Shown: positions 1 through 49,538 of the stretch, one piece after another
How positions within the stretch are numbered: position 1 is the first letter of the stretch
Layout: each line of letters opens with the position of its first letter
Assembly (NCBI GenBank): GCA_030018585.1
Contig: JASEHZ010000002.1
Span: forward strand, 1-49,538
Reading direction: 5' to 3'
Origin: Patescibacteria group bacterium
GTDB taxonomy: Bacteria > Patescibacteriota > Minisyncoccia > UBA6257 > GWB1-50-10
Length of the DNA: 49,538 nt
Program-made: the position numbers and the translations under genes
Notes under the pieces: generated by a model
What the model was told of the DNA's origin: nothing
The model's database searches: none
The model's input: the letters and a program-made list of their open reading frames with translations, nothing else

Positions 1-43
1 AAAACGTCGACTTAAATATTCCTTGGTTTTTCAAGGGTGAGGG

Positions 44-544
44 ATGAACTTCCAGGTACCGCAATTTATAGACGAGCAAGCCAAAATTATTGGCTTTTTA
101 ACCTTAAAACAATTTGGTTTTATTGCCGTTGCTTTTATTATTGCGCTTATTTCTTTTTATTATTTTACTCTTCCGCTTGCCTTAATTATCACGATTATTG
201 TCGGCGCTCTTGCTTTAGTTTTGGCTTTCTTAAAAATAAACGGCCAACCCCTTCCCAAAATCATTATGGCCGGCATCTCTTATTTATGGAGCCCGAGAAT
301 TTACACTTGGCAAAGAGCAATGAAAGAAACCTCGCTTGATGTTTCGGCTCTGGAAAAACTCGAAGCCGCCCGAAGAAACGTGAGCATCCAGCAAAAAATA
401 AAATCAATCGCGTTGTCAATTACAACAAGCAGGTTTTTTTCGCCTGCCCAAATGCGCGAAAAAGACAAAAAAGACAAACTTCAAGTCGTAAGTTTTTCAA
501 CCGGCGAACGTAAATTCGCCAAACGCATTGATTATAAACAATAA
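44..544 (+). CDS. PrgI/VirB3-like small membrane protein of the T4SS-like cluster
   Basis: The N-terminus MNFQVPQFIDEQAKIIGFLTLKQF followed by two hydrophobic helices resembles the PrgI family. A GGGTGAGGG purine tract lies before the ATG. The gene sits directly upstream of the VirB4-like genes. Confidence 0.55.
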   Translation: MNFQVPQFIDEQAKIIGFLTLKQFGFIAVAFIIALISFYYFTLPLALIITIIVGALALVLAFLKINGQPLPKIIMAGISYLWSPRIYTWQRAMKETSLDVSALEKLEAARRNVSIQQKIKSIALSITTSRFFSPAQMREKDKKDKLQVVSFSTGERKFAKRIDYKQ

Positions 545-588
545 AAGCAAAGACACTTATTTAAGTTATAATAGATTTATCTAATACA

Positions 589-1242
589 ATGGAACCTTCA
601 TTACCAACCCAAAAATTCGTTGACATAAAAAACGTTAAAAACGGGGTTGTTTTTCTTAAAAATAATGGCTTACGGAAAATTTTGATTGTCAGCGGAGTTA
701 ATTTTGATTTAAAATCTGAAGCTGAACAAACTTTAATTTTAAACACTTTTCAAAATATGATAAACGCTTTGGATTTTTCCGTTCAATTTTTTATCCACTC
801 GCGGAAAATAAACGTTGACGAATATCTCGCGAGCATGCTTTCAAGAAAAGATAAAGAAACAAACGAACTTCTCAAAATCCAAATCGGAGAATACGTTGAA
901 TTTATTCGTTCTTTTGTTCAGGAAAACGCCATTATTTCAAAAACTTTTTTTGCAATTGTTCCCTATGATCCTATATCCGTTTCGTCTGAAGCTCAAAGTT
1001 TTTTAAATAGCTTAAAAACAATCATTAAAAAACCGGAAAAAGGACAAAACGCTGAAAGCGACAACACTCAAAAAAACCTAGAGCAGCTTGACCATCGGGT
1101 CAATCAGGTTATTGACGGCTTGGAACAAATAGGTCTAAGAGCGGTGGCCTTGGAAGACGAAGAAATCACAGAACTTTTCTACAATCTTTATAACCCCCAG
1201 CTCATTGAAAAAAAAGGTTTAAGTATCGCTAAAACAACATGA
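589..1242 (+). CDS. VirB4-like N-terminal domain encoded as a separate ORF
   Basis: The text VDIKNVKNGVVFLKNNGLRKILIVSGVNFDLKSEAEQTLILNTFQNMINALDFSVQF matches the usual N-terminal region of Gram-positive-type VirB4/PrgJ ATPases. Its stop overlaps the next start in an ATGA junction at 1239-1242. Confidence 0.5.
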   Translation: MEPSLPTQKFVDIKNVKNGVVFLKNNGLRKILIVSGVNFDLKSEAEQTLILNTFQNMINALDFSVQFFIHSRKINVDEYLASMLSRKDKETNELLKIQIGEYVEFIRSFVQENAIISKTFFAIVPYDPISVSSEAQSFLNSLKTIIKKPEKGQNAESDNTQKNLEQLDHRVNQVIDGLEQIGLRAVALEDEEITELFYNLYNPQLIEKKGLSIAKTT

Positions 1243-3029
1243 CAAGCAAAATTAAAATACCTCAACCCTATAAACCAACCTCGGAAGACGTAGCGAATAT
1301 TATTGCGCCGGCTGGTCTTGAAGCAAGTCCTAATTTCATGAAATTGGGCGATTATTATGCGAAAACTCTTTTTGTGTTCACTTACCCCAGATATATTTCA
1401 AGTGGCTGGTTTTCGCCGATTATTAATTTGGCCGAAATGATGGATATCTCAATTTTTACTCATCCAATGGATACGGCTCTTGCCTTAAGAAACTTAAGGA
1501 AAAAAGTCGCCCAAGTCCAAGCCGAAATGAGTGAACGGGAAGAGAAAGGATTGGTTCGCGATCCTGTTTTAGAAACCGCTTATCAGGATATTGAAAATCT
1601 GCGGGACGCCCTGCAACAAGCCCGGGAAAAACTTTTTAGAGTCGGGGTCTATATTACAATTTACGGCAAAGACTTAGAAGAACTAAACAAGCTGGAAAAC
1701 AAAATTGAAAACATGCTTGAAGCAAAACTTGTTTACGTAAAACCTGCTCTTTTTAAACAAGTTGACGGGTTCGCCTCAACCCTTCCGCTTTGCCAAGACA
1801 AACTTTTAATTCACACTGCCTTAAATTCAGGCCCCTCTTCTTCGCTTTTTCCTTTTGTTTCGCCTGATTTGACTTCGGACAAAGGCATTCTCTACGGCGT
1901 TAATATGCACAATGCCAGTCTTATAATTTTCGACCGATTTTCTCTTGAAAACGCCAACTCGGTTGTTTTTGCCAAATCCGGCGCCGGAAAATCTTACGCC
2001 ACCAAACTCCAAATCTTGCGTTCGCTTATGGTCGGCACAAACGTCATTGTTATTGACCCAGAAAACGAATATCAGAACTTATCAAACGCGATTGGCGGCA
2101 GTTATTTTAAAATTTCCTTAACTTCGCCGAGCCACATCAATCCTTTTGACATTCCGATTATCCCAGAGGGGGAAGAGCCGGCCGATGTTTTCAAATCCCA
2201 CGTTTTAAACCTGACTGGTTTAGTTAAATTAATGCTCGGCGCAATTACACCCGAAGAAGATAGCTTACTTGATCGCGCCATTACCGAAACCTACGCTTCA
2301 AGAGACATTACTGCTGATTCTTTCGGTTCTCTGCAAAAAGAATTAAACCCGCCGCTTTTAGAAGACCTGCAAACGGTTTTAAAAAATACTGAAGGGGGCG
2401 CAAGTCTTGCTCAACGGCTTGAAAAATTCACCCACGGCTCTTACGCGGGCTTTACCAACGCCCCCACTAATATTGATATCAAGAACCGGTTTATTGTTTT
2501 CTCAATCAGGGACCTGGAAGAAGAATTGCGGCCCATTGCCATGTATATAGTTTTGAATTTTGTCTGGAACTTGGTCCGGTCAGAACTAAAACAGCGCCTG
2601 ATGATTATTGACGAAGCCTGGTGGATGATGAAATACAAAGATTCGGCCGCATTCCTTTTCGGCCTTGTGAAACGCGCCCGGAAATATTATTTGGGCATTA
2701 CCACCATCACCCAAGATGTTGAAGATTTCCTAAAATCCGATTATGGCCGACCCATTGTCACAAATTCCTCAATCCAGTTCTTAATGAAACAATCAACCAC
2801 TTCTATCGGCTCGGTCGCCCAAGCTTTTGACTTAACTGAAAGCGAAAAAACTTTTTTGGTTGAAGCCGGAGTTGGCGAAGGATTGTTTTTCGCCGGCTTA
2901 AAACACGTAGCCATAAAAATTATTGCCTCTTACACCGAGGATCAAATTATTACTACCAACCCAGAACAAATGATTGAATTAAAAGGCTTGAAAAAAAACA
3001 ACCGAGAGAATGAACGAGGAACACAATAA
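1239..3029 (+). CDS. VirB4/TrbE-type type IV secretion ATPase (ATPase domain)
   Basis: Walker A is FAKSGAGKSYATK and Walker B is RLMIIDEAWWMM. The 596-aa ORF has a VirB4-like C-terminal region (TTITQDVEDF). Confidence 0.8.
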   Translation: MTSKIKIPQPYKPTSEDVANIIAPAGLEASPNFMKLGDYYAKTLFVFTYPRYISSGWFSPIINLAEMMDISIFTHPMDTALALRNLRKKVAQVQAEMSEREEKGLVRDPVLETAYQDIENLRDALQQAREKLFRVGVYITIYGKDLEELNKLENKIENMLEAKLVYVKPALFKQVDGFASTLPLCQDKLLIHTALNSGPSSSLFPFVSPDLTSDKGILYGVNMHNASLIIFDRFSLENANSVVFAKSGAGKSYATKLQILRSLMVGTNVIVIDPENEYQNLSNAIGGSYFKISLTSPSHINPFDIPIIPEGEEPADVFKSHVLNLTGLVKLMLGAITPEEDSLLDRAITETYASRDITADSFGSLQKELNPPLLEDLQTVLKNTEGGASLAQRLEKFTHGSYAGFTNAPTNIDIKNRFIVFSIRDLEEELRPIAMYIVLNFVWNLVRSELKQRLMIIDEAWWMMKYKDSAAFLFGLVKRARKYYLGITTITQDVEDFLKSDYGRPIVTNSSIQFLMKQSTTSIGSVAQAFDLTESEKTFLVEAGVGEGLFFAGLKHVAIKIIASYTEDQIITTNPEQMIELKGLKKNNRENERGTQ

Positions 3030-3375
3030 ATACAAAGAAGTGGAAATGCTTTTTGGCTGTCTTTTTACTTTAAGCGTTGACGGCGTTTGTTTCATTCTTG
3101 ATTGGACTGGGATCGGCGACATTATCACTCCTTTCATCCAAAGCGCTGGCACGGCATGTCTTTCTTTGTGGGCTTGGCGAAAAGGCGACAAAGCTTCGCT
3201 TAAATTCGGCCGACAAGCAGCAAAATACGCTTCCAACGCTCTGCCGTGGATTCCTACGCTCACTGCCATGTTCATAATAGAGACCTATATGCACAATCAT
3301 CCAGAAAAATTTGCTTTAGCTGAAAAAACCATAAATGCTGGTTCGGGTAAATCTGCTACTGCAGCAGTCAAATAA
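3010..3375 (+). CDS. small hydrophobic protein, T4SS-cluster associated
   Basis: The ORF overlaps the VirB4 3' end by 20 nt and has two predicted hydrophobic segments. An internal ATG at 3046 is an alternative start. Confidence 0.4.
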   Translation: MNEEHNKYKEVEMLFGCLFTLSVDGVCFILDWTGIGDIITPFIQSAGTACLSLWAWRKGDKASLKFGRQAAKYASNALPWIPTLTAMFIIETYMHNHPEKFALAEKTINAGSGKSATAAVK

Positions 3376-3406
3376 CGGGTTCCAAGCTATAATTAAATAA
3401 ATAACA

Positions 3407-4081
3407 ATGAAATTTATATCTATAATCATAATTTCTGTCCTAGTTGGATTTTTTGGACTATCTAGCTCTATTCTCGCCCAAACTGAATCCCAAGGAGAAA
3501 TAATTTTTACTTGGCAGGCTAAAAATTTCTACCCGGCCAATTTCGAAGGCAAAGCCCTACCAACCCAAAATTCCAACATAGACACTGCTTTAGAACTTCT
3601 AAAAGATAACAAACTTCAAGATTTGAGTAATGCCGCTATTACTTGGTTTTTGGATGGAAAAATTTTCAAAAAGGGGATTGGCTTTAAAGAAGCTTCTTTT
3701 ATAGCAAACAGGCCGGCCAGCGATTCGCATTTTATTAAAGTAACTATTGAATTGCAAAATGATTTTTACGAAAATTCTTTACGTCTTTATGTTTTCAATC
3801 CTAAAATCGCTATTTTAACAAAACCATTTTCCAGATACACAATTCCCGCCAACGCCGAATTCTCTCTTAGTGCCGTACCTTTCTTTTTTAACGTGGGGTC
3901 TTTTCAAGATCTTTTATTTTTCTGGCAAATCGGCTCAGAAAAAACAAGCGGCTCAAATGCCTTATCTTTGATATTCCAAAAAACGGAAAAAACCATTGAT
4001 GTTTCTGTGGCCATTCAAAACCAAAAAAACATTCTTGAAACAACAAAAGAATTGGTTTATTTGAATATAAAATCCCGTTAG
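3407..4081 (+). CDS. secreted protein of unknown function
   Basis: The N-terminal signal-like sequence is MKFISIIIISVLVGFFGLSSSILAQ. The TAG stop at 4079-4081 lies inside the left arm of repeat cassette E1. Confidence 0.55.
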   Translation: MKFISIIIISVLVGFFGLSSSILAQTESQGEIIFTWQAKNFYPANFEGKALPTQNSNIDTALELLKDNKLQDLSNAAITWFLDGKIFKKGIGFKEASFIANRPASDSHFIKVTIELQNDFYENSLRLYVFNPKIAILTKPFSRYTIPANAEFSLSAVPFFFNVGSFQDLLFFWQIGSEKTSGSNALSLIFQKTEKTIDVSVAIQNQKNILETTKELVYLNIKSR

Positions 4082-4191
4082 AGATAACTAAATTTTAATT
4101 ACTTTAATATTAATGACAAAACAAATAACATTATTATCACGCTCAACGGTCGGGTTTGCGGTCACCTTTGGTGACCTATCTCTAACGGGAT
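4072..4191. repeat. Inverted-repeat-framed cassette E1 (copy 1 of 3)
   Basis: The arms are perfect 15-nt inverted repeats: ATCCCGTTAGAGATA (4072-4086) and TATCTCTAACGGGAT (4177-4191). An inner hairpin GGTCACC-TTT-GGTGACC (4160-4176) abuts the right arm. The right arm includes the A and T of the ATG at 4190. Confidence 0.8.
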
Positions 4192-5710
4192 GAAAAAAAA
4201 TAATTCTTATCTTCTCATTCTTCTCGTCTTTTTTGTCTTTCTTTTCTCGTTTAATTTAATTTTCGCTCAAGGATTTAAATTTAATTTTCCGGGCGCGACC
4301 GCCGGCACTTCAAGCATTCAAGCTTATATTGTAAACTTCTACCAGTTCGGCCTTGCTATTGCCGGCATTTTGGCAGTCGGCATGATTGTGGCAGGCGCAA
4401 TTTATTACAGTTTATCCGGCGCAAGCCCCGACAAACAAAGCGAAGCAAAAGACATGATTACCTCCGCTATTTGGGGACTTATTCTTCTTTTTGGTTCTTA
4501 TTTAATCTTATCCACTATTAATCCTAATTTGGTGGTTTTGGATCTGCCTGGCCAAGGCAGCACTTCTTGCAGCGCCAAGAACGCGCCTAAACCCTGCGAA
4601 ACAAACGAAACACCAATTTATAACCAAAGTAATGGAACTTGCAATTGTTATATTCCTCTTCAAACAAACTGTTCTTTTCAACCAGAATTGCCATCTTGCA
4701 CGCCCGGTCAATCGGCTACAGATGATAAAGGAAACTGTGTTTGCAAGCCGGAAAAAACAGAAACAGCCAGCTGTCCGGGTGATTTTGCGCCGCTTGCTCC
4801 AGATCCAAACAATATCCCAGTTTACGCTTGGACAACGGATGTAAATATAATAAAAGCATTAAAGCCGAACAGGCTTCCTATTGACCCGAGCGCATGGCCT
4901 TATTTTTCTCGTTGTCCAAGGAAAGTAAAAATTAAAATTAGCGGTAGTGGCACTGATTTTTACACAATCGACTGCGACTCTTGTGAAGGCGGTTGGTCAC
5001 AAGCCAATGACGGACATCATATTACGACTTCAACTGACTGGACCACTGGTTGGCTTTGGCCATATTATCCTAAAAAACTCGACCTGAGCAAAGCTCTTTG
5101 TCTTATGTACGCTTGGTATAACCCCGAAGAAAGCGCGTTAGAAAAAGCTGATCTTGACGGCTTAAAAGCCTGCACTACTTTCAGCACCTCTACTTTAGTA
5201 AACATTCCTGTTCTTAAAGACGTGAAGCCTTGTTTAGCTTGCGTTGATTTTCCATTCCAAGTTGACACCCGAACCAATCCTTTTTCTCCAATCCCATCTC
5301 CAGTAATGATTCCATCAAAACCCATAGGTGAGGTATGCAACCCAAGCCTAACATCTTTAGACAAATGTATGGTGACTCCTGGTATAAAAACAAAGCTGAC
5401 TAAATTATATAATCAAACCAAAAATTGGAATGAGACGGGCAGACAAAATGAAGGCGACGCCTGGAATCAAAAAAACTTAAGCTGGGAAGTTACTGAAGTT
5501 TGGCCGCCAGCCGCTGCTCATCAAGACCCTTGTCATTATAACGGAACTTGCATTGACGTGGCTTTGCGCGAAAACGTTAATTGCAATAATGTTGCTGTTT
5601 TTAAAAATTTAGCGCAAAATGCCGGCGGTTTTTGGGTAAAAAATGAATATCCTGACTGCGGCGGCGCAACAACCCCCAATTGGACTGGCGGCCATTTTCA
5701 CTTAAAATAA
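4190..5710 (+). CDS. T4SS pilin-like (VirB2/TrbC-like) N-terminal domain fused to a Cys-rich region and a putative LAS-type Zn-peptidase C-terminus
   Basis: After a signal sequence come two hydrophobic helices, IVNFYQFGLAIAGILAVGMIVAGAIYYSLSG and ITSAIWGLILLFGSYLILSTINP, as in TrbC/VirB2-type pilins. The middle of the protein carries many Cys. The C-terminus has CHYNGTCIDVAL (from 5519) and GGHFHLK, resembling the H-x2-G-x-A-x-D and H-x-H motifs. Confidence 0.65.
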   Translation: MKKNNSYLLILLVFFVFLFSFNLIFAQGFKFNFPGATAGTSSIQAYIVNFYQFGLAIAGILAVGMIVAGAIYYSLSGASPDKQSEAKDMITSAIWGLILLFGSYLILSTINPNLVVLDLPGQGSTSCSAKNAPKPCETNETPIYNQSNGTCNCYIPLQTNCSFQPELPSCTPGQSATDDKGNCVCKPEKTETASCPGDFAPLAPDPNNIPVYAWTTDVNIIKALKPNRLPIDPSAWPYFSRCPRKVKIKISGSGTDFYTIDCDSCEGGWSQANDGHHITTSTDWTTGWLWPYYPKKLDLSKALCLMYAWYNPEESALEKADLDGLKACTTFSTSTLVNIPVLKDVKPCLACVDFPFQVDTRTNPFSPIPSPVMIPSKPIGEVCNPSLTSLDKCMVTPGIKTKLTKLYNQTKNWNETGRQNEGDAWNQKNLSWEVTEVWPPAAAHQDPCHYNGTCIDVALRENVNCNNVAVFKNLAQNAGGFWVKNEYPDCGGATTPNWTGGHFHLK

Positions 5711-5729
5711 ACAATTAATAATAAGTAAT

Positions 5730-6884
5730 ATGCGGCCAATAATCAAAATTTTAATAATAGCTATTATCCTTGTTATTGCTGGTTTTATTGTCTACTGGAT
5801 TTGGAATAAAATAACCGATCAAACCGAACCGCCAACAGAGTCTCAAATTCCAACCTCAACCGTGCCGACAATACCGCCTGTCGGCGCGGACTTAAAACTT
5901 AAAAAATTATCAGATTTAACAGTTTTTGATTTTGTGATAAGCAATGCGGGAGAAATATTTTATTTTTCAGAAGACGGCAAGGTTTTAAACGCCAAAGAAG
6001 GATCAGATATTGAAATTCTAAGCCAGACAGTAAGTGCTTTAAATTTCATTGAAAAAGCGCCGGGCAGTGAGAAAATTCTTGCGGCTTTTGAAGACCCTAA
6101 AAACCCAAGCTGGGGCATTTTTGATTTAATTGATAAGGTCTGGCGACCGCTGCCGCAAGAAATCATAAACGCAACCTGGGGCGAGAAAAGCACAGAACTG
6201 ATCACGCTTATTAAAAACAAAAACGAAATAAATCTTTCTTATTTAGACGTCTCAAAACCGCAACCGGCTCAAAAAATTATTATTAAAGATTTTAAATTGA
6301 AAGACTTAAAACTTGTTTTTAAATCGCCTCAAACTCTTTTATTAATTGAAAAACCGTCAAATGAATATTTGGGCCGGGCTTGGCAACTAGATTTGAAAAA
6401 ACTAACCTTAAATTTAATTATAGGCCCGGAAAAAGGGCTCGTGCTTAAATGGTCTGATGATAAAAGTCTTGCTTTAAAATTTAGTTCGCCCGATAATCTT
6501 TTGGTTTTGGATCAAAATTTAAAAATTTTAACCCCGCCAGTTTTTTCCACCCTGCCTCAAAAATGCGCTTTTGTTGCTTCCAAAAAACTTATCTATTGCT
6601 TCGTTCCTCAAGAATCTACGGCTGATTCAAAATTTGTTCTTCCTGACGATTATTTAATGGAGCGGCTCCTTACGGTTGATAATCTTATTTCACTAAACCT
6701 TGAAACCGATGAAACGACCAAAATTTTCTCTTCTGGTTATGACCCTGTAAGCCCAGTTGATGTTAGAAACCCGCAAGTTTTAGGCAATTCAATTTATTTT
6801 ATTAACCGCTACGATAATTATATTTACAAACTGGAACTTCCTGAACAAATGAAAGAAGAAGGTCTATTCCTGCCGAATCCTTAA
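5730..6884 (+). CDS. N-terminally membrane-anchored extracytoplasmic protein, unknown function
   Basis: It has a single N-terminal TM segment (IIKILIIAIILVIAGFIVYWIW) followed by a Pro/Thr linker and a 330-aa domain. It is the last gene of the T4SS-like block. Confidence 0.6.
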   Translation: MRPIIKILIIAIILVIAGFIVYWIWNKITDQTEPPTESQIPTSTVPTIPPVGADLKLKKLSDLTVFDFVISNAGEIFYFSEDGKVLNAKEGSDIEILSQTVSALNFIEKAPGSEKILAAFEDPKNPSWGIFDLIDKVWRPLPQEIINATWGEKSTELITLIKNKNEINLSYLDVSKPQPAQKIIIKDFKLKDLKLVFKSPQTLLLIEKPSNEYLGRAWQLDLKKLTLNLIIGPEKGLVLKWSDDKSLALKFSSPDNLLVLDQNLKILTPPVFSTLPQKCAFVASKKLIYCFVPQESTADSKFVLPDDYLMERLLTVDNLISLNLETDETTKIFSSGYDPVSPVDVRNPQVLGNSIYFINRYDNYIYKLELPEQMKEEGLFLPNP

Positions 6885-6900
6885 TTATAATCGTTTTAAA

Positions 6901-7329
6901 TTAAGCGATATGCTTGATGATGATATGACGATCGCGTCCTTCACCCGCACTTTCGGTTCTTAACTCTGGATGAGTGGCAATCTCCACATGAACCAATCTT
7001 CTTTCGTATGCGTTCATTGCCGGTAACTCAACCTTTTTTTTGGTAACCATAGCTTTGTGAGCCGCCGCCTTAGCTAATTCAACGATCAACCGTTCTCGTT
7101 CTTTCCGATAAAAATTCAAGTCAACGATAAAGCTAGGCTTTCCTTCTTTTTTAAGAACAAGGTTTATAAGATGGTCTAAGGCCGACAAAATGTTTGCAAG
7201 GCAAGCTTGCACAAGCTCATCGTCTATTATGACAGATATTCGTCTATGCTCTTCGTCACAACTGATTTCAAATCTGTTAAAACCCATTAATTCTATTAAC
7301 CTTTTTGTTTTTTCTGTTATTTGTTCCAT
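6901..7329 (-). CDS. jag: Jag/KhpB-like RNA-binding protein (KH + R3H)
   Basis: The gene is immediately downstream of yidC. It has an R3H-like C-terminus (MNAYERRLVHVEIATHPELRTES.GEG..R...I). Confidence 0.75.
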   Translation of the reverse strand: MEQITEKTKRLIELMGFNRFEISCDEEHRRISVIIDDELVQACLANILSALDHLINLVLKKEGKPSFIVDLNFYRKERERLIVELAKAAAHKAMVTKKKVELPAMNAYERRLVHVEIATHPELRTESAGEGRDRHIIIKHIA

Positions 7330-7332
7330 TTC

Positions 7333-7998
7333 TTATTTTTTGATTTTCTTATTTATATAAAACTGCTGCAGGATTGAAAAAGTTGTTGAAGTAAACCAAT
7401 AAACTCCTAAGGCCGCTGGTAGAGCGCTCAAAACAAAAAACGTGATAATAGGACCAATCCAAACCATGGCTTTTCCTGTCATTATCATAGGATTCGGACT
7501 TTTGTCTTGGTTGGTTTGTTTTGGTAAAGAAAGCTTGCCTTGATAATACTGCAAAAGGGCCGTGATTAAAGTAACGGATAAATTCTTTTCGTTTAAACTA
7601 ATCAATCCTAAAAAGGAGTGGGTATCGAACGTCGAGGTTTCCAATTCCTTATTAAACAATTGAAATAAAGCAATGAAAACCGGCAGCTGAATTAACAAAA
7701 GAAAGAAACCAGAAAAAGGGTTTAGTTTGTTTTCTTTATAAAGACTCATTAAGGCCTTTGCTTGTTTTTCTTTGTCGTTTTTATGATCGGTTTGAATTTT
7801 TTTTATCTGGGGCTGTAATTGTTGCATGATGGTTTGATCCTTGGCGCCTTTATAAAAAAGCGGGAAAAGAACGGTTCTTACCAAAAGAGTGAGGATAATA
7901 ATAGAAACGCCAAGATCTTGAAAAGCAATGTTTTGATAAATAAAAACAAGAACCGATAAAATTGGTTCGTAAATATAACTATTAAATAAAGCAGTCAT
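7333..7998 (-). CDS. yidC: membrane protein insertase YidC (short form)
   Basis: It occupies the rnpA-yidC-jag position. Motifs include LLVRTVLFPL, QPQIKKIQ and LPVFIALF, in a multi-TM protein. Confidence 0.85.
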   Translation of the reverse strand: MTALFNSYIYEPILSVLVFIYQNIAFQDLGVSIIILTLLVRTVLFPLFYKGAKDQTIMQQLQPQIKKIQTDHKNDKEKQAKALMSLYKENKLNPFSGFFLLLIQLPVFIALFQLFNKELETSTFDTHSFLGLISLNEKNLSVTLITALLQYYQGKLSLPKQTNQDKSPNPMIMTGKAMVWIGPIITFFVLSALPAALGVYWFTSTTFSILQQFYINKKIKK

Positions 7999-8003
7999 GT
8001 TTT

Positions 8004-8264
8004 TTAAAATTTAAAAGCTTTTATTATTTCTTGTTTTAATTCTTTGAAATTTAATCTTGTTATTTCCGGTTTTGTTATAATTGTGTATACAAATTCCGGA
8101 TTTTTTAAAAATTCTCTTGCGATAACCCTAATTCTCCGTTTGATCTTATTCCTTAAAACAGCCTTTTTAGAAACTGTCCGTCCGACAACGATAATTAAGA
8201 ACTTTTTGTTTCTGGGGTCTTTTTTTGATTTTTTTACAATTAAAAACGCCACGGATACAAACAC
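8004..8264 (-). CDS. rnpA: ribonuclease P protein component
   Basis: It contains the RNR-like motif AVLRNKIKRRIR and sits between rpmH and yidC. The start is GTG. Confidence 0.75.
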   Translation of the reverse strand: MFVSVAFLIVKKSKKDPRNKKFLIIVVGRTVSKKAVLRNKIKRRIRVIAREFLKNPEFVYTIITKPEITRLNFKELKQEIIKAFKF

Positions 8265-8271
8265 AAAAGAC

Positions 8272-8406
8272 CTACAAAGCTATTCTTTTCCTACCCGCCT
8301 GACGCCTTCTTTTAAGAACTGCTCGTCCGCCCGGCGTTCTCTTTCTTTTTAAAAAACCGTGAGTTTTCCTTCTTTTTTTCTTTTTCGGCTGAAAAGTTAC
8401 GCTCAT
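8272..8406 (-). CDS. rpmH: 50S ribosomal protein L34
   Basis: Hand translation of the minus strand gives [44 protein letters not shown] (44 aa). The ORF is too short for the supplied ORF track. Confidence 0.85.
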
Positions 8407-8642
8407 AAAAATAGTTTTTTCTCCCGACTTTTTGCTGTTTGTTTGGTAAACTTATTATAAATGAACTCTGTTTTTTCGCAACCTTTTTGTTTTTTTGCTC
8501 AAATTTTTCATTAAAAAGTTATTAACAAACAGTCCACAATTAAAGCACAAAATTATTTTCTAAACAACATTGAAACTTTCTAAAATATGGTTATGATTAA
8601 TTCCAAAATCATAAACGCAACCGTCGATAATAAAAAACTTTT

Positions 8643-10016
8643 ATGAATCCTAAAGACCTTTGGAATTCGGTGCTTGGTGAAATAGAGCTTCAAATTTCTA
8701 AGCCTAACTTTTTAACTTGGTTTAAAAACAGCGAACTTGTTGAGAAAAAAGAAAAAGAAGGTCTGGTTTTTGTAAGTCTTCCTAATAATTTTGCAAAAGA
8801 GTGGATAAAAAACCGTTATCATAAGCTTATTTTAGGTTCTTTGCGCACTTTGGACGGATCAATAAAAAGCGTGGAATATGTTGTTCGAACACAAAACTTA
8901 AACCCCCTAACTATTCCAGTCCCGAATTCTAAAAAAACTTTTTCTGTTTCCGAAGAAATCCAACCTATTTTGATCGAAAGCAAAATAGACCCGAAAACAA
9001 ATTTAAATCCACGCTATTCTTTAAAAAACTTTATTGTTGGCTCTTCTAATGAATTGGCTTACGCCGCGATTCAAGCGGTTGTTAAAGATGTCGGCATAAA
9101 ATATAATCCTCTTTTTATCTATGGCGGGGTTGGTCTTGGAAAAACCCACCTTCTTCAGGCGGCTGGAAATGCTATTAAAGATAAATCCGAAAAAATTAAT
9201 ATTCTTTATATTTCATCAGAAAAATTCATAAACGATGTTGTCTGGGCTATTCGTAATAAACGAACCGAGGACATGAAAAAGAAATACCGCGACGTTGATG
9301 TTCTTATTATTGATGACATTCAATTCATTGGTGGCAAAACTACAACAGAATTAGAATTTTTTTATACCTTTAATGTCCTCTATGAAAACAATAAACAAAT
9401 AATTCTTTCTTCCGACCGTCCGCCGGCTGCTATCCCCACCCTCGAAGAAAGACTAAGATCCCGTTTTCAGGTCGGTATGGTGGCTGATATTGGTTATCCA
9501 GATTATGAAATGCGCTTGGCGATTTTAAAAACCAAAATTTCTAATCAACAACTAAGAATCGAGGATAAAATTCTTGAACAAATAGCCACCAAGGTCCAGA
9601 AAAATATAAGAGAATTGGAAGGTGTTTTAAATAAAGTTGTTTTTTACCAACAGTTCAAAGGAGAAAAAATAGATAATAAAAAACTCGAAGAAATTATAAA
9701 CGAAACTATTCAAGTTTCAGCCAAAAACGTTACTGCTAATGAAATTATAAAAGCTGTGGCGGATTTTTTTGAAATTTCTCAATCTAATTTAACTGAACGA
9801 AGCCGAAAGCAAGAAATAGTTGAACCTAGACAAATTACAATGTTTCTGCTTCGCGAACTACTCAAGCTTTCCTATCCTCATATCGGGGAGTGTTTGGGCA
9901 AACGCGACCATACCACCGCTATTCATGCCTACGAAAAAATATTAAAAGAAATAAATCAAAATCCGGCGTTAAATCAAAAAATTCTCTTAATAAAAGAACG
10001 GGTGTATAAAATGTAA
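8643..10016 (+). CDS. dnaA: chromosomal replication initiator DnaA
   Basis: Walker A is GGVGLGKTHLLQA. There is an AAA+ box VII region and a C-terminal DNA-binding helix (RKQEIVEPRQITMFLLRE). The gene is divergent from rpmH. Confidence 0.95.
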   Translation: MNPKDLWNSVLGEIELQISKPNFLTWFKNSELVEKKEKEGLVFVSLPNNFAKEWIKNRYHKLILGSLRTLDGSIKSVEYVVRTQNLNPLTIPVPNSKKTFSVSEEIQPILIESKIDPKTNLNPRYSLKNFIVGSSNELAYAAIQAVVKDVGIKYNPLFIYGGVGLGKTHLLQAAGNAIKDKSEKINILYISSEKFINDVVWAIRNKRTEDMKKKYRDVDVLIIDDIQFIGGKTTTELEFFYTFNVLYENNKQIILSSDRPPAAIPTLEERLRSRFQVGMVADIGYPDYEMRLAILKTKISNQQLRIEDKILEQIATKVQKNIRELEGVLNKVVFYQQFKGEKIDNKKLEEIINETIQVSAKNVTANEIIKAVADFFEISQSNLTERSRKQEIVEPRQITMFLLRELLKLSYPHIGECLGKRDHTTAIHAYEKILKEINQNPALNQKILLIKERVYKM

Positions 10017-10186
10017 ATAAATTGTGTAAAAATATTAATTATCCTCCTGAAAAATTTAAAACAAAGAAAGATATGCGCTTTTTACTTTTTTAATTTTCTA
10101 CTCTGTACAATGCTTTTTGAAACTTTTCCACTTATTCACATTACTATTACTACCACTAAAGATAATAATAAAGATAATAATAAAAA
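10017..10186. promoter_or_regulatory. candidate oriC segment (dnaA-dnaN intergenic)
   Basis: Two DnaA-box-like 9-mers lie together: TTTTCCACT (10124-10132) and TTATTCACA (10132-10140). They are followed by a perfect tandem 12-mer AAAGATAATAAT x2 (10158-10181) in very AT-rich DNA. Confidence 0.35.
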
Positions 10187-11302
10187 ATGAAATTAATAAT
10201 TCTTAGAAATAATCTTTTAAGAGCTTTCGGAACAGAAGAGCGGGTAATTAGCAATAATGTAAATTTACCCATTTTAAAAAATATTTTTCTAGAAGCTCAA
10301 GAAGGAAAAATTATTCTTACAGCAACCGATTTAGAACTAGCAATTCAATACAATCTGTCAGGAAAAATAATAGAAAGCGGTTCTGTTGTTATGCCGTTTT
10401 TTATTATCAATTCAATTATTAAAAATTTAACCAGCGAAAGGGTAAATATTGAAGAAAAAGAAAAAAAGATATTTTTAAGTACCGATAATTATGAAGCAGT
10501 AATTCAAGGACAAAGCCCGAAAGAGTTCCCGATTATTCCGTCAATTCATAATAATAAACAATTTGTAAAAATTTCTGTAGCTTTTTTAAAAGAAGCTTTA
10601 GAAAACGTTATTGGAGCAACTCAATATTCAGAAATTAGACCGGAAATAAGCGGTGTTTTTGTAAAATTTTTTGACGAAAAAATGTTTTTTGTGGCAACAG
10701 ATAGTTTTCGTTTGGCGGAAAAAAGCTTGGGAAAAAACCAATTTCAAACATCGTTTGATAATTTTTCGGCTATTATTCCTTTAAAAACAGCCGAAGAATT
10801 ATTGAGAGCATTAAGCGGTTTAGATGGTGACGATGAGAACGTCGAAATTTTTATAGATCTTAATCAAATTTTATTTAAAACAAACGTTTGGCAAATCACT
10901 TCCCGTCTTATTGATGGGAAATTTCCGGAATATCAGGGAGTTATTCCAAAAGAAACGAAAACCGAAGTTACTTTAAATAAACAAGAATTTATAAACGCAA
11001 TAAAATTAACCAGCACTTTTGCCGGAAGGACGCAGGATGTTTCAATTAAAAGCGGAGAAAACAGAAAATATATTGAACTTACATCATCAGACAGCTCGTT
11101 AGGAGAAAACAAATACCAAGTACTTTCAAAAGTAAAAGGAGAAAAGGTTTCTGTAACCTTTAATTGGCGGTACCTTATTGAAGGGTTAAAAATTTACAAA
11201 AGCGAGGAAATTGTTTTGGGAGCCAATTTAACAGGACCAGCCGTAATTAAGAATCCAAACGACAATTCTCTTATTTATGTATTGATGCCTATAAAGAATT
11301 AG
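10187..11302 (+). CDS. dnaN: DNA polymerase III beta sliding clamp
   Basis: It is the 371-aa ORF directly after dnaA. Typical clamp text includes ATDSFRLAE and SRLIDGKFPEY. Confidence 0.9.
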   Translation: MKLIILRNNLLRAFGTEERVISNNVNLPILKNIFLEAQEGKIILTATDLELAIQYNLSGKIIESGSVVMPFFIINSIIKNLTSERVNIEEKEKKIFLSTDNYEAVIQGQSPKEFPIIPSIHNNKQFVKISVAFLKEALENVIGATQYSEIRPEISGVFVKFFDEKMFFVATDSFRLAEKSLGKNQFQTSFDNFSAIIPLKTAEELLRALSGLDGDDENVEIFIDLNQILFKTNVWQITSRLIDGKFPEYQGVIPKETKTEVTLNKQEFINAIKLTSTFAGRTQDVSIKSGENRKYIELTSSDSSLGENKYQVLSKVKGEKVSVTFNWRYLIEGLKIYKSEEIVLGANLTGPAVIKNPNDNSLIYVLMPIKN

Positions 11303-11311
11303 ATAGCCGTT

Positions 11312-13777
11312 TTAATGAAAAATAATCGTTGATACGTTAGTTTCTTTGCCGGATCGACTTTTAACTTTGATTTCTAAAAGATTTTGGGGTTCTAAATTTT
11401 TGTTTATGGTAAAAACAAAGCTATAACCTGTTTGATTATTAGCAAAGCCGACAACACTGTTGATTAATTCACGATTTAAAAAGAGCTCTATTTTTTCTAA
11501 ACCTTTTGATGTTTGGATGTCAGCTTTAACAGAAAATGGTACGTTTACAAAAGAACCTGTTTTTGGTTTTAAATTTTCTATTATCACACTATCTGAAAGA
11601 ACAGCACCCTCCGGATCAATGGTGTTTATATTTGTAAAGTCAATATTTTTGGGAATAGGTAAATTATACTGGTAAAAATTCGGAATATTAAGGCGAGCCC
11701 AATCAAGGACGGCCTTTTCCCAATTTTCAAAAGCCAGATCATTATTGAGATCGTCTGGCAAAGGGCCTAGAGGGTTGTTTTTGTCCACATAAAAAAGAAT
11801 TGAATGAATTTGAGGATATTGTTTTCCGTCAATAAGTGGGACAAACTCTCCAAGTCCATTTAGCATTGGTTTTGAAGAACGAAAAGGAGGGTCTGGCTTT
11901 TCAAATGTTTCTGGAGGGTATTTTTTTAAAACCTCTTTTAGAAAATCACTCCAAATAGGGACAGCCGCTAAAATACTGCTTCCTTTTCTTTGCATAGGCG
12001 CATTATCGTTGTTGCCCGCCCAAACACCAATAACTAAAGAAGGAGTATAACCTATAGCCCAAGCATCGCGATAATCTTCGGTCGTGCCTGTTTTTAAAGC
12101 GACTTCATGATCAGGGAATATTGTAAGTGATAGGCTATTTTCGTAAAGCGGGGCTCGGAGATCAATGTCGGACAAAATTTGATTTATAAGCTTTGGATAT
12201 GACGGATCAATAACGCGTTTGTTTTTGTCTTGGTACTCGTCTAAAATGTCGTTTTTGCTGTTTTCTACTTTCAAAACCAAAGATTGTTCGTGTAAGACCC
12301 CGTTTTGGCTTAAGACGCCATAAGCATTAATCAAATCTATTAGTTTTACTTCGCCTCCACCTAAAGTGAGAGAAAGACCGTAGCGCCACCTTTCTTTTAA
12401 AGTAGAAATGCCGAAGGCGTGTAAATTTCTAAGAACATCATCAAAACCGGCAAGGTAAAGAGTTTTTACGGCCGGCACGTTTATTGATTGAGCTAATGCT
12501 TGTTCCATACTTACTGGACCGCGGAATTTGCCGTCAAAGTTTTGCGGCTGATAACTTGTTTCGGGATTGTTTCGGGTATCAAACTCTGTTTGGACGTCAT
12601 AAAGTATTGTTTTAGGAGAAAACCCTTTTTGGAAAGCGGTTAGGTAAACAAAAGGTTTTAAAGCAGAGCCTGGTTGGCGCAAGCCCTGAGTAACAACATT
12701 AAAATTGCCGTCAATTTCTTGGTCAAAGTAGTTTCTAGACCCTGTTAATGCTAAAATTTGACCAGTTTTAGGGTCTTGAACTAACATAGCTGCGTTTTTG
12801 CTAGCATATAATTCTTCGTTCCTTTTAGCGCCAAGAGCTATAACTCTCTCGGCTAGTTGTTGCAGGTTCCAATCAAGAGTAGTTGTTATTTTTAATCCGC
12901 CGTTTATAATCATATTTTCGCCGAAACGATTTATTAAGTATTCTTTTACAAACAGGGAAAAATGAGGAGCTTTTATTGCGCCGAGAGAAGGTGGTGCAAA
13001 ATCAATATCTTCTTTTTTTGCAGCAGAGCTTTGAGCTTCGGTTATAAAACCTAACTCCGTCATCCGATCAAGAATGCGATTTTTTCTTTCTAAGAGTTCG
13101 GAAACATGAAGGCCCCAAGGCGAATAATAGCTGGGAGCTTTTGTTAAACTTGCCAGTATTGCCATTTCTGCCAAAGATAAGGCCTTAACAGACTTATTGA
13201 AATAAGTTTGACTAGCAGCTTCTACGCCATAAGCATTAGAGCCGTAAGGAATTTGGTTTAAGTAAAAAGAGAATATTTCGTCTTTATTATATTGTGATTC
13301 TAGCTTAATCGCCAAAATAAGCTCTTTTAATTTTCTAGTATAAGTTTTTTCCGGCGAAAGAAAAACACTTTTTACTAGCTGTTGGCTGATAGTTGAACCG
13401 CCTTGAGTGATATGACCTGTTTTTAGATTGTTTAAGAAAGCGCGAATAATAGCTATCCAATTGAAAGCCGGTTGGTTATAAAAATTAGCGTCTTCAGCAG
13501 CAAGAGTGGCTAGTTTTAGGTTTTTAGGAATTTCTTCAAAAGGAATAATAGTTCTTTTTTCTTCGCCATGGAGTTCATAAAGCAAGATTTGACCAGTTCG
13601 GTCATAGAGTTTTGTTGATTGATTGATTTGTCTAGTGTTAAAATTATCAAGCGAGGGAAGAGACTTTATAATCAAGAAGACGTAAACGCCGACACCAATA
13701 ACAGAAAGCAAAATTAAAAAGAAAAACATAAGAAAAGTTTTGGAAAAAGATCTAGTTTTTTTATGCTTTTTAGCCAT
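11312..13777 (-). CDS. class A penicillin-binding protein (PBP1A-type transglycosylase/transpeptidase)
   Basis: GT51 motifs are EDANFYNQPAFNW and GGSTISQQLVK. Transpeptidase motifs are SALKP (SxxK) and KTGTT. An N-terminal TM anchor is present. Confidence 0.9.
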   Translation of the reverse strand: MAKKHKKTRSFSKTFLMFFFLILLSVIGVGVYVFLIIKSLPSLDNFNTRQINQSTKLYDRTGQILLYELHGEEKRTIIPFEEIPKNLKLATLAAEDANFYNQPAFNWIAIIRAFLNNLKTGHITQGGSTISQQLVKSVFLSPEKTYTRKLKELILAIKLESQYNKDEIFSFYLNQIPYGSNAYGVEAASQTYFNKSVKALSLAEMAILASLTKAPSYYSPWGLHVSELLERKNRILDRMTELGFITEAQSSAAKKEDIDFAPPSLGAIKAPHFSLFVKEYLINRFGENMIINGGLKITTTLDWNLQQLAERVIALGAKRNEELYASKNAAMLVQDPKTGQILALTGSRNYFDQEIDGNFNVVTQGLRQPGSALKPFVYLTAFQKGFSPKTILYDVQTEFDTRNNPETSYQPQNFDGKFRGPVSMEQALAQSINVPAVKTLYLAGFDDVLRNLHAFGISTLKERWRYGLSLTLGGGEVKLIDLINAYGVLSQNGVLHEQSLVLKVENSKNDILDEYQDKNKRVIDPSYPKLINQILSDIDLRAPLYENSLSLTIFPDHEVALKTGTTEDYRDAWAIGYTPSLVIGVWAGNNDNAPMQRKGSSILAAVPIWSDFLKEVLKKYPPETFEKPDPPFRSSKPMLNGLGEFVPLIDGKQYPQIHSILFYVDKNNPLGPLPDDLNNDLAFENWEKAVLDWARLNIPNFYQYNLPIPKNIDFTNINTIDPEGAVLSDSVIIENLKPKTGSFVNVPFSVKADIQTSKGLEKIELFLNRELINSVVGFANNQTGYSFVFTINKNLEPQNLLEIKVKSRSGKETNVSTIIFH

Positions 13778-13841
13778 TATTATAATTATAATAAGCGGAA
13801 GTTTGTTTAAATACCAATATCTATTGTTTGTTTTGAAATAA

Positions 13842-13874
13842 AAACCCGCCTCGACCTTGAATCGAGGCGGGTTT
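13842..13874 (-). terminator. intrinsic terminator (usable in both directions)
   Basis: AAACCCGCCTCGA-loop-TCGAGGCGGGTTT forms a 13-bp stem flanked by A/T runs, immediately after the stop of the 13877-14080 ORF. Confidence 0.75.
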
Positions 13875-13876
13875 AT

Positions 13877-14080
13877 TTATTCATCTAAATCTTCTTTGGC
13901 GAACTTATCGTTTTCTTCTTCGTAGGGATGAGGGCTTGTCGGGTTTAACAAGTCGTCGTCTAAATGCTCGTCTTCTTCGTCGTTGTTTTGGTGGAACGAG
14001 GGTGTTTCTTTTTCTGGATCAAGCTCTTCTTCATCAAGGTCATAAAGACCCTTTTTAGTAGTTTTAAGCTTACCCGCCAT
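13877..14080 (-). CDS. small, very acidic hypothetical protein
   Basis: The 67-aa ORF is rich in D/E and is followed by a strong terminator. No recognisable family. Confidence 0.35.
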   Translation of the reverse strand: MAGKLKTTKKGLYDLDEEELDPEKETPSFHQNNDEEDEHLDDDLLNPTSPHPYEEENDKFAKEDLDE

Positions 14081-14205
14081 ATTTGTTTTTGTTACAAAAC
14101 GACCTTTGCCGTCAAGTTTTTAAAAGACGGACCATTTGTTTATGGGATAGTATAACTCTCATTTTTAACGTGTCAACCCCCTTTTTATATTTATAAGGGG
14201 ATAAT

Positions 14206-14679
14206 TTATTTAAGAACTTTATGTTGGCTTGCTGTTATTGCTATAGCTAGAGCATCGCTTACGTCGTCAATTTTCGGTTTATGAGACAAACAAAGGATAA
14301 GGGATACCATTTTTGCTACAGCTTGTTTGTCGGCATTGCCGTTTCCAGTCACAGCTAATTTTACTTCAGATGGAGCAAACTCAAAAAGCTTTACACCACG
14401 TTTTATTAGAGTGTTTATAATAACTCCACGCGCTTCCGCTACTTCAAGAGCGGTTTTTTTATTTTTAACAAAGAACAATTTTTCTAAACCTGCTCTGTCG
14501 GGCTTGAATTTAGCGATTATTTTTTCTAAACCCTTTCCCAAAAAAAGAAGGCGCAAACTTTTCGTCCCCTTTGGAATATCAAGAAGGCCGCTTTTGAGAT
14601 GGACAAGGTTGCGGCCGTTGGTTTTTAACAGCCCAAAACCAATGCGAGTGCTGCCAGGGTCAATACCTATAATAATCAT
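14206..14679 (-). CDS. ruvC: crossover junction endodeoxyribonuclease RuvC
   Basis: The N-terminus is MIIIGIDPGSTRIGFG, and the C-terminal region has DVSDALAIAI. I prefer the ATG at 14679 over the TTG at 14691 given in the ORF track. Confidence 0.85.
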   Translation of the reverse strand: MIIIGIDPGSTRIGFGLLKTNGRNLVHLKSGLLDIPKGTKSLRLLFLGKGLEKIIAKFKPDRAGLEKLFFVKNKKTALEVAEARGVIINTLIKRGVKLFEFAPSEVKLAVTGNGNADKQAVAKMVSLILCLSHKPKIDDVSDALAIAITASQHKVLK

Positions 14680-14687
14680 AAAGAAAA

Positions 14688-15221
14688 TCAATCAGCATTA
14701 GCGTAAACCTTTTCAACGTCTTCGTGGTCTTCTAGAGCAAAAACGAGATTTTCTAGCTCTTTTTTTTGATCAGCCGAGAGGGTTTGTCTGAACTTTGGTT
14801 GCCATTCAAGATTTTTTTCGTTTTGTTCGAAAGCCCAACAGACGTTACCAGTTTCAGCCCATTTGGCGTTTTTTTCTTTTAGGATAGCTTTTATTTCTTG
14901 AATGGTTTTGTTTTTGCTTGTCGTAACAGCTTTTATAATCATGGCTATACCATTTGGCCCATAAGCTTCTATAATTAGGTCTTCTAAAACCTCTTCGTTG
15001 CTTGAGGCTTTTTTTATGGCCCGTTCAATATTTTCTTGAGGAACATTAAATTCTTTAGCTTTTTCGATAGCCGAACGTAACCTTGGATTAAATTCTGGTT
15101 TTGGATCTGTTTTTGAAGCAACCGAAATTGCCTTGAGAAGCTTTGAAAAAACTGCACCACGTTTTTTGTCGGCCGCTCCTTTATGTTCTTTTATTTGCTT
15201 CCAGTGGCTATGCCCAGCCAT
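14688..15221 (-). CDS. YebC/PmpR-family protein (short, 177 aa)
   Basis: The N-terminus is MAGHSHWKQIKEHKGAADKKRGAVFSKL. It has the conserved yebC-ruvC gene order. Confidence 0.85.
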   Translation of the reverse strand: MAGHSHWKQIKEHKGAADKKRGAVFSKLLKAISVASKTDPKPEFNPRLRSAIEKAKEFNVPQENIERAIKKASSNEEVLEDLIIEAYGPNGIAMIIKAVTTSKNKTIQEIKAILKEKNAKWAETGNVCWAFEQNEKNLEWQPKFRQTLSADQKKELENLVFALEDHEDVEKVYANAD

Positions 15222-15226
15222 TTTAT

Positions 15227-16573
15227 TTATAAAGATTCGTCGTAAGAGAATTCCTTTTTTGGGATAAGATTTTGATCGATTGGCAAAGATATCCAGAATT
15301 TTGTACCTCTGTTTAAAATAGAATTAAAGCCAATTTCTCCGCCGTGCCGCTCAATAATATTTTTGGTTATGTAAAGTCCTAAACCACTGCCATTCGGTTC
15401 CAGTTGTTGAACATTTGCGCCCCGATGGAATTTTTTGAATAATTTTTTAGAGTCTTCTTCGGGAATGCCAACGCCAGTGTCTTCGATAATAACTTTAACA
15501 AAGGGACGATTTTCTTCCTCGGATAAAGTTATTTTAACCTTGCCGTTTACAATGTTGTATTTGATGGCATTCTCGATAACATTTAAAATGGCTGTACCCA
15601 TTCTTTCCGGATCAATGTTGAGGAAAAGAGGTTTTGTAAAAGAATCAACAAAAAAAATAGTTACTTGGTGTTGTTTTGCAATTGGCTCGGCAGTTCCTAT
15701 GATTTCTTTTATAAAACTGACAAAATCAACGTTTTTAAAATTATAACCAAATTTACCATCTTCTATTTTTGAAGCATCAAGAAGGTCGTTAGTTATTTTT
15801 AAAGCCCGACCAGCAATTAACATGGCTTGATCTAAAATTTCTTTTGCTTCGGGCGGAGAGTTAAGAGTAATTTTTTTTAAATTTTCTAAAGCCCAATTTA
15901 TCGCCGTTAGAGGAGTGCGGAGTTGATGAGCCGCAACATCAATAAATTCTGTTTTTGATTGCAAAATACTCTTTTCTCTGGTCCGATCCTTTACGACCTT
16001 TAGAAAGCCAATTGGTTTGTTGTTGTCTATTAAACGGTGAAGAGTGGTTTCTAAACTTAAAACAGGTTCATCAGTTAAGATTTCCACTATTTGAGGCCAA
16101 TTATCCGGCTCCGAAAGTTGATGAACAGTGGGGGCAAGAGACGGGAAAATAACTTGGGTAATGGATTTAAATTTTGGATTTTTTATCCAATCCGGATTAA
16201 TAATTTGGTCTACGATTTCTTCTTCTTTGATTTGAAATATTTCTTGAGCGGCCTTGTTTAATTTTAGTATTTTAAAATTAAGACCGTAAATAATAATGCC
16301 ATCGTGTAAATACTCGATAATCGTTTCAAGCTCACTTTCCTTAAAAAGAACCTCCTTTTTTATCAAAATAGACGATAGACTAAGGCGAACTAAGAATATT
16401 GCGATGCCGATAAATATGGTTGTTGTGATAATAGCAAGAAAAAGAGGTAAGTAAAAAAAACCCACAAAGACTGTAAGTAGGGCAAGGAAAAGGACGGCTA
16501 AAAGCGACCAAATCTCCGGTGTTTTCGAAAAAGCCTTGAGCTGTTCTAAATAATAAAAAAAAGAAACTTTCAT
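15227..16573 (-). CDS. membrane sensor histidine kinase (PAS-like + HisKA + HATPase_c)
   Basis: The H-box is AAHQLRTPLTAINW and the G-box is GSGLGLYI, with two N-terminal TM helices. I prefer the ATG at 16573, 5 nt after the polA stop, over the overlapping 16609 start. Confidence 0.8.
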   Translation of the reverse strand: MKVSFFYYLEQLKAFSKTPEIWSLLAVLFLALLTVFVGFFYLPLFLAIITTTIFIGIAIFLVRLSLSSILIKKEVLFKESELETIIEYLHDGIIIYGLNFKILKLNKAAQEIFQIKEEEIVDQIINPDWIKNPKFKSITQVIFPSLAPTVHQLSEPDNWPQIVEILTDEPVLSLETTLHRLIDNNKPIGFLKVVKDRTREKSILQSKTEFIDVAAHQLRTPLTAINWALENLKKITLNSPPEAKEILDQAMLIAGRALKITNDLLDASKIEDGKFGYNFKNVDFVSFIKEIIGTAEPIAKQHQVTIFFVDSFTKPLFLNIDPERMGTAILNVIENAIKYNIVNGKVKITLSEEENRPFVKVIIEDTGVGIPEEDSKKLFKKFHRGANVQQLEPNGSGLGLYITKNIIERHGGEIGFNSILNRGTKFWISLPIDQNLIPKKEFSYDESL

Positions 16574-16578
16574 GAAGG

Positions 16579-19047
16579 TTAAAGAATAAAAGCTTTCATC
16601 GATCCCCAATTTTTCCCTGATTTAGTTTCGATTTTCAGAGGAACAGATATTTTGTAGCAATTTTCCATTAGATTTTTAATGGAATAAGCTGCTTCAATAA
16701 GGATATCATCGCTGATTTCAAAGAGCAATTCGTCGTGAATTGTAAGCAAGGGTCTTGCCTTTTTTTCGAGCCAATTTTTTTTCTCTAGCATTAAAAAGCA
16801 TTCTATCATGGCTTTTTTTAATATGTCAGCACCAAGACTTTGAATCGGCATATTAATAGCCGCTCTTTCTTCGTCGCCACGGATATTGTTTTTCCCCGCA
16901 AGACCAAAAAAAAGTCGCCGGCGGCCATTTTCGTTTTTAACAAAACCGAAAGTTTGCGCTTCGGCTTTTATTCTTTCCTGCCAAGTTTTTATTTCTGGAA
17001 AATCATTGAAATACTTATTAATAAAAAGCTCCGCTTCTTCTAATTTTAAACCACTCGTTTTACTGAATGCTTTTGCGCCCATTCCATAGATAACGCCAAA
17101 ATTTAAAGTTTTAGCGATTCTTCTTGTTGTTGGCGTAACTTTATCAAGAGGAATATTAAAAACTTGGGAAGCGGTTAATTCGTGAATGTCTTTGTTTTTA
17201 AAAAAAGCGGCCTTTAATTTTTTGTCATTGGATAAATGAGCAAGTATTCTTAATTCCAGCTGTGAGTAATCGAATGATAAGAAAGAAAAACCTTCAGAAG
17301 CTTCAAAAGCCGACCTTAAATTTTTTGACCACTCCGATTCTTGAGGAATATTTTGTAGATTTGGCTTTTCCGAAGCAAGGCGGCCGGTTGATGTATTTGT
17401 CTGAAGGTAATTGGTGTGGATTTTCCCACTAGCATCAACGAGGTTGATTAACGGTTCGACAAAACCAGATTTGATTTTAAAAAGTTCTCGGCGCTCGAGA
17501 ATTAAACCGATAATCGGATGTCTGCTTTTTAGTTCGGTTAAAACGTCTTTGTCGGTTCGTCTTTGGCCAGAGCCAGTTTTTTTGGTAAGATCTTTTATTT
17601 TTAATTTTTCGAAAAGAAAAAGAGATATTTGTTTTGGCGAGTTTAAATTGAACTTTTCGCCACTTTGGGAAAATATTTGTTTTTGCAAAGTCTCAATTTT
17701 TTCCGCAAGAGTTTTATTTAAAGACTCAAGCAGTTTTTTGTTTACCCCAATTCCCCAATTTTCCATTTTTACCAGAACTCTAATTAGAGGCATTTCAAAA
17801 TCCAAGAATATTTTTTTAAGACCGTATTTTTCTAAATATTTATCCAAAACTTTGAAAAGTTCTTTTTGTAACGCAAGAACGTTTTCTTTTTCCAGCGGTT
17901 CGGGACAACCCCTTCCTAAAAAGGTTTTTGCCAAGACTTCTATAGAAAAATCGGTTTGGTCTGGATCAATAAGCCAAGCCGCGAGTTTAATATCGAAAAG
18001 CGGATTAATGGCTTCTATGTTTTGCTGGTCAAGATCTTTTAAAATACGCTTCCAGTCAAAAGTTACTTTTAGCAATTGTTCGTCTTTTAAGAGCTCTCTG
18101 TTTTTAAAACAATCATTGCTATTTTCAAAAAAAACAACATCCTCCCATTCTTTTTTGGAAGAGTTTTTGTTTTGAAGAGGCTTTTCTTCAAAAATTAGAC
18201 GATTTATTAAACTTTTAAAACCCAAATTTTCTAAAAACGTTAAGAGTGATTTCTCGTTAAATTTTTTGTAAATAATCTTTTCAAAAGAAATTTCTAAAGG
18301 AACTTGAGTGTTTATGGTAGCGAGTTTTTTTGAAAAGAAAGCCTGTTCTTTGTTATCAAGAATTTTTTTGTTCGCCAAATTTTTTGGTTCAAGTTTGTTG
18401 TAAAGATTTTCTAAGGTTTTGTACTCGTTTAGTAGTTTTGAAGCGGTTTTAGGTCCGATTCCTTTAACGCCGGGAATGTTGTCCGAAGGATCGCCAACCA
18501 ACCCTTTATAATCAATAAGCTGTCTTGGTTCAAGGCCGTAGCGGTTTTTAACCGCTTCCTCGTCATAAACAATCGTTTCGCTTATGCCCTTTTTCATTGT
18601 TCGGACAACTATTTTTTTATTTTCCACAAGTTGAAGAGCATCTAGATCGCCGGTTAAAATCTCAATTAAAAGTTCTGGCGTGTTTTTAAATTTATTTACC
18701 AAAGTACCGATAATATCATCGGCTTCGAAGCCCGGTCGTTCAAAAAAGGGAATGTTGAAATTATTGAAAAGTTCGTGGGCTTTAATTATTTGCCCGACTA
18801 ATTCATCAGCTGTTTTTGGTCGGTGAGCTTTATAGTCCTTAAACATCTCTTTTCTAAAACTTGGTTCTGGGCGGTCAAATGCCGCAACTATGTAATTTGG
18901 TTTATGGTCGTTTAAGATTTTTATAATTAGACTTGTTAAGCCATAAAGAGCGCCGACCGTTTCTCCTTTTGGCGAAGTAAGAGGCGGTAAGGCGTGAAAG
19001 GCTCTGTGGATTAGAGAATTGGCGTCAATGAGGAGTAGTTTTTTCAT
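16579..19047 (-). CDS. polA: DNA polymerase I
   Basis: A 5' nuclease N-terminus (LIDANSLIHRAFHA) is present. Pol motif A is DYSQLELRILAH, motif B is RRIAKTLNFGVIYG and motif C is IHDELLFE. Confidence 0.9.
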   Translation of the reverse strand: MKKLLLIDANSLIHRAFHALPPLTSPKGETVGALYGLTSLIIKILNDHKPNYIVAAFDRPEPSFRKEMFKDYKAHRPKTADELVGQIIKAHELFNNFNIPFFERPGFEADDIIGTLVNKFKNTPELLIEILTGDLDALQLVENKKIVVRTMKKGISETIVYDEEAVKNRYGLEPRQLIDYKGLVGDPSDNIPGVKGIGPKTASKLLNEYKTLENLYNKLEPKNLANKKILDNKEQAFFSKKLATINTQVPLEISFEKIIYKKFNEKSLLTFLENLGFKSLINRLIFEEKPLQNKNSSKKEWEDVVFFENSNDCFKNRELLKDEQLLKVTFDWKRILKDLDQQNIEAINPLFDIKLAAWLIDPDQTDFSIEVLAKTFLGRGCPEPLEKENVLALQKELFKVLDKYLEKYGLKKIFLDFEMPLIRVLVKMENWGIGVNKKLLESLNKTLAEKIETLQKQIFSQSGEKFNLNSPKQISLFLFEKLKIKDLTKKTGSGQRRTDKDVLTELKSRHPIIGLILERRELFKIKSGFVEPLINLVDASGKIHTNYLQTNTSTGRLASEKPNLQNIPQESEWSKNLRSAFEASEGFSFLSFDYSQLELRILAHLSNDKKLKAAFFKNKDIHELTASQVFNIPLDKVTPTTRRIAKTLNFGVIYGMGAKAFSKTSGLKLEEAELFINKYFNDFPEIKTWQERIKAEAQTFGFVKNENGRRRLFFGLAGKNNIRGDEERAAINMPIQSLGADILKKAMIECFLMLEKKNWLEKKARPLLTIHDELLFEISDDILIEAAYSIKNLMENCYKISVPLKIETKSGKNWGSMKAFIL

Positions 19048-19054
19048 AGAAATT

Positions 19055-19510
19055 TTAAAGAGTTTTAAATTGAATAATTCTTTCGTTTTTAGCCCTTCCG
19101 TGCTTGAAGAAGATAAGAAAAATTTTCTTCGGTAGCATTCCTTTTATTTTTTCAACCCATTCTATAAGAATTATGTTTTTAGGATCGTTGATGATTTTTT
19201 TAAGGCCAATAGTATTAAGCTCTTTTTGTTTTTCGATTCTATAAGCATCTACGTGGTAGAAATTTAAAAAACAATCTTTTGATTTTAGAGGATAAACGCG
19301 CATAATAACGAAGGTAGGACTTAAGATTTTGCTTTTTATTTTTAGACCTCTTGCGAATCCTTGAACAAAAGTGGTTTTGCCAGTACCTAAATTTCCTTGT
19401 AAACCGATAACAAGCCCGCTTTTTATTTTTAGTCTTTTCTTCAGTAGTTTTTTTGCAATTTTTTCAGCTAGTTTTTGAGTTGTTTGTTTTGACGTGCTTT
19501 TTATAATCAC
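19055..19510 (-). CDS. tsaE: tRNA t6A biosynthesis ATPase TsaE
   Basis: The P-loop is GNLGTGKTTFVQG, followed by SPTF and YHVDAYR motifs. Length is 151 aa. Confidence 0.75.
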   Translation of the reverse strand: MIIKSTSKQTTQKLAEKIAKKLLKKRLKIKSGLVIGLQGNLGTGKTTFVQGFARGLKIKSKILSPTFVIMRVYPLKSKDCFLNFYHVDAYRIEKQKELNTIGLKKIINDPKNIILIEWVEKIKGMLPKKIFLIFFKHGRAKNERIIQFKTL

Positions 19511-19586
19511 ATTTTAATTATACGCCAAAAACAACGTCTAAAACCAGCGTTTTTGCTGTTATTTTATCGCGCTTTTATCTAATTAG

Positions 19587-20585
19587 TTAAACCAAGGAAC
19601 GTTTTTCTGCCGTACCCAAGTGTTTATAAGCGAGAGGGGCGGCAATGCGTCCAGCTGGCGTTCTATTTAAGAGTCCGACTTTCATAAGAAACGGTTCAAG
19701 AACTTCTTCAATTGTTCCAACCTCCTCGTTTAATGAGGCACCGAGGGTTTTTAGACCAACCGGACCGCCGTTAAATTTTTTAATGATAGTTAAAAGGAGT
19801 TGCCGGTCGGTTTCTTCAAGCCCCAAAGAATCTATTTTAAGAAGTTTAAGGGTTTCGTGGACAACTTTTTCGTCAATATTTTTTAGCTTATTTACTTGGG
19901 CAAAATCACGGGCACGTTTTAAAAGACGATTAGCTACGCGGGGCGTGAAGCGGGAGACTTTGGCGAGCACGGTTGTTGCTTCGGGGGTAAGTTCAATGCC
20001 GAGAATTTTAGCGGAGCGCTCAAGAATTTTTTCAATATCTTCGTTTTGATAATAATCAAGTCTGAATGTTGCTCCAAAACGAGATCGAAGAGGTCCGGAC
20101 AATAGATTCGTGCGGGTAGTGGCAGCAATTATCGTAAAAGGCGGCAAATCAAGAGAAAAGGTTCTGGCTGACGGCCCCTTACCGACAATTAAATGAAGTT
20201 TGCGACTTTCCATGGCTGGATATAATATTTCTTCGGTCATTTTGTTTATTCTATGAGCTTCATCAATAAAAAGTATTTCATTCGGTTCAATATTAGAAAG
20301 TATTGCTGCCACGTCGCCGGCGCGTTCAAGGGCTGGACCGGAAGTTGATCGTATGTTGACGCCCATTTCTTTTCCAACAAGATAAGCAAGGGTTGTTTTG
20401 CCTAAACCGGCTTGGCCGTAAAACAAAAGATGGTCGCAATTTTCGTTGCGGCCCTTGGCAGCATCAATAATTAGACGCAAATTAGCTTTTACGTTTTCTT
20501 GGCCGACATATTCATTCCATTTAGTCGGCCTCAGAGTTAATTCAAGATTTTGATCATCTTTATTTGAATTAGTGATTTTTTTCAT
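19587..20585 (-). CDS. ruvB: Holliday junction branch migration helicase RuvB
   Basis: Motifs include LRPTKWNEYVGQE, Walker A GQAGLGKTTLA, Walker B LFIDEAHR and the winged-helix C-terminus. Confidence 0.95.
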   Translation of the reverse strand: MKKITNSNKDDQNLELTLRPTKWNEYVGQENVKANLRLIIDAAKGRNENCDHLLFYGQAGLGKTTLAYLVGKEMGVNIRSTSGPALERAGDVAAILSNIEPNEILFIDEAHRINKMTEEILYPAMESRKLHLIVGKGPSARTFSLDLPPFTIIAATTRTNLLSGPLRSRFGATFRLDYYQNEDIEKILERSAKILGIELTPEATTVLAKVSRFTPRVANRLLKRARDFAQVNKLKNIDEKVVHETLKLLKIDSLGLEETDRQLLLTIIKKFNGGPVGLKTLGASLNEEVGTIEEVLEPFLMKVGLLNRTPAGRIAAPLAYKHLGTAEKRSLV

Positions 20586-20627
20586 AGAATTTGTTAAAAT
20601 AGTAAAACTCTGGTTTCGTGTTAACTA

Positions 20628-20656
20628 TTGACAAATAAAATAATCTATGCTAAGCT
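20628..20656 (+). promoter_or_regulatory. candidate sigma70-type promoter reading into the 20692-20850 element
   Basis: TTGACA (20628-20633) is followed by a 17-nt spacer ending in TG-C (20648-20650), then TAAGCT (20651-20656). It points opposite to both flanking genes. Confidence 0.35.
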
Positions 20657-20691
20657 TTTTGTAGTTAATAGAAATGATTTTTTAGAACCTC

Positions 20692-20850
20692 TTTTAAGAC
20701 CTGTGGGCAAAGGGGTACTTTCTTAGAACTTTAGGGCTAACCTGGTTTTGACTGGGTAGTTCCTCGGAAATACCCTCCCTTTTCTGATGCTTTCAGAAAA
20801 GATTTCCACATAATAAGCCATTTCCGGCTTATTGCCCACAGATCTTAAAA
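20692..20850. repeat. 159-bp element framed by 19-nt inverted repeats; candidate structured RNA or MITE
   Basis: TTTTAAGACCTGTGGGCAA (20692-20710) pairs with TTGCCCACAGATCTTAAAA (20832-20850) with one mismatch in 19. The interior holds at least three local hairpins, including CTTTTCTGA-TGCTT-TCAGAAAAG and TAAGCC-ATTTCC-GGCTTA. Confidence 0.5.
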
Positions 20851-20883
20851 TTACGGGTTTTTCTTTTTATCTTGTTAATTTTT

Positions 20884-22554
20884 TTAAAAACAAGTAGTTG
20901 GCCCGGTTAGTCTTTCAATTTCGTCTTTGCTGGTGATGCCTTTTAATACTTTTAATATTCCGTCTTCTTGCATTGTAGTCATCCCTTGTTCTTTTGCCAA
21001 GTTCATAAGTTCAATTTCGGTCGGATTTTGATAAATTTTTTGTTCGATTTTTTCGTCAACCAAGAAAAGTTCAAAAATAGATGTCCGACCTCGATAACCT
21101 AAACCGCCGCACAGATCACAACCTTTCGTTTCAAAAATAGAGAAATTTTTGTAATTTTCTTTATTCACTCTCTTCGGAAGAGAGTTTAAAAAAGCGTTTA
21201 TTTTTATTTTTGTTTTTTCGTCAATTATTTTCTGCGTCTTACAATAAAGACAAAGAACCCTTGCTAATCTTTGGGCGATTACCAGGGAAAGAGCTGGTCC
21301 CAAAATTTGAGGTTTTGCGCCAAGATCAATAAGGCGTGGAATAGCGCCGATCGCGTCATTGGTGTGGAGCGTGGAAAAAACGATATGACCGGTTAGGGCC
21401 GCGTTCATGGCGATTTCGGCCGTTTCTCGATCGCGGATTTCGCCGACCAAAATTACATTCGGATCTTGCCGCAAAATAGATCTTAGACCGCTCGCAAAAG
21501 TGTAATTGGCGTCAGAATCAACTTGAGTTTGGGAAATTCCTGGCAGATGATATTCAATTGGGTCTTCAACGGTAATGATTTTTATTTCCGGTTTAAAAAC
21601 AAATTTAAGAAAAGCGTAAAGCGTAGTTGTTTTACCCGAACCAGTGGGTCCCGTGTTTAAAATAAGTCCGTTCGGTTTTTTAATTCCAGCTTTAACGATT
21701 TCAAGATCGTCTTCGCGCCAGCCCAAATCTTCCAAATTAACTTTTAGAGCGAGCGGATCGAGCAAGCGCAAAACAATAGTTTCGCCGTATTCAGAAGGAA
21801 TAACCGAAGTCCTTATTTCTATGTCGCGGTCTTTTAAGTCAATAGTGAATCGGCCGTCTTGAGGTTCATCAATAATATTGAGTTTTAAATTCGACAGAAG
21901 TTTTATTCTGGTGACGATTGAGTGATAGGTTGGATGGGAAAACTCTTCATAAGCCGTATGAAGCAAGCCGTCTATGCGAAGTCTTAGTTTGTTGGCTTCA
22001 GCTGACGGCTCTAAATGGATATCGGACGCTTTTAAAGCTAGGGCGCCGGCAAGGATAATTTCCGAAATCTGAGAAACTAAAGAACCCTTAAAATCTTTTA
22101 TAGTAGTTGTAAACGATTGAAGATTTTTAATAGAAGCTAAGAGTGTTTGTAGGTTTTGTTCGTCAATTTCAACTCGGCCGCTTATTTCTTTGGCGTCATC
22201 AACTACATATTGATAATAACTCCAGGCATGTTGAAGACCAGTTAACGACGTGATGACAATTTGGACTTCATAATTCTTTTTTAAGTCTTCAATAATTTTT
22301 TTAGCTTCTGGTTTTTCCGGATTAAAACAAGCAACGAGCAGTTTTTTTCTTAAAAGCTGGAGCGGCACAAGAAAAGCTTTGCGCGCTTCTTGTTCGGGTA
22401 CGAGTTTCATGGCTTTTATTTCTGTAGGAACTTTTACGGATATTAAATCAAGATAGGAGAGGCTAAATTGGTTAGCGCGGCGCTTAGCGTCATTTTCTTC
22501 GGCTAATTTTCTTTGTTTTGCAAGTTGTTCGTCCAAGTCTTTAGTTTGGAACAT
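20884..22554 (-). CDS. GspE/PilB-family type II secretion / type IV pilus assembly ATPase
   Basis: Walker A is GPTGSGKTTTLYA. Asp and His boxes are present, and the C-terminus has Cys pairs (CLYCK, CDLCGGLGYRGR). Confidence 0.9.
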   Translation of the reverse strand: MFQTKDLDEQLAKQRKLAEENDAKRRANQFSLSYLDLISVKVPTEIKAMKLVPEQEARKAFLVPLQLLRKKLLVACFNPEKPEAKKIIEDLKKNYEVQIVITSLTGLQHAWSYYQYVVDDAKEISGRVEIDEQNLQTLLASIKNLQSFTTTIKDFKGSLVSQISEIILAGALALKASDIHLEPSAEANKLRLRIDGLLHTAYEEFSHPTYHSIVTRIKLLSNLKLNIIDEPQDGRFTIDLKDRDIEIRTSVIPSEYGETIVLRLLDPLALKVNLEDLGWREDDLEIVKAGIKKPNGLILNTGPTGSGKTTTLYAFLKFVFKPEIKIITVEDPIEYHLPGISQTQVDSDANYTFASGLRSILRQDPNVILVGEIRDRETAEIAMNAALTGHIVFSTLHTNDAIGAIPRLIDLGAKPQILGPALSLVIAQRLARVLCLYCKTQKIIDEKTKIKINAFLNSLPKRVNKENYKNFSIFETKGCDLCGGLGYRGRTSIFELFLVDEKIEQKIYQNPTEIELMNLAKEQGMTTMQEDGILKVLKGITSKDEIERLTGPTTCF

Positions 22555-22636
22555 TATATTTAAAGCCTAACTTAAGCGCGTCTAATTTGCAAGGTAAAAG
22601 CTAGGTTTTTAAAGGTCTTCTTGGTCAATTTTACTA

Positions 22637-22664
22637 TTGACTTTTAAAGTGTATATGGTATAAT
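22637..22664 (+). promoter_or_regulatory. near-consensus sigma70 promoter for the 22709 gene
   Basis: TTGACT (22637-22642) is followed by a 16-nt spacer ending in TGG, then TATAAT (22659-22664). This is an extended -10 about 45 nt upstream of the ATG. Confidence 0.55.
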
Positions 22665-22708
22665 ACAAGAAGTTAATTTAAATGATAGTTTAATATAAGG
22701 AATTTGTT

Positions 22709-23518
22709 ATGAAAAACTTTGTGTTTTTTCTTGTAATGATTTTTGCACTTACTGTATCGGTAAATGCTCAAATTGAATTTGGCATCAAAGTTACCCTTGA
22801 TCCGGACGGCGCTCTAAAAAGACTTGGGATTGGACAAGGAACAGATGTAATTATTGAAAATAACAATCCGTTTTATGCCAGATTATTTTCTGGAAATAAG
22901 CTTGTTGGGGTTTTGGTTCCTGGTCAAACTGCGATTGCGCGTAATATTACAACCGGATTTGATCAGACACCGTTAGCGTTAGTGGCAAAAATGTATTCTG
23001 ATGAAAATTATCAGAATTTCGTTGGTGCATCAGGTATAATTATTTGGATAAATGGAAACCCAGCTTATTCAGGAGATCGTGTAAAAAGATGGGTAATTGA
23101 TTTTGGAGCCATTACTTTTGTTGATAACAGGTATTCTTATTATCAAAACGGGTATGGAAATCTTGCGTATCCGTTTCCGAAAAATATGAGTCCAATCTTA
23201 ATAAAGCTTCCGACCTTGCCTTTGAGATCTATTACTGAGTGGCAGTTTGTTAATGTTACTTTGTATGATGCAGTAATCGAAATAAGCGGAGTGCCGGTTG
23301 TTAGATTGGCTTCTGGTGCAATCTATTACGATTGGAAAGCAAATGATAGAAGCTACGAGCTGCAAGCTCAGATAGTAGTAAGATTTTGTCAGGGTGATTT
23401 GCAGATTGGCCGTTGGGATGGTGGCAGTTTTGAAATAGCGGCTGGTGGAAATCTAAATTCTCATCCGCATGCTCTCCAGTATCTGTTGGGTCCTGATAAA
23501 AATCAGCGACCGTATTAG
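22709..23518 (+). CDS. secreted protein of unknown function
   Basis: It has a signal peptide (MKNFVFFLVMIFALTVSVNAQ), its own strong promoter and its own terminator. No recognised motifs. Confidence 0.6.
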   Translation: MKNFVFFLVMIFALTVSVNAQIEFGIKVTLDPDGALKRLGIGQGTDVIIENNNPFYARLFSGNKLVGVLVPGQTAIARNITTGFDQTPLALVAKMYSDENYQNFVGASGIIIWINGNPAYSGDRVKRWVIDFGAITFVDNRYSYYQNGYGNLAYPFPKNMSPILIKLPTLPLRSITEWQFVNVTLYDAVIEISGVPVVRLASGAIYYDWKANDRSYELQAQIVVRFCQGDLQIGRWDGGSFEIAAGGNLNSHPHALQYLLGPDKNQRPY

Positions 23519-23531
23519 TTAAGTGGTATTT

Positions 23532-23564
23532 GTCCCGTTTCGCAAGAAACGGGACATTTTTATT
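23532..23564 (+). terminator. intrinsic terminator
   Basis: GTCCCGTTT-CGCAAG-AAACGGGAC is followed by ATTTTTATT, 14 nt after the stop at 23518. Confidence 0.7.
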
Positions 23565-23598
23565 GCTTTCAAGGGTTGTCAAAACTACAATTAGATTA

Positions 23599-24546
23599 AT
23601 GCCAGAATTACCCGAGGTTGAAACAATTGTTCAAGGGCTCAACAAAAAAATAAAAAACAGGATTATTGAAGATTTGTGGACTGATTGGCCTAAGTATTTT
23701 CAATTACCGAAAAGCAAAATAGCTTTTTTAAACCGTGTAAAAAATAAGAAAATTTTGAATGCTGAAAGACGAGGTAAAAATATTTTATTTAATTTATCTA
23801 ATAATTATATTCTTTTGATCCATCAAAAATTAAGCGGTCATTTAATGGTCGGTAAATGGCAATATTTCCCAAAAGGCTTTAAAGCGTCAAAGTCAAATTC
23901 AAAATTAAATATTGCTTGGCGGGGGGCAAAATGGATACCTAGCAATAAAAACAGTTCAATTGCCGAGCCAATAAATAGATTTATCAGGCTTATTTTCTTT
24001 TTAAATGATGGTAATATGATTGCGCTTTCTGATTTGCGGAGATTTGCTAAGGTTTTGTGTGGACCAAAAAAAGAGATTTTAAATTTGCCGGAAATCAAAA
24101 ATTTAGGATCTGATCCGTTAGATTTAAAATTTACTTTTAAAAGATTCAAAGAAATTTTTAAGCCGTTGGCTAATAAGAAAAAAGGAAAAATCAAGCAAAT
24201 TTTAATGGATCAGACTTTTATAAGCGGCATTGGCAATATTTATGCTGATGAAATTTTATGGGAAGCAAAAATTCACCCGTTAACTAAAATTAGGAAGCTA
24301 AACATAAAAGATTTTCAAAGAATTTTTACCGCAATAAAGAAAATTTTAAAAAAAGCAGTTCAATTGCGCGGCACTTCAATTGATGATTACCGCGATGTCT
24401 CGGGCAAAAAGGGCAATTATAGCAAAGAACTTAAGGTTTATCAAAAAGAAAATGATTTTTGCAGGCGTTGCGATGCTAAAATAAAAAGAATTGCAATAAA
24501 TAATCGTTCTTCGCATTATTGTCCCAGATGTCAGAAATTAAAATAA
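23599..24546 (+). CDS. mutM: formamidopyrimidine-DNA glycosylase (Fpg/MutM)
   Basis: The N-terminus MPELPEVETI carries the catalytic N-terminal Pro. The C-terminus has a zinc finger, CRRC-x16-CPRC. The ORF-track start at 23530 runs through the upstream terminator, so I rejected it. Confidence 0.85.
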   Translation: MPELPEVETIVQGLNKKIKNRIIEDLWTDWPKYFQLPKSKIAFLNRVKNKKILNAERRGKNILFNLSNNYILLIHQKLSGHLMVGKWQYFPKGFKASKSNSKLNIAWRGAKWIPSNKNSSIAEPINRFIRLIFFLNDGNMIALSDLRRFAKVLCGPKKEILNLPEIKNLGSDPLDLKFTFKRFKEIFKPLANKKKGKIKQILMDQTFISGIGNIYADEILWEAKIHPLTKIRKLNIKDFQRIFTAIKKILKKAVQLRGTSIDDYRDVSGKKGNYSKELKVYQKENDFCRRCDAKIKRIAINNRSSHYCPRCQKLK

Positions 24547-24547
24547 A

Positions 24548-25354
24548 ATGATTATTTTTTTATACGGTCCAGATTCTTATCGGCGGAATTTAAAACTTCG
24601 CGAGATATTAGGATCTTACCAAAAAAAATACAGTGAAACTGATATTATTTCTGTTGATTTAAGCGAAAACAATGATTGGTTTAAAATCCGGGATTTTTTA
24701 AATCAGCCATCGATGTTCGTTGATTCAAAAATCGCTTTAGTGAAAGAAAGCGATTTTGTAGATGATAAGGGATGGTTTGAGGTTTTAAAAAGCCAGCTTA
24801 AAACCCCAAAAACATTTTTAATTATTTCCGACAAGAACGAACCAAAAAAAGAAACAAAATTTCTTTTGGAAAAACCCGTTCAATTTCAATTTTTTGAGGA
24901 ATTAGAAGACCGCTTACTTGAATTTTTTATAAAAAAAGAAGCAAATGCCAGAAAATTAATTTTTAGCGGAGAGGCGTTAAAATTTTTTGTAAAATATATA
25001 AACAGTTTTAATGAGCGAAGTTGGCTTGCGATCAATGAATTGGAAAAAATATCGTTGGCTAATTTTAAAAACCCGATTACCCTTCAAACTTTAAAGCTTG
25101 CTATCTATTGGTCTGCAACATTTGAAGTTTTTAAAATTGCGCGGGAAATAATTTCTTACAAGACTGTTAAAGAAAGAATAAGGTTTTTAGAGCGCGCTTT
25201 TTTGCAGGGCGTTTCAGCAGCTTATTTGTTTAATTCTCTTGGTTTTCAGGCAAGGGGAGATACGCTTCTGCGTTTAGCGGATTATGATGTTGCTGTAAAA
25301 AGCGGCAAATTAGATTACGAGGAAGCGCTTCTTGATTTTGCAATTAGGTTTTAG
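24548..25354 (+). CDS. holA: probable DNA polymerase III delta subunit (HolA-like)
   Basis: The N-terminus MIIFLYGPDSYRRNLKLREIL and the 268-aa helical C-terminus resemble short HolA proteins. The assignment is tentative. Confidence 0.45.
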   Translation: MIIFLYGPDSYRRNLKLREILGSYQKKYSETDIISVDLSENNDWFKIRDFLNQPSMFVDSKIALVKESDFVDDKGWFEVLKSQLKTPKTFLIISDKNEPKKETKFLLEKPVQFQFFEELEDRLLEFFIKKEANARKLIFSGEALKFFVKYINSFNERSWLAINELEKISLANFKNPITLQTLKLAIYWSATFEVFKIAREIISYKTVKERIRFLERAFLQGVSAAYLFNSLGFQARGDTLLRLADYDVAVKSGKLDYEEALLDFAIRF

Positions 25355-25614
25355 CTTGTTGAAGCGATTTTTTTTGACAAGCGAGATTTTAATCGGTTTG
25401 CTTTGCCGGGCTTGATTAAATCCACTTTCGCCATTTTATCCAAAGTTTTATAAACAAGAGAAAGTTGTTTTTTGATTTCTTCTTTATTTCCGGCTGCAAG
25501 CGTTTTTTTGTATTCTTTAATAACGCCTTTTAATTTTTTCTGGCGTTCAATGTTTCTATTATAACGGCGGATATTTTGGCGCAAAGCTTTTTTTGCTGAT
25601 TTTATTCTAGGCAT
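25351..25614 (-). CDS. rpsT: 30S ribosomal protein S20
   Basis: The protein begins MPRIKSAKKALRQNIRRYNRNIERQKKLK. The start is placed at the internal ATG (25614) of the ORF-track ORF. Confidence 0.85.
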   Translation of the reverse strand: MPRIKSAKKALRQNIRRYNRNIERQKKLKGVIKEYKKTLAAGNKEEIKKQLSLVYKTLDKMAKVDLIKPGKANRLKSRLSKKIASTS

Positions 25615-25693
25615 TTGAATTAAATTATAAGGCCGTGCGCGGCCCAAAGTCAAATTCGACGCTTATTATAGTCTTGTTATAATAAAAACAAGA

Positions 25694-26278
25694 ATGTTTT
25701 ACACTATTAAGGGAATTTTAACTGAAAAAGGAAATAATTTTTTTGCGGTGGAATTAAACGGCATCGGGTTTAAAGTTTTGGCGAGCGAGCAGAATCTTTT
25801 GAAATTGCCTTCTTTGGGAAGCGAGCTTAAGATTTTCACTTTTTTATATGTTCGCGACGAGCAATTTGAGCTTTATGGGTTTTTAGAAGAGCAAGAAATG
25901 AAACTTTTTGAAATGTTAAATATAGTGGCTGGAGTGGGGCCTAAAACCGCGCTTGGCATTTTAGATGTTGATACAGCGCCGAACATAACAGCGGCAATTA
26001 TTGAAAAAAGAGCCGATCTTTTGACTCATGCGTCGGGCATTGGTCAAAAAACAGCTGAACGAATTATTTTGGAATTAGCGAACAAACTTAAATTGCCGCA
26101 CGCAAAAACTCTGACTGAAGAAGCAGATTTGAATAGGGAAGTTGAGGAAGCGCTTGTAGGATTGGGTTATTTGCGCAGTGATGTGAGAAAAATTTTGGAA
26201 AAAGCCGGCAAAGATTTAAAAACCGTTGAAGAAAGATTGCGTTTTGCTTTGTGTGAGTTAGGTCGGCGAAGATATTGA
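25694..26278 (+). CDS. ruvA: Holliday junction DNA helicase RuvA
   Basis: The N-terminal OB text is MFYTIKGIL....ELNGIGFKV. HhH motifs are GVGPKTALGIL and GIGQKTAERI. Length is 194 aa. Confidence 0.85.
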   Translation: MFYTIKGILTEKGNNFFAVELNGIGFKVLASEQNLLKLPSLGSELKIFTFLYVRDEQFELYGFLEEQEMKLFEMLNIVAGVGPKTALGILDVDTAPNITAAIIEKRADLLTHASGIGQKTAERIILELANKLKLPHAKTLTEEADLNREVEEALVGLGYLRSDVRKILEKAGKDLKTVEERLRFALCELGRRRY

Positions 26279-26280
26279 GT

Positions 26281-27546
26281 ATGGCGAATTTAAAATCGTT
26301 TTATCATTTGATTTTAGCTTTTTTAGGAAGCGTTATTTTTCGATGTCCCAGCCGGCGTCTTTTTATGGTTGGCGTGACCGGCACCAAAGGCAAATCAACG
26401 GTAATTGAGCTTATTAACGCGATTTTGGAAAAGGCCGGCAAAAAAACCGCTCTTTTTTCTTCGGTTAGAAAAAAGATATGCGACCGAGAGTCTAAAAACA
26501 TTTCCGGCAATACGATGCCTGGCCGGTTTGTAATTCAGGAGTTTTTGCGAGAAGCCGTAAAAGCTAAATGCGAATACGCTTTGATTGAGGTTACTTCTCA
26601 GGGGGTGTTGCAGCATCGGCACAAGTTTATTGATTGGGATGCGGCGATTTTTATTAATCTTGCGCCAGAACATATTGAAGCGCACGGTTCGTTTGAAAAA
26701 TACCGCGATGCTAAAGTTGAATTTTTTAAATACCTTAATAAGTCTAAAAAAGAAATAAAATATTTTTTTATCAACGAAGAAGACTCTAATCATCATTATT
26801 TTGAGGAAGTAGTCAAAAATGTCCCGGGCGGAAAAATCATTTTTTTCAGCCGAGAAAGATTTATTAAAGAAGACTTATGGTCTCATTATGATTTAAATTC
26901 AAAAGAAAGCCGTTGTCTGATCGGTGAATGGTTGGTGGCGGATTTTAATTTAGAAAATGCTTCCGCGGCCGTAGCTTTTGCTCGGTCTAGAAATATTAAT
27001 TGGAACATAATCAAAGAAGCCTTGGAGAATTTTAAGGGCGTGCCGGGCCGGCTTGAATTTGTCCAAAAATCGCCTTTTGCGGTCGTGATTGATTATGCTC
27101 ATACGCCGGATTCTTTAAAAAAAGTTTACGAAACATTAGAGCCGTCATCGTTTTCACCACGTTCAGTCGGAAAAATGATTTGCGTTTTAGGTTCAGCAGG
27201 CGGCGGCAGAGACAAGTGGAAGCGCGCGGAAATGGGCAAGATTGCCGCGACTTATTGCGATAAAATAATTTTGACTAATGAAGATCCGTACGATGAAAAT
27301 CCTGCTGATATTTTAAAACAAATTGAAAATGGTTTTTTGGAAGCGCCGCGGTCGCGGTCTAAACCAGAAAATTATTTTAAAATTCTTGATCGCCGGAAAG
27401 CTATTAAAAAAGCCATATCTTTAGCTCAAAAAGGCGATGTGGTTGTGATTACCGGAAAAGGCAGCGAACAATTTATTCATTTAGAACGCGGCAAAAAAAT
27501 TTCTTGGAATGAAAGAAAAACAGTTGAAGGAGCATTAAAATCTTGA
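26281..27546 (+). CDS. murE: Mur ligase, MurE-like (short N-terminus)
   Basis: The P-loop is GVTGTKGKST, with DYAHTPDSL and GSAGGGRDKWKR motifs. I prefer the ATG at 26281, just after the ruvA stop, over the TTG at 26275. Confidence 0.7.
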   Translation: MANLKSFYHLILAFLGSVIFRCPSRRLFMVGVTGTKGKSTVIELINAILEKAGKKTALFSSVRKKICDRESKNISGNTMPGRFVIQEFLREAVKAKCEYALIEVTSQGVLQHRHKFIDWDAAIFINLAPEHIEAHGSFEKYRDAKVEFFKYLNKSKKEIKYFFINEEDSNHHYFEEVVKNVPGGKIIFFSRERFIKEDLWSHYDLNSKESRCLIGEWLVADFNLENASAAVAFARSRNINWNIIKEALENFKGVPGRLEFVQKSPFAVVIDYAHTPDSLKKVYETLEPSSFSPRSVGKMICVLGSAGGGRDKWKRAEMGKIAATYCDKIILTNEDPYDENPADILKQIENGFLEAPRSRSKPENYFKILDRRKAIKKAISLAQKGDVVVITGKGSEQFIHLERGKKISWNERKTVEGALKS

Positions 27547-27548
27547 AA

Positions 27549-27965
27549 ATGAGGCTTTATAAAGTTTTAAACCACACCGCAGACATAAAACTTCAGATTT
27601 TCGGCCATACAGAAGAAGAGCTTTTTCAAAACGCGGTTTTGGCATTAAATTCTGTTCTTTTGGGCGGGGAGCAAAAAATAGAATTTATTTCCCAAGGTTA
27701 TGAAAAAATTGTTATTAAAAGCAATAATTCTGGTTTTTTGCTCGTAGCTTTTTTAAACGAAATTTTAACAAGAAGCCAGATTAATAAAAAAGTTTATGAA
27801 AAAATCAAATTTTTGAAATTTAATGAAACAAATTTAGAGGCCCAGATTTTTGGGAGAAATGTGAGAATTTTTAAAGAAGACATAAAAGCCGTGACTTATC
27901 ATGACGTGAAAATTAAGAGAAATAAAAAGGGCATATTAGGAACTATAATTACGCTTGACATCTAA
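27549..27965 (+). CDS. archease
   Basis: It contains YKVLNHTADIKLQIFG and a C-terminal KAVTYHDVKI. It starts 3 nt after the murE stop and lies two genes upstream of rtcB. Confidence 0.75.
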   Translation: MRLYKVLNHTADIKLQIFGHTEEELFQNAVLALNSVLLGGEQKIEFISQGYEKIVIKSNNSGFLLVAFLNEILTRSQINKKVYEKIKFLKFNETNLEAQIFGRNVRIFKEDIKAVTYHDVKIKRNKKGILGTIITLDI

Positions 27966-28033
27966 GTTGAAGCACTATAATATCTTTATAGCTCATTTCA
28001 TCGAACTAAATAACAAATAAAAGGAGATGCATC

Positions 28034-28459
28034 ATGAGTGTTTTAAAAGTTCTGGAATGTTCTTCTAATTCCGACCATATAGTGATAGCGGGAGACCGGT
28101 TTTGTCGGTGTGGCGCGAAAACGAGATATGTACCCCATAAGCGGTTCGCAGTGTGTAATTGGTGTAATGAACTTGTTGGTGTAGGAGGGCACTGTCGATA
28201 TTGTGGGAGAATTTACGAGGAAGCTACAACTGTTCGTCCAAAAAATTTTGTCTCAAAATACGTTTCTCTGATTGATAAGATCTTTAGTAGTTTTGCAGCG
28301 ACTCTCGGTTTTATAACAGTATGCGTAATGTTAGTGCCCATAATTATAATGATTGGTTCGCTTTTTGGTTTACAAATTTCTGGACCTCTTGCCGTATTGA
28401 TGGTCGCGATGTTTGGAGGAATTAGTTTTGGAATTAGCAATAGACATAGTGGTTTTTGA
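28034..28459 (+). CDS. zinc-ribbon protein with C-terminal transmembrane helices
   Basis: It has an AAGGAG RBS. Cys pairs are CRC, CNWC and CRYC. Two hydrophobic helices sit at the C-terminus. Confidence 0.5.
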   Translation: MSVLKVLECSSNSDHIVIAGDRFCRCGAKTRYVPHKRFAVCNWCNELVGVGGHCRYCGRIYEEATTVRPKNFVSKYVSLIDKIFSSFAATLGFITVCVMLVPIIIMIGSLFGLQISGPLAVLMVAMFGGISFGISNRHSGF

Positions 28460-28536
28460 ATTAAGCAATAATCTTTGAATATATTTTGTGATATATTTTG
28501 GGTAAGATGTAAGATTTTTTAGATAATTTAATTTTT

Positions 28537-28567
28537 AATCCCACCCAATATGGCCGGGTGGGATTTT
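28537..28567 (+). terminator. terminator-like hairpin
   Basis: AATCCCACCC-loop-GGGTGGGATT is followed by TT, about 80 nt after the stop at 28459. Confidence 0.4.
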
Positions 28568-28583
28568 GCTACAATTAGTTTGA

Positions 28584-29978
28584 ATGGATAAAAGCATTTT
28601 GAATAAAATCAGCGATTTTATTTGGGAAATTCCGCAAAGCTATCAGCAGGACATGCGTGTGCCAGCCAGGATTTTTGCGAGCGAAAAAATTTTGCGCGAT
28701 GTTTTAAAAGACGAATCTTTGGAACAGGTGGTGAATGTTTCAACTTTGCCCGGTATTCAAAAATATTCTTATGCCATGCCGGATATTCATGAAGGATATG
28801 GGTTTCCTATTGGCGGGGTGGCGGCAATGGATATTAATGAGGGCGTGATTTCGCCGGGCGGTATTGGTTTTGACATAAATTGCGGCGTGCGGCTTTTACG
28901 AACAGAAAAAACATTTGATGAAATAAAAAATAAAATTTCAGAGTTTACAAGTGCAATTTATAAAGAAGTGCCGTCAGGTGTCGGAGTTGGCGGTCGGTTT
29001 AAAATGGTTAACAAAGAATTGGATGCAGTTTTAGCGTACGGCGCAGAAGAAATGTTAAAAAAAGGATACGCTATGGAGGATGATCTGAAAAATTGTGAAT
29101 CCGGCGGTTGTTTAAAAGAAGCTGATCCGGGCTTAGTTTCAAAACGTGCCAAAGATCGCGGGCGGGATCAATTAGGTACAATCGGCGCCGGCAACCATTT
29201 TATTGAAATTCAAAAAGTCCAGGAAATTTTTAATGAAGAATGTGCGAGAAAATGGGGTTTATTTAAAAACCAGATAACGATTTTAATTCATTGCGGATCG
29301 CGTGGTCTTGGCCATCAAGTAGCGACAGATTATATTCAAACAATGTTAAATTCGCTTTCAAAATATAATATTTCAGTTTGCGATTCGCAGCTCGCCTGTG
29401 CGCCTTTTAGCTCTTACGAAGGTCAGAATTATTTTGGCGCAATGTCCGCAGCCGCGAATTTTGCTTGGGCTAACCGGCAGTTGATTACTTGGGAAGTGCG
29501 GGAGGCGTGGCGTAAGGTTTTTGGTTTTACGGCGGGTTTAGAATTGAAACTTGTTTATGACGTGGCGCATAATATTGCAAAAATAGAGGAATACGGCGGT
29601 AGAGAGATGGTTGTTCACAGAAAAGGGGCAACCAGGGCGTTTCCGGAGCAGCCGGTTCTGATTCCTGGGTCAATGGGCACAGCTTCTTATGTTTTAGTTG
29701 GCGCCGAAGAATCACTGAAAAGCAGTTTTGGAAGCTGTTGCCATGGGGCGGGTCGGGTTATGTCGCGAACTAGAGCCAAAAAAACTGTCCGCGGTTCAGA
29801 ATTAAAAAAAGACTTGGAAGAAAAAGGCATTTTTATAAAAGCCGGCTCAATAGCAGGATTGGCCGAAGAAGCGCCGGTTGCTTATAAAGACATAGATGAA
29901 ATTGTAAGCATTGTTCATGAAATAGGATTGGCAAAAAAAGTGGTGCGATTAAAACCATTAGGAGTAATTAAAGGATAA
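28584..29978 (+). CDS. rtcB: RNA 3'-phosphate ligase RtcB
   Basis: Motifs are GGIGFDINCGVR, GAGNHFIE, HCGSRGLGHQ and CHGAGR. Length is 464 aa. Confidence 0.92.
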   Translation: MDKSILNKISDFIWEIPQSYQQDMRVPARIFASEKILRDVLKDESLEQVVNVSTLPGIQKYSYAMPDIHEGYGFPIGGVAAMDINEGVISPGGIGFDINCGVRLLRTEKTFDEIKNKISEFTSAIYKEVPSGVGVGGRFKMVNKELDAVLAYGAEEMLKKGYAMEDDLKNCESGGCLKEADPGLVSKRAKDRGRDQLGTIGAGNHFIEIQKVQEIFNEECARKWGLFKNQITILIHCGSRGLGHQVATDYIQTMLNSLSKYNISVCDSQLACAPFSSYEGQNYFGAMSAAANFAWANRQLITWEVREAWRKVFGFTAGLELKLVYDVAHNIAKIEEYGGREMVVHRKGATRAFPEQPVLIPGSMGTASYVLVGAEESLKSSFGSCCHGAGRVMSRTRAKKTVRGSELKKDLEEKGIFIKAGSIAGLAEEAPVAYKDIDEIVSIVHEIGLAKKVVRLKPLGVIKG

Positions 29979-29980
29979 TA

Positions 29981-30008
29981 AAAAGCCGATTATTCAATCG
30001 GCTTTTTT
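29981..30008. terminator. bidirectional terminator between convergent genes
   Basis: AAAAGCCGAT-TATTCA-ATCGGCTTTT is flanked by A/T runs. It overlaps the stop of the minus-strand ORF. Confidence 0.6.
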
Positions 30009-30322
30009 AATTCTTGCACCAATTTTCTGACCTCATCATTAGAAAGACTTGTAATATCTTCTACTTCATAAGAAATATATTTATATCGTGGACAATTCAT
30101 GCTAACAAGCGAGGCTCGAGAGAAACTCAAGCGAGGATATTGTTTTTTTAAGGCATTAAAAAACAAAAATCTTGCTTGTGCTTCAGTTTCTGCCCAGCGA
30201 TAAAGTTCAAATGGCGTGTTTGAATTTCGGATTCTAATTTCTCCGACGCCGACAAATTTTCTTTTTTTCGTTTCCAATTCAATTTCCTTTCCATTTTTTA
30301 ATAAAAATTCTATAAATAACAA
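29990..30322 (-). CDS. hypothetical protein
   Basis: A 110-aa ORF with no recognisable motif. It overlaps the upstream ORF. Confidence 0.4.
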   Translation of the reverse strand: MLFIEFLLKNGKEIELETKKRKFVGVGEIRIRNSNTPFELYRWAETEAQARFLFFNALKKQYPRLSFSRASLVSMNCPRYKYISYEVEDITSLSNDEVRKLVQELKKPIE

Positions 30323-30590
30323 TATCGCCTAGAGACAAACCTAGAAAAAAACCGAAAGCCATTGAAGCAACCATTGCGAAAGGCTTGTTAAAAAGAATTA
30401 TCCCAATAAAACCTAAAATAAGAACAAGCTGTCCGTAATTCTTTATTGTTCCGCGCCAATTCAATTTAAAAAAACAAAGAGTATTTTTCTTCAGTTTTTG
30501 TTTAAGGGAAAGATAAGAAAAAATATAATTAAGCAAAAAACACGCAATAAAGATTGGCAAGAAGTCCAGGTAAAGATTTCCGAAATCCAT
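30279..30590 (-). CDS. hypothetical membrane protein
   Basis: A 103-aa ORF with three hydrophobic segments. Confidence 0.4.
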   Translation of the reverse strand: MDFGNLYLDFLPIFIACFLLNYIFSYLSLKQKLKKNTLCFFKLNWRGTIKNYGQLVLILGFIGIILFNKPFAMVASMAFGFFLGLSLGDIVIYRIFIKKWKGN

Positions 30591-30714
30591 TATAAATCCT
30601 TATATTTGGTTGTAAGATTCTGTTGTAATTATACATTTTAATAAATTGAAAGTCAAGACTTGTTTTAAAATCATAGCTTATTTAGTTCGTTGGTTTATAA
30701 TAATTAAGGGATTT

Positions 30715-30836
30715 ATCCCGTTAGAGACAATAATTCCATGATTTTCAAAACAAGCCTTATGATATATAAGAAAAGTCGATTGCCGTTAAAACGGCTGATT
30801 TACGGTCGTCCGAAGACGACCTGTCTCTAACGGGAT
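30715..30836. repeat. Inverted-repeat-framed cassette E2 (copy 2 of 3)
   Basis: The arms are perfect 15-nt repeats: ATCCCGTTAGAGACA (30715-30729) and TGTCTCTAACGGGAT (30822-30836). An inner hairpin GGTCGTC-CGAA-GACGACC (30804-30821) abuts the right arm. The ATG at 30835 is inside the arm. Confidence 0.8.
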
Positions 30837-32190
30837 GAAACTTACTTTTTGTGGTGGGGCAAAGTCAGTAACAGGTTCCAATTATTTACTTGAATCTGGA
30901 GGCAAGAAAATTTTAATTGATTGCGGACTTCATCAGGGCGGTTCTTATTCTGAATCCCAGAATTTTGAACCATTTCCTTATAAACCGGAGGAAATTGAAG
31001 CGGTTTTTATTACTCATGCTCATATCGATCATATTGGTCGTTTGCCTCAGTTTTGCCGGGCGGGTTTTAGGGGTCAGATTTTTTCAACGCCGCCCACTAA
31101 GGATTTTGGTGAATTTTTACTGTTAGATTCTGAGCATATTCTTCGGGAAGAAGCGCAAAAACGGAAAAAGCCGCCGCTTTATGAGATTAGCGATGTGGTA
31201 GCGACCATGGCTTTGTGGCACAAAGTTTCTTATCACGAAAAAACAAACATTTCTGGTTTTGAAATTGAATTTTTTGATGCTGGTCATATTTTAGGTTCAA
31301 GTTCGATTGTTATTTCTGTTGAAGGCAAGCGAATAGTTTTTTCCGGAGATTTGGGCAATAATCCGTCGCCATTTATCAATTCAACGGAATATATTGAAAA
31401 TGTTGATTACGCGCTTATTGAATCGGTTTACGGCAATAGGATTCATGAAGAAGTGGATCGTCGTAAGGAAATCCTGGAAGATTTAATTGAAGATACGGTA
31501 AAAAACATGGGTGTTTTTTTGATTCCGGCTTTTGCTCTGGAACGGACTCAGGAAATGATTTTTGAGCTTAATGGACTTGTTGAAAATGGTCGGATTCCCA
31601 GAGCGCCGGTTTTTATTGATAGTCCCTTAGCCATAAAACTTACAGCCGTTTACCAGAAATATTCTGAAAATCCGCTGTATTTTAATTCAGAGTCAATGAG
31701 ATTATTAAAAAAAGGTGATGCAATATTTAATTTCCCCGGACTTAAGATGGCGCTCACCACCGAGCAATCTAAGGACATAAATAACGTGCCGCCGCCAAAA
31801 GTTATTATTGCCGGTTCCGGCATGTCAAATGCCGGAAGAATTTTACATCACGAGTTGCTTTATTTATCAGATCCCAAGAATACGATTTTGATTATCGGTT
31901 ATCAAGCCAGCGGATCGCTCGGTCGAAACTTAATTGATGGTGCGAAAACTGTGAAAATTTTTGGGAAAACCGTTTCTGTTGGATGTAAAACAGAATCGAT
32001 CAGCGGTTATTCGGCGCATGCGGATCAGAACCAGCTCTTAAAATGGGTAGAACCGATGCGTTTAAGTGTTAAAAAAGTTTTTGTGGTTCAAGGCGAAGAA
32101 GATCAGGCCTTACCGTTAGCCCAGAAAATAAGAGATGAATTAGCGGTTGAAACCGAAGTTCCTTCACCGGGCGATACCGTGGTGTTATAA
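30835..32190 (+). CDS. MBL-fold beta-CASP ribonuclease (CPSF/RNase J-like)
   Basis: The N-terminus is MKLTFCGGAKSVTGSNYLL and the HxHxDH motif is HAHIDHIGRLP. A beta-CASP and C-terminal region (SAHAD) follow. Confidence 0.85.
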   Translation: MKLTFCGGAKSVTGSNYLLESGGKKILIDCGLHQGGSYSESQNFEPFPYKPEEIEAVFITHAHIDHIGRLPQFCRAGFRGQIFSTPPTKDFGEFLLLDSEHILREEAQKRKKPPLYEISDVVATMALWHKVSYHEKTNISGFEIEFFDAGHILGSSSIVISVEGKRIVFSGDLGNNPSPFINSTEYIENVDYALIESVYGNRIHEEVDRRKEILEDLIEDTVKNMGVFLIPAFALERTQEMIFELNGLVENGRIPRAPVFIDSPLAIKLTAVYQKYSENPLYFNSESMRLLKKGDAIFNFPGLKMALTTEQSKDINNVPPPKVIIAGSGMSNAGRILHHELLYLSDPKNTILIIGYQASGSLGRNLIDGAKTVKIFGKTVSVGCKTESISGYSAHADQNQLLKWVEPMRLSVKKVFVVQGEEDQALPLAQKIRDELAVETEVPSPGDTVVL

Positions 32191-32206
32191 TAGTTAAGAT
32201 AGAACC

Positions 32207-32827
32207 ATGTCTAGAAAAATAATTCCCGTTAAAAGTCACGCCGAACATAGCCACAAATTAAAATATAAAATTTGCGTTTCTGGCGCAGCTGAAACCGGCC
32301 ATTGCAACAAAGATGCTTTGGAAAAAGCCGAAATTGTCGGACGGGAAGTAGCAAAAAGAGGATTAGTTTTGGTGACTGGCGCGACGACCGGCATCCCTTA
32401 TTGGTCGGCAAAAGGCGCAAAAGCTGAAGGAGGGATTGTGGTTGGTTTTTCGCCGGCGGCTTCAAAAGCCCAGCATATAAAAACATATCATTTGCCGACT
32501 GATTATCATGATATTATTGTTTATACCGGTTTTGAGTATGCCGGCAGAAATTTAATTTTAACAAGGTCATCTGATGCAATTATTGTGATTTGCGGCCGTT
32601 TAGGCACTTTAAATGAATTCACTATTGGTTTTGAAGATCAAAAACCGATGGGTATTCTTTTGGGTAGTGGCGGCGTGGCTGATTTAATTCCTGGCCTTTT
32701 GGAAAATGCTCATCGGGGTCCAGGCAAAGTAATTTTTTCTCATGATCCGGCCGAACTTCTTGATAAACTTCTCGATTTAGTTGAATCTGAAGAAGAAGCA
32801 AATAACGTAAAAGGTCGGGTGTTTTAA
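32207..32827 (+). CDS. TIGR00725/LOG-like Rossmann-fold protein
   Basis: It contains KICVSGAAETGHC, VLVTGATTGIP and GGIVVGFSP, with GTLNEF near the C-terminus. Confidence 0.55.
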   Translation: MSRKIIPVKSHAEHSHKLKYKICVSGAAETGHCNKDALEKAEIVGREVAKRGLVLVTGATTGIPYWSAKGAKAEGGIVVGFSPAASKAQHIKTYHLPTDYHDIIVYTGFEYAGRNLILTRSSDAIIVICGRLGTLNEFTIGFEDQKPMGILLGSGGVADLIPGLLENAHRGPGKVIFSHDPAELLDKLLDLVESEEEANNVKGRVF

Positions 32828-32835
32828 ATATTTCC

Positions 32836-33102
32836 GTGGCAACAAAAAAAGAACCAAAACCAATCGGTGTAGTCACTCACTATTTCGGCGGCATTAGCGT
32901 GGCAATTGTTAAATTTAACAAAGCCGTTGATGTCGGCACCAAAGTGCATTTTAGGGGGGCAACCACTGATTTTGAAGAAACAATAAAATCAATGCAGTTT
33001 AATCATGAAGATATTAAAACCGCCAAGAAAAATCAGGAAGTCGGCATTAAAGTTGGCGATAAAGTAAGAGAAGGCGATGAAGTTTATGCCGTTGAAGAAT
33101 AA
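32836..33102 (+). CDS. small translation-elongation-factor-like beta-barrel protein
   Basis: An 88-aa ORF with a GTG start. IGVVTHYFGGISVAIVKF...GDEVYAV resembles the stand-alone EF-Tu-domain-2-like proteins. Confidence 0.5.
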   Translation: MATKKEPKPIGVVTHYFGGISVAIVKFNKAVDVGTKVHFRGATTDFEETIKSMQFNHEDIKTAKKNQEVGIKVGDKVREGDEVYAVEE

Positions 33103-33124
33103 GGTTATTTTTTGATAAATTGTT

Positions 33125-34234
33125 ATGGGTAAAAATTCAGTGCTAGCAATTGGATTGTTGGCTGGTACGATTATTGGCGCAGGGATTTTTTCACTGCCTT
33201 ATATTGTAAGCCGCTTAGGTATTTTAAGCGGTTTTTTTTATTTAATTGCTTTTGCGTTGATTTATTTTTTTATTCATTTTATGTATGCTGAAATAATTAA
33301 AGCCGGTAGCGAAAAGCACCAGTTTTTTTATTTTGCGGAAAAATATTTGTCAAAAAAAATCGCTCATTTCGCTTCTTGGGTAGTGCTTGCCGGTTTGGTT
33401 TTCGCTCTTACAGTTTATTTGATTTTAGCGCCGACTTTTTTTGAAATTGCTTTTGGTATTTCGGCAAATTTAGCAGTTTTTATTTTTTGGTTTTTAGGAT
33501 CAGTTTTTATGTTTGCCCGTCTTAATGTCCTTGGTTGGGCGGAAGTTTTGGGAATAGTTGGTATCTTTAGCATTATTTTTATAGTTCTTTTTTCTTCTTT
33601 TGGTTTAGAACTTAAAACGCCGATTTTTCAAAAAATTGATTTACCACTATTTCTTTTGCCGTTCGGGCCTCTGCTTTTTTCTTTAGCTGGTCGGTCAGCT
33701 ATTCCGGAGGTGGTGGCGGAATATAAAAGCGCAGCAAAACAAGGAAAAGTAATTAATCTGAAAAAAGTGATTTTTTGGGGAACGATTATCCCAGTAATTG
33801 TTTACGGATTTTTTATAGTAAGCGTCCTTAAAATAAGTCCTCAAGTGTCGCCGGAAAGTCTAGACAGTTTAACGGGTTTATCACCCACACTTTTTTCTCT
33901 TTTAGGAATAATGGGACTAATTACGCTTTGGACTTCTTATTTTGTTATTGGCATTAACGTAAAAGATATTTTATCTCTTGATTTAAAATACCCTAAATTT
34001 ATCAGCGCCTTAATTGTTCTTATTGTTCCGCCTCTTTTTTATTTTTTGGGCATCAGGAATTTTTTGGAAACTTTAAGCATTGCCGGCGGCGTATTTGTGG
34101 CATTGGAGAGTATTTTTGTGGTTATGATGTGGCAAAAAGCTTTTCCGACGAGTAAATGGCGTCAGATAAGTTTTTTGCTTTATGCTGTTTTTATTGCCGC
34201 CATTGTTTATCAATTTATAAATTTTGTATTTTAA
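33125..34234 (+). CDS. amino-acid-permease-like polytopic membrane protein
   Basis: It has about 10-11 hydrophobic helices. The N-terminal GTIIGAGIFSLPY motif is typical of amino acid/aromatic amino acid permeases. Confidence 0.55.
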   Translation: MGKNSVLAIGLLAGTIIGAGIFSLPYIVSRLGILSGFFYLIAFALIYFFIHFMYAEIIKAGSEKHQFFYFAEKYLSKKIAHFASWVVLAGLVFALTVYLILAPTFFEIAFGISANLAVFIFWFLGSVFMFARLNVLGWAEVLGIVGIFSIIFIVLFSSFGLELKTPIFQKIDLPLFLLPFGPLLFSLAGRSAIPEVVAEYKSAAKQGKVINLKKVIFWGTIIPVIVYGFFIVSVLKISPQVSPESLDSLTGLSPTLFSLLGIMGLITLWTSYFVIGINVKDILSLDLKYPKFISALIVLIVPPLFYFLGIRNFLETLSIAGGVFVALESIFVVMMWQKAFPTSKWRQISFLLYAVFIAAIVYQFINFVF

Positions 34235-34968
34235 GTTTGTTTTAGAAACAGTGAATCCCAAATTACATTGAACATTGCGCTTTGCATTTGCGCTAATTCC
34301 TCGCTTTCGATTAAAACCATTACTAAGTCAGCTTTAAGAGAAAACATTGCAATTTTGTTTTTCCACATAAAAGTAAGGCCGTGATATTCGTATTTTACCG
34401 GAATAATTCTCACTTCTCTTAATTCCTGGGGTCCTAAGCGTTGCCGTTCGCGAGCTTTTGGCGATTCGCGCAAAATTACTTTGATCGGAATTTTCGCTTT
34501 AATGCGCTTTTTTACAAATTCAGGAAACACTTCATCAAGAACAGTAAAAAGATCGTCAGCTGAAGAAAAAGCTTTTAGTTCTTTAGCTTCTTTTAGGATT
34601 TCTTCAAGCATGATTCGCGCGCCTTCTTTGCCTTGGTAAAAACGGACTGTGGGGCGCGTTTTTGCTTTTCCGTATAGTGCTGTAAATTCCGGTAAAGCGT
34701 GTTCTAAAAGTTTGGCGCGTTCTTTGGCAAAATCAGAAAGTTTTTTAGGTTCTTCTGTGCCGTAGTTCAAAACATTATGCTTTTGAAGCGAGTACACCAA
34801 TGCTTTATTTTTTAAAGACTCTAAAATTTCATACGTGGTAGATCGGGCGATGCCCGCTTTTCTCGCAATCTTCTGCACAGAGGATTGGCCGAGTTCAAGC
34901 ACAGCAAGATATACTGACGCTTCCTTTTGATTTAATCCGAATTGTTTAAGAATTTTTTCTAAATCCAT
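34231..34968 (-). CDS. TrmB-family transcriptional regulator
   Basis: The N-terminal wHTH is LGLNQKEASVYLAVLELGQSSVQKIARKAGIARSTTYEILESL. Length is 245 aa. Confidence 0.75.
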   Translation of the reverse strand: MDLEKILKQFGLNQKEASVYLAVLELGQSSVQKIARKAGIARSTTYEILESLKNKALVYSLQKHNVLNYGTEEPKKLSDFAKERAKLLEHALPEFTALYGKAKTRPTVRFYQGKEGARIMLEEILKEAKELKAFSSADDLFTVLDEVFPEFVKKRIKAKIPIKVILRESPKARERQRLGPQELREVRIIPVKYEYHGLTFMWKNKIAMFSLKADLVMVLIESEELAQMQSAMFNVIWDSLFLKQT

Positions 34969-35081
34969 AAAAATACGTGCGTTTTAATTTATCTTTTTAA
35001 AATCAAATTTATAAGTTTGGTTTATAGACTCGGTTAAATATTAAATTTATTGTTTCAGCATTCCTTTGATTTCTAGTATCT

Positions 35082-35100
35082 TTGTCGGAATTTCCGACAA
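35082..35100. promoter_or_regulatory. perfect 9-1-9 palindrome, operator-like
   Basis: TTGTCGGAA-T-TTCCGACAA lies in the divergent region between the TrmB-family gene and the 35256 gene. A 1-nt spacer excludes an RNA hairpin. Confidence 0.4.
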
Positions 35101-35169
35101 CAAGGATTATATAAATAATAGCATATTATATCACTTTTGTAAGCAGATTGAATAATGACGTCGGCAATG

Positions 35170-35198
35170 TTGACATTTATAATAAAATATGCAATGAT
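35170..35198 (+). promoter_or_regulatory. candidate promoter of the island's first gene
   Basis: TTGACA (35170-35175) is followed by a 17-nt spacer ending in TGC, then AATGAT (35193-35198). Confidence 0.35.
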
Positions 35199-35255
35199 AA
35201 AGACAGTTAATTAACAATTTGTTTAATAATTCAAAAAAGGAGTTGTAGAAATGAA

Positions 35256-35609
35256 ATGAAAGTAGAACTAGAATCATTAGAGCTTTTTCAAGCCGATATG
35301 GTTGTATGGAACAAAACCGAAGAGTTTCTGATTGTAACAGGTGACCATAACACTACTAAAGGACGGGAATTCTTTGGTCAGCGCGAGCAGGCTTATAATA
35401 ATGCTATCGAAAAAGCGGCTGAAGCAGGTTATAAACTTGTTGTAAATCATTATGAGCCAAACCGATGGATCCGCTATGCCAACAATCCTCGAGCTGTTGG
35501 TAAAATTATTGGATTGCCCATGAAAATAAAAAGAGATGCGCATGGGAATTGGAATTCTTACGATGTTGCGTCGGTGATTGATAAAACTTGGGATGAGATA
35601 ATGGTATAA
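35256..35609 (+). CDS. hypothetical protein
   Basis: A 117-aa ORF with an AAGGAG RBS at 35237-35242. A two-codon ATG-AAA-TGA mini-frame at 35251 overlaps the ATG at 35256. Confidence 0.5.
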   Translation: MKVELESLELFQADMVVWNKTEEFLIVTGDHNTTKGREFFGQREQAYNNAIEKAAEAGYKLVVNHYEPNRWIRYANNPRAVGKIIGLPMKIKRDAHGNWNSYDVASVIDKTWDEIMV

Positions 35610-35936
35610 ACCCCGAAAAGGTACTTACGATGACGAGTATTTTACTTTAGCTGAAGGCAGGTGTGAGTTAGAGCAAGCGGGAGAAAATTTTCGGTTGGTG
35701 GGCAGAGGTTATCAATGTTCTTTCTTGGATTTTAACCCAAAACTACTTTCGATGACTTTAATTCCTATATCAAAGGACTTAAATCTATTCCTATGTTGGA
35801 CCGCAACTCTCTTTGGCAGGAAGTAATATTTGATCCCGAGCCATTTAGCAAAGAACCGGCGGTAGGTCCAGATGGTAGGGTAGATGTAAAAGAAGCCTTG
35901 GGAAGACTGGGAAAGTGGTATATAGATAGCGACTAA
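35602..35936 (+). pseudogene. possible frameshifted/decayed coding remnant
   Basis: Two stop-free stretches lie in adjacent frames: 35602-35826 and 35736-35936. They overlap by about 90 nt and neither has a convincing start. The translations look protein-like (..GTYDDEYFTLAEGRCELEQAGENFRLVGRGYQCSFLDF.. and ..TTFDDFNSYIKGLKSIPMLDRNSLWQEVIFDPEPFSKEPAVGPDGRVDVKEALGRLGKWYIDSD). Confidence 0.3.
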
Positions 35937-36033
35937 AAATCAAGCCAGACGGGTGGGATAAAAATCGTTTCACCCATCTATTAATCTGAAATAATTAAAA
36001 CAAAAATCATTCATTAAAATAAGGAGATTCAAA

Positions 36034-37035
36034 ATGAAATCAATGCAAATTACTCGCCACAACAGGCGAACAAATGGCAGGACATCTGACTCACATCAGG
36101 TGGTCAAAATCATCACTGATTTGGAAACCGCCAAGCAGGCGTTTTCAGAAATTGACAAACGCTTTGCTAAGGTAGCTGGCACGTCAGTCGGGCGGAAACT
36201 GATGACTGCTATCCTTTGGGTAGCAAAACCGGTTCTGCCAAGTAAATGGTATCAAAACTGGGAGCGGAGACTGTCCTTGCTTGAAAATATTCGGGCCGAG
36301 CTTTCGAGCTTGATCGAGGAGGTGGAGGTGGCACTGATCAGCTTAGCCGAGCTAGCCACCACCAAGCAGGCTGAACTTAAAGAGTACGGAGTTCAGCTCA
36401 AACGAGCCAAGGAAGAGCAATGGGACGTTAAACAACTCCGTGAATACCTGTTCGAGGTAGGAAGGGTGCCGAATGCACCAGAAATTTCCTGGCTTCTCGA
36501 TGAACAACTGGAGCTGCTGACACCAGTGCAACTTGCTGACAAAAAGGATGAGTTACTCCAAGTATTGGAGAGTAACATCCACGTCGGCGAGCAAGTTATC
36601 CAACTGATGGCAAAAGTAGCTGAAGCTGGATTAGAGACGCTCGAAAAGGCGGCTATTCAGTACTGGGGCCTGTCCGAGTTCATAGAACCGCTCGAGGTGT
36701 TACGTCAAGCAGCCACAAACGCGGTGGCAGTAAAAAAGTCATCGTTCGAAGCAAAGGAAATTGTTCATCAGTACCTCGGGCAGATTGTATCCAACGTGGA
36801 ACTCAGTATCGAGGCGACTGAACTGCTGCGACAGTTCTTAATCACTGGGCCAGAGACGCATCAGGAACTAACCGAGTATGTGGGGCGACTTGATAACAAA
36901 ATTCAAGGTCTCTACAACTCAGCCAAACGCAGCCAGCTAAAGCAAAGCAGGATTAACCTCTTGTCGCGTACGCCTACACCTACGCCCATCAGTGATTTGT
37001 TATCACCCCAACCGGCCACCAATAATGCCGGTTAA
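36034..37035 (+). CDS. hypothetical all-helical / coiled-coil protein (GC-rich island gene 1)
   Basis: It has an AAGGAG RBS 7 nt upstream. The 333-aa protein is rich in L/E/Q/A with heptad-like stretches and a Pro/Thr tail. Codon usage is unlike the neighbouring genes. Confidence 0.65.
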   Translation: MKSMQITRHNRRTNGRTSDSHQVVKIITDLETAKQAFSEIDKRFAKVAGTSVGRKLMTAILWVAKPVLPSKWYQNWERRLSLLENIRAELSSLIEEVEVALISLAELATTKQAELKEYGVQLKRAKEEQWDVKQLREYLFEVGRVPNAPEISWLLDEQLELLTPVQLADKKDELLQVLESNIHVGEQVIQLMAKVAEAGLETLEKAAIQYWGLSEFIEPLEVLRQAATNAVAVKKSSFEAKEIVHQYLGQIVSNVELSIEATELLRQFLITGPETHQELTEYVGRLDNKIQGLYNSAKRSQLKQSRINLLSRTPTPTPISDLLSPQPATNNAG

Positions 37036-37045
37036 GGAGGATGTC

Positions 37046-38038
37046 ATGAACACGATATGGGGTAAGGATAAGGCGCTGGTTTACCTGGGTGCTCTTGAGA
37101 ACGCACTCAACGGCTTCTTAGTTAACCACCGATTCAACGAACCGCTGTGTATTCTGATTCGTGACATTCTGTTGCGGTACCTCACGCGCCAGCACAACTA
37201 CTTGGCCAATAAAAAGGCGGTAATACTACCGCTAGGTTGGAGTGGCTTTCCACTACTCAAGCGAATGCGGCTCGATAGCGCTGCCTACCTAGGTAAGATC
37301 GTACGAACTATCAAACCCGACCTGTGCTGCCCCAAGCGAATGAAGTGCTATACCAAGGATGACTGGGAGAAAGAGTGGTGTTCTGCGAGGGCACCAACAC
37401 TAGTACTCGAGGTTAAGCCAGAGCTGCAGGAGGATGACCGTACATTGTGGTTGTGGTGGCAGGTATCCAAGTCGCACTGGCTAAAACGAGTCAATCAAAG
37501 AGCTCTAGAAGAGGGAGAATGGCGAGTCGAATTAGGTGATGGCGACGAATTCTGGGTTAACCCTAATGACTTTGTAGATTGCTATGGCCTTCGGTGTAAG
37601 GGGGGCGATGGAGGTCAAGAACTAGTCGTCGGGCTATCGAGAATGACAAGCGGCGGTAGGTTAGAAAATCTTGACGACAGGTGGCGGCGGGTGTTAAAGC
37701 CCAAGCTATTGGTAAAGCTTAAATCGATACTGTCCTCTAAAAAGGTAACCCATTTTCTTAACAGTACGATTGTCAGGTCGCTCATCATCACTGGTTTGGT
37801 TGTCTCGGTCGTCGCCATCATTATTATAGGAAGTACAAAACCAGCAGATAGTACTGAACCAAGAAAAAGGTATACATACCTGCTTTCGGAGAGTGAACGT
37901 AAACATTACTCCCCGGAATGGAAGCAAAAGATATTAGCACGTTATCAACAAGGAGACACCGTCGAATTCCTAGAGACGGTATTTTATACTCCTACGCCTG
38001 TGCTTTTGCAGTGGGAGATAATTCCGAAGGAGAAATAA
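37046..38038 (+). CDS. hypothetical Trp/Cys-rich protein with one C-proximal transmembrane helix (GC-rich island gene 2)
   Basis: An AAGGAGG RBS (37034-37040) lies 5 nt before the ATG at 37046, which is 10 nt after the upstream stop. The TM segment is IVRSLIITGLVVSVVAIIIIG. Confidence 0.6.
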   Translation: MNTIWGKDKALVYLGALENALNGFLVNHRFNEPLCILIRDILLRYLTRQHNYLANKKAVILPLGWSGFPLLKRMRLDSAAYLGKIVRTIKPDLCCPKRMKCYTKDDWEKEWCSARAPTLVLEVKPELQEDDRTLWLWWQVSKSHWLKRVNQRALEEGEWRVELGDGDEFWVNPNDFVDCYGLRCKGGDGGQELVVGLSRMTSGGRLENLDDRWRRVLKPKLLVKLKSILSSKKVTHFLNSTIVRSLIITGLVVSVVAIIIIGSTKPADSTEPRKRYTYLLSESERKHYSPEWKQKILARYQQGDTVEFLETVFYTPTPVLLQWEIIPKEK

Positions 38039-38042
38039 ATCG

Positions 38043-38080
38043 AAACCGAGATTGAAAATTCAGTCTCGGTTTTTTATTTT
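38043..38080 (+). terminator. intrinsic terminator closing the island operon
   Basis: AAACCGAGA-loop-TCTCGGTTT is followed by TTTTTATTTT, starting 5 nt after the stop at 38038. Confidence 0.75.
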
Positions 38081-38133
38081 AGATGTTTGGCGCTTTTCTT
38101 TTCGTGTTAAAAACGCGAGAATTAAATCAATAA

Positions 38134-38239
38134 GCCCCGTTAGATATCAAATTTTAAGCGCAAGGCGTTGGTTAGATATTTTGCGGGGCGAGATAATCTT
38201 ATAAATATGCAAGGGATACTAAGAATATCTAACGGGGTG
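38134..38239. repeat. Inverted-repeat-framed cassette E3 (copy 3 of 3, divergent)
   Basis: The arms are perfect 13-nt repeats: CCCCGTTAGATAT (38135-38147) and ATATCTAACGGGG (38225-38237). A second direct copy, GTTAGATATT, lies at 38171-38180. The final G of the right arm is the first base of the GTG at 38237. Confidence 0.7.
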
Positions 38240-39586
38240 AAAGAAAAGATAATCCGCTTGCTGTTTTTTGTTTTTTTAATTTTTTTACCATTTAGTGCTA
38301 AAAAATTTCTTTTTTCGTTGCCGGCATTGCTGTTTGGGAATCAAATTAATGAATTAAATTCTGTTTTTTTGTTTGCGAGCGATATATTTTTGATTTTGTT
38401 TGTTGTTTCGGTTCTTTGGTTTTGGGGACAGGATTTTAAAAAAATAGTTATTTCAAACAAGCTGATTTTAGTTTTTCTTGTTTTGGGGTTGGTTTCGATT
38501 TTTTTTGCTTCAGATATTTATATGAGTTTTTATTTCAGGTTAAGATTTTTGTTGGTTTCATCTGCGGCGTTTGCGATTGGAGTGTTAATTAAAAATAGCC
38601 TTTTAAAGTTTGATTGCATTATGTTTGGTTTAGGACTTTCCGCGGTTTTCCAGTCAATGGTTGCGATTTTGCAGTTTTTGGCGCAGAAAAGCATTGGCTT
38701 ATGGTTTTTGGGCGAGTCAATAATCAATTTAAATTCCGAAGGCGTGGCGCGGGTTATGATTAATGGCGTAAAAATGCTTAGGGCTTACGGTACGATGCCG
38801 CACGCCAATATTTTAGCTGGATTTTTGATTTTGGGACTTATTGCGCTTTTTTATTTGTTTATTAGGAATTTTAATGATAAGTTTTGGAAAAAATTATTGA
38901 TTTCTGTAGGGATTTTTATTATTTGTTTAGGATTAATCTTTAGTTTTTCCCGTTCAGGCTGGATTGCGGCCTTAATTTCAATAGTTTTATTTTTTGTTTT
39001 GGGATTTTTTAATAAAGCTGAAAGAAAAAAGTTTTGGCAGTTGCTCGCTTTATTATTTTGTATTTTCGCGATTTTATTTTTTGCTTTTGGTTCAATGATT
39101 TTTCCGCGGGCGCATTTTTCGTCCGGAGAAATTTCTGTGAATCACCGAATGATTTATAATAAGATAGGTTTGGAAATTATTAAAGGAAATCCATTAGGCG
39201 TTGGTATTGGCAATCAGGTAATCTTCGGGGTGAATAATGGTTTGTATGAAAAATACGGGCTAAAAGAATCCTGGAGTTGGCAGCCAGTTCACAACATCTA
39301 TCTTCTTATTGGTTCAGAGCTTGGTGTGTTTGGTTTAATAGTGTTTTTGCTCATAATCATTTTTTTAATTTTTCAAAAAGACAACGAAAAAAGGTTTTTG
39401 ATTTTTAAAAAGAATTTAGATTTCAATGTTTTATTAACAATACTTTCGGGGTTTCTGATTTTCGGGCTTTTTGATCACTTTTATTGGGATCTTCAATCTG
39501 GGAGATTGATGTTTTGGCTGGTTTTGGGCATGATGATCGGATTAAGCCCTCGTCGTTCAACGGACCCACGCACTATAATAAATTAA
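38237..39586 (+). CDS. O-antigen ligase (Wzy_C)-family polytopic membrane protein
   Basis: It has about 10-12 TM helices, with FSFSRSGWIAALIS and PVHNIYLLIGSELGVFGL motifs. The start is moved to the GTG at 38237 by analogy with E1 and E2; the ORF track used a TTG at 38168 inside the cassette. Confidence 0.7.
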   Translation: MKEKIIRLLFFVFLIFLPFSAKKFLFSLPALLFGNQINELNSVFLFASDIFLILFVVSVLWFWGQDFKKIVISNKLILVFLVLGLVSIFFASDIYMSFYFRLRFLLVSSAAFAIGVLIKNSLLKFDCIMFGLGLSAVFQSMVAILQFLAQKSIGLWFLGESIINLNSEGVARVMINGVKMLRAYGTMPHANILAGFLILGLIALFYLFIRNFNDKFWKKLLISVGIFIICLGLIFSFSRSGWIAALISIVLFFVLGFFNKAERKKFWQLLALLFCIFAILFFAFGSMIFPRAHFSSGEISVNHRMIYNKIGLEIIKGNPLGVGIGNQVIFGVNNGLYEKYGLKESWSWQPVHNIYLLIGSELGVFGLIVFLLIIIFLIFQKDNEKRFLIFKKNLDFNVLLTILSGFLIFGLFDHFYWDLQSGRLMFWLVLGMMIGLSPRRSTDPRTIIN

Positions 39587-39630
39587 GTGCGGGGCAGGTA
39601 GGACGTAGGTCTCCGACTTGCCCGCCGAAC

Positions 39631-39704
39631 GCCCCTGTAGTGTAATTGGATAACACGTCAGCCTCCGAAGTTGAAGATTGGCTGTTCGAATCAGCCCAGG
39701 GGCA
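39631..39704 (+). tRNA. tRNA-Arg (anticodon CCG)
   Basis: The hand-folded cloverleaf has acceptor GCCCCTG/CAGGGGC and D stem GTGT/ACAC. The anticodon stem is TCAGC/GTTGA with loop CTCCGAA, and the T arm is GGCTG-TTCGAAT-CAGCC. The discriminator is A and no CCA is encoded. Confidence 0.9.
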
Positions 39705-39733
39705 CAAAAAAACGGCAGGCGGGAGCCGGAAAT

Positions 39734-39758
39734 TGAGGTTCAATTCCTCATGAGGGCA
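39734..39758 (+). other. tRNA 3'-end-like remnant (T arm + acceptor 3' strand)
   Basis: TGAGG-TTCAATT-CCTCA followed by TGAGGGC-A resembles the last 25 nt of a tRNA. No matching 5' half (GCCCTCA) is present upstream. Confidence 0.3.
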
Positions 39759-39807
39759 CGATTTGTTAAACAAAACCATGTTTGAAAGAATGAAATAAAT
39801 AAACGAA

Positions 39808-40908
39808 ATGCAAGAATTAAATATTGAACAAAAAACTAATTTAGTCGATGCGTGGCTTAGTATTGTAGTAGATAACGAAGCAAAACCAAACGATTTAGAG
39901 AATTGGAACAATCAAAAAGTTAAAAATTGGTTTTACAAAACATTAATGAAAGGTGTTAGTGACTTAGTGGATAGGTGGAGATTGAATCTCGATGATAAAT
40001 TAGTAGAAAGTATAAGAAACGAGTTTAATTCGGATAAAAAAATTAAACTTGAATTAGAATATATAGAATTGATTCGTTTACGAATTGACGAGTTTTTAAA
40101 GAAACACCCAGTAGAAGACAGGAGTACAAAATGGGATTCGTGGCCAAAAAAAATGCGAGGAACCAAATCATTTAACTGTGTTGGTGGAACGTTTATCGGT
40201 TTATCATTATTGGAAAAAGCAAGGGTTACATCTTATTACGGTAATCCCGTTTCGCACGTTTTAAACATTATTAAGCTTTCCAATGGAGAGTTTGTTTATG
40301 CTGATTTTACAAATAATCAAGTAAGAAAAATAAAACCAGAAAAAGTACAAATTGGTAATGTAGATACATTAAAGCTCAAAGATCCAGAAATTATTTATCG
40401 ATATATTCCGCTTTTAGATAAAAAAGATTCGCCGTCCTCAATTTTAGGGAATTTGAATTCATTACGACACGACGCATTGGATGATGGCGTTGATCCGTTC
40501 GATAAGAAAGAAGCAGTCAGTTGTTTTAATGTTTTTGAAGAAGAATTTAAGAAGAATAATTTTGCAGAACTTCGTGATAGATTTTATCCTTCAGGCGTTA
40601 CTCTTCGACGATCAGAGGAAATGCGTGGCGAAGAAGAAAGAATAGATAAAATTCAGGAACTTAATAAACGATCAAAAGAATATCTTTTAACCCTAGGATC
40701 CAAACAGGCAAGTTTGGTGAGGAATGAAATAAAAAATAATAGCGAAGCAGTAAAAAGATTTCTTATGGAGGATAATATACAAATTCTTGGTTTGTTTACT
40801 TTAGAAGCGAAGAAAGTACTTGAGTTAATTAAGGAAGATCTTACAAGCATAAAAAAAGAAAATTCTAAATTATTTCATGATTTTATTGATTGGATGATAA
40901 GTAAGTAA
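39808..40908 (+). CDS. hypothetical protein, possible transglutaminase-like Cys-His-Asp core
   Basis: In this 366-aa ORF, the segment FNCVGGTFIGLSLLE...VSHVLNIIKLSNGEFVYADFT has the Cys...His...Asp order and spacing seen in transglutaminase-fold cysteine peptidases. This is a weak call made by eye. Confidence 0.5.
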   Translation: MQELNIEQKTNLVDAWLSIVVDNEAKPNDLENWNNQKVKNWFYKTLMKGVSDLVDRWRLNLDDKLVESIRNEFNSDKKIKLELEYIELIRLRIDEFLKKHPVEDRSTKWDSWPKKMRGTKSFNCVGGTFIGLSLLEKARVTSYYGNPVSHVLNIIKLSNGEFVYADFTNNQVRKIKPEKVQIGNVDTLKLKDPEIIYRYIPLLDKKDSPSSILGNLNSLRHDALDDGVDPFDKKEAVSCFNVFEEEFKKNNFAELRDRFYPSGVTLRRSEEMRGEEERIDKIQELNKRSKEYLLTLGSKQASLVRNEIKNNSEAVKRFLMEDNIQILGLFTLEAKKVLELIKEDLTSIKKENSKLFHDFIDWMISK

Positions 40909-40911
40909 ATT

Positions 40912-41829
40912 TTGGCCGTGATTAAGATTTTGAAGAATAAAAAAATTGCAAACTTTATCACTTTCAAACTTGGTGGGCGGGCCGAGTTTTTTTGTTTAGC
41001 AAAAAATCTGGATGAGATAATTGAAGCAATTAAATGGGCAAAAAAAAGAAAAATTAAATGGCAGATTTTTGCCGGTGGCAGTAATGTTATTTTTCCGGAT
41101 AAATTAATAAAAGGATTATTAATTTGCATCCGGGGTGGAAGAAATTTGGTTCAAAAGGATAGGTTGATTGTTGATGCGGGCGTGCCATTAGTGGGTGTTG
41201 TAAAAAAATCGATTTCTCTCGGGTTAAAGGGCTTGGAATTGCTTTCAGGGATTCCAGGTACTGCGGGTGGCGCAATAGTGGGCAATGCAGGCGCTTATGG
41301 TTATTCTATTTCCGAAGTTGTGGAAAAAGTTGAAGTTTGGAATGAAAAAAGAAAGGCTTGGTTGAATAATAAAGAGTGTCATTTTGCTTATCGGGAAAGT
41401 GTTTTTAAAAAGAAGTCTTATGTTGTGCTTCGGATAGTTTTGAAATTTAAAAAAGGCAATAAAAAAGAACTTCAAAAAATTTCACAAAGCATTATAAAAC
41501 AAAGAAACAAAAAATTTAACCTAAAATTAAAATGCCCGGGCAGTTATTTTAAAAATATTTTAGTGGAAAGTTTATCAAAAAAATCTTTGAAGTTGATTGA
41601 TAAAAACAAAATTAAAGAAGGAAAAGTCCCGGCCGGTTATTTATTAGAACAAGTCGGTGCAAAAGGCATGCAAGTCGGAAAAATAAAAGTGGCTGATTTT
41701 CACGGCAATATGATCATGAATTTAGGTAGTGGCAGGACAAAAGACGTAAAAAAACTTGCAGGGATTTTGAAAAATAAAGTTTGGAAAAAATTCGGAATTA
41801 AACTTAAGGAGGAAGTTAGATATTTTTAA
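40912..41829 (+). CDS. murB: UDP-N-acetylenolpyruvoylglucosamine reductase
   Basis: Motifs are FKLGGRAEFF, GGSNV, GIPGTAGGAIVGNAGAYG and a C-terminal GSYFKN. The start is TTG at 40912 or GTG at 40918. Confidence 0.8.
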   Translation: MAVIKILKNKKIANFITFKLGGRAEFFCLAKNLDEIIEAIKWAKKRKIKWQIFAGGSNVIFPDKLIKGLLICIRGGRNLVQKDRLIVDAGVPLVGVVKKSISLGLKGLELLSGIPGTAGGAIVGNAGAYGYSISEVVEKVEVWNEKRKAWLNNKECHFAYRESVFKKKSYVVLRIVLKFKKGNKKELQKISQSIIKQRNKKFNLKLKCPGSYFKNILVESLSKKSLKLIDKNKIKEGKVPAGYLLEQVGAKGMQVGKIKVADFHGNMIMNLGSGRTKDVKKLAGILKNKVWKKFGIKLKEEVRYF

Positions 41830-41853
41830 TTTTGGGTGATAGACTGAAAATAT

Positions 41854-43137
41854 ATGAAATTTATTGCTGATATAGAAATTCATTCAAAATATGCTCGGGC
41901 GGTAAGCCCGCAAATGATTCTAGAAAACCTAGCGCTTTGGGCTGTGAAAAAAGGCATCAAAGTTTTGGGGACCGGAGATTTTACTCACCCTGCGTGGTTC
42001 AAAGACATAAAAGAAAAATTAGAACCAGCCGAACCAGGACTTTATCAAATTAAAGAGAAATATGTTTTGAAGAGTAATGGCGCGCATAATCCGCGGGACA
42101 CAAGATTTGTTTTGTCTGGAGAAATAAGCTGTGTTTATACGAAAAATGGCCGCGGCCGGAGAGTGCATCATTTGATTTATGCGCCTTCAATTGGAGTGGC
42201 GGAAAAAATAAATACTCAACTTGACTGGATCGGCAATATTAAATCAGATGGCCGGCCAATTGTTGGTATTGATTCAAAAGAATTACTAAAAGTTTTGCTT
42301 TCAGCTTCGCCAGAGTGTGTTTTAATACCGGCTCATGTTTGGACGCCTTGGTTCGGCGTTTTCGGCTCAAAATCGGGATTTGATTCTCTTCGTGAATGTT
42401 TTGATGAGCTTGAGCCGCAAATATTTGCTATAGAAACCGGATTGTCTTCTGATCCGTCAATGAATTGGCGTATTCCTTTTTTGGATGATAAAACAATAAT
42501 TTCAAGTTCTGATTCACATTCTTTAACAAGGATTGGCAGAGAAGCAACAATTTTTGATACGGATTTATCTTATAATGGAATTATGAACGCATTGAAAGAT
42601 AAAAAAGGAAAAGGATTGACGGGCACGATTGAATTTTTCCCGGAAGAAGGCAGGTATCATTATGACGGGCATAGAGAATGCAAGATTGTTTGGGCGCCAG
42701 AAGAAACAAAAAAGCATAAAGGAATTTGCACGAATTGCGGCAAACCGGTAACTATTGGCGTGATGGCTCGGATTGATGAACTTGCCGATTCCAAACGGCC
42801 GCAAGGATTTAAACCAGCTTGGGCAAAACCGTTTTATAATTTCGTGCCATTTGACGAAGTAATTGGCGAGAGCTTGGGGGTGGGCAAGGCCTCAAAAAGC
42901 GTTTGGGTTGAATACGAAGCCGCGATTGAACGGTTTGGTTCGGAATTTAATATTTTGATTGATGCAACAGAAAAAAATTTACGAGCAGGACTTTTGCCGG
43001 CCGTAGCCGAAGGCGTGATAAGAATGAGGCAAGGCAAAGTCCGTATTGAACCGGGCTATGATGGTGAATATGGTAAGATAAAAATATTTGAAGAACAAGA
43101 AAGAAAAGAATTAGAAACTCAAAAAGGACTGTTTTAA
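41854..43137 (+). CDS. endonuclease Q-like PHP-domain protein (TIGR00375-type)
   Basis: The N-terminus ADIEIHSKYARAVS is PHP-like. A central Cys cluster is CTNCGKPVTIGVMARIDEL. Length is 427 aa. Confidence 0.6.
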   Translation: MKFIADIEIHSKYARAVSPQMILENLALWAVKKGIKVLGTGDFTHPAWFKDIKEKLEPAEPGLYQIKEKYVLKSNGAHNPRDTRFVLSGEISCVYTKNGRGRRVHHLIYAPSIGVAEKINTQLDWIGNIKSDGRPIVGIDSKELLKVLLSASPECVLIPAHVWTPWFGVFGSKSGFDSLRECFDELEPQIFAIETGLSSDPSMNWRIPFLDDKTIISSSDSHSLTRIGREATIFDTDLSYNGIMNALKDKKGKGLTGTIEFFPEEGRYHYDGHRECKIVWAPEETKKHKGICTNCGKPVTIGVMARIDELADSKRPQGFKPAWAKPFYNFVPFDEVIGESLGVGKASKSVWVEYEAAIERFGSEFNILIDATEKNLRAGLLPAVAEGVIRMRQGKVRIEPGYDGEYGKIKIFEEQERKELETQKGLF

Positions 43138-43227
43138 ATATAGAAATAGAGAGTTAAAGTTTTGGCCCGGCAATTTTTCGCTTGGGTTTTTTGTTTGGAT
43201 TAATAGATTTGCGGTATAATAAAAGAG

Positions 43228-43569
43228 ATGAACAACGCTTTGTTTTATCTGGTTCGGCATTTTTTCTTCCATTTGTTTGAATTTTTTCGGCATTGGTACG
43301 TAAAGAGCATGAAAATTTACTGGAATTTTATAATGGATCAATTGGGAGAATTGGATTATTTTTTGGCGTGGCGGATTACTTTTAAGCATATTTTTCAACC
43401 GCTTTACAAAGATTATACGGTTTTAGGCTATGTTTTAGGTTTTGGCTTCAGGTTGGGGCGTCTTTTTATAGGCAGTATAATTTATTTGATTATTTTTGCG
43501 GTTGCAATCGGCGTTTATCTTTTTTGGCTTGCCGTGCCAATTTATATAATAAGCCGCGCATTTTTTTAA
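43228..43569 (+). CDS. small membrane protein
   Basis: A 113-aa ORF with a hydrophobic C-terminal half. It ends 6 nt before the Clp-like gene. Confidence 0.45.
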   Translation: MNNALFYLVRHFFFHLFEFFRHWYVKSMKIYWNFIMDQLGELDYFLAWRITFKHIFQPLYKDYTVLGYVLGFGFRLGRLFIGSIIYLIIFAVAIGVYLFWLAVPIYIISRAFF

Positions 43570-43575
43570 AAAGAT

Positions 43576-46086
43576 ATGCAGACTTTTTATTTTAAAGAAC
43601 CAAGATTATTGCTTTCCACGCCCGGCGAGTTTTTTGTAAGGCTTGTTACTTACACTTTTTATATTTTATTTTCATCAACAACTATTTTGTTTATTTTAAG
43701 CGAAACCTCATCTATTAAATGGTTGGGCGGTTTGTTTGTTTTGATTTTAGTTGATCGGATTATCCACGCGGGCGAAGCCGAAAAACATTTAGCCGAATTA
43801 AAAGGTCATAAAGTGAATTTAACCGAAGCCGTAACGCCGGCGGCTTACCGAATTTTGAATTATTCTTTCAGAAGATCCCGCGTGACCAAACAGAATTTTT
43901 ATCTTGCCATGGCCAAAACTTTGGCTGGGCGAAACGATATTATAGAAGCCTTGCGGCGTTTGAATGTCGATGCTAAAAAGTTTGTTGAGAAGATAGACGG
44001 TTTTTTGAAAAACGGAAGTATTACTGATGATTCGAAGAAAGATGCGAAAGAATTTCTTTCAAGCGTCGAAAATTTGGTAATGATTGCTTATGAAAATGCA
44101 GTTAACACTGCGGAAAAATTCATTGAACCAAGAAATCTTTTTGTTGCTTTAACTGCGGTTAAAGATAACGAAATTATTAAGCTTTTTGAAGCCTTCGAGT
44201 TTAGTATGGTTGATATTCAAGAGACAATAATTTTTGGTCGTTGGCGTCGTCGATTTACCGGAATAAGACGTTTGCCCGCGGTTTTAGGCGGTTTTGCTAA
44301 TCGGCCGAATTTTCTGCGCCATCGGGTAATGAATCGGGCGTGGACCGCGCGACCAACCAGAACTCTTGATCAATTCAGCGTTGATTTAACCGATCTTGCG
44401 CGAGCCGAAAAAATAGGGTTTCTTATAGGTCACAAGAAAGAATTTAACGAGCTTTTAAATATTATTTCCCGGCCGGGCAAACCTAACGCAATTTTAGTTG
44501 GCGATGCTGGTATTGGCAAGACGGCCATTATCGCTCATTTGGCTTTTCGAATGACGAAAGATCAGGTGCCGTCGGTGCTTTTTGACAAACGGTTGGTGTC
44601 TTTGGATATTGGCGCGCTTATGGCAAGTGCCACGCCCGATGTACTTTCAGGTAGAATTCAATCAATTGCCGAAGAAATTATCATGGCTGGCAACATAGTT
44701 CTTTTTGTGCCAAACGTCCATGATCTTTTTAGAACAAGCAGTCAAGCGAAAACTTTAAACGCAATTGACCTTCTTTTACCGATTATAAAAAGCGAAGCCA
44801 TTCCCGTGATCGGCGAAACTTACCTTCGGGAATTTAAACAATATATCGAATCGCGTTCTGATTTTTTGGAACAATTCGAGGTTATGAATATTGAAGAAAT
44901 AAACGAAGAAGAAGCAACTCGTTATTTAGTTTATAACGGATTAATGCTTGAACGTGAGTTTGGGGTTTTAGTCACTTTCCGGGCCATAAGAAAATCAGTG
45001 GAAGTTGCCCATAGGTATTTTAGGGATAAGGTTTTGCCGGGCAGCGCCGTTGATCTTTTAAAACAAGCTTTTGCCCAAGCTAAACATGAAGGATTAAAAA
45101 TACTTGAAGAAGATACGGTAATTCAAGTGGCTGAAGGAAAAAGCAAGATTCCTATTCAAAAAGCCGGCGTCGCAGAAACAGAAAAGTTGTTGAACTTAGA
45201 ATCAATTATTCATGAAAAGCTCATTAATCAAGAATCAGCCGTAAAAGCAGTATCAAGGGCTTTAAGAGAGTATCGGAGCGGGCTCTCTAGAAGAGGCGGA
45301 CCGATTGCCGCATTTTTATTTATTGGACCGACTGGCGTCGGAAAAACAGAGTTGGCAAAAATTTTAACTCAAGTTCAGTTCGGTTCAAAAGAATTGATGC
45401 TTAGGTTTGATATGTCAGAGTATCAAGACAAACAAAGCATTTTCCGTTTTATTGGTACGCCTGATGGAGAAAAAACAGGAGCTTTGACTGACGCCGTTCT
45501 TCACGCGCCTTATAGTTTAATTTTGCTCGACGAGTTTGAAAAAGCTCATCCCGACATTTTAAATCTGTTTTTGCAGGTTTTTGATGACGGGAGATTGACT
45601 GATAGTTTGGGGCGGACGGTAAGTTTTGAAAATACGATTATCATTGCCACCTCAAACGCCAATTCCCAATTTATCAAAGAAGAGGTTGAGAAAGGAAGAA
45701 CGGTTGATGAAATTGCTGAAGAAATTAAAAAGAAATTAACTGATTATTTCCGGCCCGAACTTATTAATCGTTTTTCTGACACCATTGTTTTTCGTGATCT
45801 TGACGTGGCTGAAATAAATTTAATAGCCAAATTGTTATTTAAAGAGATAAACAATACTTTACGCGAAACGCAAGGAATTGAATTTATGGCTGATGACACG
45901 GCTGTTAAAAAAATAGCAGAACTCGGCTATAGTCCGGTTTTTGGCGCTCGGCCGCTTCGCCAGGTTATTTCCGAGAAAGTGCGTAGCGTTTTAGCCGAAA
46001 AAATATTGCGTAAGGAAATAGGGCGTGGAGATGTTGTTTATTTTTCTTTTAAAAAGGACGATTTCAAATTTAATAAAAAACCTTAA
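43576..46086 (+). CDS. ClpB/ClpC-type double-AAA+ ATPase with N-terminal transmembrane segment(s)
   Basis: Walker A1 is GDAGIGKTAI and Walker A2 is GPTGVGKTELAK. A sensor/arginine region (GARPLRQVI) is present. The N-terminal 60 aa are hydrophobic (FYILFSSTTILFIL, LGGLFVLILV). Confidence 0.85.
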   Translation: MQTFYFKEPRLLLSTPGEFFVRLVTYTFYILFSSTTILFILSETSSIKWLGGLFVLILVDRIIHAGEAEKHLAELKGHKVNLTEAVTPAAYRILNYSFRRSRVTKQNFYLAMAKTLAGRNDIIEALRRLNVDAKKFVEKIDGFLKNGSITDDSKKDAKEFLSSVENLVMIAYENAVNTAEKFIEPRNLFVALTAVKDNEIIKLFEAFEFSMVDIQETIIFGRWRRRFTGIRRLPAVLGGFANRPNFLRHRVMNRAWTARPTRTLDQFSVDLTDLARAEKIGFLIGHKKEFNELLNIISRPGKPNAILVGDAGIGKTAIIAHLAFRMTKDQVPSVLFDKRLVSLDIGALMASATPDVLSGRIQSIAEEIIMAGNIVLFVPNVHDLFRTSSQAKTLNAIDLLLPIIKSEAIPVIGETYLREFKQYIESRSDFLEQFEVMNIEEINEEEATRYLVYNGLMLEREFGVLVTFRAIRKSVEVAHRYFRDKVLPGSAVDLLKQAFAQAKHEGLKILEEDTVIQVAEGKSKIPIQKAGVAETEKLLNLESIIHEKLINQESAVKAVSRALREYRSGLSRRGGPIAAFLFIGPTGVGKTELAKILTQVQFGSKELMLRFDMSEYQDKQSIFRFIGTPDGEKTGALTDAVLHAPYSLILLDEFEKAHPDILNLFLQVFDDGRLTDSLGRTVSFENTIIIATSNANSQFIKEEVEKGRTVDEIAEEIKKKLTDYFRPELINRFSDTIVFRDLDVAEINLIAKLLFKEINNTLRETQGIEFMADDTAVKKIAELGYSPVFGARPLRQVISEKVRSVLAEKILRKEIGRGDVVYFSFKKDDFKFNKKP

Positions 46087-46092
46087 GAACCT

Positions 46093-46764
46093 ATGCGGAT
46101 AAAAGTTAATTTAAATTTAGATTTTAAAAATTTAAAAGTAAATCGAATAATTCGTTTTTTGATTATTTGCGATCTTTGTCTTTTTGGCGGTTGGGGGCTC
46201 ATCGGACCGATATTTGCGGTTTTTATTCTTGAACGGATCGAGGGCGCTAATTTAATTACGGTTGGGCTGGCAACAGGAATTTATTGGATAGTGAAATCAA
46301 TAATTCAGATTCCGGTGGCGGTTTTTCTTGATAAAAACGAAGGAGAAAAAGATGATTTTTCCGCTCTAATTCTTAGTTTTATATTAGTCGGATTTGTGGC
46401 AATGGCATATTTATTAGTTCAGAAACCATTGGGTCTTTTTGCTGTTGCTTTTCTTCAGGGAACGGCTTTTGGAATTTATGTTCCTTCTTGGTCGGGTTTG
46501 TTTTCGCGGCATCTTGACAAAGAACATTATGCGTTCGATTGGTCATTAGATAGCACTACTTTGGGGTTGGCATCTGGCATCACGGCGATTTTGGGCGGTG
46601 GTTTGGCAGCGCTTATTGGTTTTCCGGCGGTTTTTGTGCTTGCAAGCATTCTCGCTTTCACCAGTGCCGTGATTTTATTGTCTGTCCCGAATTTGGTTTT
46701 GCCGAAACCGGTTTCGGGCGAAAATGTAATACGAGATCATACGCCTCAAAATATTAATAGATAA
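46093..46764 (+). CDS. six-helix membrane protein (half-size MFS-like)
   Basis: A 223-aa ORF with about six hydrophobic helices. Family not resolved. Confidence 0.45.
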   Translation: MRIKVNLNLDFKNLKVNRIIRFLIICDLCLFGGWGLIGPIFAVFILERIEGANLITVGLATGIYWIVKSIIQIPVAVFLDKNEGEKDDFSALILSFILVGFVAMAYLLVQKPLGLFAVAFLQGTAFGIYVPSWSGLFSRHLDKEHYAFDWSLDSTTLGLASGITAILGGGLAALIGFPAVFVLASILAFTSAVILLSVPNLVLPKPVSGENVIRDHTPQNINR

Positions 46765-46803
46765 TTTTGTGGAATGATTGAGGCAATCGAACGATGGTTT
46801 TTT

Positions 46804-48531
46804 ATGACTAATCAGGAAATTGCAAAAATTTTTCACGAAATAGCCATCTATCTTGAAATGGTTAATGGGCCTTTTAAAATGCGCGCTTTTGAAAAAGCAG
46901 CAGAAGTTATAAACGGCTCAGAAGAAGAACTTATTAATATTTACAAAGCAGGCGGAATTGAGGCTTTAAAGGAAATTCCGGGCGTAGGCGTTTCAATTGC
47001 TGAAAAAATTGAAGAACTTATAAAAACCGGGAATCTTAAATATTACAGCGAGCTTAAGAAAAAAATTCCGATTGATTTGGGTTCTTTTTACGGCATTGAG
47101 GGATTGGGCCCCAAAAGCCTTTTGAAGCTTTATCAGAAATTAGGCATAAAAAACATTAATGATCTTGAAAAAGCGGCAAAAAGCGGCAAAATCCGCAAGT
47201 TAGAAGGTTTTGGCGAAAAATCAGAGGAAAGAATTTTGAAAGGCATTGAGTTTGCAAAACGTTCTTCGGGCAGGTTTATTTTGGGATTTATAATGCCGGA
47301 AATTAGAGAGATTGAGAAAAAATTGAACAGTTTAAAAGAAATTCAAAAAGTTATTATTGCCGGGTCAGTTCGGCGCCGAAAAGAAACAATCGGCGATGTG
47401 GATATTTTGGCGGTGGCTAAAAATTCTAAGCCAGTTATGGATTATTTTGTGTCTATGCCTGAAGCGGTACATATTTATGCTTGCGGCGATACTAAATCAG
47501 CCGTTAAATTAAGAAACGGTCTGGATGTTGATTTACGCGTGGTTGATGAGAAATCTTACGGTGCGGCCCTTAATTATTTTACCGGCTCCAAAGCTCATAA
47601 TGTGGCGCTTCGGGAAATAGCTCTTAAAAAAGGCTTAAAGCTTAATGAGTACGGCTTGTTTGATGGTAAGAAGCAGATTGCGGGGAAAAGCGAAGAAGAA
47701 CTTTATCGCGCGTTGGGCATGGAATATATTGAACCGGAAATGCGCGAAAATTTTGGCGAAATAGAATTAGCTAAGAGTAAAAAACTGCCAAAACTTATTG
47801 GATACAGCGATTTGAAAGGCGATTTGCAAATTCAGACAAATTGGAGCGACGGCTTAAATTCAATTGAAGAAATGGCCAAATCAGCTCAAAAAAACGGCTT
47901 GGAATATATTGCGATTACCGATCACACAAAGCGTTTGGCTATGGCCAATGGCTTGGATGAAAAAAGAATAATTGAACAGGGAAAAGAAATTAATAAAATT
48001 AACAAAAAATTTGAGAGCCAAAAAAAGAAATTCAGAATTTTAAAAGGCACTGAGTGCGATGTTTTAAAAGATGGAGCCTTGGATTTGCCGGATAATATTT
48101 TGTCAAAGCTTGATATTGTTGGTGTTGCGGTTCATTCGCATTTTAGTCTTTCGCGCGACGAGCAGACAAAAAGAATAATTCGGGCAATGAAAAATTCTAA
48201 TGTCGATATTTTATTTCATCCAACCGGCAGAATCATCCAAAAAAGAGAGGCTTATGATTGTGACATTAATGAAATAATAAAAATTGCGAAAAAAACAAAA
48301 ACAATTTTGGAAATTGATGCTTTTCCCAACCGGTTAGATTTAAAAGACGAATATGTGAAAAAATGTATGGAAAGTGGAGTAAAAATTTCTATTGATTCCG
48401 ACGCTCATTCATTAAGTCATATTTCGTATTTAGAATACGGCATAGCGCAAGCCCGAAGAGGTTGGGCGACTAAAAATGACGTTATTAATACATGGCCGCT
48501 TGGAAAAATGTTGGATTTTCTTAAGAAATAA
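46804..48531 (+). CDS. family X DNA polymerase with C-terminal PHP domain
   Basis: The N-terminus is MTNQEIAKIFHEIAIYLE, with HhH motifs. The nucleotidyltransferase motif is GSVRRRKETIGDVDIL and the PHP motif is ITDHT. The ORF-track start at 46774 is possible but less typical. Confidence 0.85.
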   Translation: MTNQEIAKIFHEIAIYLEMVNGPFKMRAFEKAAEVINGSEEELINIYKAGGIEALKEIPGVGVSIAEKIEELIKTGNLKYYSELKKKIPIDLGSFYGIEGLGPKSLLKLYQKLGIKNINDLEKAAKSGKIRKLEGFGEKSEERILKGIEFAKRSSGRFILGFIMPEIREIEKKLNSLKEIQKVIIAGSVRRRKETIGDVDILAVAKNSKPVMDYFVSMPEAVHIYACGDTKSAVKLRNGLDVDLRVVDEKSYGAALNYFTGSKAHNVALREIALKKGLKLNEYGLFDGKKQIAGKSEEELYRALGMEYIEPEMRENFGEIELAKSKKLPKLIGYSDLKGDLQIQTNWSDGLNSIEEMAKSAQKNGLEYIAITDHTKRLAMANGLDEKRIIEQGKEINKINKKFESQKKKFRILKGTECDVLKDGALDLPDNILSKLDIVGVAVHSHFSLSRDEQTKRIIRAMKNSNVDILFHPTGRIIQKREAYDCDINEIIKIAKKTKTILEIDAFPNRLDLKDEYVKKCMESGVKISIDSDAHSLSHISYLEYGIAQARRGWATKNDVINTWPLGKMLDFLKK

Positions 48532-48827
48532 TGAAGATTTCAACTTTTGCTTCTAAGGTTTATGGGGTTGTGCGGAAAATCCCAAGAGGACGTGTTTTGA
48601 CTTATAAACAGGTTGCGAATTTAGTCGGTAATTCAAAAGCAGGCCGGGCAGTGGGTAATGCGTTAAACAGAAATCCTTTTTCGCCAGAAGTGCCGTGTCA
48701 TCGGGTTGTAAGATTTAATGGTTTGGTTGGTGGCTACGCAAGCGGCGCAAAAAATAAAATTAAGGTTTTAAGGAAAGAAGGAGTGGAAATTAAAAATAAC
48801 AAGATAGATCTTGGAAGATTTAATTGA
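48531..48827 (+). CDS. ogt: MGMT-family methylated-DNA-protein-cysteine methyltransferase domain protein
   Basis: The active-site motif is PCHRVV, preceded by IPRGRVLTYKQVA. The 98-aa protein carries the C-terminal domain only. Its ATGA junction overlaps the PolX stop. Confidence 0.8.
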   Translation: MKISTFASKVYGVVRKIPRGRVLTYKQVANLVGNSKAGRAVGNALNRNPFSPEVPCHRVVRFNGLVGGYASGAKNKIKVLRKEGVEIKNNKIDLGRFN

Positions 48828-48948
48828 CGCGGCAATAAATCTTGCAACAAGTCTTAGGATATACGACTTTTGGCCTTACGTCTTAATAAATTGTATCTTA
48901 TCCCTGTTTTGAAGGAAGGAGTTTTCCGGTAGCATAGTGCGGGACAAG

Positions 48949-48984
48949 CAAAAAAAGAGGACGGTTCTAAAAATAACCGTCCTC
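48949..48984 (-). terminator. intrinsic terminator on the minus strand
   Basis: GAGGACGGTT-loop-AACCGTCCTC is followed on the minus strand by TTTTTTT. It lies downstream of rplT. Confidence 0.6.
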
Positions 48985-49159
48985 GTTAACCAACGCAGCG
49001 TAAGCGCTGCGGTAATGCGCGACTTACGTCGCTGAAAATAAATATGTTAATGTGCTACGTATCCTCAAAAATCAGAAATAATCAGAAGAGGACACTAATA
49101 TAATAACATTTCGATAAATAGTTTAAAGTTAAAGTTATCCACAACCTTCGGTACAAGAT

Positions 49160-49504
49160 TTATTTTACGAATTCAATTATTTTTTTAAATACTTCTGGTT
49201 CGGTTTTCGCGATTTCAGCCAATATTTTCCGGTTAAGTTTTATATTCTTTTTCTTTAAAGCACCCATAAATTTGCTGTAGGTTGTATTATTTTGTCTTAA
49301 AGCGGCGTTTATCTGAACATTCCAAAGTGCGCGAAAATCGCGTTTTTTTTCTTTCCGTCCTTTAAATTTACGACTCAAAGAATGAAGTAACGCTTCTTTA
49401 GCAGCGCGTTCTTTAGATTTACGGTCCCAACGAAAACCTTTTGTGCGGCGCAATAGTTTTTCCCGTTTTTTATGAGCTGTTTTGCCTCTTTTTACTCTGG
49501 TCAT
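49160..49504 (-). CDS. rplT: 50S ribosomal protein L20
   Basis: The N-terminus is MTRVKRGKTAHKKREKLLRRTKGFRWDRKS. Length is 114 aa. Confidence 0.9.
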   Translation of the reverse strand: MTRVKRGKTAHKKREKLLRRTKGFRWDRKSKERAAKEALLHSLSRKFKGRKEKKRDFRALWNVQINAALRQNNTTYSKFMGALKKKNIKLNRKILAEIAKTEPEVFKKIIEFVK

Positions 49505-49538
49505 ACCAGGTAGTAGAAATTCGATTAATTTTTAGTTC

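What the first reader, a model, noticed from the sequence alone, without database searches (positions are those of the whole stretch)
4072..4192. Cassette E1: a 120-nt inverted-repeat-framed element ending on the pilin gene start codon, one of three in the window
Perfect 15-nt arms ATCCCGTTAGAGATA (4072-4086) and TATCTCTAACGGGAT (4177-4191) enclose 90 nt. The left arm contains the TAG stop of the upstream secreted-protein gene (4079-4081). The right arm contains the A and T of the pilin ATG (4190). No Shine-Dalgarno sequence lies between the arm and the ATG, although other genes in the window have clear AGGAG sites. A 7-bp hairpin (4160-4176) abuts the right arm. The same layout recurs at 30715-30836 and 38134-38239, in front of unrelated genes. 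The internal segment CTCAACGG (4142-4149) could pair with the left arm instead of the right arm, with one bulged A.
Three readings fit:
(a) A cis-regulatory RNA that buries the start codon in a long stem. That stem could also be an RNase III substrate or a device for stop/start translational coupling.
(b) A family of invertible promoter segments served by one recombinase encoded elsewhere. Two of the three downstream genes are surface-related (the pilin and the O-antigen ligase).
(c) A MITE family with a strong insertion preference.
I do not recognise this as any named motif.
Basis: partly seen in the sequence, partly recalled or inferred. Interest (0 to 1): 0.8.

Follow-up and report, generated by a model that had tools for sequence, protein, structure and literature searches.

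The report
Gutted copy of tiny GIY-YIG transposon
The 120-nt inverted-repeat "cassette" in front of the pilin gene is a decayed, gene-less copy of a very small mobile element (an 86-codon GIY-YIG nuclease gene framed by 13-bp inverted repeats) that inserts into the TGAA of gene start sites in CPR bacteria and several other phyla, and I found no published description of it.

Summary
E1 (4072-4191), E2 (30715-30836) and E3 (38135-38237) are three copies of one inverted-repeat element, and each ends on a start codon.

- **Spread.** The same arms (CCCGTTAGA...TCTAACGGG) occur in at least 119 stretches of GTDB genomes, from Patescibacteria, Omnitrophota, Planctomycetota, Desulfobacterota and others.
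- **Transposon hallmarks.** The arms are 13-14 bp. A 4-bp target duplication with preference T-R-R-A flanks 65% of 127 copies (8% in controls).
- **Start codons.** Insertion into A|TGAA|A rebuilds the host start codon from the element's last base (A or G) plus TG. This explains both the position at start codons and E3's GTG.
- **Empty sites.** All three window sites are empty in related genomes, which have ATGA stop/start overlaps or a leaderless-type promoter there. E2 also has a decayed orthologue.
- **Parent element.** About 280-bp versions carry an 86-aa GIY-YIG nuclease gene. Its last codons (LSLTG) are the right arm, and 79 of 82 such genes have the left arm.
- **Hairpin.** The hairpin beside the right arm is the collapsed second inverted repeat of that gene.

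Whether the nuclease moves the element is untested. Rfam and literature searches found nothing.

The parts
4069..4072 (.). E1: position where the left copy of the 4-bp target duplication should lie. It reads AAAA rather than TGAA, so it is degenerate or was lost by a 4-nt deletion.
   Evidence: family-wide 4-bp duplication. In relative L225 the junction is aaaaATGAtt with no element.
4073..4086 (.). E1 left terminal inverted repeat (T + CCCGTTAGAGATA). It contains the TAG (4079-4081) that now ends the upstream ORF 3407..4081.
   Evidence: Arm boundaries come from 79 full-length and 69 short copies.
4087..4159 (+). E1 interior. I read it as the decayed remnant of the 5' part of the GIY-YIG gene; it has no ORF and no significant similarity is left.
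   Evidence: only the ends of E1 match the full-length profile. The reading is by analogy with E2 and L140.
4160..4176 (+). E1 hairpin GGTCACC-TTT-GGTGACC. It is the collapsed second inverted repeat (IR2) of the parent gene and sits 1 nt from the right arm, as in full-length copies.
   Evidence: enrichment of hairpins at the right arm; IR2 covariation in full-length elements.
4177..4190 (.). E1 right terminal inverted repeat (TATCTCTAACGGG + A). In the parent element it encodes the nuclease C-terminus ..LSLTG. Its last base is the A of the pilin ATG.
   Evidence: profile positions 269-288.
4191..4194 (.). E1 right copy of the target duplication, TGAA. With the element's last base it forms the ATG of the pilin gene (4190..5710).
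30716..30729 (.). E2 left terminal inverted repeat (T + CCCGTTAGAGACA). A TATAAT box lies upstream at about 30687-30692.
   Evidence: (I11).
30730..30803 (+). E2 interior. It aligns to positions 2-98 of the full-length element profile (left arm, start region, ...TGATTTACGG), so it is the 5' part of the nuclease gene, now decayed.
   Evidence: E = 0.0095 over the window; E = 0.001.
30804..30821 (+). E2 hairpin GGTCGTC-CGAA-GACGACC (collapsed IR2).
30822..30835 (.). E2 right terminal inverted repeat (TGTCTCTAACGGG + A). Its last base is the A of the ATG of the beta-CASP/MBL gene 30835..32190. TGAA follows at 30836-30839.
   Evidence: The site is empty in L126 and L124, and a decayed orthologous copy is in L123.
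38135..38147 (.). E3 left terminal inverted repeat (C + CCCGTTAGATAT).
38148..38224 (.). E3 interior. It is decayed, has no hairpin next to either arm, and its orientation cannot be assigned.
38225..38237 (.). E3 right terminal inverted repeat (ATATCTAACGGG + G). The terminal G plus TG of the TGAA at 38238-41 forms the GTG start of the Wzy_C gene (38237..39586).
   Evidence: Relatives have ATGAA at an ATGA stop/start overlap and no element.

Best explanation
**What it is.** E1, like E2 and E3, is a non-autonomous, internally deleted copy (a MITE) of a very small mobile DNA element.

**The complete element (about 275-290 bp).**
- It has 13-14-bp terminal inverted repeats, Y-CCCGTTAGAGAN ... NTCTCTAACGGG-R.
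- It carries a single 86-codon gene for a stand-alone GIY-YIG nuclease of the UPF0213/Slx1-like type.
- The last five codons of that gene (L-S-L-T-G) are the right repeat.
- A second 12-bp inverted repeat (IR2) pairs the codons for ..RKRF.. with those for ..LKRFL..

**How it inserts.**
- Insertion duplicates 4 bp of target with preference T-R-R-A.
- In compact, AT-rich CPR genomes the copies that survive are mostly those inserted in the TGAA of an A-TGAA-N gene start, often an ATGA stop/start overlap or a leaderless start.
- There the element's terminal A or G plus the duplicated TG rebuilds an ATG or GTG, so the host gene stays intact.

**How the short copies arise.** Deleting the roughly 165 bp enclosed by IR2 gives the ~115-nt form: left arm, decayed 5' gene remnant, hairpin, right arm.

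**What is shown and what is inferred.**
- Shown: the family, its ends, the target duplication, the target preference, the empty sites, and the link to the nuclease gene.
- Inferred: the GIY-YIG protein recognises the arms and IR2, perhaps as folded or cruciform DNA, and makes the cuts that move both full-length and short copies.
- Inferred, present effect of E1: a 15-bp stem holds the pilin AUG. The upstream ORF now ends at the TAG inside the left arm, so ribosomes finishing that ORF would melt the stem and expose the AUG. This would replace the original ATGA coupling seen in relatives.
For: **Family is real.**
- In 102 of 127 hits all four further positions (-1, 9, 10, 11) pair as well, and in 122 of 127 at least three do.

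**Ends.**
- Arm length has a sharp boundary at 13-14 bp.
- Paired changes occur at position -1 and at positions 9-11.

**Target duplication.**
- An exact 4-bp direct repeat lies just outside the arms in 65% of 127 short copies (control 8%) and 28% of 79 full-length copies (control 9%).
- The spectrum is TGAA/TTCA, TAAA/TTTA, TGAG, TGGA.

**Start codons.**
- 69 of 129 copies abut a long ORF's start codon.
- ATG goes with a T:A terminal pair and GTG with C:G.

**Empty sites.**
- E1: relatives L225 and L226 have the same gene order, with an ATGA overlap (L225) or a 5-nt gap (L226) and no element.
- E2: L126 has TATAAT, then 6 nt, then ATGAAACTG. L124 has no element. L123 has an orthologous copy with its stems eroded.
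- E3: L124 and L126 have ATGA overlaps.

**Parent element.**
- L108 and L011 are long forms with the same arms and a GIY-YIG ORF, Pfam PF01541, E = 5e-14.
- More than 1,744 90%-identity clusters of ~86-aa proteins end in the invariant ..NRLKRFLSLTG.
- 79 of 82 such genes, found by a protein-pattern scan of metagenomes, have the left arm within 60 nt upstream of their start codon (usually 8-11 nt), and nearly all end in the right arm.

**Link between long and short forms.**
- L140 has a full-length copy followed in tandem by an internally deleted one.
- E2 aligns to profile positions 2-98 plus 269-288.
- IR2 is 12 bp, with paired changes at synonymous codon positions.
- Hairpins of 7 bp or more abut the gene-proximal arm in 30% of short copies, against 6% of shuffles.
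- Elements bounded by a target duplication fall into discrete size classes, and the few longer TSD-matched pairs appear to be nested or tandem copies; I saw no transposase-carrying element.

**Mobility within the family.** Nested and tandem insertions occur.

**The nuclease.**
- The invariant columns include Y3, Y5, G18, R26, H30, E62 and N76. From my own knowledge of the GIY-YIG fold, I read these as the catalytic set.
- The AF2 model has pLDDT 90.7. Its best PDB matches are UPF0213 BH0048, then Slx1 (TM 0.64, rmsd 1.8 A), then I-TevI.
Against: - E1's own left target copy is not intact: AAAA against TGAA. E2 and E3 match at only 2 of 4 positions.
- Beyond the arms, E1 and E3 interiors have no significant similarity to the nuclease gene. 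Their derivation rests on family-level evidence.
- No GIY-YIG gene of this family lies in the 49.5-kb window or in the relatives' loci, so current mobilisation in this organism is not shown.
- Only 28% of full-length copies keep an exact 4-bp duplication.
- From my own knowledge, GIY-YIG enzymes are hydrolytic nucleases with no known strand-transfer activity, and an 86-aa protein has no separate DNA-binding domain. How insertion is completed is therefore unknown.
- The raw 18-nt spaced pattern would give about 270 chance hits in 596 Gb under equal base frequencies (my estimate). The count alone proves nothing; the extra pairing, the duplications and the taxonomy carry the argument.
- The perfect GC-rich arms of all three window copies, in an AT-rich genome, could also mean that the stems are kept by selection for a host-level function.
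Confidence: 0.8

Rival explanations
1. The arms define a cassette that is moved in trans by an unlinked, conventional transposase (for example a DDE enzyme that makes 4-bp duplications). The GIY-YIG gene would be only a passenger, as in a mobile insertion cassette. E1 would still be a MITE, but of an ordinary IS family.
For: - A 4-bp target duplication next to terminal inverted repeats is typical of DDE transposition, and GIY-YIG enzymes are not known to join DNA (both from my own knowledge).
- No nuclease gene of this family lies in the window.
- Only 28% of full-length copies keep an exact duplication.
Against: - 79 of 82 genes of this nuclease family carry the left arm, and nearly all end in the right arm. 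The reading frame runs through the right arm, and IR2 lies inside the coding sequence with paired synonymous changes.
- No longer element with the same arms and a transposase gene was seen in about 1.2 Mb of loci.
- The protein is 70-85% identical across phyla, which suggests it travels with the element.
Confidence: 0.2
2. The element is an evolved cis-regulatory RNA. The long stem buries the start codon and is opened by an upstream ribosome, an RNase III cut or a ligand, giving regulated or coupled translation of surface-related genes.
For: - Very stable predicted folds, with z = -4.8 to -9.1.
- The start codon is always at the base of the stem, and there is no Shine-Dalgarno site.
- In E1 the upstream stop codon lies in the left arm.
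- There are paired changes in the stems.
- All three window copies keep perfect arms, whereas the L123 orthologue of E2 lost them.
Against: - The orthologous genes of close relatives lack the element, or carry an eroded one.
- Downstream genes are unrelated: pilin, beta-CASP nuclease, Wzy, and dozens of others.
- Target duplications, nesting, tandem copies and both orientations are hallmarks of a transposon.
- Many non-CPR copies are not at starts.
- There is no excess of G:U over A:C mismatches.
- Rfam has no match.
- Paired changes in the arms are also expected if one protein must recognise both ends.
Confidence: 0.08
3. The elements are invertible promoter switches (invertons) flipped by a recombinase encoded elsewhere, giving phase variation of the pilin and the O-antigen ligase.
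For: - Inverted repeats frame a short segment directly upstream of surface-related genes.
- E1 has a TTGTCA-16-TAAAAT match on the minus strand.
- In at least 5 of 69 copies elsewhere the interior is in the opposite orientation relative to the gene.
Against: - The promoter match is at chance level, and none was found inside E2 or E3.
- -10 boxes lie outside, upstream of the left arm, in many copies.
- The ORFs I scanned in the window include no recombinase.
- From my own knowledge, 90 bp between the sites is very short for duplex inversion.
- Target duplications and empty sites show insertion.
- 24 and 23 contigs read for two full-length copies gave no place with the reversed arrangement.
Confidence: 0.03
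4. The arms are recombination sites of a tyrosine-recombinase system, integron-attC-like or Xer-like. A circular form carrying TCTAACGGG-R-NNNN-Y-CCCGTTAGA would integrate at sites that share the 4-6-bp core.
For: - GTTAGA/TCTAAC resembles the integron core GTTRRRY/RYYYAAC (from my own knowledge).
- Tandem junctions such as TCTAACGGG-ATTCAT-CCCGTTAGA in L037 look like a full core site, with two inverted binding arms and a 6-bp spacer.
Against: - The order of the boxes is the reverse of attC: GTTAGA...TCTAAC rather than RYYYAAC...GTTRRRY.
- No integrase gene lies in the window or inside any element.
- Target sites have no arm-like sequences.
- The repeat is only 4 bp.
- The gene linked to the arms is a GIY-YIG nuclease.
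Confidence: 0.04

Closest known systems
Bacterial MITEs that sit in transcribed regions, such as Correia/NEMIS elements of Neisseria, ERIC and Rickettsia palindromic elements (from my own knowledge)
   Same: - 100-150-nt non-coding elements with terminal inverted repeats and short target duplications.
- Many copies per genome, co-transcribed with neighbouring genes.
- They form long hairpins that can affect mRNA processing and translation.
   Different: - The parent is not a known IS. The only gene found between the same ends is an 86-aa GIY-YIG nuclease.
- The target is T-R-R-A.
- In CPR genomes the copies are concentrated exactly on start codons and rebuild them.
- The family spans several phyla.
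Free-standing GIY-YIG homing endonuclease genes, such as the Seg genes of phage T4 and I-TevI-type enzymes (PMC2988022 was listed but not read; the comparison is from my own knowledge)
   Same: - A selfish GIY-YIG nuclease gene wedged between host genes and using host expression signals.
- The fold is related to the I-TevI catalytic domain.
   Different: - Homing genes have no terminal inverted repeats or target duplications, and they spread to one cognate site by double-strand-break repair.
- Here the insertion sites are many and unrelated, the ends are defined, and gene-less derivatives outnumber the gene in the genome loci I fetched, which were selected for carrying short copies.
- The protein is only the ~86-aa catalytic domain, with no DNA-binding domain.
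UPF0213 / YhbQ-type stand-alone GIY-YIG proteins and the Slx1 structure-specific nuclease
   Same: - Best sequence and fold matches: 1zg2, 1ywl, then Slx1 7cq3 with TM 0.64.
- From my own knowledge, Slx1 cuts branched and stem-loop DNA. That fits an element whose cis-acting parts are two nested inverted repeats.
   Different: - To my knowledge, the UPF0213 proteins with solved structures are uncharacterised chromosomal proteins not reported to be framed by repeats.
- The LSLTG tail encoded by the repeat is specific to the tight family; most of the best 150 representatives match only to about position 82-83.
Mobile insertion cassettes (MICs): passenger genes between IS-type inverted repeats, moved in trans (from my own knowledge)
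   Same: A short unit bounded by inverted repeats that carries one small gene and no recognisable transposase.
   Different: The gene is always the same nuclease, its frame overlaps the repeat, and no cognate IS was found.
Integron attC sites and REPIN/RAYT repeats
   Same: - Imperfect palindromes of about 60-140 nt that can fold as single strands.
- A GTTAGA/TCTAAC core like attC.
   Different: - The box order is reversed relative to attC.
- No IntI or RAYT (HUH) gene was found.
- A target duplication is present.

Membership tests
MITE (miniature inverted-repeat transposable element) | Short (under about 300-500 bp), with no coding capacity | tested here: met
   E1, E2 and E3 are 120, 122 and 103 nt with no conserved ORF. 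Reading frames opened by an upstream ATG are not conserved beyond MxPVR.
MITE (miniature inverted-repeat transposable element) | Terminal inverted repeats shared by all copies | tested here: met
   13-14-bp arms with a sharp boundary in 69 short and 79 long copies. The arms of E1, E2 and E3 are perfect.
MITE (miniature inverted-repeat transposable element) | Target-site duplication flanking the repeats | tested here: met
   Family level: an exact 4-bp repeat in 65% of 127 copies against 8% in controls. In E1, E2 and E3 themselves only 2 of 4 positions match, so it is degenerate there.
MITE (miniature inverted-repeat transposable element) | Multiple dispersed copies, with presence/absence at orthologous sites | tested here: met
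   Three copies in 49.5 kb. Several copies per 8-kb locus elsewhere. Relatives have empty sites for all three window copies.
MITE (miniature inverted-repeat transposable element) | A longer element with the same ends that encodes the mobilising enzyme | tested here: inconclusive
   A longer form with the same ends exists and encodes a GIY-YIG nuclease. Whether that protein mobilises the element cannot be tested with these tools.
Invertible promoter (inverton) | A promoter inside the segment framed by the inverted repeats | tested here: not met
   One chance-level match in E1, on the minus strand, and none inside E2 or E3.
Invertible promoter (inverton) | Both orientations present at one locus, with a cognate recombinase | not testable with these tools
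   No reads are available. The ORFs I scanned in the window include no recombinase. Places read for two full-length loci in other assemblies all showed one orientation.
Integron attC site | Box order 5'-RYYYAAC ... GTTRRRY-3' at the 3' end of a cassette, with IntI nearby | tested here: not met
   The order here is GTTAGA...TCTAAC on both strands. No integrase was found.
Any Rfam RNA family | Covariance-model score at or above the gathering threshold | tested here: not met
   The only hit in the window is a tRNA at 39631-39704. A permissive scan of 3950-4300 gave only weak, sub-threshold hits.
Free-standing homing endonuclease gene | Nuclease gene inserted at one cognate site of a conserved host gene or region, without terminal repeats or target duplication | tested here: not met
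   Insertions lie next to many unrelated genes and have arms and duplications.
GIY-YIG nuclease superfamily (the parent element's protein) | GIY-YIG domain with the catalytic Tyr, Tyr, Arg, His, Glu and Asn residues | tested here: met
   PF01541, E = 5e-14. Invariant columns include Y3, Y5, G18, R26, H30, E62 and N76; reading them as the catalytic set is from my own knowledge. Fold matches to UPF0213, Slx1, I-TevI and UvrC.

The most novel reading that the evidence does not exclude
**The reading.** The ~280-bp unit is an autonomous prokaryotic transposon whose only enzyme is an 86-residue GIY-YIG nuclease. That would be a transposase class outside the DDE, DEDD, HUH, serine, tyrosine and Cas1 types.

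**How it would work.**
- The nuclease recognises the two nested inverted repeats, possibly as extruded hairpin or cruciform DNA, as its structural relative Slx1 does.
- It makes cuts staggered by 4 nt at T-R-R-A, and host ligation or repair finishes the move.
- The element has adapted to compact genomes by landing on ATGAA start sites. Its terminal base rebuilds the host start codon, and its own stop codon (CGGG-A-TGA) overlaps that start.
- The short copies such as E1 would then be its parasites.
Probability: 0.4. Interest if true: 0.9.

Novelty: new variant of a known kind. Interest (0 to 1): 0.75.

Why it matters
- **A possible new way of moving DNA.** If the nuclease moves the element, this is one of the smallest autonomous mobile elements yet seen in bacteria. 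It would add a new enzyme class to prokaryotic transposition, which is directly testable with an 86-aa protein and a 30-bp substrate.
- **An annotation problem explained.** Hundreds of CPR, Omnitrophota and Planctomycetota genes appear to start right after a long GC-rich stem with no ribosome-binding site, sometimes with GTG. Many "GIY-YIG nuclease family protein" ORFs sit between operon genes. This element accounts for both.
- **A practical marker.** It marks recent insertions and gene starts in genomes that cannot be cultured.
- **A natural experiment in translation.** It shows how translation restarts after a 100-280-nt insertion at a start codon, whether by ATGA coupling, leaderless starts or stem melting by upstream ribosomes.

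Tried and rejected
- **Rfam.** A gathering-threshold scan of the whole window and a permissive scan around E1 gave nothing relevant.
- **Viral contigs.** The scan for the arms gave three hits, which I judged unrelated or chance: a high-GC phage with GTTCTAAC repeats and a coding region.
- **Internal promoters.** Scans were at chance level.
- **Leader peptide.** I considered a conserved peptide starting at the upstream ATG. The reading frames vary in length and sequence beyond MxPVR, which is simply the arm translated.
- **RNA-level removal.** I considered translational bypass or RNA splicing of the element, prompted by the flanking ATGAAT repeats and the RtcB gene at 28584-29978. I dropped this once the repeat resolved into a 4-bp target duplication plus the element's terminal base pair.
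- **Six-bp duplication.** My first model was a 6-bp duplication. Position 1 of the right hexamer and position 6 of the left hexamer turned out to belong to the element.
- **Same-species assemblies.** An exact-protein look-up for the E2 gene found none, so inversion and excision polymorphism could not be examined.
- **Nuclease gene nearby.** I searched the window and the relatives' loci for a GIY-YIG gene of this family and found none.
- **Larger elements.** A search for longer elements with the same arms and a transposase found none.
- **Other libraries.** PHROGs, NCBIfam and the phage collection gave no specific family. The only results were a weak similarity to group I intron endonucleases and a 36%-identical Rhizobium phage gene.
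- **Literature.** Nine full-text searches found no description of the arms or of a repeat-framed GIY-YIG element. Subscription journals and ISfinder were not searchable.

Full report
**1.

E1 has perfect 15-nt arms at 4072-4086 and 4177-4191, with 90 nt between them.
- The left arm contains the TAG that ends ORF 3407..4081.
- The right arm contains the A and T of the ATG of ORF 4190..5710, a T4SS pilin by Pfam.
- A 7-bp hairpin at 4160-4176 abuts the right arm.

E2 (30715-30836) ends on the ATG of a beta-CASP/MBL gene. E3 (38135-38237) ends on the GTG of a Wzy_C gene.

The exact 9-mer CCCGTTAGA occurs six times in the window, and these are exactly the six arms. All three elements fold far better than their shuffles.

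Rfam has no match. Promoter-like matches inside the elements are at chance level.

**2. The element is a widespread family**

I scanned one genome per GTDB species for CCCGTTAGA-N75-105-TCTAACGGG.
- Most are from Patescibacteria/CPR: Saccharibacteria, Paceibacteria and many others.
- Others are from Omnitrophota, Planctomycetota (including Brocadia), Desulfobacterota, Elusimicrobia and more.

By my estimate the bare pattern would give a few hundred chance hits in 596 Gb. The hits are nevertheless not chance: in 102 of 127, four further positions (-1, 9, 10, 11) also pair, and in 122 of 127 at least three do.

Several loci carry two or three copies, tandem copies (L037, L034), copies nested inside copies (L019, L089, L098, L076, L011), or short hairpin-only forms (L109, L080).

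**3. The anatomy is that of a transposon**

*Arms.* The arms end sharply after 13-14 bp. Paired changes occur at the outermost pair (T:A or C:G) and at positions 9-11.

*Target duplication.* Directly outside the arms there is an exact 4-bp direct repeat in 65% of 127 short copies (8% after shuffling partners) and in 28% of 79 long copies (9% in the control). The spectrum is TGAA/TTCA, TAAA/TTTA, TGAG, TGGA, which gives a T-R-R-A preference.

*Why the copies sit on start codons.*
- A host sequence A-TGAA-N becomes A-TGAA-[Y CCCG...CGGG R]-TGAA-N.
- The downstream start codon is therefore rebuilt from the element's last base plus TG.
- It reads ATG when the terminal pair is T:A and GTG when it is C:G. 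This is what is seen in E3 and in L026, L031, L047, L049, L050 and L170.
- 69 of 129 copies abut the start codon of a long ORF.
- Many also keep an ATG six bases before the left arm, preceded by a -10 box. That is the original, often leaderless-looking, start.
- Copies outside CPR more often lie at TAAA-type sites away from starts.

**4. The three window sites are empty in relatives**

*E1.*
- The same T4SS-like operon (VirB4-like ATPase, two small genes, pilin) occurs in L225. L225 comes from the same sample as L123, the closest relative found.
- There the 224-aa gene and the pilin gene overlap by ATGA (..aaaaATGAttatc..), and there is no element.
- L226 has a 5-nt gap and no element.

*E2.*
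- L126 has TATAAT-tgaact-ATGAAACTG, and L124 also lacks the element.
- L123 (neighbouring protein 89% identical) has an orthologous copy that keeps ATGAAT at the left. Its arms and hairpin are eroded, almost entirely by G:C to A:T changes, while the AT-rich interior is conserved.

*E3.* In L124 and L126 the Wzy_C gene starts at an ATGA overlap with the preceding permease gene.

The elements are therefore lineage-specific insertions, not conserved regulators of these genes.

**5. The parent element carries a GIY-YIG nuclease gene**

*Long forms.* Two longer units with the same arms, L108 (279 bp) and L011 (386 bp, itself interrupted by a nested short copy), encode an 86-aa protein with a GIY-YIG domain, PF01541, E = 5e-14.

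*The protein family.*
- Its relatives form more than 1,744 clusters at 90% identity.
- They are 70-85% identical to one another across Omnitrophota, Patescibacteria and a Flavobacteriales MAG.
- Nearly all are 86 aa and end in the invariant ..GMGKRYLKNRLKRFLSLTG.
- LSLTG is CTA TCT CTA ACG GGR, which is the right arm.

*Arms and gene go together.*
- A protein-pattern scan of metagenome contigs gave 82 such genes. Of these, 79 have CCCGTTAGA (at most one mismatch) within 60 nt upstream of their start codon, usually 8-11 nt, and nearly all end in the right arm.
- The protein pattern included NRLKRFLSL, so the scan was slightly biased towards the right arm but not the left.
- In 52 of 77, a stop codon follows at once (TGA 33, TAA 18, TAG 1). 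This produces CGGG-A-TGA, which overlaps a host ATG.
- In 10 of the 23 copies with a start codon six bases before the left arm, that codon is in frame with the nuclease ORF and open to it (MNPVRENKMWYT..; compare P0170 and P0214). Some copies may therefore use the host's own start codon.

*Examples in operons.* One lies between a methyltransferase and a glycosyltransferase gene at an ATGA junction (L131). Another lies between pgk and tpi (L140).

**6. How the short copies derive from the long ones**

*IR2 in the long form.*
- The nuclease gene contains a second 12-bp inverted repeat (IR2): GGAARCGYTTYA in the codons for R-K-R-F, and its complement in the codons for L-K-R-F-L.
- The 3' half ends 1 nt before the right arm.
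- Three positions show paired changes, and these fall at third (synonymous) codon positions: G:C 28 / A:T 23, C:G 46 / T:A 9, and T:A 24 / C:G 17 / G:C 4.

*The same feature in the short copies.*
- Short copies have a hairpin at that place with the same spacing. E1 reads GGTCACC-ttt-GGTGACC-T-ATCTCTAACGGG, and the hairpin is usually preceded by the remnant TTACGG of the D-L-R codons.
- Hairpins of 7 bp or more abut the gene-proximal arm in 30% of short copies, the distal arm in 10%, and shuffles in 6%.

*Direct links.*
- L140 shows a full-length copy followed in tandem by a copy with the middle of the gene deleted.
- A profile of 79 full-length elements aligns E2 over positions 2-98 and 269-288, with E = 0.0095 in the window and 0.001 in the short-copy set.
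- For E1 and E3 only the ends still match.

*Size classes.* Units bounded by a target duplication fall into classes of under 100, 100-150 and 250-300 bp. The few longer TSD-matched pairs appear to be nested or tandem copies, and none showed a transposase gene. These classes partly reflect how the loci were collected.

**7. The nuclease**

- The invariant columns of the alignment include Y3, Y5, G18, R26, H30, E62 and N76. From my own knowledge of the fold, I read these as the GIY-YIG catalytic set.
- The AF2 model is confident, with pLDDT 90.7.
- Its best PDB matches are the uncharacterised UPF0213 protein BH0048, then the nuclease domain of Slx1 (TM 0.64, rmsd 1.8 A), then I-TevI and UvrC. 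Slx1 is a structure-specific enzyme for branched and stem-loop DNA (my own knowledge).
- At 50% identity the tight family collapses to a few clusters: 25 at E <= 1e-30. The broader stand-alone GIY-YIG group has 2,833 at E <= 1e-10.
- High identity across phyla fits recent horizontal spread.

**8. Mechanism: shown and inferred**

*Shown:* defined ends, 4-bp duplication, T-R-R-A targets, empty sites, nesting, and the exclusive link to a GIY-YIG gene.

*Inferred:*
- The nuclease recognises the arms and IR2 and makes 4-nt staggered cuts, and host functions complete the move.
- The paired changes in both repeats fit recognition of folded DNA. They equally fit one protein having to recognise both ends, or an RNA stem.
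- G:T and A:C mismatches are equally common, so nothing points specifically to RNA.

*The main rival for this step:* mobilisation by an unlinked conventional transposase, with the nuclease gene as a passenger.

*For the host:*
- The insertion puts a 13-19-bp stem on the start codon.
- In E1 the upstream ORF now ends at the TAG in the left arm. The left target copy is missing, as if 4 nt had been deleted. Terminating ribosomes should therefore melt the stem and free the AUG, which would replace the ancestral ATGA coupling. This is inference only.
- All three window copies keep perfect GC-rich arms in an AT-rich genome, whereas the L123 copy lost them. That suggests either recent activity or some selection on the stems.

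**9. Comparison with what is known**

- The short copies meet the structural definition of a MITE.
- They behave like Correia/NEMIS-type elements in being co-transcribed hairpins.
- The parent resembles free-standing GIY-YIG homing genes in being a selfish nuclease gene between host genes. It differs from them in having terminal repeats, target duplications and many unrelated sites.
- It is not an attC site (reversed box order, no integrase), not a REPIN (no RAYT gene), and not an inverton.
- I found no description in nine full-text searches, nor in Rfam, NCBIfam or PHROGs. ISfinder and subscription journals could not be checked.

**10. Verdict**

- The finding is real.
- The MITE reading is right, and the regulatory-RNA and inverton readings are not supported.
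- The family appears to be a new kind of small mobile element whose only gene is a GIY-YIG nuclease.

*Confidence:*
- E1 is a mobile-element remnant: about 0.9.
- It derives from the GIY-YIG unit: about 0.8.
- The nuclease itself drives mobility: about 0.4-0.5.

Noticed in passing
window 20692-20710 / 20832-20850: A second, unrelated inverted repeat: 19 nt, 95% complementary, 121 nt between the arms. It encloses a GC-richer segment in the gap between ruvB (19587-20585, minus strand) and a T2SS/T4P ATPase gene (20884-22554, minus strand). It looks like a structured RNA or another repeat element. A permissive Rfam scan gave only a weak PyrR match (E = 0.6).
   Followed up: partly
L123 2860-3000 compared with window 30715-30836: In the orthologous decayed copy of E2, the arms and the hairpin are eroded almost entirely by G:C to A:T changes, while the AT-rich interior stays conserved. 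Either the stems were selected against or they decayed under AT-biased mutation. In the window lineage both arms stayed perfect.
   Followed up: partly
window 34231-38038: Relative to L124 and L126, where the Wzy_C gene overlaps the end of the amino-acid permease gene, the window has about 4 kb of extra genes between them. These are a TrmB-type regulator on the minus strand and three ORFs with no Pfam match. E3 sits at the end of this extra stretch.
   Followed up: no
window 28584-29978: An RtcB RNA ligase gene lies about 740 nt upstream of E2. I briefly considered RNA-level splicing of the element, but nothing supports a link.
   Followed up: partly
window 7333-11302: rnpA (8004-8264, minus strand), dnaA (8643-10016) and dnaN (10187-11302) are present, and the relatives' loci show a YidC-type (60KD_IMP) gene next to rnpA. 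I take the window to include the chromosomal origin region of a Paceibacteria/Jorgensenbacteria-like CPR genome.
   Followed up: no
L148, L151, L166, L178, L189, L190, L205 and L152, L169, L183, L184, L192, L215, L217, L220, L224: Many full-length GIY-YIG elements from different metagenomes sit at two recurring positions of what appears to be one host gene or gene pair (..QFKVVFDAIRQ.. then MSPPEPKRR..IGL..). This host locus was not identified.
   Followed up: no
L109 1263-1290, L080 3406-3434, L078 3648-3674, L062 874-902: There are minimal forms made of the two arms and a 3-10-nt loop only. They could be extreme deletion derivatives or footprints of excision.
   Followed up: no
L037 7674-7895, L034 5899-6278, L140 1480-1900: Tandem arrays in which neighbouring copies share one spacer (TCTAACGGG-ATTCAT-CCCGTTAGA in L037, 7 nt in L140). 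The junction looks like a recombinase core site or an IS circle junction, and it may matter for the mechanism.
   Followed up: partly
L001 6554-6671 and L003 8692-8809 (viral contigs): High-GC phage contigs with several copies of CGTTCTAACG-like motifs matched the arm pattern. This looks like an unrelated operator-type repeat.
   Followed up: no

What the first reader, a model, noticed from the sequence alone, without database searches (positions are those of the whole stretch)
30715..30837. Cassette E2: compensatory base changes in the inner hairpin relative to E1
E2 has the same 15-nt arms as E1 apart from one complementary pair (ATA/TAT becomes ACA/TGT). Like E1, it ends on an ATG-AAA start, here of a beta-CASP RNase. 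The hairpin next to the right arm is GGTCGTC-CGAA-GACGACC in E2 and GGTCACC-TTT-GGTGACC in E1. Two adjacent base pairs therefore differ by fully compensatory substitutions (A-T to G-C, C-G to T-A), while position and stem length are kept. This implies selection on pairing rather than on sequence. The interior also holds a small hairpin, GCCG-TTAAAA-CGGC (30782-30795). Its halves mimic the arm cores CCGTTA and AACGG, so they could compete with the outer stem. An extended -10-like TG-A-TATATA lies at 30760-30768. The left arm is not preceded by an ORF, so stop/start coupling cannot be the general function of the family.
Basis: seen in the sequence. Interest (0 to 1): 0.75.

Follow-up and report, generated by a model that had tools for sequence, protein, structure and literature searches.

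The report
Mobile palindromic insert rebuilding start codons
The "cassette" in front of the RNase gene is one copy of a small palindromic jumping-DNA element, apparently undescribed, found in many uncultured bacterial phyla; it lands at gene starts and rebuilds the start codon, and its stems are kept by compensatory mutations.

Summary
E2 (30715-30836) and E1 (4072-4191) share 15-nt inverted arms that end on an ATG. Each has a hairpin beside the right arm, and the two hairpins differ by two fully compensatory base pairs.

A public-genome scan found at least 125 more copies, mostly in Patescibacteria but also in Omnitrophota, Planctomycetota and others. Across 59 aligned copies all 7 hairpin pairs covary, so selection on pairing is real.

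The element is not a regulator dedicated to these genes. It behaves as a MITE-like mobile insertion:
- It has conserved termini, YCCCGTTAGA...TCTAACGGGR.
- 82 of 126 copies carry 4-nt flanking direct repeats (TGAA, TAAA and similar).
- It forms tandem arrays.
- Two near-identical copies sit at unrelated loci in one genome.
- It lies upstream of unrelated genes.

Close relatives of this genome have empty sites at both the E1 and E2 positions. One relative has a decayed relic of E2.

In Patescibacteria the element sits in ATGAA, and its terminal A plus the duplicated TG rebuilds the start codon. Copies face the gene in sense orientation (41 vs 6).

I infer that the element is transcribed in the leader and folds into a closed helix. 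That helix either keeps the insertion harmless or lets it be processed. No transposase was found, and no expression data exist.

The parts
30715..30836 (+). E2: complete palindromic element (MITE-like), sense to the downstream beta-CASP gene
   Evidence: best covariance-model hit in the window, 93.4 bits
30715..30729 (+). E2 left arm ATCCCGTTAGAGACA. The core CCCGTTAGA is invariant in the family; the inner 4-6 nt covary with the right arm.
30822..30836 (+). E2 right arm TGTCTCTAACGGGAT. Its last two bases, AT, are the first two bases of the start codon.
30804..30821 (+). E2 subterminal hairpin GGTCGTC-CGAA-GACGACC. It abuts the right arm with no linker, so it can stack coaxially on the terminal stem. 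A conserved AC precedes it (30802-30803).
30773..30801 (+). E2-subfamily inner module AAGTCGATT-GCCGTTAAAACGGC-TGATTT, which includes the small hairpin at 30782-30795. It is shared with L054, L109, L013, L033, L014 and L067 and is retained in the L120 relic.
30835..32190 (+). Beta-CASP / metallo-beta-lactamase RNase gene. Its ATG is completed by the element's terminal AT.
30696..30701 (+). TATAAT, candidate -10 box of the gene, 13 nt upstream of the left arm. It is conserved in L120 and matches the TATAAT 12 nt before the ATG at the empty sites L121 and L122. This places the element inside the transcribed leader (inferred).
4072..4191 (+). E1: second intact copy (arms 4072-4086 and 4177-4191; hairpin 4160-4176). 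The stop codon of the upstream ORF (TAG 4079-4081) lies in the left arm, and the ATG at 4190 of a pilin-like gene is completed by the right arm.
38135..38237 (+). E3: diverged third copy with arms CCCCGTTAGATAT / ATATCTAACGGGG (AGAGA to AGATA, compensated by TCTCT to TATCT). It has no clear subterminal hairpin. Its terminal G starts the GTG at 38237 of an O-antigen-ligase-like (Wzy_C) gene.

Best explanation
E2, with E1 and the diverged E3, is a copy of a roughly 105-130-bp non-autonomous palindromic mobile element (MITE-like). The family is widespread in Patescibacteria and also occurs in Omnitrophota, Planctomycetota and other phyla.

Anatomy (shown). The termini YCCCGTTAGA...TCTAACGGGR are invariant. 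They are extended by 4-6 covarying base pairs. The interior is variable and usually AT-rich. In most copies a hairpin of 6-10 bp, free in sequence but fixed in position, abuts one arm.

Insertion behaviour (shown). Copies sit at TRAA-type tetranucleotides at the 5' edge of translation-initiation regions, usually between 4-nt direct repeats. In Patescibacteria the site is ATGAA, so the terminal A (or G) plus the duplicated TG rebuilds the start codon. In phyla that use Shine-Dalgarno sequences the element sits just 5' of the Shine-Dalgarno sequence.

In this lineage (shown). E1 and E2 are insertions that close relatives lack.

How it works (inferred). The promoter lies upstream of the left arm, so the element is transcribed as part of the leader. 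The arms zip into a 15-18-bp stem that continues coaxially into the adjacent hairpin, giving about two helical turns. This loops the insertion out of the mRNA. It thereby stays harmless to initiation at the rebuilt AUG, or becomes a substrate for a double-strand RNase (RNase III) that trims the leader back. Copies and orientations that fold this way survive. That would explain the compensatory changes, the sense-orientation bias and the excess of G.U over A.C.

The enzyme that mobilises the element is unknown.
For: Family and anatomy.
- One capped scan returned 119 loci holding 125 copies.
- The arms are 97.8% paired. The terminal pair is U-A in 37 copies and C-G in 20; pair 15-146 is U-A in 39 and C-G in 19.
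- All 7 hairpin pairs change on both sides, and 0 of 500 shuffles reach the observed covariation score.
- Further copies found with the covariance model show arm covariation: AGAAA/TTTCT, AGAAG/CTTCT, AGATA/TATCT.
- A GC-rich hairpin anchored beside an arm occurs in 82 of 126 copies against 61 of 630 shuffled interiors.

Transposon hallmarks.
- Identical 4-nt direct repeats flank 82 of 126 copies; shuffled pairing of flanks gives a mean of 10.8 and a maximum of 23.
- Tandem arrays are separated by 6 nt.
- L056 and L066, from one MAG, are 99.2% identical over the element plus 8 and 5 flanking nt, with unrelated flanks beyond that.
- Homologous housekeeping genes occur with and without the element in different genomes.

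Empty sites and a relic.
- The beta-CASP orthologues at 88% and 77% identity show TATAAT, 12 nt, then ATG, with no element.
- At the E1 site the two ORFs overlap (ATGA) or lie 5 nt apart in relatives.
- The 89% relative has an orthologous relic. It keeps ATGAAT in the left flank, and every arm change is C>T or G>A.

Position and orientation.
- 68 copies abut a start codon, and 52 of these have a second start codon in the left flank.
- C..G-ended copies lie 7-20 nt upstream of the start, just 5' of the Shine-Dalgarno sequence.
- The hairpin is gene-proximal in 41 copies and distal in 6, p = 2e-7.
- On the sense strand G.T pairs number 27 against 5 A.C.
- E1 lies on the opposite replichore from E2 and E3, yet all three are sense to their gene.
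Against: - No transposase or autonomous parent with these termini was found in about 0.9 Mb of flanking DNA, in phage records or viral contigs, or in plasmids.
- E1 and E2 themselves have no intact target duplication. E1 looks like a clean insertion between A and TG.
- E2 keeps consensus arms while the orthologous relic has decayed. This points to purifying selection in place, which a purely selfish element does not predict.
- The retrieval pattern forced 11 exact bases in each arm, so arm conservation is partly ascertainment.
- The sequences in the covariation alignment were chosen because they have a hairpin.
- The taxonomic spread rests on MAG bins.
- Transcription, folding in vivo and processing are all inferred.
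Confidence: 0.7

Rival explanations
1. A host-serving, possibly domesticated, cis-regulatory leader RNA. The arms are recognised by a trans-acting protein or RNA, and the structure gates translation of the downstream gene, for example as a switch between the outer stem and internal arm-like segments.
For: - E2 keeps consensus arms and its hairpin, whereas the orthologous copy in a relative that shows no intact copies in the sequence available has decayed.
- The arm core is invariant in sequence, not only in pairing.
- Many interiors hold partial arm copies (CCGTTA..) that could pair alternatively.
- There is a strict position next to start codons and a sense-orientation bias.
Against: - The downstream genes are unrelated: RNase, pilin, O-antigen ligase, RuvC, L9, exonuclease III and others.
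- Close relatives express the same genes without the element.
- There are direct repeats, tandem arrays and near-identical copies at unrelated loci.
- There is no Rfam match.
- Loop and interior sequences are not conserved across the family.
Confidence: 0.15
2. A single-strand-DNA element in the style of IS200/IS605 PATEs or REPINs. The hairpins are recognised as folded DNA by an HUH/Y1 transposase, and the covariation and strand bias reflect DNA folding, not RNA folding.
For: - The subterminal hairpin has free sequence but a fixed position and a conserved foot (AC-GG...CC-T).
- Wobble pairs are strand-asymmetric.
- There is an orientation bias.
- The long palindrome would fold in single-stranded DNA.
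Against: - Variable flanking direct repeats (TGAA, TGGA, TGAG, TAAA, TCAA) indicate a staggered cut and duplication, which HUH elements do not make.
- True terminal inverted repeats are present.
- E1 and E2/E3 lie on opposite replichores with the same sense orientation (n = 3).
- No Y1 transposase gene was seen near copies.
Confidence: 0.1
3. A double-stranded-DNA protein site, such as an operator pair or a site-specific recombination site of the attC or dif type, rather than a mobile element or an RNA.
For: - The terminal boxes are conserved while the centre is variable, which superficially resembles integron attC sites.
- GTTAGAG and CTCTAAC resemble the attC core and inverse-core boxes (sequence).
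Against: - The order of the boxes is the reverse of attC (GTTRRRY-like on the left, RYYYAAC-like on the right) on either strand.
- No integrase or common neighbouring gene was found.
- Covariation of a sequence-free hairpin has no role in duplex DNA binding.
- There is insertion polymorphism with direct repeats.
Confidence: 0.04

Closest known systems
Correia / NEMIS elements of Neisseria (bacterial MITE)
   Same: It is a 100-200-bp non-coding element with terminal inverted repeats and many copies. It mostly lies immediately upstream of genes and is co-transcribed. The inverted-repeat stem in the mRNA is cleaved by RNase III, which affects expression (review PMC10969869). This is the closest analogue for how E2 probably works.
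   Different: Here the termini are different and only 9-10 bp are invariant. The flanking repeats are 4 nt (TGAA/TAAA type), not TA. The insertion is exact at the start codon and rebuilds it. There is a covarying subterminal hairpin. The family is distributed across phyla rather than within one genus. Neither an IHF site nor a promoter has been shown.
REPINs / REP-BIME elements mobilised by RAYT transposases
   Same: Two conserved short sequences lie in inverted orientation around a less conserved spacer. Together they fold into a long hairpin of about 100 nt, are maintained within genomes, and are often in transcribed intergenic DNA.
   Different: The arms here are not themselves palindromic REPs and lack the GTAG/CGTC tag (PMC3733652 listed). 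Direct repeats flank the element. No RAYT gene was seen.
ERIC/IRU and Rickettsia palindromic elements (RPE)
   Same: They are imperfect palindromes of 120-150 bp, are transcribed, and are tolerated at positions that keep genes working. RPEs insert in frame within ORFs.
   Different: E2-type copies do not become part of the protein. They sit at the initiation codon and replace its first base.
Integron attC sites
   Same: Structure is conserved while sequence is free in the centre. There are short conserved terminal boxes, and the size is 57-141 bp.
   Different: The box order is reversed. There is no cassette array and no integrase. Direct repeats and start-codon placement are present here.
Programmed translational bypass / shunt (T4 gene 60, mitochondrial byp elements, CaMV shunt)
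   Same: In 52 of 68 start-abutting copies, an upstream AUGNN and an identical downstream AUGNN flank a stable stem. This resembles the take-off and landing sites of bypass systems (from my own knowledge of those systems).
   Different: E1 and E2 have lost the upstream AUG. There is no evidence of bypass. Ordinary initiation at the downstream AUG suffices.

Membership tests
MITE (non-autonomous DNA transposon) | Terminal inverted repeats | tested here: met
   The arms are 15 nt in E1 and E2. In the family the arms are 97.8% paired with an invariant core.
MITE (non-autonomous DNA transposon) | Target-site duplication flanking the element | tested here: met
   In the family, 82 of 126 copies have identical 4-nt direct repeats, against 10.8 expected from shuffled pairing. 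E1 and E2 have none intact. The L120 relic of E2 keeps ATGAA.
MITE (non-autonomous DNA transposon) | Small, no coding capacity, several copies per genome, including near-identical copies at unrelated sites | tested here: met
   There are 3 copies in this 49.5-kb window. L056 and L066 are 99.2% identical with unrelated flanks. Only short incidental uORFs are present.
MITE (non-autonomous DNA transposon) | Presence/absence polymorphism at orthologous sites | tested here: met
   The E2 site is empty in L121 and in L122/L123. The E1 site is empty in L124 and L125.
MITE (non-autonomous DNA transposon) | A cognate autonomous IS or transposase with the same termini | tested here: inconclusive
   None was found in the fetched loci, the window, phage records, viral contigs or plasmids. 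Whole genomes could not be searched for long elements.
Correia/NEMIS | TA target duplication and the Correia 26-bp inverted repeats | tested here: not met
   The direct repeats here are TGAA, TAAA, TGGA and similar. The termini are YCCCGTTAGA. The Correia features are taken from the literature and from my own knowledge.
REPIN / RAYT system | Arms that are themselves REP palindromes with a GTAG/CGTC tag, and a RAYT gene in the genome | tested here: not met
   The arm ATCCCGTTAGAGACA is not self-complementary and has no such tag. No Y1 transposase appeared among the neighbouring proteins. Whole genomes were not searched.
Integron attC | Inverse core RYYYAAC at the 5' end and core GTTRRRY at the 3' end | tested here: not met
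   Here GTTAGAG is on the left and CTCTAAC on the right, on both strands.
IS200/IS605-derived PATE | No terminal inverted repeats, no target duplication, insertion 3' of one fixed tetranucleotide | tested here: not met
   Terminal inverted repeats and variable direct repeats are present.
Curated cis-regulatory RNA families (Rfam 15), riboswitch-like | A match to a family model, and association with a defined gene set | tested here: not met
   Nothing reached gathering score, and only chance-level hits appeared at E <= 10. The downstream genes are unrelated.
Programmed translational bypass element | Matched take-off and landing codons flanking a stem, and bypass shown | not testable with these tools
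   Matched AUGNN flanks occur in 52 of 68 start-abutting copies but not in E1 or E2. No translation data exist.

The most novel reading that the evidence does not exclude
The family is a cross-phylum class of mobile inserts that behave like an 'intron of the translation start'. After landing in ATGAA of short-leader or leaderless genes, the transcript-level palindrome (terminal stem stacked on the hairpin, about 22 bp) is either excised by RNase III, or skipped by ribosomes that load at the upstream AUG and resume at the rebuilt AUG. Expression then depends on the fold. This dependence would be why arms and hairpin are held by purifying selection in place.
Probability: 0.15. Interest if true: 0.85.

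Novelty: new variant of a known kind. Interest (0 to 1): 0.6.

Why it matters
Patescibacteria (CPR) have small genomes thought to be poor in mobile DNA and in known regulatory RNAs. A structured element that is shared across phyla, sits at the first base of the start codon and rebuilds it would be an unusual way for selfish DNA to coexist with essential genes.

The element also affects annotation. Gene callers will meet duplicated start codons and short uORFs (MNPVRD...).

It gives a natural system in which RNA-fold constraints on a transposon can be read from covariation. It also offers a handle on how translation starts in organisms that have short leaders and often no Shine-Dalgarno sequence. 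If the fold is processed or bypassed, that would be a new post-transcriptional way of neutralising insertions.

Tried and rejected
- Rfam at gathering score and at E <= 10: no family.
- Viral-contig scan with the two-arm pattern: 0 hits.
- BLAST of E2 against plasmids and phages: no meaningful hit.
- Search for long elements bounded by the arms (a possible autonomous parent) and inspection of solo arms: only noise, nested copies or decayed copies.
- Clustering of all ORFs in the 119 loci for a shared neighbouring gene: the largest cluster has 5 members, so there is no linked transposase.
- attC reading of the GTTAGAG/CTCTAAC boxes: rejected because the order is reversed.
- The 26-nt palindrome at 23531-23556, a weak model hit (12.9 bits): it is a terminator-like hairpin after an ORF, not a family member.
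- My first structure string was one column out of register and gave 43% pairing in the hairpin. It was corrected.
- Literature searches by sequence and by keywords found no description of this family.
- Exact look-up of the window's own protein in the assembly index: not on record.
Full report
**Observation.** E2 is as described. The arms are ATCCCGTTAGAGACA (30715-30729) and TGTCTCTAACGGGAT (30822-30836), 92 nt apart. The right arm runs into the ATG of a 451-aa beta-CASP / metallo-beta-lactamase gene. E1 (4072-4191) has the same arms except ATA/TAT in place of ACA/TGT, and it ends on the ATG at 4190. The hairpins are GGTCGTC-CGAA-GACGACC in E2 (30804-30821) and GGTCACC-TTT-GGTGACC in E1 (4160-4176). 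They differ by two adjacent, fully compensatory pairs. Both elements fold far better than shuffles (z = -8.1 and -6.4). A third copy, E3 (38135-38237), has the arm change AGAGA to AGATA compensated by TCTCT to TATCT. It ends on the GTG of an O-antigen-ligase-like gene. A covariance model built from the family finds only these three copies in the window.

**The family.**
- Of the 80 listed rows, about 43 are Patescibacteria, 14 Omnitrophota and 6 Planctomycetota. The rest include Elusimicrobiota, WOR-3, Thermodesulfovibrionia, a Deltaproteobacteria MAG, one Clostridia-labelled MAG and unclassified bins.
- There is no Rfam match, no hit in viral contigs, phages or plasmids, and no paper containing the arm sequence in a relevant context.

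**Anatomy and covariation.** I aligned 59 copies, oriented by the hairpin.
- The terminal stem is 97.8% paired.
- The terminal pair is U-A in 37 copies and C-G in 20. Pair 15-146 is U-A in 39 and C-G in 19.
- All 7 hairpin pairs change on both sides, and 96% of cells are paired. No shuffle of 500 reaches the observed covariation score, and sliding the partner column drops pairing to 37-46%.
- These 59 copies were chosen because they have a hairpin. As a control on all copies, a GC-rich hairpin anchored next to an arm occurs in 82 of 126 copies against 61 of 630 copies with shuffled interiors.
- The hairpin foot is conserved (AC before it, GG...CC, then T), and the hairpin abuts the arm with no linker.
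- The exact-pattern scan forces 11 bases per arm. Copies recovered instead with the model show that only CCCGTTAGA / TCTAACGGG is invariant, while the inner arm covaries: AGAAA/TTTCT, AGAAG/CTTCT.

**Flanks.**
- In 82 of 126 copies the 4 nt outside the terminal Y..R pair are identical on both sides. Shuffled pairing of flanks gives a mean of 10.8 and a maximum of 23.
- The repeats are TGAA (35), TAAA (18), TGGA (10), TGAG (6) and TCAA (4).
- Tandem copies are separated by exactly 6 nt, for example ATGAAT (L040, L007).
- 68 copies abut the start codon of an ORF of at least 60 aa. Of these, 52 have a second start codon in the left flank, in the form ATGNNY|CCCG...CGGG|RTGNN.
- The simplest reading is insertion into A|TGAA. 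The left copy keeps the original ATG, and the element's terminal A (or G) plus the duplicated TG makes a new ATG (or GTG).
- C..G-ended copies in phyla that use Shine-Dalgarno sequences lie 7-20 nt upstream of the start, directly 5' of the Shine-Dalgarno sequence, for example CGGG-GTAAAGGAG-N5-ATG.
- Shine-Dalgarno-like motifs are almost absent upstream of the left ATG (2 of 52). Hexamers resembling a -10 box are enriched 4-13 nt before it (13 of 34 against about 6 expected). At least some targets therefore appear to be short-leader or leaderless genes.

**Insertion polymorphism around this window.**
- The beta-CASP orthologue at 88% identity (L121, GCA_030017555.1) reads TATAAT-12 nt-ATGAAACTT with no element. 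The 77% orthologue (L122/L123, GCA_016234345.1) is likewise empty.
- The 89% orthologue (L120) has a relic at the same position. The promoter-proximal flank and an ATGAAT left repeat are kept, and inner blocks (ATGATTTTCAAAA, AAAAGTCGATT, AACGGCTGA) are kept.
- In that relic the left arm is TTTATTAAAGAT, the hairpin is lost and the right arm is GGTTTTTAAATAAA.
- Identity to E2 is 71% in the flank, 66% in the interior, 60% in the left arm, 47% in the hairpin and 46% in the right arm. Every left-arm change and 6 of 7 right-arm changes are C>T or G>A.
- At the E1 site, the two flanking ORFs overlap by ATGA in L124, which comes from the same sample as L120. They are 5 nt apart in L125. E1 is therefore an insertion absent even from the genome that carries the E2 relic.
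- No intact copy occurs in L120-L123.

**Mobility elsewhere.**
- L056 and L066, on two contigs of one MAG, are 99.2% identical over the element plus 8 and 5 flanking nt, and unrelated beyond that.
- Subfamilies share interiors across genomes and in front of different genes. The E2 subfamily includes L054, L109, L013, L033, L014 and L067.
- Homologous housekeeping genes (RuvC, L9, exonuclease III, a translation GTPase and others) carry the element in one genome and not in another.
- No protein family is shared among the neighbourhoods.

**Which strand or molecule is constrained.**
- Among start-abutting copies the hairpin is gene-proximal in 41 and distal in 6 (p = 2e-7). Copies that do not abut a start codon also mostly point at a co-directional downstream gene.
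- On the sense strand G.T pairs outnumber A.C 27 to 5. Within the hairpin alone the count is 12 to 3.
- The window contains dnaA and dnaN, and the cumulative GC-skew minimum lies at about 9-10 kb. E1 is therefore on the other replichore from E2 and E3, yet all three are sense to their gene. With n = 3 this only weakly favours a transcription-linked (RNA) constraint over a replication-linked (single-strand DNA) one.

**Explanation I commit to.**
- Shown: E2 is a copy of a mobile, non-coding palindromic element. It lies between the gene's probable -10 box (TATAAT, 30696-30701, conserved at the empty sites) and the start codon. Its stems are under selection for pairing.
- Inferred: the element is transcribed in the leader. 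The 15-18-bp terminal stem stacks on the adjacent hairpin to give about two helical turns. This closed fold either leaves the rebuilt AUG accessible or is trimmed by RNase III, as is known for Correia elements.
- Inferred: copies and orientations that fold this way are the ones retained.
- The intact arms of E2, set against the decayed relic, suggest purifying selection in place in this lineage. A purely selfish model does not predict that. I leave this partly unexplained; the possibilities are host dependence on the fold, a trans factor, or gene conversion.
- The mobilising enzyme is unknown.

**Comparison and novelty.** The element works like a bacterial MITE of the Correia/NEMIS type. It meets the MITE criteria I could test: terminal inverted repeats, target duplication, multiple copies, and insertion polymorphism. 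It is not a member of the Correia, REPIN, attC or PATE families. The points that differ from described cases are:
- exact placement on the start codon, with the codon rebuilt by the element's own end;
- a sequence-free, covarying subterminal hairpin;
- spread across several phyla.

I found no prior description, but the literature search was limited to open-access text.

Noticed in passing
window 38135-38237: E3 is a third, diverged copy of the element. Its arm variant is compensated (AGATA/TATCT), it has no clear subterminal hairpin, and it ends on the GTG start of a Wzy_C (O-antigen ligase-like) gene.
   Followed up: partly
window 7900-11302: This is a probable replication origin region. dnaA (about 8643-10016) and dnaN (about 10187-11302) lie next to an AT-rich stretch with several inverted repeats (7.9-8.8 kb). 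The cumulative GC skew has its minimum at about 9-10 kb. Upstream lie rnpA/yidC/R3H-type genes on the minus strand, as in relatives L124 and L125.
   Followed up: partly
L120 3391-3535: In the decayed relic of E2 the arms and hairpin have lost nearly all G/C by C>T and G>A changes. The inner motif AAAAGTCGATT...AAAACGGCTGA, however, is kept identical to E2. The same motif is conserved across the E2 subfamily in other genomes. Its role is unknown.
   Followed up: partly
L040 5473-5710; L007 5899-6278; L047; L059; L061: Elements form head-to-tail tandem arrays separated by exactly 6 nt (for example ATGAAT or GTAAAC). It looks as if new copies insert into the duplicated target of an existing copy.
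   Followed up: no
L006, L080, L111, L056, L066, L017, L039, L042, L104 (whole elements): A second subfamily occurs mostly outside Patescibacteria. Its arms are AGAGAA/TTCTCT. It has an internal copy of the right arm that can pair locally with the left arm, and two GC-rich hairpins sharing CCACCG/CGGTGG. Alternative pairings are therefore possible.
   Followed up: no
L003 5792-5824; L017 3403-3437: These are minimal 'arms-only' palindromes (CCCGTTAGAGA, a loop of 4-6 nt, TCTCTAACGGG). One of them is nested inside a full element.
   Followed up: no
window 23531-23556: GTCCCGTTTC-GCAA-GAAACGGGAC followed by ATTTTTATT is a terminator-like hairpin after the ORF that ends at 23518. It shares the CCCGTT core with the element arms, probably by chance.
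   Followed up: partly
window 44-6884: This is a co-directional cluster of type IV secretion / pilus-like genes: PrgI-like, TraC/VirB4-like with a TraG P-loop, and a 506-aa protein with a T4SS-pilin domain. E1 is inserted between two genes of this cluster. The pilin-like gene evolves fast (55% identity to the relative whose beta-CASP gene is 89% identical).
   Followed up: no
L-series loci, left flanks of start-abutting copies: The duplicated upstream start codon opens a short uORF that begins MNPVRD / MSPVRD / MDPVRD, encoded by the left arm. In some copies the uORF stops at the TAA inside the right arm or at a TGA overlapping the main ATG. Gene callers may mis-annotate these starts.
   Followed up: partly

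What the first reader, a model, noticed from the sequence alone, without database searches (positions are those of the whole stretch)
35170..38080. Compositionally foreign island carrying a two-gene module of unknown function
G+C jumps sharply inside 36034-38038. Hand counts give 35/60 at 36301-36360 and 34/60 at 37381-37440, against 20/60 at 10201-10260 in dnaN. Codon choice shifts toward CTG, GCC and CGG. The two genes have strong AAGGAG(G) ribosome sites, are separated by 10 nt and share one strong terminator (38043-38080). Gene 1 is a 333-aa all-helical, coiled-coil-like protein. It is loosely reminiscent of TelA-type proteins, but I cannot support that from sequence alone. Gene 2 is a 330-aa Trp/Cys-rich protein with a single TM helix near the C-terminus and a short tail beyond it. 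The island sits next to a TrmB-family regulator and cassette E3, and about 1.6 kb from a tRNA gene with a tRNA remnant beside it. A small, horizontally acquired soluble-plus-membrane pair is the typical shape of defence, abortive-infection or toxin-type modules. No known domain is visible to me.
Basis: partly seen in the sequence, partly recalled or inferred. Interest (0 to 1): 0.65.

Follow-up and report, generated by a model that had tools for sequence, protein, structure and literature searches.

The report
Foreign island carrying two orphan genes
A tiny-genome (CPR/Patescibacteria) bacterium has picked up a 3.85-kb piece of foreign DNA whose GC-rich half encodes two intact proteins with no detectable relative in billions of public sequences; that it was acquired is well supported, what it does is unknown, and such islands are common in these bacteria.

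Summary
Window 36001-38000 has the highest GC (0.4825 vs 0.375, +4.3 SD) and the most deviant tetranucleotide profile (z = 6.3) of any 2-kb window in the 682-kb genome. Both genes rank 3rd-4th of 478 ORFs by GC3. The RBSs, the 10-nt gap and the terminator are as described.

Foreign origin is strongly supported. In the same-genus genome and three family relatives, the flanking permease-like and O-antigen-ligase genes are adjacent. The true insertion is therefore 34235-38080 (3,846 bp). It is a mosaic: a native-GC left half (CPR-type TrmB regulator plus a frameshifted orphan gene) and a GC-rich right half (g1-g2).

The "module" and "defence" readings could not be supported. Neither protein has a detectable homologue, including g2 in an exhaustive HMMER search of 1.84 billion representatives. 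There are no PADLOC, Pfam, PHROG or NCBIfam hits. Structure models are low-confidence and fold searches non-significant. The Pfam TelA model fails. The island has no integrase, and the nearby "tRNA remnant" is unrelated to it.

Best reading: a recently acquired orphan operon for a helical cytoplasmic protein plus a single-pass membrane protein, function unproven. It is an ordinary kind of feature with modest interest.

The parts
34235..38080 (.). Full strain-specific insertion (3,846 bp, GC 0.427), lying between the permease-like gene (33125-34234) and the ancestral spacer in front of the O-antigen-ligase gene
   Evidence: G001 contig C21 is colinear with window 32480-34147 and then jumps to 38238-39564. 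The same adjacency is seen in G003, G004 and G006. The junctions were read.
34231..34968 (-). TrmB-family HTH regulator (245 aa) with native-like GC3 of 0.33; part of the insertion
   Evidence: Pfam PF01978, E 7.8e-15. Absent from G001-G007. More than 200 Patescibacteria homologues, the best 63-65% identical. GC by codon position.
35082..35100 (.). Perfect 9-1-9 palindrome TTGTCGGAATTTCCGACAA in the divergent promoter region. It is a candidate operator and overlaps the predicted start of the TrmB transcript.
   Evidence: Sequence. The minus-strand promoter-like site 35134-35106 ends 6 nt upstream of it. The core is not found in loci of TrmB homologues.
35155..35198 (+). Promoter-like sites facing the island genes (TTGACA-17-AATGAT with an extended TG; ATGACG-17-TATAAT)
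   Evidence: These are consensus matches only; the count does not exceed shuffled controls.
35256..35609 (+). 117-aa orphan ORF with native-like GC3 (0.33)
   Evidence: No family hits and no relative in genome contigs.
35602..35936 (+). Gene remnant readable only across two frames (35602-35826, then 35736-35936); likely a pseudogene continuing the 35256 ORF
   Evidence: Stop-to-stop ORF list. No Pfam or PHROG hit for the read-through.
36034..37035 (+). g1: 333-aa orphan protein. All-helical with two helices of about 60 residues, no TM helix, no Cys, an Arg-rich N-terminus and a Pro/Thr-rich C-tail. GC3 is 0.54.
   Evidence: Homologue searches are negative.
37046..38038 (+). g2: 330-aa orphan protein. 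It has a Trp/Cys-rich N-terminal domain of about 240 aa with no signal peptide, one TM helix at about 241-263, and a 67-aa C-terminal alpha/beta domain. GC3 is 0.52.
   Evidence: Exhaustive phmmer found only the protein itself. Further negatives.
38042..38080 (+). Intrinsic terminator (14-pair stem, 4-nt loop, T run) that ends the operon and the insertion
   Evidence: sequence.
38081..38133 (.). Ancestral intergenic spacer (AGATGTTT...AATTAAATCAATAA), homologous to the 40-nt spacer of G001; not part of the island
   Evidence: sequences printed and compared by eye.
38134..38239 (.). E3 foldback element on the ligase start codon. It is a separate small insertion, absent in G001.

Best explanation
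SHOWN. Window 34235-38080 is a 3.85-kb insertion specific to this lineage, at a site where five relatives lack it (four of them with the two flanking genes adjacent). It is a mosaic.
- The left half has the genome's own composition. It carries a TrmB-family regulator typical of Patescibacteria and a frameshifted orphan gene.
- The right half (36034-38080) is the most compositionally foreign DNA in the genome. It is an intact bicistronic unit: a strong RBS on each gene, the g1 stop codon inside the g2 RBS (translational coupling), and one terminator.
- g1 is a soluble all-helical protein. g2 is a single-pass membrane protein.
- Neither has a detectable homologue, nor does either match any Pfam, NCBIfam, PHROG or PADLOC model.

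INFERRED.
(1) The g1-g2 segment arrived recently, because its GC3 has not drifted toward the host's. The donor had roughly 50% GC and weak codon bias, and was most probably a mobile element or phage, since orphan genes concentrate there.
(2) No recombinase gene and no tRNA lie at either border; only a 7-nt TATTTTA repeat is present. Entry by DNA uptake and illegitimate or microhomology recombination, or decay of a larger element, is therefore more likely than site-specific integration.
(3) g2 has no signal peptide and carries Lys/Arg before the TM helix. It probably sits with its 240-aa Cys/Trp-rich domain in the cytoplasm and its 67-aa domain outside. g1, made in step with it, probably docks onto it to form a membrane-associated two-protein complex.
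(4) Transcription probably starts at the promoter-like sites at 35155-35198 and runs through the pseudogene, possibly under the adjacent TrmB-type regulator.
(5) My leading guess for the role is accessory conflict-type cargo acting at the membrane, such as phage exclusion, abortive infection or a toxin-like function. I put this at only about 25-30%.

The overall confidence figure mixes about 0.9 for the acquisition and anatomy with this low figure for function.
For: Composition. This is the highest-GC and most tetranucleotide-deviant 2-kb window of the genome, and GC3 ranks 3-4 of 478.

Codon usage: g1 and g2 do not correlate with native genes (r about 0 or negative), whereas TrmB and even the C2 recombinase do (r 0.3-0.7).

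Empty site in G001, G003, G004 and G006.

Real coding: the open frames of 346 and 365 codons exceed all 1000 shuffles (maximum 254). GC1 > GC3 > GC2.

Operon signals.

Architecture.

Orphan status.

No known family.

Context: genomic islands are frequent in Patescibacteria (PMC12455944).
Against: - Nothing shows expression or protein interaction. No sequencing runs were available, even for core genes.
- With no homologues there is no evidence of purifying selection. A recent arrival can be intact by chance, and the gene next door is already broken.
- Codon usage in g1 and g2 is nearly flat, and the two do not correlate with each other (r = -0.16).
- Structure models are poor (pLDDT 50 and 41), so the topology and docking ideas rest on sequence heuristics.
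- g1 did not get an exhaustive HMMER search, so distant relatives of this coiled-coil-like protein may exist.
- The promoter-like sites are no more frequent than in shuffled sequence.
Confidence: 0.5

Rival explanations
1. Functionless passenger DNA. g1-g2 are recently captured foreign ORFs, taken up for example as environmental DNA by a naturally competent CPR cell. They have simply not yet been inactivated and do nothing for this host.
For: The neighbouring island gene is already frameshifted. There are no homologues, so there is no sign of conservation. Codon usage is flat and unadapted to the host. No mobility gene or defence signature is present.
Against: A 0.68-Mb streamlined genome is expected to purge useless DNA. 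Both ORFs are intact over 2 kb, with strong, correctly spaced RBSs, coupling and a clean terminator.
Confidence: 0.25
2. One reading: a defence, abortive-infection or toxin-type module in which the soluble protein senses or regulates and the membrane protein kills or protects.
For: The support is only shape and context: a small, horizontally acquired soluble-plus-membrane pair in a variable region that also holds several other insertions. ClyA/Nhe-type helical bundles appear among the non-significant fold hits for g1.
Against: PADLOC gives no hit for g2 and only a LmuB match at E 0.55 for g1. There are no Pfam, NCBIfam or PHROG hits. No conserved pairing can be shown. g1 has no hydrophobic segment of the kind pore-forming head domains carry (maximum KD19 of 1.34). 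All fold-search hits have E >= 0.03 and TM <= 0.35, from a model with pLDDT 50.
Confidence: 0.15
3. An envelope-stress module of the TelA / PspA type: a long helical-bundle protein that works at the membrane with a membrane partner.
For: g1 is about 330 aa, all-helical, with two helices of about 60 residues. The top hits in the viral structure library include three phage proteins annotated tellurite-resistance or TelA (E 0.06, 0.61 and 0.67). It is paired with a membrane protein.
Against: The Pfam TelA model finds nothing in the protein at E <= 1 or in the whole genome at E <= 10, although it does ring in control genomes. tblastn against 50,697 phage records finds nothing. Fold hits are non-significant (TM 0.26), and generic coiled coils (SMC, chemoreceptors) score equally well.
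Confidence: 0.08
4. An assembly artefact: a chimeric join that placed DNA from another organism of the metagenome inside this contig.
For: This is a metagenome-type assembly of 43 contigs. There is an abrupt GC step at about 36030 and no reads were available to check it.
Against: The foreign segment lies in the interior of a 49.5-kb contig. Both flanks continue the synteny seen in relatives across a 3.85-kb interval. The segment begins and ends with AT-rich host-like signals (RBS, terminator), and the ancestral spacer resumes exactly after the terminator. A double chimeric join at one site is very unlikely.
Confidence: 0.03

Closest known systems
Genomic islands of Patescibacteria/CPR genomes carrying hypothetical genes (as surveyed in PMC12455944), and the general 'novel gene pool' of prokaryotic genomic islands
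   Same: It has atypical GC and tetranucleotide content. It is absent from close relatives at a syntenic site. Its cargo is orphan genes, and it sits in a variable region with other small insertions.
   Different: It has no integrase, transposase or tRNA at its borders. It is very small (3.85 kb) and mosaic, combining one CPR-like half with one strongly foreign half.
TelA / toxic-anion-resistance family (Pfam PF05816), including phage-encoded TelA-like proteins
   Same: The size (about 330-390 aa) and an all-helical long-bundle prediction are similar. There are weak fold-search echoes.
   Different: There is no sequence match to the family model. The structural match is non-significant. Membership is not supported.
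ClyA/Hbl/Nhe-type alpha-helical bundle proteins
   Same: Both are elongated helical bundles of about 300-350 aa encoded next to a partner gene. NheA appears among the fold hits (prob 0.93, but E 0.18 and TM 0.34).
   Different: There are no Pfam hits. g1 has no hydrophobic head or tongue segment. The partner g2 is not a paralogous helical bundle. The model is too poor to judge.
Bitopic membrane proteins with a large cytoplasmic N-domain, one TM helix and a small ferredoxin-like outer domain (for example GspL / PilN-O type assembly proteins)
   Same: The overall g2 layout matches: about 240 aa inside, a TM helix, and about 67 aa of alpha/beta domain outside. One weak local fold hit is to a T2SS membrane-protein domain (5hl8; E 2.5, 40 columns).
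   Different: There is no sequence-family hit and the fold hit is non-significant. The inner domain is Cys/Trp-rich and cannot be modelled.

Membership tests
Horizontally acquired genomic island | Composition (GC, GC3, oligonucleotides) atypical for the host genome | tested here: met
   This is the top 2-kb window of the genome for GC (+4.3 SD) and for tetranucleotide deviation (z 6.3). GC3 ranks 3-4 of 478. The result applies to 36034-38080 only; the left half is host-like.
Horizontally acquired genomic island | Absent from close relatives at a conserved syntenic site | tested here: met
   The flanking genes are adjacent in G001 (same genus) and in G003, G004 and G006.
Horizontally acquired genomic island | Mobility gene (integrase, transposase) and/or tRNA target with flanking direct repeats | tested here: not met
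   No recombinase domain is present in any island ORF. The borders carry only a 7-nt TATTTTA repeat. The nearest tRNA is 1.5 kb away, is ancestral, and is unrelated to the borders.
TelA / toxic anion resistance protein (PF05816) | Match to the family HMM above the curated cut-off (30 bits) | tested here: not met
   There is no TelA hit for g1 at E <= 1. The family model searched against the six-frame genome finds nothing at E <= 10, while control genomes ring.
TelA / toxic anion resistance protein (PF05816) | TelA-like fold | tested here: inconclusive
   The best hit in the viral structure library is a phage 'tellurite resistance protein' at E 0.06 and TM 0.26. The query model has pLDDT 50.
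Known anti-phage defence systems (PADLOC-DB 2.0) | Match of at least one component to a defence-system HMM | tested here: not met
   g1's only hit is LmuB at E 0.55 (6 bits). g2 has none.
ClyA/Hbl/Nhe alpha-helical pore-forming family | Family HMM match, and a hydrophobic head or beta-tongue segment | tested here: not met
   No Pfam hit. The maximum 19-residue hydropathy of g1 is 1.34, with no membrane-insertion segment. Fold hits are non-significant.
Conserved two-gene module (toxin-antitoxin or abortive-infection type pair) | Co-occurrence of the two genes in other genomes | not testable with these tools
   No homologue of either gene was found anywhere, so co-occurrence cannot be scored.
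Prophage remnant | Match of island proteins to phage protein families or phage genomes | tested here: not met
   PHROGs gives only E >= 0.04 noise. tblastn against 50,697 phage records and IMG/VR pattern scans are negative.
TrmB-family transcriptional regulator (PF01978), for the island's left-end gene | N-terminal TrmB winged-helix domain above the cut-off | tested here: met
   54.9 bits against a 25.6-bit cut-off, E 7.8e-15. More than 200 homologues in Patescibacteria.

The most novel reading that the evidence does not exclude
g1 and g2 are the first seen members of an undescribed two-protein, membrane-acting system, such as phage exclusion, abortive infection, or a factor used by the episymbiont against or on its host cell. 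In this reading the system was carried by an unknown mobile element of a roughly 50%-GC donor and retained in a 0.68-Mb genome because it is useful.
Probability: 0.12. Interest if true: 0.6.

Novelty: new member of a known kind. Interest (0 to 1): 0.27.

Why it matters
The finding gives a clean, well-bounded example of recent gene gain in an ultra-small CPR genome. It has an exact empty site in a sister genome, no recombinase, and a mosaic make-up. That is useful for thinking about how streamlined, naturally competent episymbionts acquire DNA.

The two proteins are true orphans. For g2 this holds against representatives standing for about 15 billion proteins. If they prove functional they would define new families.

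As it stands, this is one more orphan-bearing island of a type already known to be common in Patescibacteria. No testable functional hypothesis emerges beyond "membrane-associated pair".

Tried and rejected
- Family libraries (Pfam, NCBIfam, PHROGs, PADLOC) on g1, g2, the 117-aa ORF and the read-through remnant gave nothing usable.
- Homologue searches found only the query itself or nothing: the word-indexed search of 5.8 billion proteins; exhaustive phmmer of g2 against 1.84 billion representatives; six-frame searches of 60 relatives for both proteins and 400 phylum genomes for g1; tblastn against phages and plasmids; PDB sequences; and pattern scans of viral, metagenome and genome contigs.
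- No paralogue exists in the genome. g1, g2 and the nearby inserted 366-aa protein are unrelated to one another.
- AlphaFold single-sequence models were poor. Three Foldseek searches gave no hit with E < 0.03.
- The TelA hypothesis was rejected on the family-model test.
- I looked for g1/g2-like genes beside the closest TrmB homologues and found none; the contexts vary.
- I tested whether the 19-bp palindrome core recurs beside TrmB homologues; it does not, in the four contexts fetched.
- I tested for a donor shared with the genome's serine-recombinase elements using codon usage; there is no correlation.
- I sought sequencing runs for the island, its left half and 10 kb of core DNA, and none was served. 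Coverage, junction reads, empty-site variants and expression could therefore not be examined.
- The idea that the nearby tRNA fragment marks the island's integration site was rejected.
- rRNA as an explanation for the other high-GC windows was rejected.
Full report
**Observation.** The three 60-nt hand counts reproduce exactly (35, 34 and 20 G+C). The stretch 36034-38038 has GC 0.485, against 0.371 for the window and 0.375 for the genome.

The window is the whole contig C13 of a 681,944-bp, 43-contig assembly, rated 99.5% complete. Across that genome, the 2-kb window starting at 36001 has the highest GC of 2,404 windows (0.4825; mean 0.375, sd 0.025). It also has the largest tetranucleotide deviation of 1,212 windows (z = 6.3).

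The two ORFs have GC3 of 0.536 and 0.524, against a genome mean of 0.329 (sd 0.046). They rank 3rd and 4th of 478 ORFs of at least 150 aa.

- The other high-GC windows (C43, C40) are huge Gly/Ala/Thr/Val-rich surface proteins with ordinary GC3 (0.35-0.39). They contain no rRNA.
- The only other GC3 outliers are serine-recombinase genes or fragments (C2, C37, C34) and a DGR-like cassette on C34.

The codon claim is partly right. CTG rises from 0.05 to 0.24. GCC and CGG barely move. The main change is loss of the host's favoured TTA, GTT, AGA and TCT.

**Gene anatomy.**
- g1 (36034-37035, 333 aa) is preceded by TAAGGAG at a 7-nt spacing.
- The g1 stop codon lies inside the AAGGAGG of g2 (37046-38038, 330 aa), which has a 5-nt spacing. 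The gap is 10 nt, so translational coupling is likely.
- A 14-pair hairpin plus a T run at 38042-38080 ends both genes.
- The open frames of 346 and 365 codons exceed the longest frame in every one of 1000 shuffles (maximum 254). GC1 > GC3 > GC2. These are therefore real coding sequences.
- g1 is predicted all-helical, with two helices of about 60 residues. It has no Cys and no hydrophobic segment.
- g2 has 13 Trp and 7 Cys. The Cys include a CC-x5-C-x10-C cluster and a C-x4-C pair. It has no signal peptide and one TM helix at about 241-263. Its C-terminal part is 67 aa, not "short", and is the only part modelled with confidence (pLDDT about 70-78).

**True extent and origin.** Six-frame and nucleotide comparison with relatives gives an exact empty site.
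- In the one same-genus genome (G001, contig C21), the permease-like gene (window 33125-34234) is followed after about 55 nt by the O-antigen-ligase gene.
- The alignment runs from window 32480-34147 straight to 38238-39564. The same adjacency holds in family-level relatives G003, G004 and G006.
- G001's spacer (AGATGTTT...AATTAAATAA, then ATG) reappears in the window at 38081-38133, immediately after the terminator.
- The insertion is therefore 34235-38080 (3,846 bp). The E3 foldback element at 38134-38239 is a separate event.

The insertion is a mosaic.
- The left 1.8 kb (GC 0.365) holds a TrmB-family regulator (Pfam E 7.8e-15) and an orphan gene broken across frames (35256-35609, 35602-35826, 35736-35936). 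Both have host-like GC3 of 0.33.
- The TrmB protein is absent from the seven nearest genomes. It has more than 200 homologues in other Patescibacteria, the best 63-65% identical.
- The right 2.05 kb (GC 0.482) is g1-g2. Their codon usage is nearly flat and uncorrelated with native genes. TrmB and even the C2 recombinase correlate with native genes at r = 0.3-0.7.

No island ORF has a recombinase domain. The borders share only TATTTTA.

**The tRNA argument.** It does not hold.
- All five relatives have a tRNA-Arg(CCG) right after the ligase gene.
- The "remnant" is the 3' part of that ancestral tRNA. In the window the gene is split by a 34-nt hairpin insert and a 108-nt insert that carries a replacement tRNA-Arg(CCG).
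- This lies 1.5 kb beyond the island border.

**What the proteins are.** Every route to homology failed.
- There are no Pfam, NCBIfam, PHROG or PADLOC matches of any weight.
- Each protein finds only itself among 5.8 billion clustered proteins.
- g2 finds only itself in an exhaustive phmmer of 1.84 billion representatives.
- Nothing was found in 60 relatives for either protein, or in 400 phylum genomes for g1.
- Nothing was found in phage or plasmid records or in PDB sequences.
- Pattern scans of viral, metagenome and genome contigs were negative.
- There is no paralogue in the genome.

Single-sequence AlphaFold models are poor (pLDDT 50 and 41). Foldseek returns no hit below E 0.03.
- For g1, the list mixes SMC arms, chemoreceptors and ClyA/Nhe-type bundles in the PDB.
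- In the viral library it includes phage "tellurite resistance/TelA" proteins (E 0.06, TM 0.26). This is the generic signature of a long helical bundle.

I tested the TelA idea directly. The Pfam TelA model finds nothing in g1 at E <= 1. It finds nothing in the six-frame genome at E <= 10, although it does ring in control genomes. Membership is not supported.

For g2, nothing is significant. A weak local resemblance of the C-terminal domain to small ferredoxin-like or T2SS periplasmic domains is only a lead.

**Most likely explanation.** Shown: a lineage-specific, compositionally foreign, intact and tightly organised two-gene operon encoding a soluble helical protein and a bitopic membrane protein, inside a small mosaic insertion with no mobility gene.

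Inferred:
- The segment arrived recently, because its GC3 has not ameliorated, from a donor of about 50% GC and probably from a mobile element.
- Entry was by DNA uptake and illegitimate recombination, or the segment is what remains of a larger decayed element.
- g2 is oriented N-in. It has no signal peptide and carries Lys/Arg before the TM helix.
- g1 is co-translated and docks on g2.
- Transcription starts at the promoter-like sites at 35155-35198 and runs through the pseudogene. It is possibly influenced by the TrmB-type regulator, whose candidate operator (35082-35100) overlaps the predicted start of its own transcript.

A conflict-type role at the membrane is my leading functional guess, at only about 25-30%. 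The main rival is that the DNA is a not-yet-decayed passenger (about 25%). An assembly chimera is very unlikely given the synteny on both flanks. It could not be checked with reads, because no runs are served even for core DNA.

**Comparison with what is known, and novelty.** Genomic islands are common in Patescibacteria. PMC12455944 reports hundreds in 125 genomes, up to 13% of genome length. Islands are also known to concentrate novel genes. This one meets the compositional and empty-site criteria but lacks the mobility hallmarks.

The proteins themselves belong to no known family, but nothing shows a new mechanism. I rate it a new member of a known kind, with modest interest. Its module, defence, TelA and tRNA arguments are not.

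Noticed in passing
window 39546-39760: tRNA nested in a tRNA. The ancestral tRNA-Arg(CCG) is intact at this position in G001 and is present after the ligase gene in G002, G003, G004 and G006. In the window it is split into three pieces. A 34-nt hairpin insert sits in the D-loop (39565-39598). A 108-nt insert lies right after the anticodon (39616-39723). That insert is flanked by inverted repeats (CTTGCCCGCCG...CGGCAGGCGGG) and carries a different, complete tRNA-Arg(CCG) (39631-39705). The middle piece has 3 substitutions that weaken the old anticodon stem. The 'orphan tRNA 3' end' is therefore the old gene's 3' part, 100% identical to G001.
   Followed up: partly
window 39761-40916: The 366-aa unknown protein gene (39808-40908) is another lineage-specific insertion. 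In G001 and G004 the tRNA-Arg is followed directly by murB. Together with the island, E3 and the tRNA inserts, this makes at least four independent insertions within 7 kb relative to G001, so the region is a plasticity zone. The gene has native-like low GC and is unrelated to g1.
   Followed up: partly
genome contig C34 about 9938-12502 (locus L022): A likely diversity-generating retroelement. It has an RT-like ORF (9938-10969, minus strand) and a four-helix-bundle-like ORF (11053-11367). A template-like repeat reads ...VAVNVNWNGDDREWNFNANALDGVRWNDGNCVFSG. The C-terminus of the 228-aa target gene (11816-12502) reads ...VAVNVRWLGGDREWHFRANALDRVRWDDGDCVFSGS. Asn codons in the template differ in the target, which is the adenine-mutagenesis pattern. 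GC3 is about 0.55.
   Followed up: no
genome contigs C2 15133-16755, C37 171-764 (opposite strand), C34 822-1397 (locus L023): There are high-GC3 large serine-recombinase genes or fragments at contig ends, one of them beside a tRNA (C34 1443-1514). They suggest repeated or variable integrative elements that break the assembly. Unlike g1/g2, the C2 copy's codon usage correlates with native genes.
   Followed up: partly
window 35082-35100: The perfect 19-bp palindrome lies at about +1 to +18 of the TrmB gene's predicted promoter (-10 at 35111-35106, minus strand). That geometry fits autorepression. Its core TCGGAANTTCCGA was not found beside four fetched TrmB homologues.
   Followed up: partly
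window 34231-34234: The permease-like gene and the inserted TrmB gene converge and overlap by 4 nt at their stop codons. The left island junction therefore lies exactly at the permease stop codon.
   Followed up: yes

What the first reader, a model, noticed from the sequence alone, without database searches (positions are those of the whole stretch)
38134..38239. Cassette E3: start-codon covariation, a duplicated arm core, and a corrected gene start
The arms CCCCGTTAGATAT (38135-38147) and ATATCTAACGGGG (38225-38237) keep the GTTAGA/TCTAAC core. The downstream gene starts with GTG at exactly the offset where E1 and E2 have ATG, in all three cases followed by AAA. The left-arm base opposite the first start-codon base changes with it: T opposite A in E1 and E2, C opposite G in E3. 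The start codon therefore looks like part of the conserved pairing. A second direct copy of the core, GTTAGATATT (38171-38180), could pair with the right arm instead of the outer left arm. That gives two mutually exclusive helices, as in attenuators and riboswitch expression platforms. The arm spacing (90 nt between arm starts) is shorter than in E1 and E2 (105-107 nt). The analogy implies the O-antigen-ligase-like gene begins at 38237, not at the TTG at 38168 inside the cassette.
Basis: partly seen in the sequence, partly recalled or inferred. Interest (0 to 1): 0.7.

Follow-up and report, generated by a model that had tools for sequence, protein, structure and literature searches.

The report
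Foldback insertion element burying a start codon
The "cassette" in front of the O-antigen-ligase-like gene is one copy of an apparently undescribed family of small palindromic insertion elements, common in Patescibacteria (CPR) and some other uncultured phyla, that sit exactly on start codons, supply the codon's first base, and fold the mRNA leader so that the start codon is base-paired.

Summary
The arms, the GTG at the shared offset, the T-A to C-G change, the second core copy and the 38237 gene start are all confirmed.

The riboswitch/attenuator reading is only partly right. E1, E2 and E3 belong to a dispersed family with the layout Y-CCCGTTAGA(N3-4) ... (N3-4)TCTAACGGG-R. A scan of one genome per species found at least 127 further copies, mostly in Patescibacteria, also in Omnitrophota, Planctomycetota and Desulfobacterota. 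In 69 copies one arm abuts the ATG or GTG of a long ORF in unrelated genes. The final R is the first base of that codon and pairs with Y (T-A 57, C-G 10).

In 83 of 130 copies the same 4-mer (TGAA, TGGA, TGAG, TAAA) flanks both ends, like a target-site duplication. Two syntenic relatives lack E2 and E3. Copies also occur nested, in tandem and as 27-nt hairpins. Rfam and the literature searches returned nothing.

The best reading is a MITE-like foldback element transcribed as the 5' leader. The same internal segment instead acts as a decoy for the left arm, giving a fold with a free GUG only 1.2 kcal/mol above the closed fold. E1 and E2 lack this. The transposase and the function are unknown.

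The parts
38042..38073 (+). Terminator-like hairpin plus T-run ending the upstream gene (36992..38038). It implies the ligase mRNA needs its own promoter between here and the element.
   Evidence: 14-bp stem followed by a T-run, repeat I24
38121..38126 (+). Candidate -10 box TTAAAT, 7 nt before G38134. This would start the transcript at the first base of the left arm. Inferred, not shown.
   Evidence: Sequence. By analogy with the family, 10 of 69 members have a -10 hexamer matching TATAAT at 5 or more of 6 positions exactly 6 nt before the left flank.
38134..38148 (+). Left arm, the 5' strand of helix P1 (GCCCCGTTAGATATC). C38135 pairs with G38237, and G38134 pairs with U38238 as a G-U wobble.
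   Evidence: pair probabilities 0.76-0.97
38171..38180 (+). It overlaps the decoy and does not pair with the right arm in the predicted ensemble.
   Evidence: (pair probability 0.0)
38175..38189 (+). Decoy, a degenerate right arm (GATATTTTGCGGGGC). It pairs with the left arm to form the alternative 5' hairpin, which frees the right arm and the GUG.
38225..38238 (+). Right arm, the 3' strand of P1 (ATATCTAACGGGGT). Its last two bases are the G and U of the GUG start codon.
   Evidence: P(unpaired) of G38237 = 0.03 and of U38238 = 0.10
38237..39586 (+). O-antigen-ligase-like (Wzy_C, PF04932) gene, 449 aa, GTG start.
4072..4191 (+). Sister copy E1. Arms are at 4072-4086 and 4177-4191, and the P2 hairpin GGTCACC-TTT-GGTGACC is at 4160-4176. 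The stop codon TAG (4079-4081) of ORF 3407..4081 lies inside the left arm. The downstream gene 4190..5710 has a T4SS-pilin-like domain.
30712..30839 (+). Sister copy E2. Arms are at 30712-30729 and 30822-30839, and the P2 hairpin GGTCGTC-CGAA-GACGACC is at 30804-30821. The downstream gene 30835..32190 is a beta-CASP/MBL ribonuclease. A perfect TATAAT lies 15 nt upstream of CCCG.

Best explanation
E3, like E1 and E2, is a fixed copy of a family of small foldback (palindromic) insertion elements. The element has terminal inverted repeats Y-CCCGTTAGA-N3-4 and N3-4-TCTAACGGG-R and a variable AT-rich interior. It is often asymmetric. One end carries a degenerate second arm (the decoy). The other end carries a short GG...CC hairpin (P2) stacked on the terminal helix.

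Most family members are flanked by the same 4-mer on both sides (TGAA, TGGA, TGAG, TAAA), as after staggered-cut transposition. In Patescibacteria the surviving copies sit on start codons. The element's last base (A or G) plus TG from the duplicated target rebuilds ATG or GTG. That is why the first base of the start codon covaries with the first base of the left arm.

The promoter lies just upstream, so the element is transcribed as the 5' leader. Its arms form a 13-20 bp helix that base-pairs the start codon. In E3 an internal decoy competes for the left arm. The nascent leader folds first into a 5' hairpin that leaves GUG free. The closed fold is only about 1 kcal/mol more stable. This makes the leader a bistable, folding-order-dependent gate on translation.

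Shown: family membership, inverted and direct repeats, absence from syntenic relatives, predicted folds, and the gene start. Inferred: the mode of transposition (no transposase was found), the transcription start, and any regulatory use.
For: Family and arms:
- 3 copies in the window against 0 in shuffles.
- The terminal pair is TA in 66 and CG in 57 of 130.
- P1 covariation is far above the shuffled and slid controls.

Start-codon placement:
- 69 copies abut the ATG or GTG of an ORF of 60 aa or more, in unrelated genes.

Insertional origin:
- Flanking 4-mers are identical in 83 of 130 copies, against a mean of 10.8 (maximum 20) when the flanks are re-paired between elements.
- Unusual 4-mers such as TGCA, TGGG and TGGA match on both sides.
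- Tandem arrays and nested copies occur, and sizes run from 27 to 123 nt.
- L124 and L125 share the gene order MBL-LDcluster4-88aa-Aa_trans-ligase with the window. They have TATAAT + 8-12 nt + ATG before the MBL gene, and the ligase directly follows Aa_trans. Neither site holds an element.

Transcribed as leader:
- A -10 hexamer peak lies exactly 6 nt before the left flank.
- A terminator lies upstream of E3.

RNA-level constraint:
- The sense strand folds 2.2 kcal/mol better than the antisense strand (p = 8e-4).
- P2 lies on the gene-proximal side in 18-24 copies and on the distal side in 5.
- The gene-distal arm has excess complementarity to the interior (mean z = -1.13, p = 2e-4). The gene-proximal arm has none (z = +0.24).
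- Decoys read ..CGGGAU, CGGGAC or CGGGGC and match the flank of their own element.

E3 specifically:
- P1 pair probability is 0.96. The decoy fold is -32.2 against -33.4 kcal/mol.
- Exposing the start costs 1.3 kcal/mol, against 16.1 with a shuffled interior. This is the lowest of the 69.
Against: - E1, E2 and E3 themselves lack the flanking direct repeat. For these three, joining the flanks without any duplication already gives a sensible ancestral start (sequence).
- Copies within one genome share little beyond the arms, unlike recently active MITEs.
- No autonomous element or transposase with these ends was found in the 119 loci or in the window.
- Bistability is not general. The opening cost over all 69 does not differ from shuffled interiors (15.0 against 16.5 kcal/mol, p = 0.22). 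E1 and E2 are locked shut, at 17.2 and 20.1 kcal/mol. How their genes are translated is unexplained.
- The strand asymmetry could partly reflect GC skew of coding strands.
- All folds are predictions. No transcript data exist.
Confidence: 0.6

Rival explanations
1. Selfish or neutral palindromic insertion with no regulatory role. The arms are conserved only because a transposase needs them. The helix over the start codon is a tolerated by-product. E3's decoy is debris from a nested or duplicated arm.
For: - Direct repeats, nesting, tandem copies and the size continuum fit a selfish element.
- Bistability is absent in most copies.
- The interior is not conserved.
- Decoys look like degenerate right arms.
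Against: - The asymmetric interior is oriented non-randomly relative to the gene: 18-24 copies one way against 5 the other.
- Excess complementarity affects the gene-distal arm only.
- The sense strand is more stable than the antisense strand.
- A 17-20 kcal/mol lock on the start codon of a ribonuclease gene would be costly if nothing relieved it.
Confidence: 0.22
2. This is a dedicated cis-regulatory RNA (attenuator or riboswitch expression platform) in which the second core copy replaces the outer left arm in pairing with the right arm.
For: The second copy exists. With the outer arm forced unpaired, it does pair with the right arm, but the fold is then only -16.3 kcal/mol.
Against: - Pair probability is 0 in the full leader, and the duplex is -11.7 against -22.8 kcal/mol.
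- The feature is present in 3 of 130 members.
- There is no conserved ligand-pocket-like core and no Rfam hit.
- The downstream genes are unrelated.
- The elements are absent in syntenic relatives.
Confidence: 0.04
3. Invertible promoter (inverton). The inverted repeats are recombinase sites, and the AT-rich interior carries a promoter that flips on and off.
For: - Inverted repeats flank an AT-rich segment directly upstream of genes, including a surface-polysaccharide gene.
- 51 of 69 interiors contain a -10-like hexamer.
- Both interior orientations occur across loci.
Against: - -10-like hexamers are equally frequent on both strands and show no positional peak.
- Members as short as 27 nt cannot invert.
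- No recombinase was found among the 30 window ORFs scanned.
- Flanking direct repeats are not expected of invertons.
- The right arm overlapping the start codon fits a leader better than a switch.
Confidence: 0.04
4. The element is the same, but it moves by another route. It could be a single-strand hairpin element mobilised by an HUH/Y1 enzyme (REP/RAYT-like or IS200/IS605-like), or a site-specific recombination cassette. In that case the flanking 4-mers are a cleavage or crossover site rather than a duplication.
For: - The whole element is one hairpin with a conserved stem.
- It is flanked by a conserved RTRAA motif on both sides. Tandem copies create a full palindromic site, TCTAACGGG-ATGAAT-CCCGTTAGA.
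- GTTAGA and TCTAAC equal the integron core and inverse-core hexamers (own knowledge).
- There is no discrete element size.
Against: - The 4-mers vary (TGAA, TGGA, TGAG, TGCA, TAAA, CAAG, CGGG) yet match within an element. That fits a duplication better than a fixed site.
- The order of the core hexamers is the reverse of attC.
- No covariation was seen between the 4-mer and the variable P1 triplet, by inspection.
- No such enzyme gene was seen.
Confidence: 0.1

Closest known systems
Correia / nemis elements of Neisseria, and similar bacterial MITEs (ERIC, RUP, Chunjie). From my own knowledge of the literature, not tested here.
   Same: They are about 100-150 bp and non-coding, with terminal inverted repeats and short flanking duplications. 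They have many copies next to genes. They are co-transcribed with the neighbouring gene and fold into a long hairpin that affects mRNA fate (RNase III for nemis).
   Different: The end sequence differs. The duplication here is a 4-mer of TRRA type rather than TA. The spread is cross-phylum. Sizes run from 27 to 123+ nt with unrelated interiors. Placement is exact on start codons, with the element supplying the first base. No parent IS is known.
REP / REPIN elements mobilised by RAYT transposases (own knowledge)
   Same: They are dispersed extragenic palindromes with a conserved stem, a variable loop and a conserved short motif beside the stem.
   Different: The motif here is RTRAA on both sides as a direct repeat, not a 5' GTAG. 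REPs are lineage-specific, are not tied to start codons, and no RAYT was seen here.
Integron attC sites (own knowledge of the R''/R' consensus RYYYAAC...GTTRRRY)
   Same: The hexamers TCTAAC and GTTAGA are the classic inverse core and core. attC sites are also variable-length imperfect palindromes lying between genes.
   Different: The order is inverted here (GTTAGA first, TCTAAC last), so the stem polarity is opposite. Elements do not alternate with cassettes. No integrase was found.
Delayed-folding control of the MS2 maturation gene, and metastable hairpins of hok mRNA (own knowledge)
   Same: A sequence at the 5' end pairs long-range with the translation start. A small 5' hairpin that forms first competes with that pairing and gives a time window for initiation. 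This is what E3's decoy fold predicts.
   Different: Those are unique, vertically inherited leaders with experimental proof. Here the module is dispersed and insertion-derived, the decoy is present in only a subset, and nothing is tested.

Membership tests
Bacterial MITE | Short, non-coding | tested here: met
   Elements are 93-123 nt in the scan, with shorter ones of 27-83 nt. The short ORF that opens from the left ATG varies in length and frame.
Bacterial MITE | Terminal inverted repeats | tested here: met
   The helix is 12-14 bp with 98.6% of cells paired. The E3 arms are 13 of 13 complementary.
Bacterial MITE | Target-site duplication flanking the element | tested here: inconclusive
   In the family, 83 of 130 copies have identical 4-mers (control mean 10.8). 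E1, E2 and E3 themselves have none.
Bacterial MITE | Multiple similar copies within a genome | tested here: inconclusive
   There are 3 copies in 49.5 kb and up to 3-4 per 8-kb locus elsewhere. Interiors are poorly conserved between copies.
Bacterial MITE | Filled versus empty sites among relatives | tested here: met
   The E2 and E3 sites are empty in syntenic L124 and L125. These relatives are distant, with about 43-45% ligase identity.
Bacterial MITE | Autonomous IS with the same ends | tested here: not met
   No pair of arms encloses a gene-sized segment with matching arm extensions. There is no transposase domain in the 30 window ORFs scanned. The search space was small.
Integron attC | 5'-RYYYAAC ... 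GTTRRRY-3' order, with the R''/R' pair at the stem base | tested here: not met
   The order is GTTAGA ... TCTAAC on both strands.
Integron attC | Integron integrase or cassette array nearby | tested here: not met
   No integrase or recombinase domain was found in the window ORFs scanned. Neighbours are housekeeping genes in conserved synteny.
Riboswitch / attenuator | Conserved sequence-structure core, associated with one functional gene class | tested here: not met
   The interior is variable. Downstream genes include a pilin-like protein, a beta-CASP RNase, an O-antigen ligase and many others. There is no Rfam family.
Riboswitch / attenuator | Mutually exclusive helices controlling the expression platform | tested here: inconclusive
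   E3 has two near-isoenergetic folds. E1, E2 and most of the family do not.
Inverton | Inverted repeats flanking a promoter, a nearby invertase, and both orientations in a population | tested here: inconclusive
   The inverted repeats are present. There is no promoter signal beyond AT-richness and no invertase in the ORFs scanned. Population orientation is not testable with these tools.
REP/REPIN | GTAG tetranucleotide 5' of the palindrome, and a RAYT gene | tested here: not met
   The flank is RTRAA (ATGAA or GTAAA) as a direct repeat. No Y1-transposase domain was found in the window.

The most novel reading that the evidence does not exclude
A cross-phylum class of mobile 5'-leader modules. 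These would be foldback elements that land on start codons (and, outside Patescibacteria, on stop codons) and rebuild the start codon from their own terminal base. They would impose on any host gene a long-range helix that shuts the start site. That helix would be relieved either by a built-in decoy hairpin (a co-transcriptional folding switch, as in E3) or by cleavage or excision of the helix. The genome encodes RtcB plus archease and a beta-CASP RNase beside E2.
Probability: 0.2. Interest if true: 0.8.

Novelty: new variant of a known kind. Interest (0 to 1): 0.62.

Why it matters
If correct, hundreds of Patescibacteria genes of all kinds carry the same insertion-derived leader, which base-pairs the start codon. 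These are organisms with tiny genomes, few Shine-Dalgarno sites and many leaderless or near-leaderless genes.

That has three consequences:
- It is a practical rule for annotation. The true start is the R-TG immediately after TCTAACGGG.
- It shows how a mobile element can occupy the only tolerated site in a leaderless gene without destroying it.
- It is a candidate for a widespread, portable layer of translational control or RNA processing in lineages where almost nothing is known about gene regulation.

The same arm sequence recurs in Omnitrophota, Planctomycetota and Desulfobacterota. This also points to an unidentified, horizontally shared mobilising enzyme.

Tried and rejected
- Upstream-ORF coupling through the shared [A/G]TGA overlap. 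Only E1 has a start codon in that frame.
- A conserved leader peptide from the left ATG (MNPVR...). Lengths and frames vary, and stops are unrelated to structure.
- Known RNA families. Rfam gives only tRNA at gathering thresholds. At E <= 1 to 5 on the elements it gives only tRNAs, weak hits lying on those tRNAs, and noise.
- An internal promoter. -10-like hexamers are equally frequent on both strands and have no positional peak. The consensus promoter scans give no more hits than shuffles.
- An autonomous parent element. No arm pairs with matching extensions enclose a gene. No transposase or recombinase domain appears in 30 window ORFs.
- A phage vector. There are only 3 hits in the viral collection. 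The one inspected is a GC-rich, unrelated sequence.
- Literature. Nothing was found for the arm sequence, nor for CPR combined with inverted repeat, MITE or leaderless. A 2024 survey of prokaryotic MITEs does not mention these phyla.
- Further diverged copies in the window. None were found beyond E1-E3 and the E3 decoy.
- General bistability of the family. It is not significant.
- Orthologues of E3 to test conservation of the second copy. This was not possible, because the ligase cluster has one member and the best homologue is 45% identical.

Full report
**1. What is in the sequence**

- CCCCGTTAGATAT (38135-38147) and ATATCTAACGGGG (38225-38237) are perfectly complementary, with 77 nt between them.
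- GTG starts at 38237.
- GTTAGATATT recurs at 38171-38180.

Two more units share the layout CCCGTTAGA-N(98-100)-TCTAACGGG followed directly by ATGAAA. E1 lies at 4074-4189 before gene 4190..5710. E2 lies at 30717-30834 before gene 30835..32190. No shuffle of the window gives a single such pair. The base before CCCG is T, T and C, opposite A, A and G of the start codon. An upstream ORF ending in the shared xTGA exists only in E1, so uORF coupling was dropped.

**2. It is a widespread family, not a local curiosity**

An exact-pattern scan was run over one genome per bacterial and archaeal species. All are MAGs.
- Most are Patescibacteria: "Saccharibacteria", Parcubacteria/Paceibacteria, Kaiser-, Nomura-, Moran-, Wolfebacteria and others.
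- The rest are Omnitrophota, Planctomycetota (including Brocadia), Desulfobacterota/"Deltaproteobacteria", and single Elusimicrobia, Spirochaetia and others.

By my arithmetic an 18-base pattern with a 31-wide gap should hit about 270 times by chance in 596 Gb. The hits are nevertheless genuine, because features outside the pattern are conserved.
- The bases just outside the arms are complementary in 123 of 130 (TA 66, CG 57).
- The helix continues for 3-4 covarying pairs inside the fixed 9-mers.
- On a 69-sequence alignment of the two ends, 98.6% of cells pair, against 36-50% when the partner is slid. Four pairs change on both sides, giving 101 doubly changed cells against 29.5 in shuffles (0 of 500).

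Rfam has no family for these elements, even at E <= 1 to 5. Four literature searches found nothing, and a 2024 survey of prokaryotic MITEs does not mention these phyla.

**3. Relation to start codons**

In 69 elements one arm abuts the ATG (59) or GTG (10) of an ORF of 60 aa or more. By their first residues the genes look like topoisomerase I, acetate kinase, Fmt, glycosyltransferases, GTPases and others. In the window they are a T4SS-pilin-like protein, a beta-CASP RNase and the ligase.

The last base of the right inverted repeat is the first base of the start codon, and it pairs with the first base of the left repeat (U-A 57, C-G 10, other 2).

The ligase start is confirmed.
- Eleven of the 39 closest homologues begin at the column of the GTG.
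- Nothing upstream of that column is conserved.
- The collection's own call for this contig is the 449-aa protein.

**4. Evidence that the elements are insertions**

- With the gene on the right, the left flank reads A-T-G-R-R-Y (A 60, T 61, G 54 of 69) and the right flank reads R-T-G-R-R-N.
- Flank positions 2-5 are the same 4-mer on both sides in 50 of 69, and in 83 of all 130. Re-pairing the flanks between elements gives a mean of 10.8 and a maximum of 20 in 1000 trials.
- The match holds for minority 4-mers: TGGA 11 of 11, TGAG 8 of 11, and TGCA, TGGG, CAAG, CGGG once each. Direct duplication therefore explains it better than pairing.
- The layout is thus [TGAA] Y-CCCG...CGGG-R [TGAA], which is inverted ends plus a 4-bp duplication.
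- Outside Patescibacteria the usual form is G[TAAA]C-...-G[TAAA]N. In several cases the left TAA or TAG is the stop codon of the upstream gene (L009, L035, L059, L069, L099). In about ten Patescibacteria loci the left TGA is the stop of the upstream gene, which is an ATGA overlap split by the element.
- Elements occur in tandem, sharing one ATGAAT (L031, L034). They occur nested (L016, L073) and as bare 27-29-nt hairpins (L077, L095, L106, L086, L075).
- Two genomes share the window's gene order RuvA-Mur ligase ... beta-CASP RNase-LDcluster4-88aa-Aa_trans-ligase-...-MurB-...-ClpB-like-MFS-PolX. Both lack the elements. Before the RNase gene they have TATAAT + 8 or 12 nt + ATG, and the ligase follows Aa_trans directly.
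- In the window about 4 kb of extra DNA (34231-38038, up to 48% GC) separates Aa_trans from the ligase. It ends in a terminator at 38042-38073, and E3 follows.

Points against a textbook MITE:
- E1, E2 and E3 have no flanking repeat.
- Interiors differ strongly even within a genome.
- No autonomous element or transposase was found.

**5. Evidence that it acts as RNA**

- Most genes of this genome lack a Shine-Dalgarno sequence and have -10 boxes close to the ATG.
- In the family, hexamers matching TATAAT at 5 or more of 6 positions peak exactly 6 nt upstream of the left flank A (10 of 69, against 0-4 at every other distance). Transcripts should therefore begin at the left end of the element, which would have been the original leaderless start.
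- E3 has TTAAAT 7 nt before G38134, and E2 has TATAAT 15 nt before CCCG.
- The sense strand folds better than the antisense strand by 2.2 kcal/mol (43 of 69, p = 8e-4; 254 against 189 G-U pairs).
- The interior is asymmetric. A 6-8-bp GG...CC hairpin (P2) sits directly on the 13th pair of the terminal helix. It shows at least 11 different stems that are all perfectly complementary, for example GGAAATC/GATTTCC, GGTCGTC/GACGACC and GGTCACC/GGTGACC.
- P2 lies on the gene side in 18-24 elements and on the far side in 5. My binomial estimate is p of about 0.01 to 0.0005.
- The far-side (5') arm has excess complementarity to the interior (mean z = -1.13, p = 2e-4). The gene-side arm has none (z = +0.24; paired test p = 6e-5).
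- The partners are degenerate right arms 15-40 nt downstream of the left arm (..AGCGGGAUA..AACGGGAUA..GGCGGGACA..UGCGGGGC). They match their own element's flank: AU with AU, GU with AC, GC with GC.

**6. E3 in detail**

- The full leader (38134-38250) folds at -33.4 kcal/mol with the outer helix at probability 0.96. G38237 and U38238 are unpaired with probability 0.03 and 0.10.
- The transcript made before the right arm exists (38134-38224) folds at -27.1 kcal/mol. The left arm is then paired to 38175-38189.
- Keeping that hairpin, the full leader reaches -32.2 kcal/mol with AACGGGGUG single-stranded.
- Forcing the start region open costs 1.3 kcal/mol in E3, against 16.1 with a shuffled interior. 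This is the lowest of all 69 elements.
- About ten other elements are intermediate (5.5-10.4 kcal/mol). E1 (17.2), E2 (20.1) and most others are fully locked. The family as a whole does not differ from its shuffled controls (p = 0.22).
- E3 is therefore predicted to be bistable, but this is a property of a subset and not a family definition.

**7. Interpretation**

The best-supported account is a MITE-like foldback element that survives at gene boundaries.
- In leaderless or short-leader Patescibacteria genes, the only tolerated site downstream of the promoter is the start codon itself. The element's R plus the duplicated TG restores that codon.
- Once transcribed, the arms bury the start codon.
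- E3 carries a decoy that should keep the start accessible on nascent RNA. This is the logic known from the MS2 maturation gene and from hok mRNA (my knowledge).
- For E1 and E2 some other relief must be assumed. Candidates are processing of the helix, as RNase III does for Neisseria nemis elements (my knowledge), or a start site inside the element.

Rival explanations, with my estimates:
- A purely selfish element without an RNA role: 0.22.
- A different mobilisation chemistry (HUH/Y1 or site-specific recombination): 0.10.
- An inverton: 0.04.

The integron resemblance (TCTAAC and GTTAGA) fails because the order of the two hexamers is reversed.

**8. Limits**

- The family sample is biased. 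It required exact 9-mers and a 75-105-nt gap, and the scan was truncated.
- The window's genome has no close relatives, so E3 orthologues could not be examined.
- No expression data exist, and all energies are predictions.
- The mobilising enzyme is unknown.

Noticed in passing
window 34231-38038: About 4 kb lies between the Aa_trans gene and the ligase that is absent from two syntenic relatives. GC reaches 48% against about 36% elsewhere. It encodes a TrmB-like regulator on the minus strand and three ORFs without Pfam hits, and it ends in a terminator at 38042-38073. It is probably horizontally acquired. E3 sits at its right edge.
   Followed up: partly
window 27543-29978 and 30835-32190: Archease (27543..27965) and RtcB RNA ligase (28584..29978) lie just upstream of E2 and its beta-CASP/RMMBL ribonuclease gene. 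Together they form an RNA cleavage and ligation gene neighbourhood. RtcB is also near LDcluster4 in relative L123.
   Followed up: no
window 20692-20850: A different inverted repeat, TTTTAAGACCTGTGGGCAA / TTGCCCACAGATCTTAAAA (19 nt, 95% complementary, 121 nt between the arms). It lies in the intergenic region between the T2SSE ATPase gene (20884..22554, minus strand) and ruvB (19587..20585, minus strand), about 107 nt upstream of ruvB. It may be another foldback element family.
   Followed up: no
window 4079-4081: The stop codon TAG of ORF 3407..4081 lies inside E1's left arm (GT-TAG-A). The element therefore seems to supply both the stop of the upstream gene and the A of the downstream ATG. 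Joining the flanks gives ...ATAAAATGAAAAAA, a typical ATGA stop/start overlap.
   Followed up: partly
window, all gene starts (for example 11312-13777 minus strand, 19055-19510 minus strand, 28584): Most genes lack a Shine-Dalgarno sequence. Several have TATAAT or TACAAT 6-8 nt before the start codon, which suggests leaderless mRNAs. Only three genes (28034, 35256, 36034) show AGGAG-type sites.
   Followed up: partly
L098 432-538 and L037 1916-2099: In a Spirochaetia MAG the arms enclose a complete tRNA gene. In a Patescibacteria MAG the right arm ends 2 nt inside the 5' end of a tRNA, and the left flank is complementary to the acceptor strand. The elements therefore also sit on RNA-gene boundaries.
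   Followed up: no
L009, L029, L035, L036, L073, L084, L086, L087, L113 (elements listed): Omnitrophota, Planctomycetota and Deltaproteobacteria copies share internal hairpins with a conserved loop (G)GCAUUAAAC(C) and a second hairpin CCACCGAC-UAAA-GUCGGUGG. This is a distinct structured subfamily with no Rfam match.
   Followed up: no
window 1239-5710 and 8643-11302: The window contains a T4SS-like cluster (a TraG/VirB4-like ATPase, and a pilin-domain protein downstream of E1). It also contains the dnaA-dnaN region, so it probably spans the replication origin. Cumulative GC skew turns near 8-10 kb.
   Followed up: no
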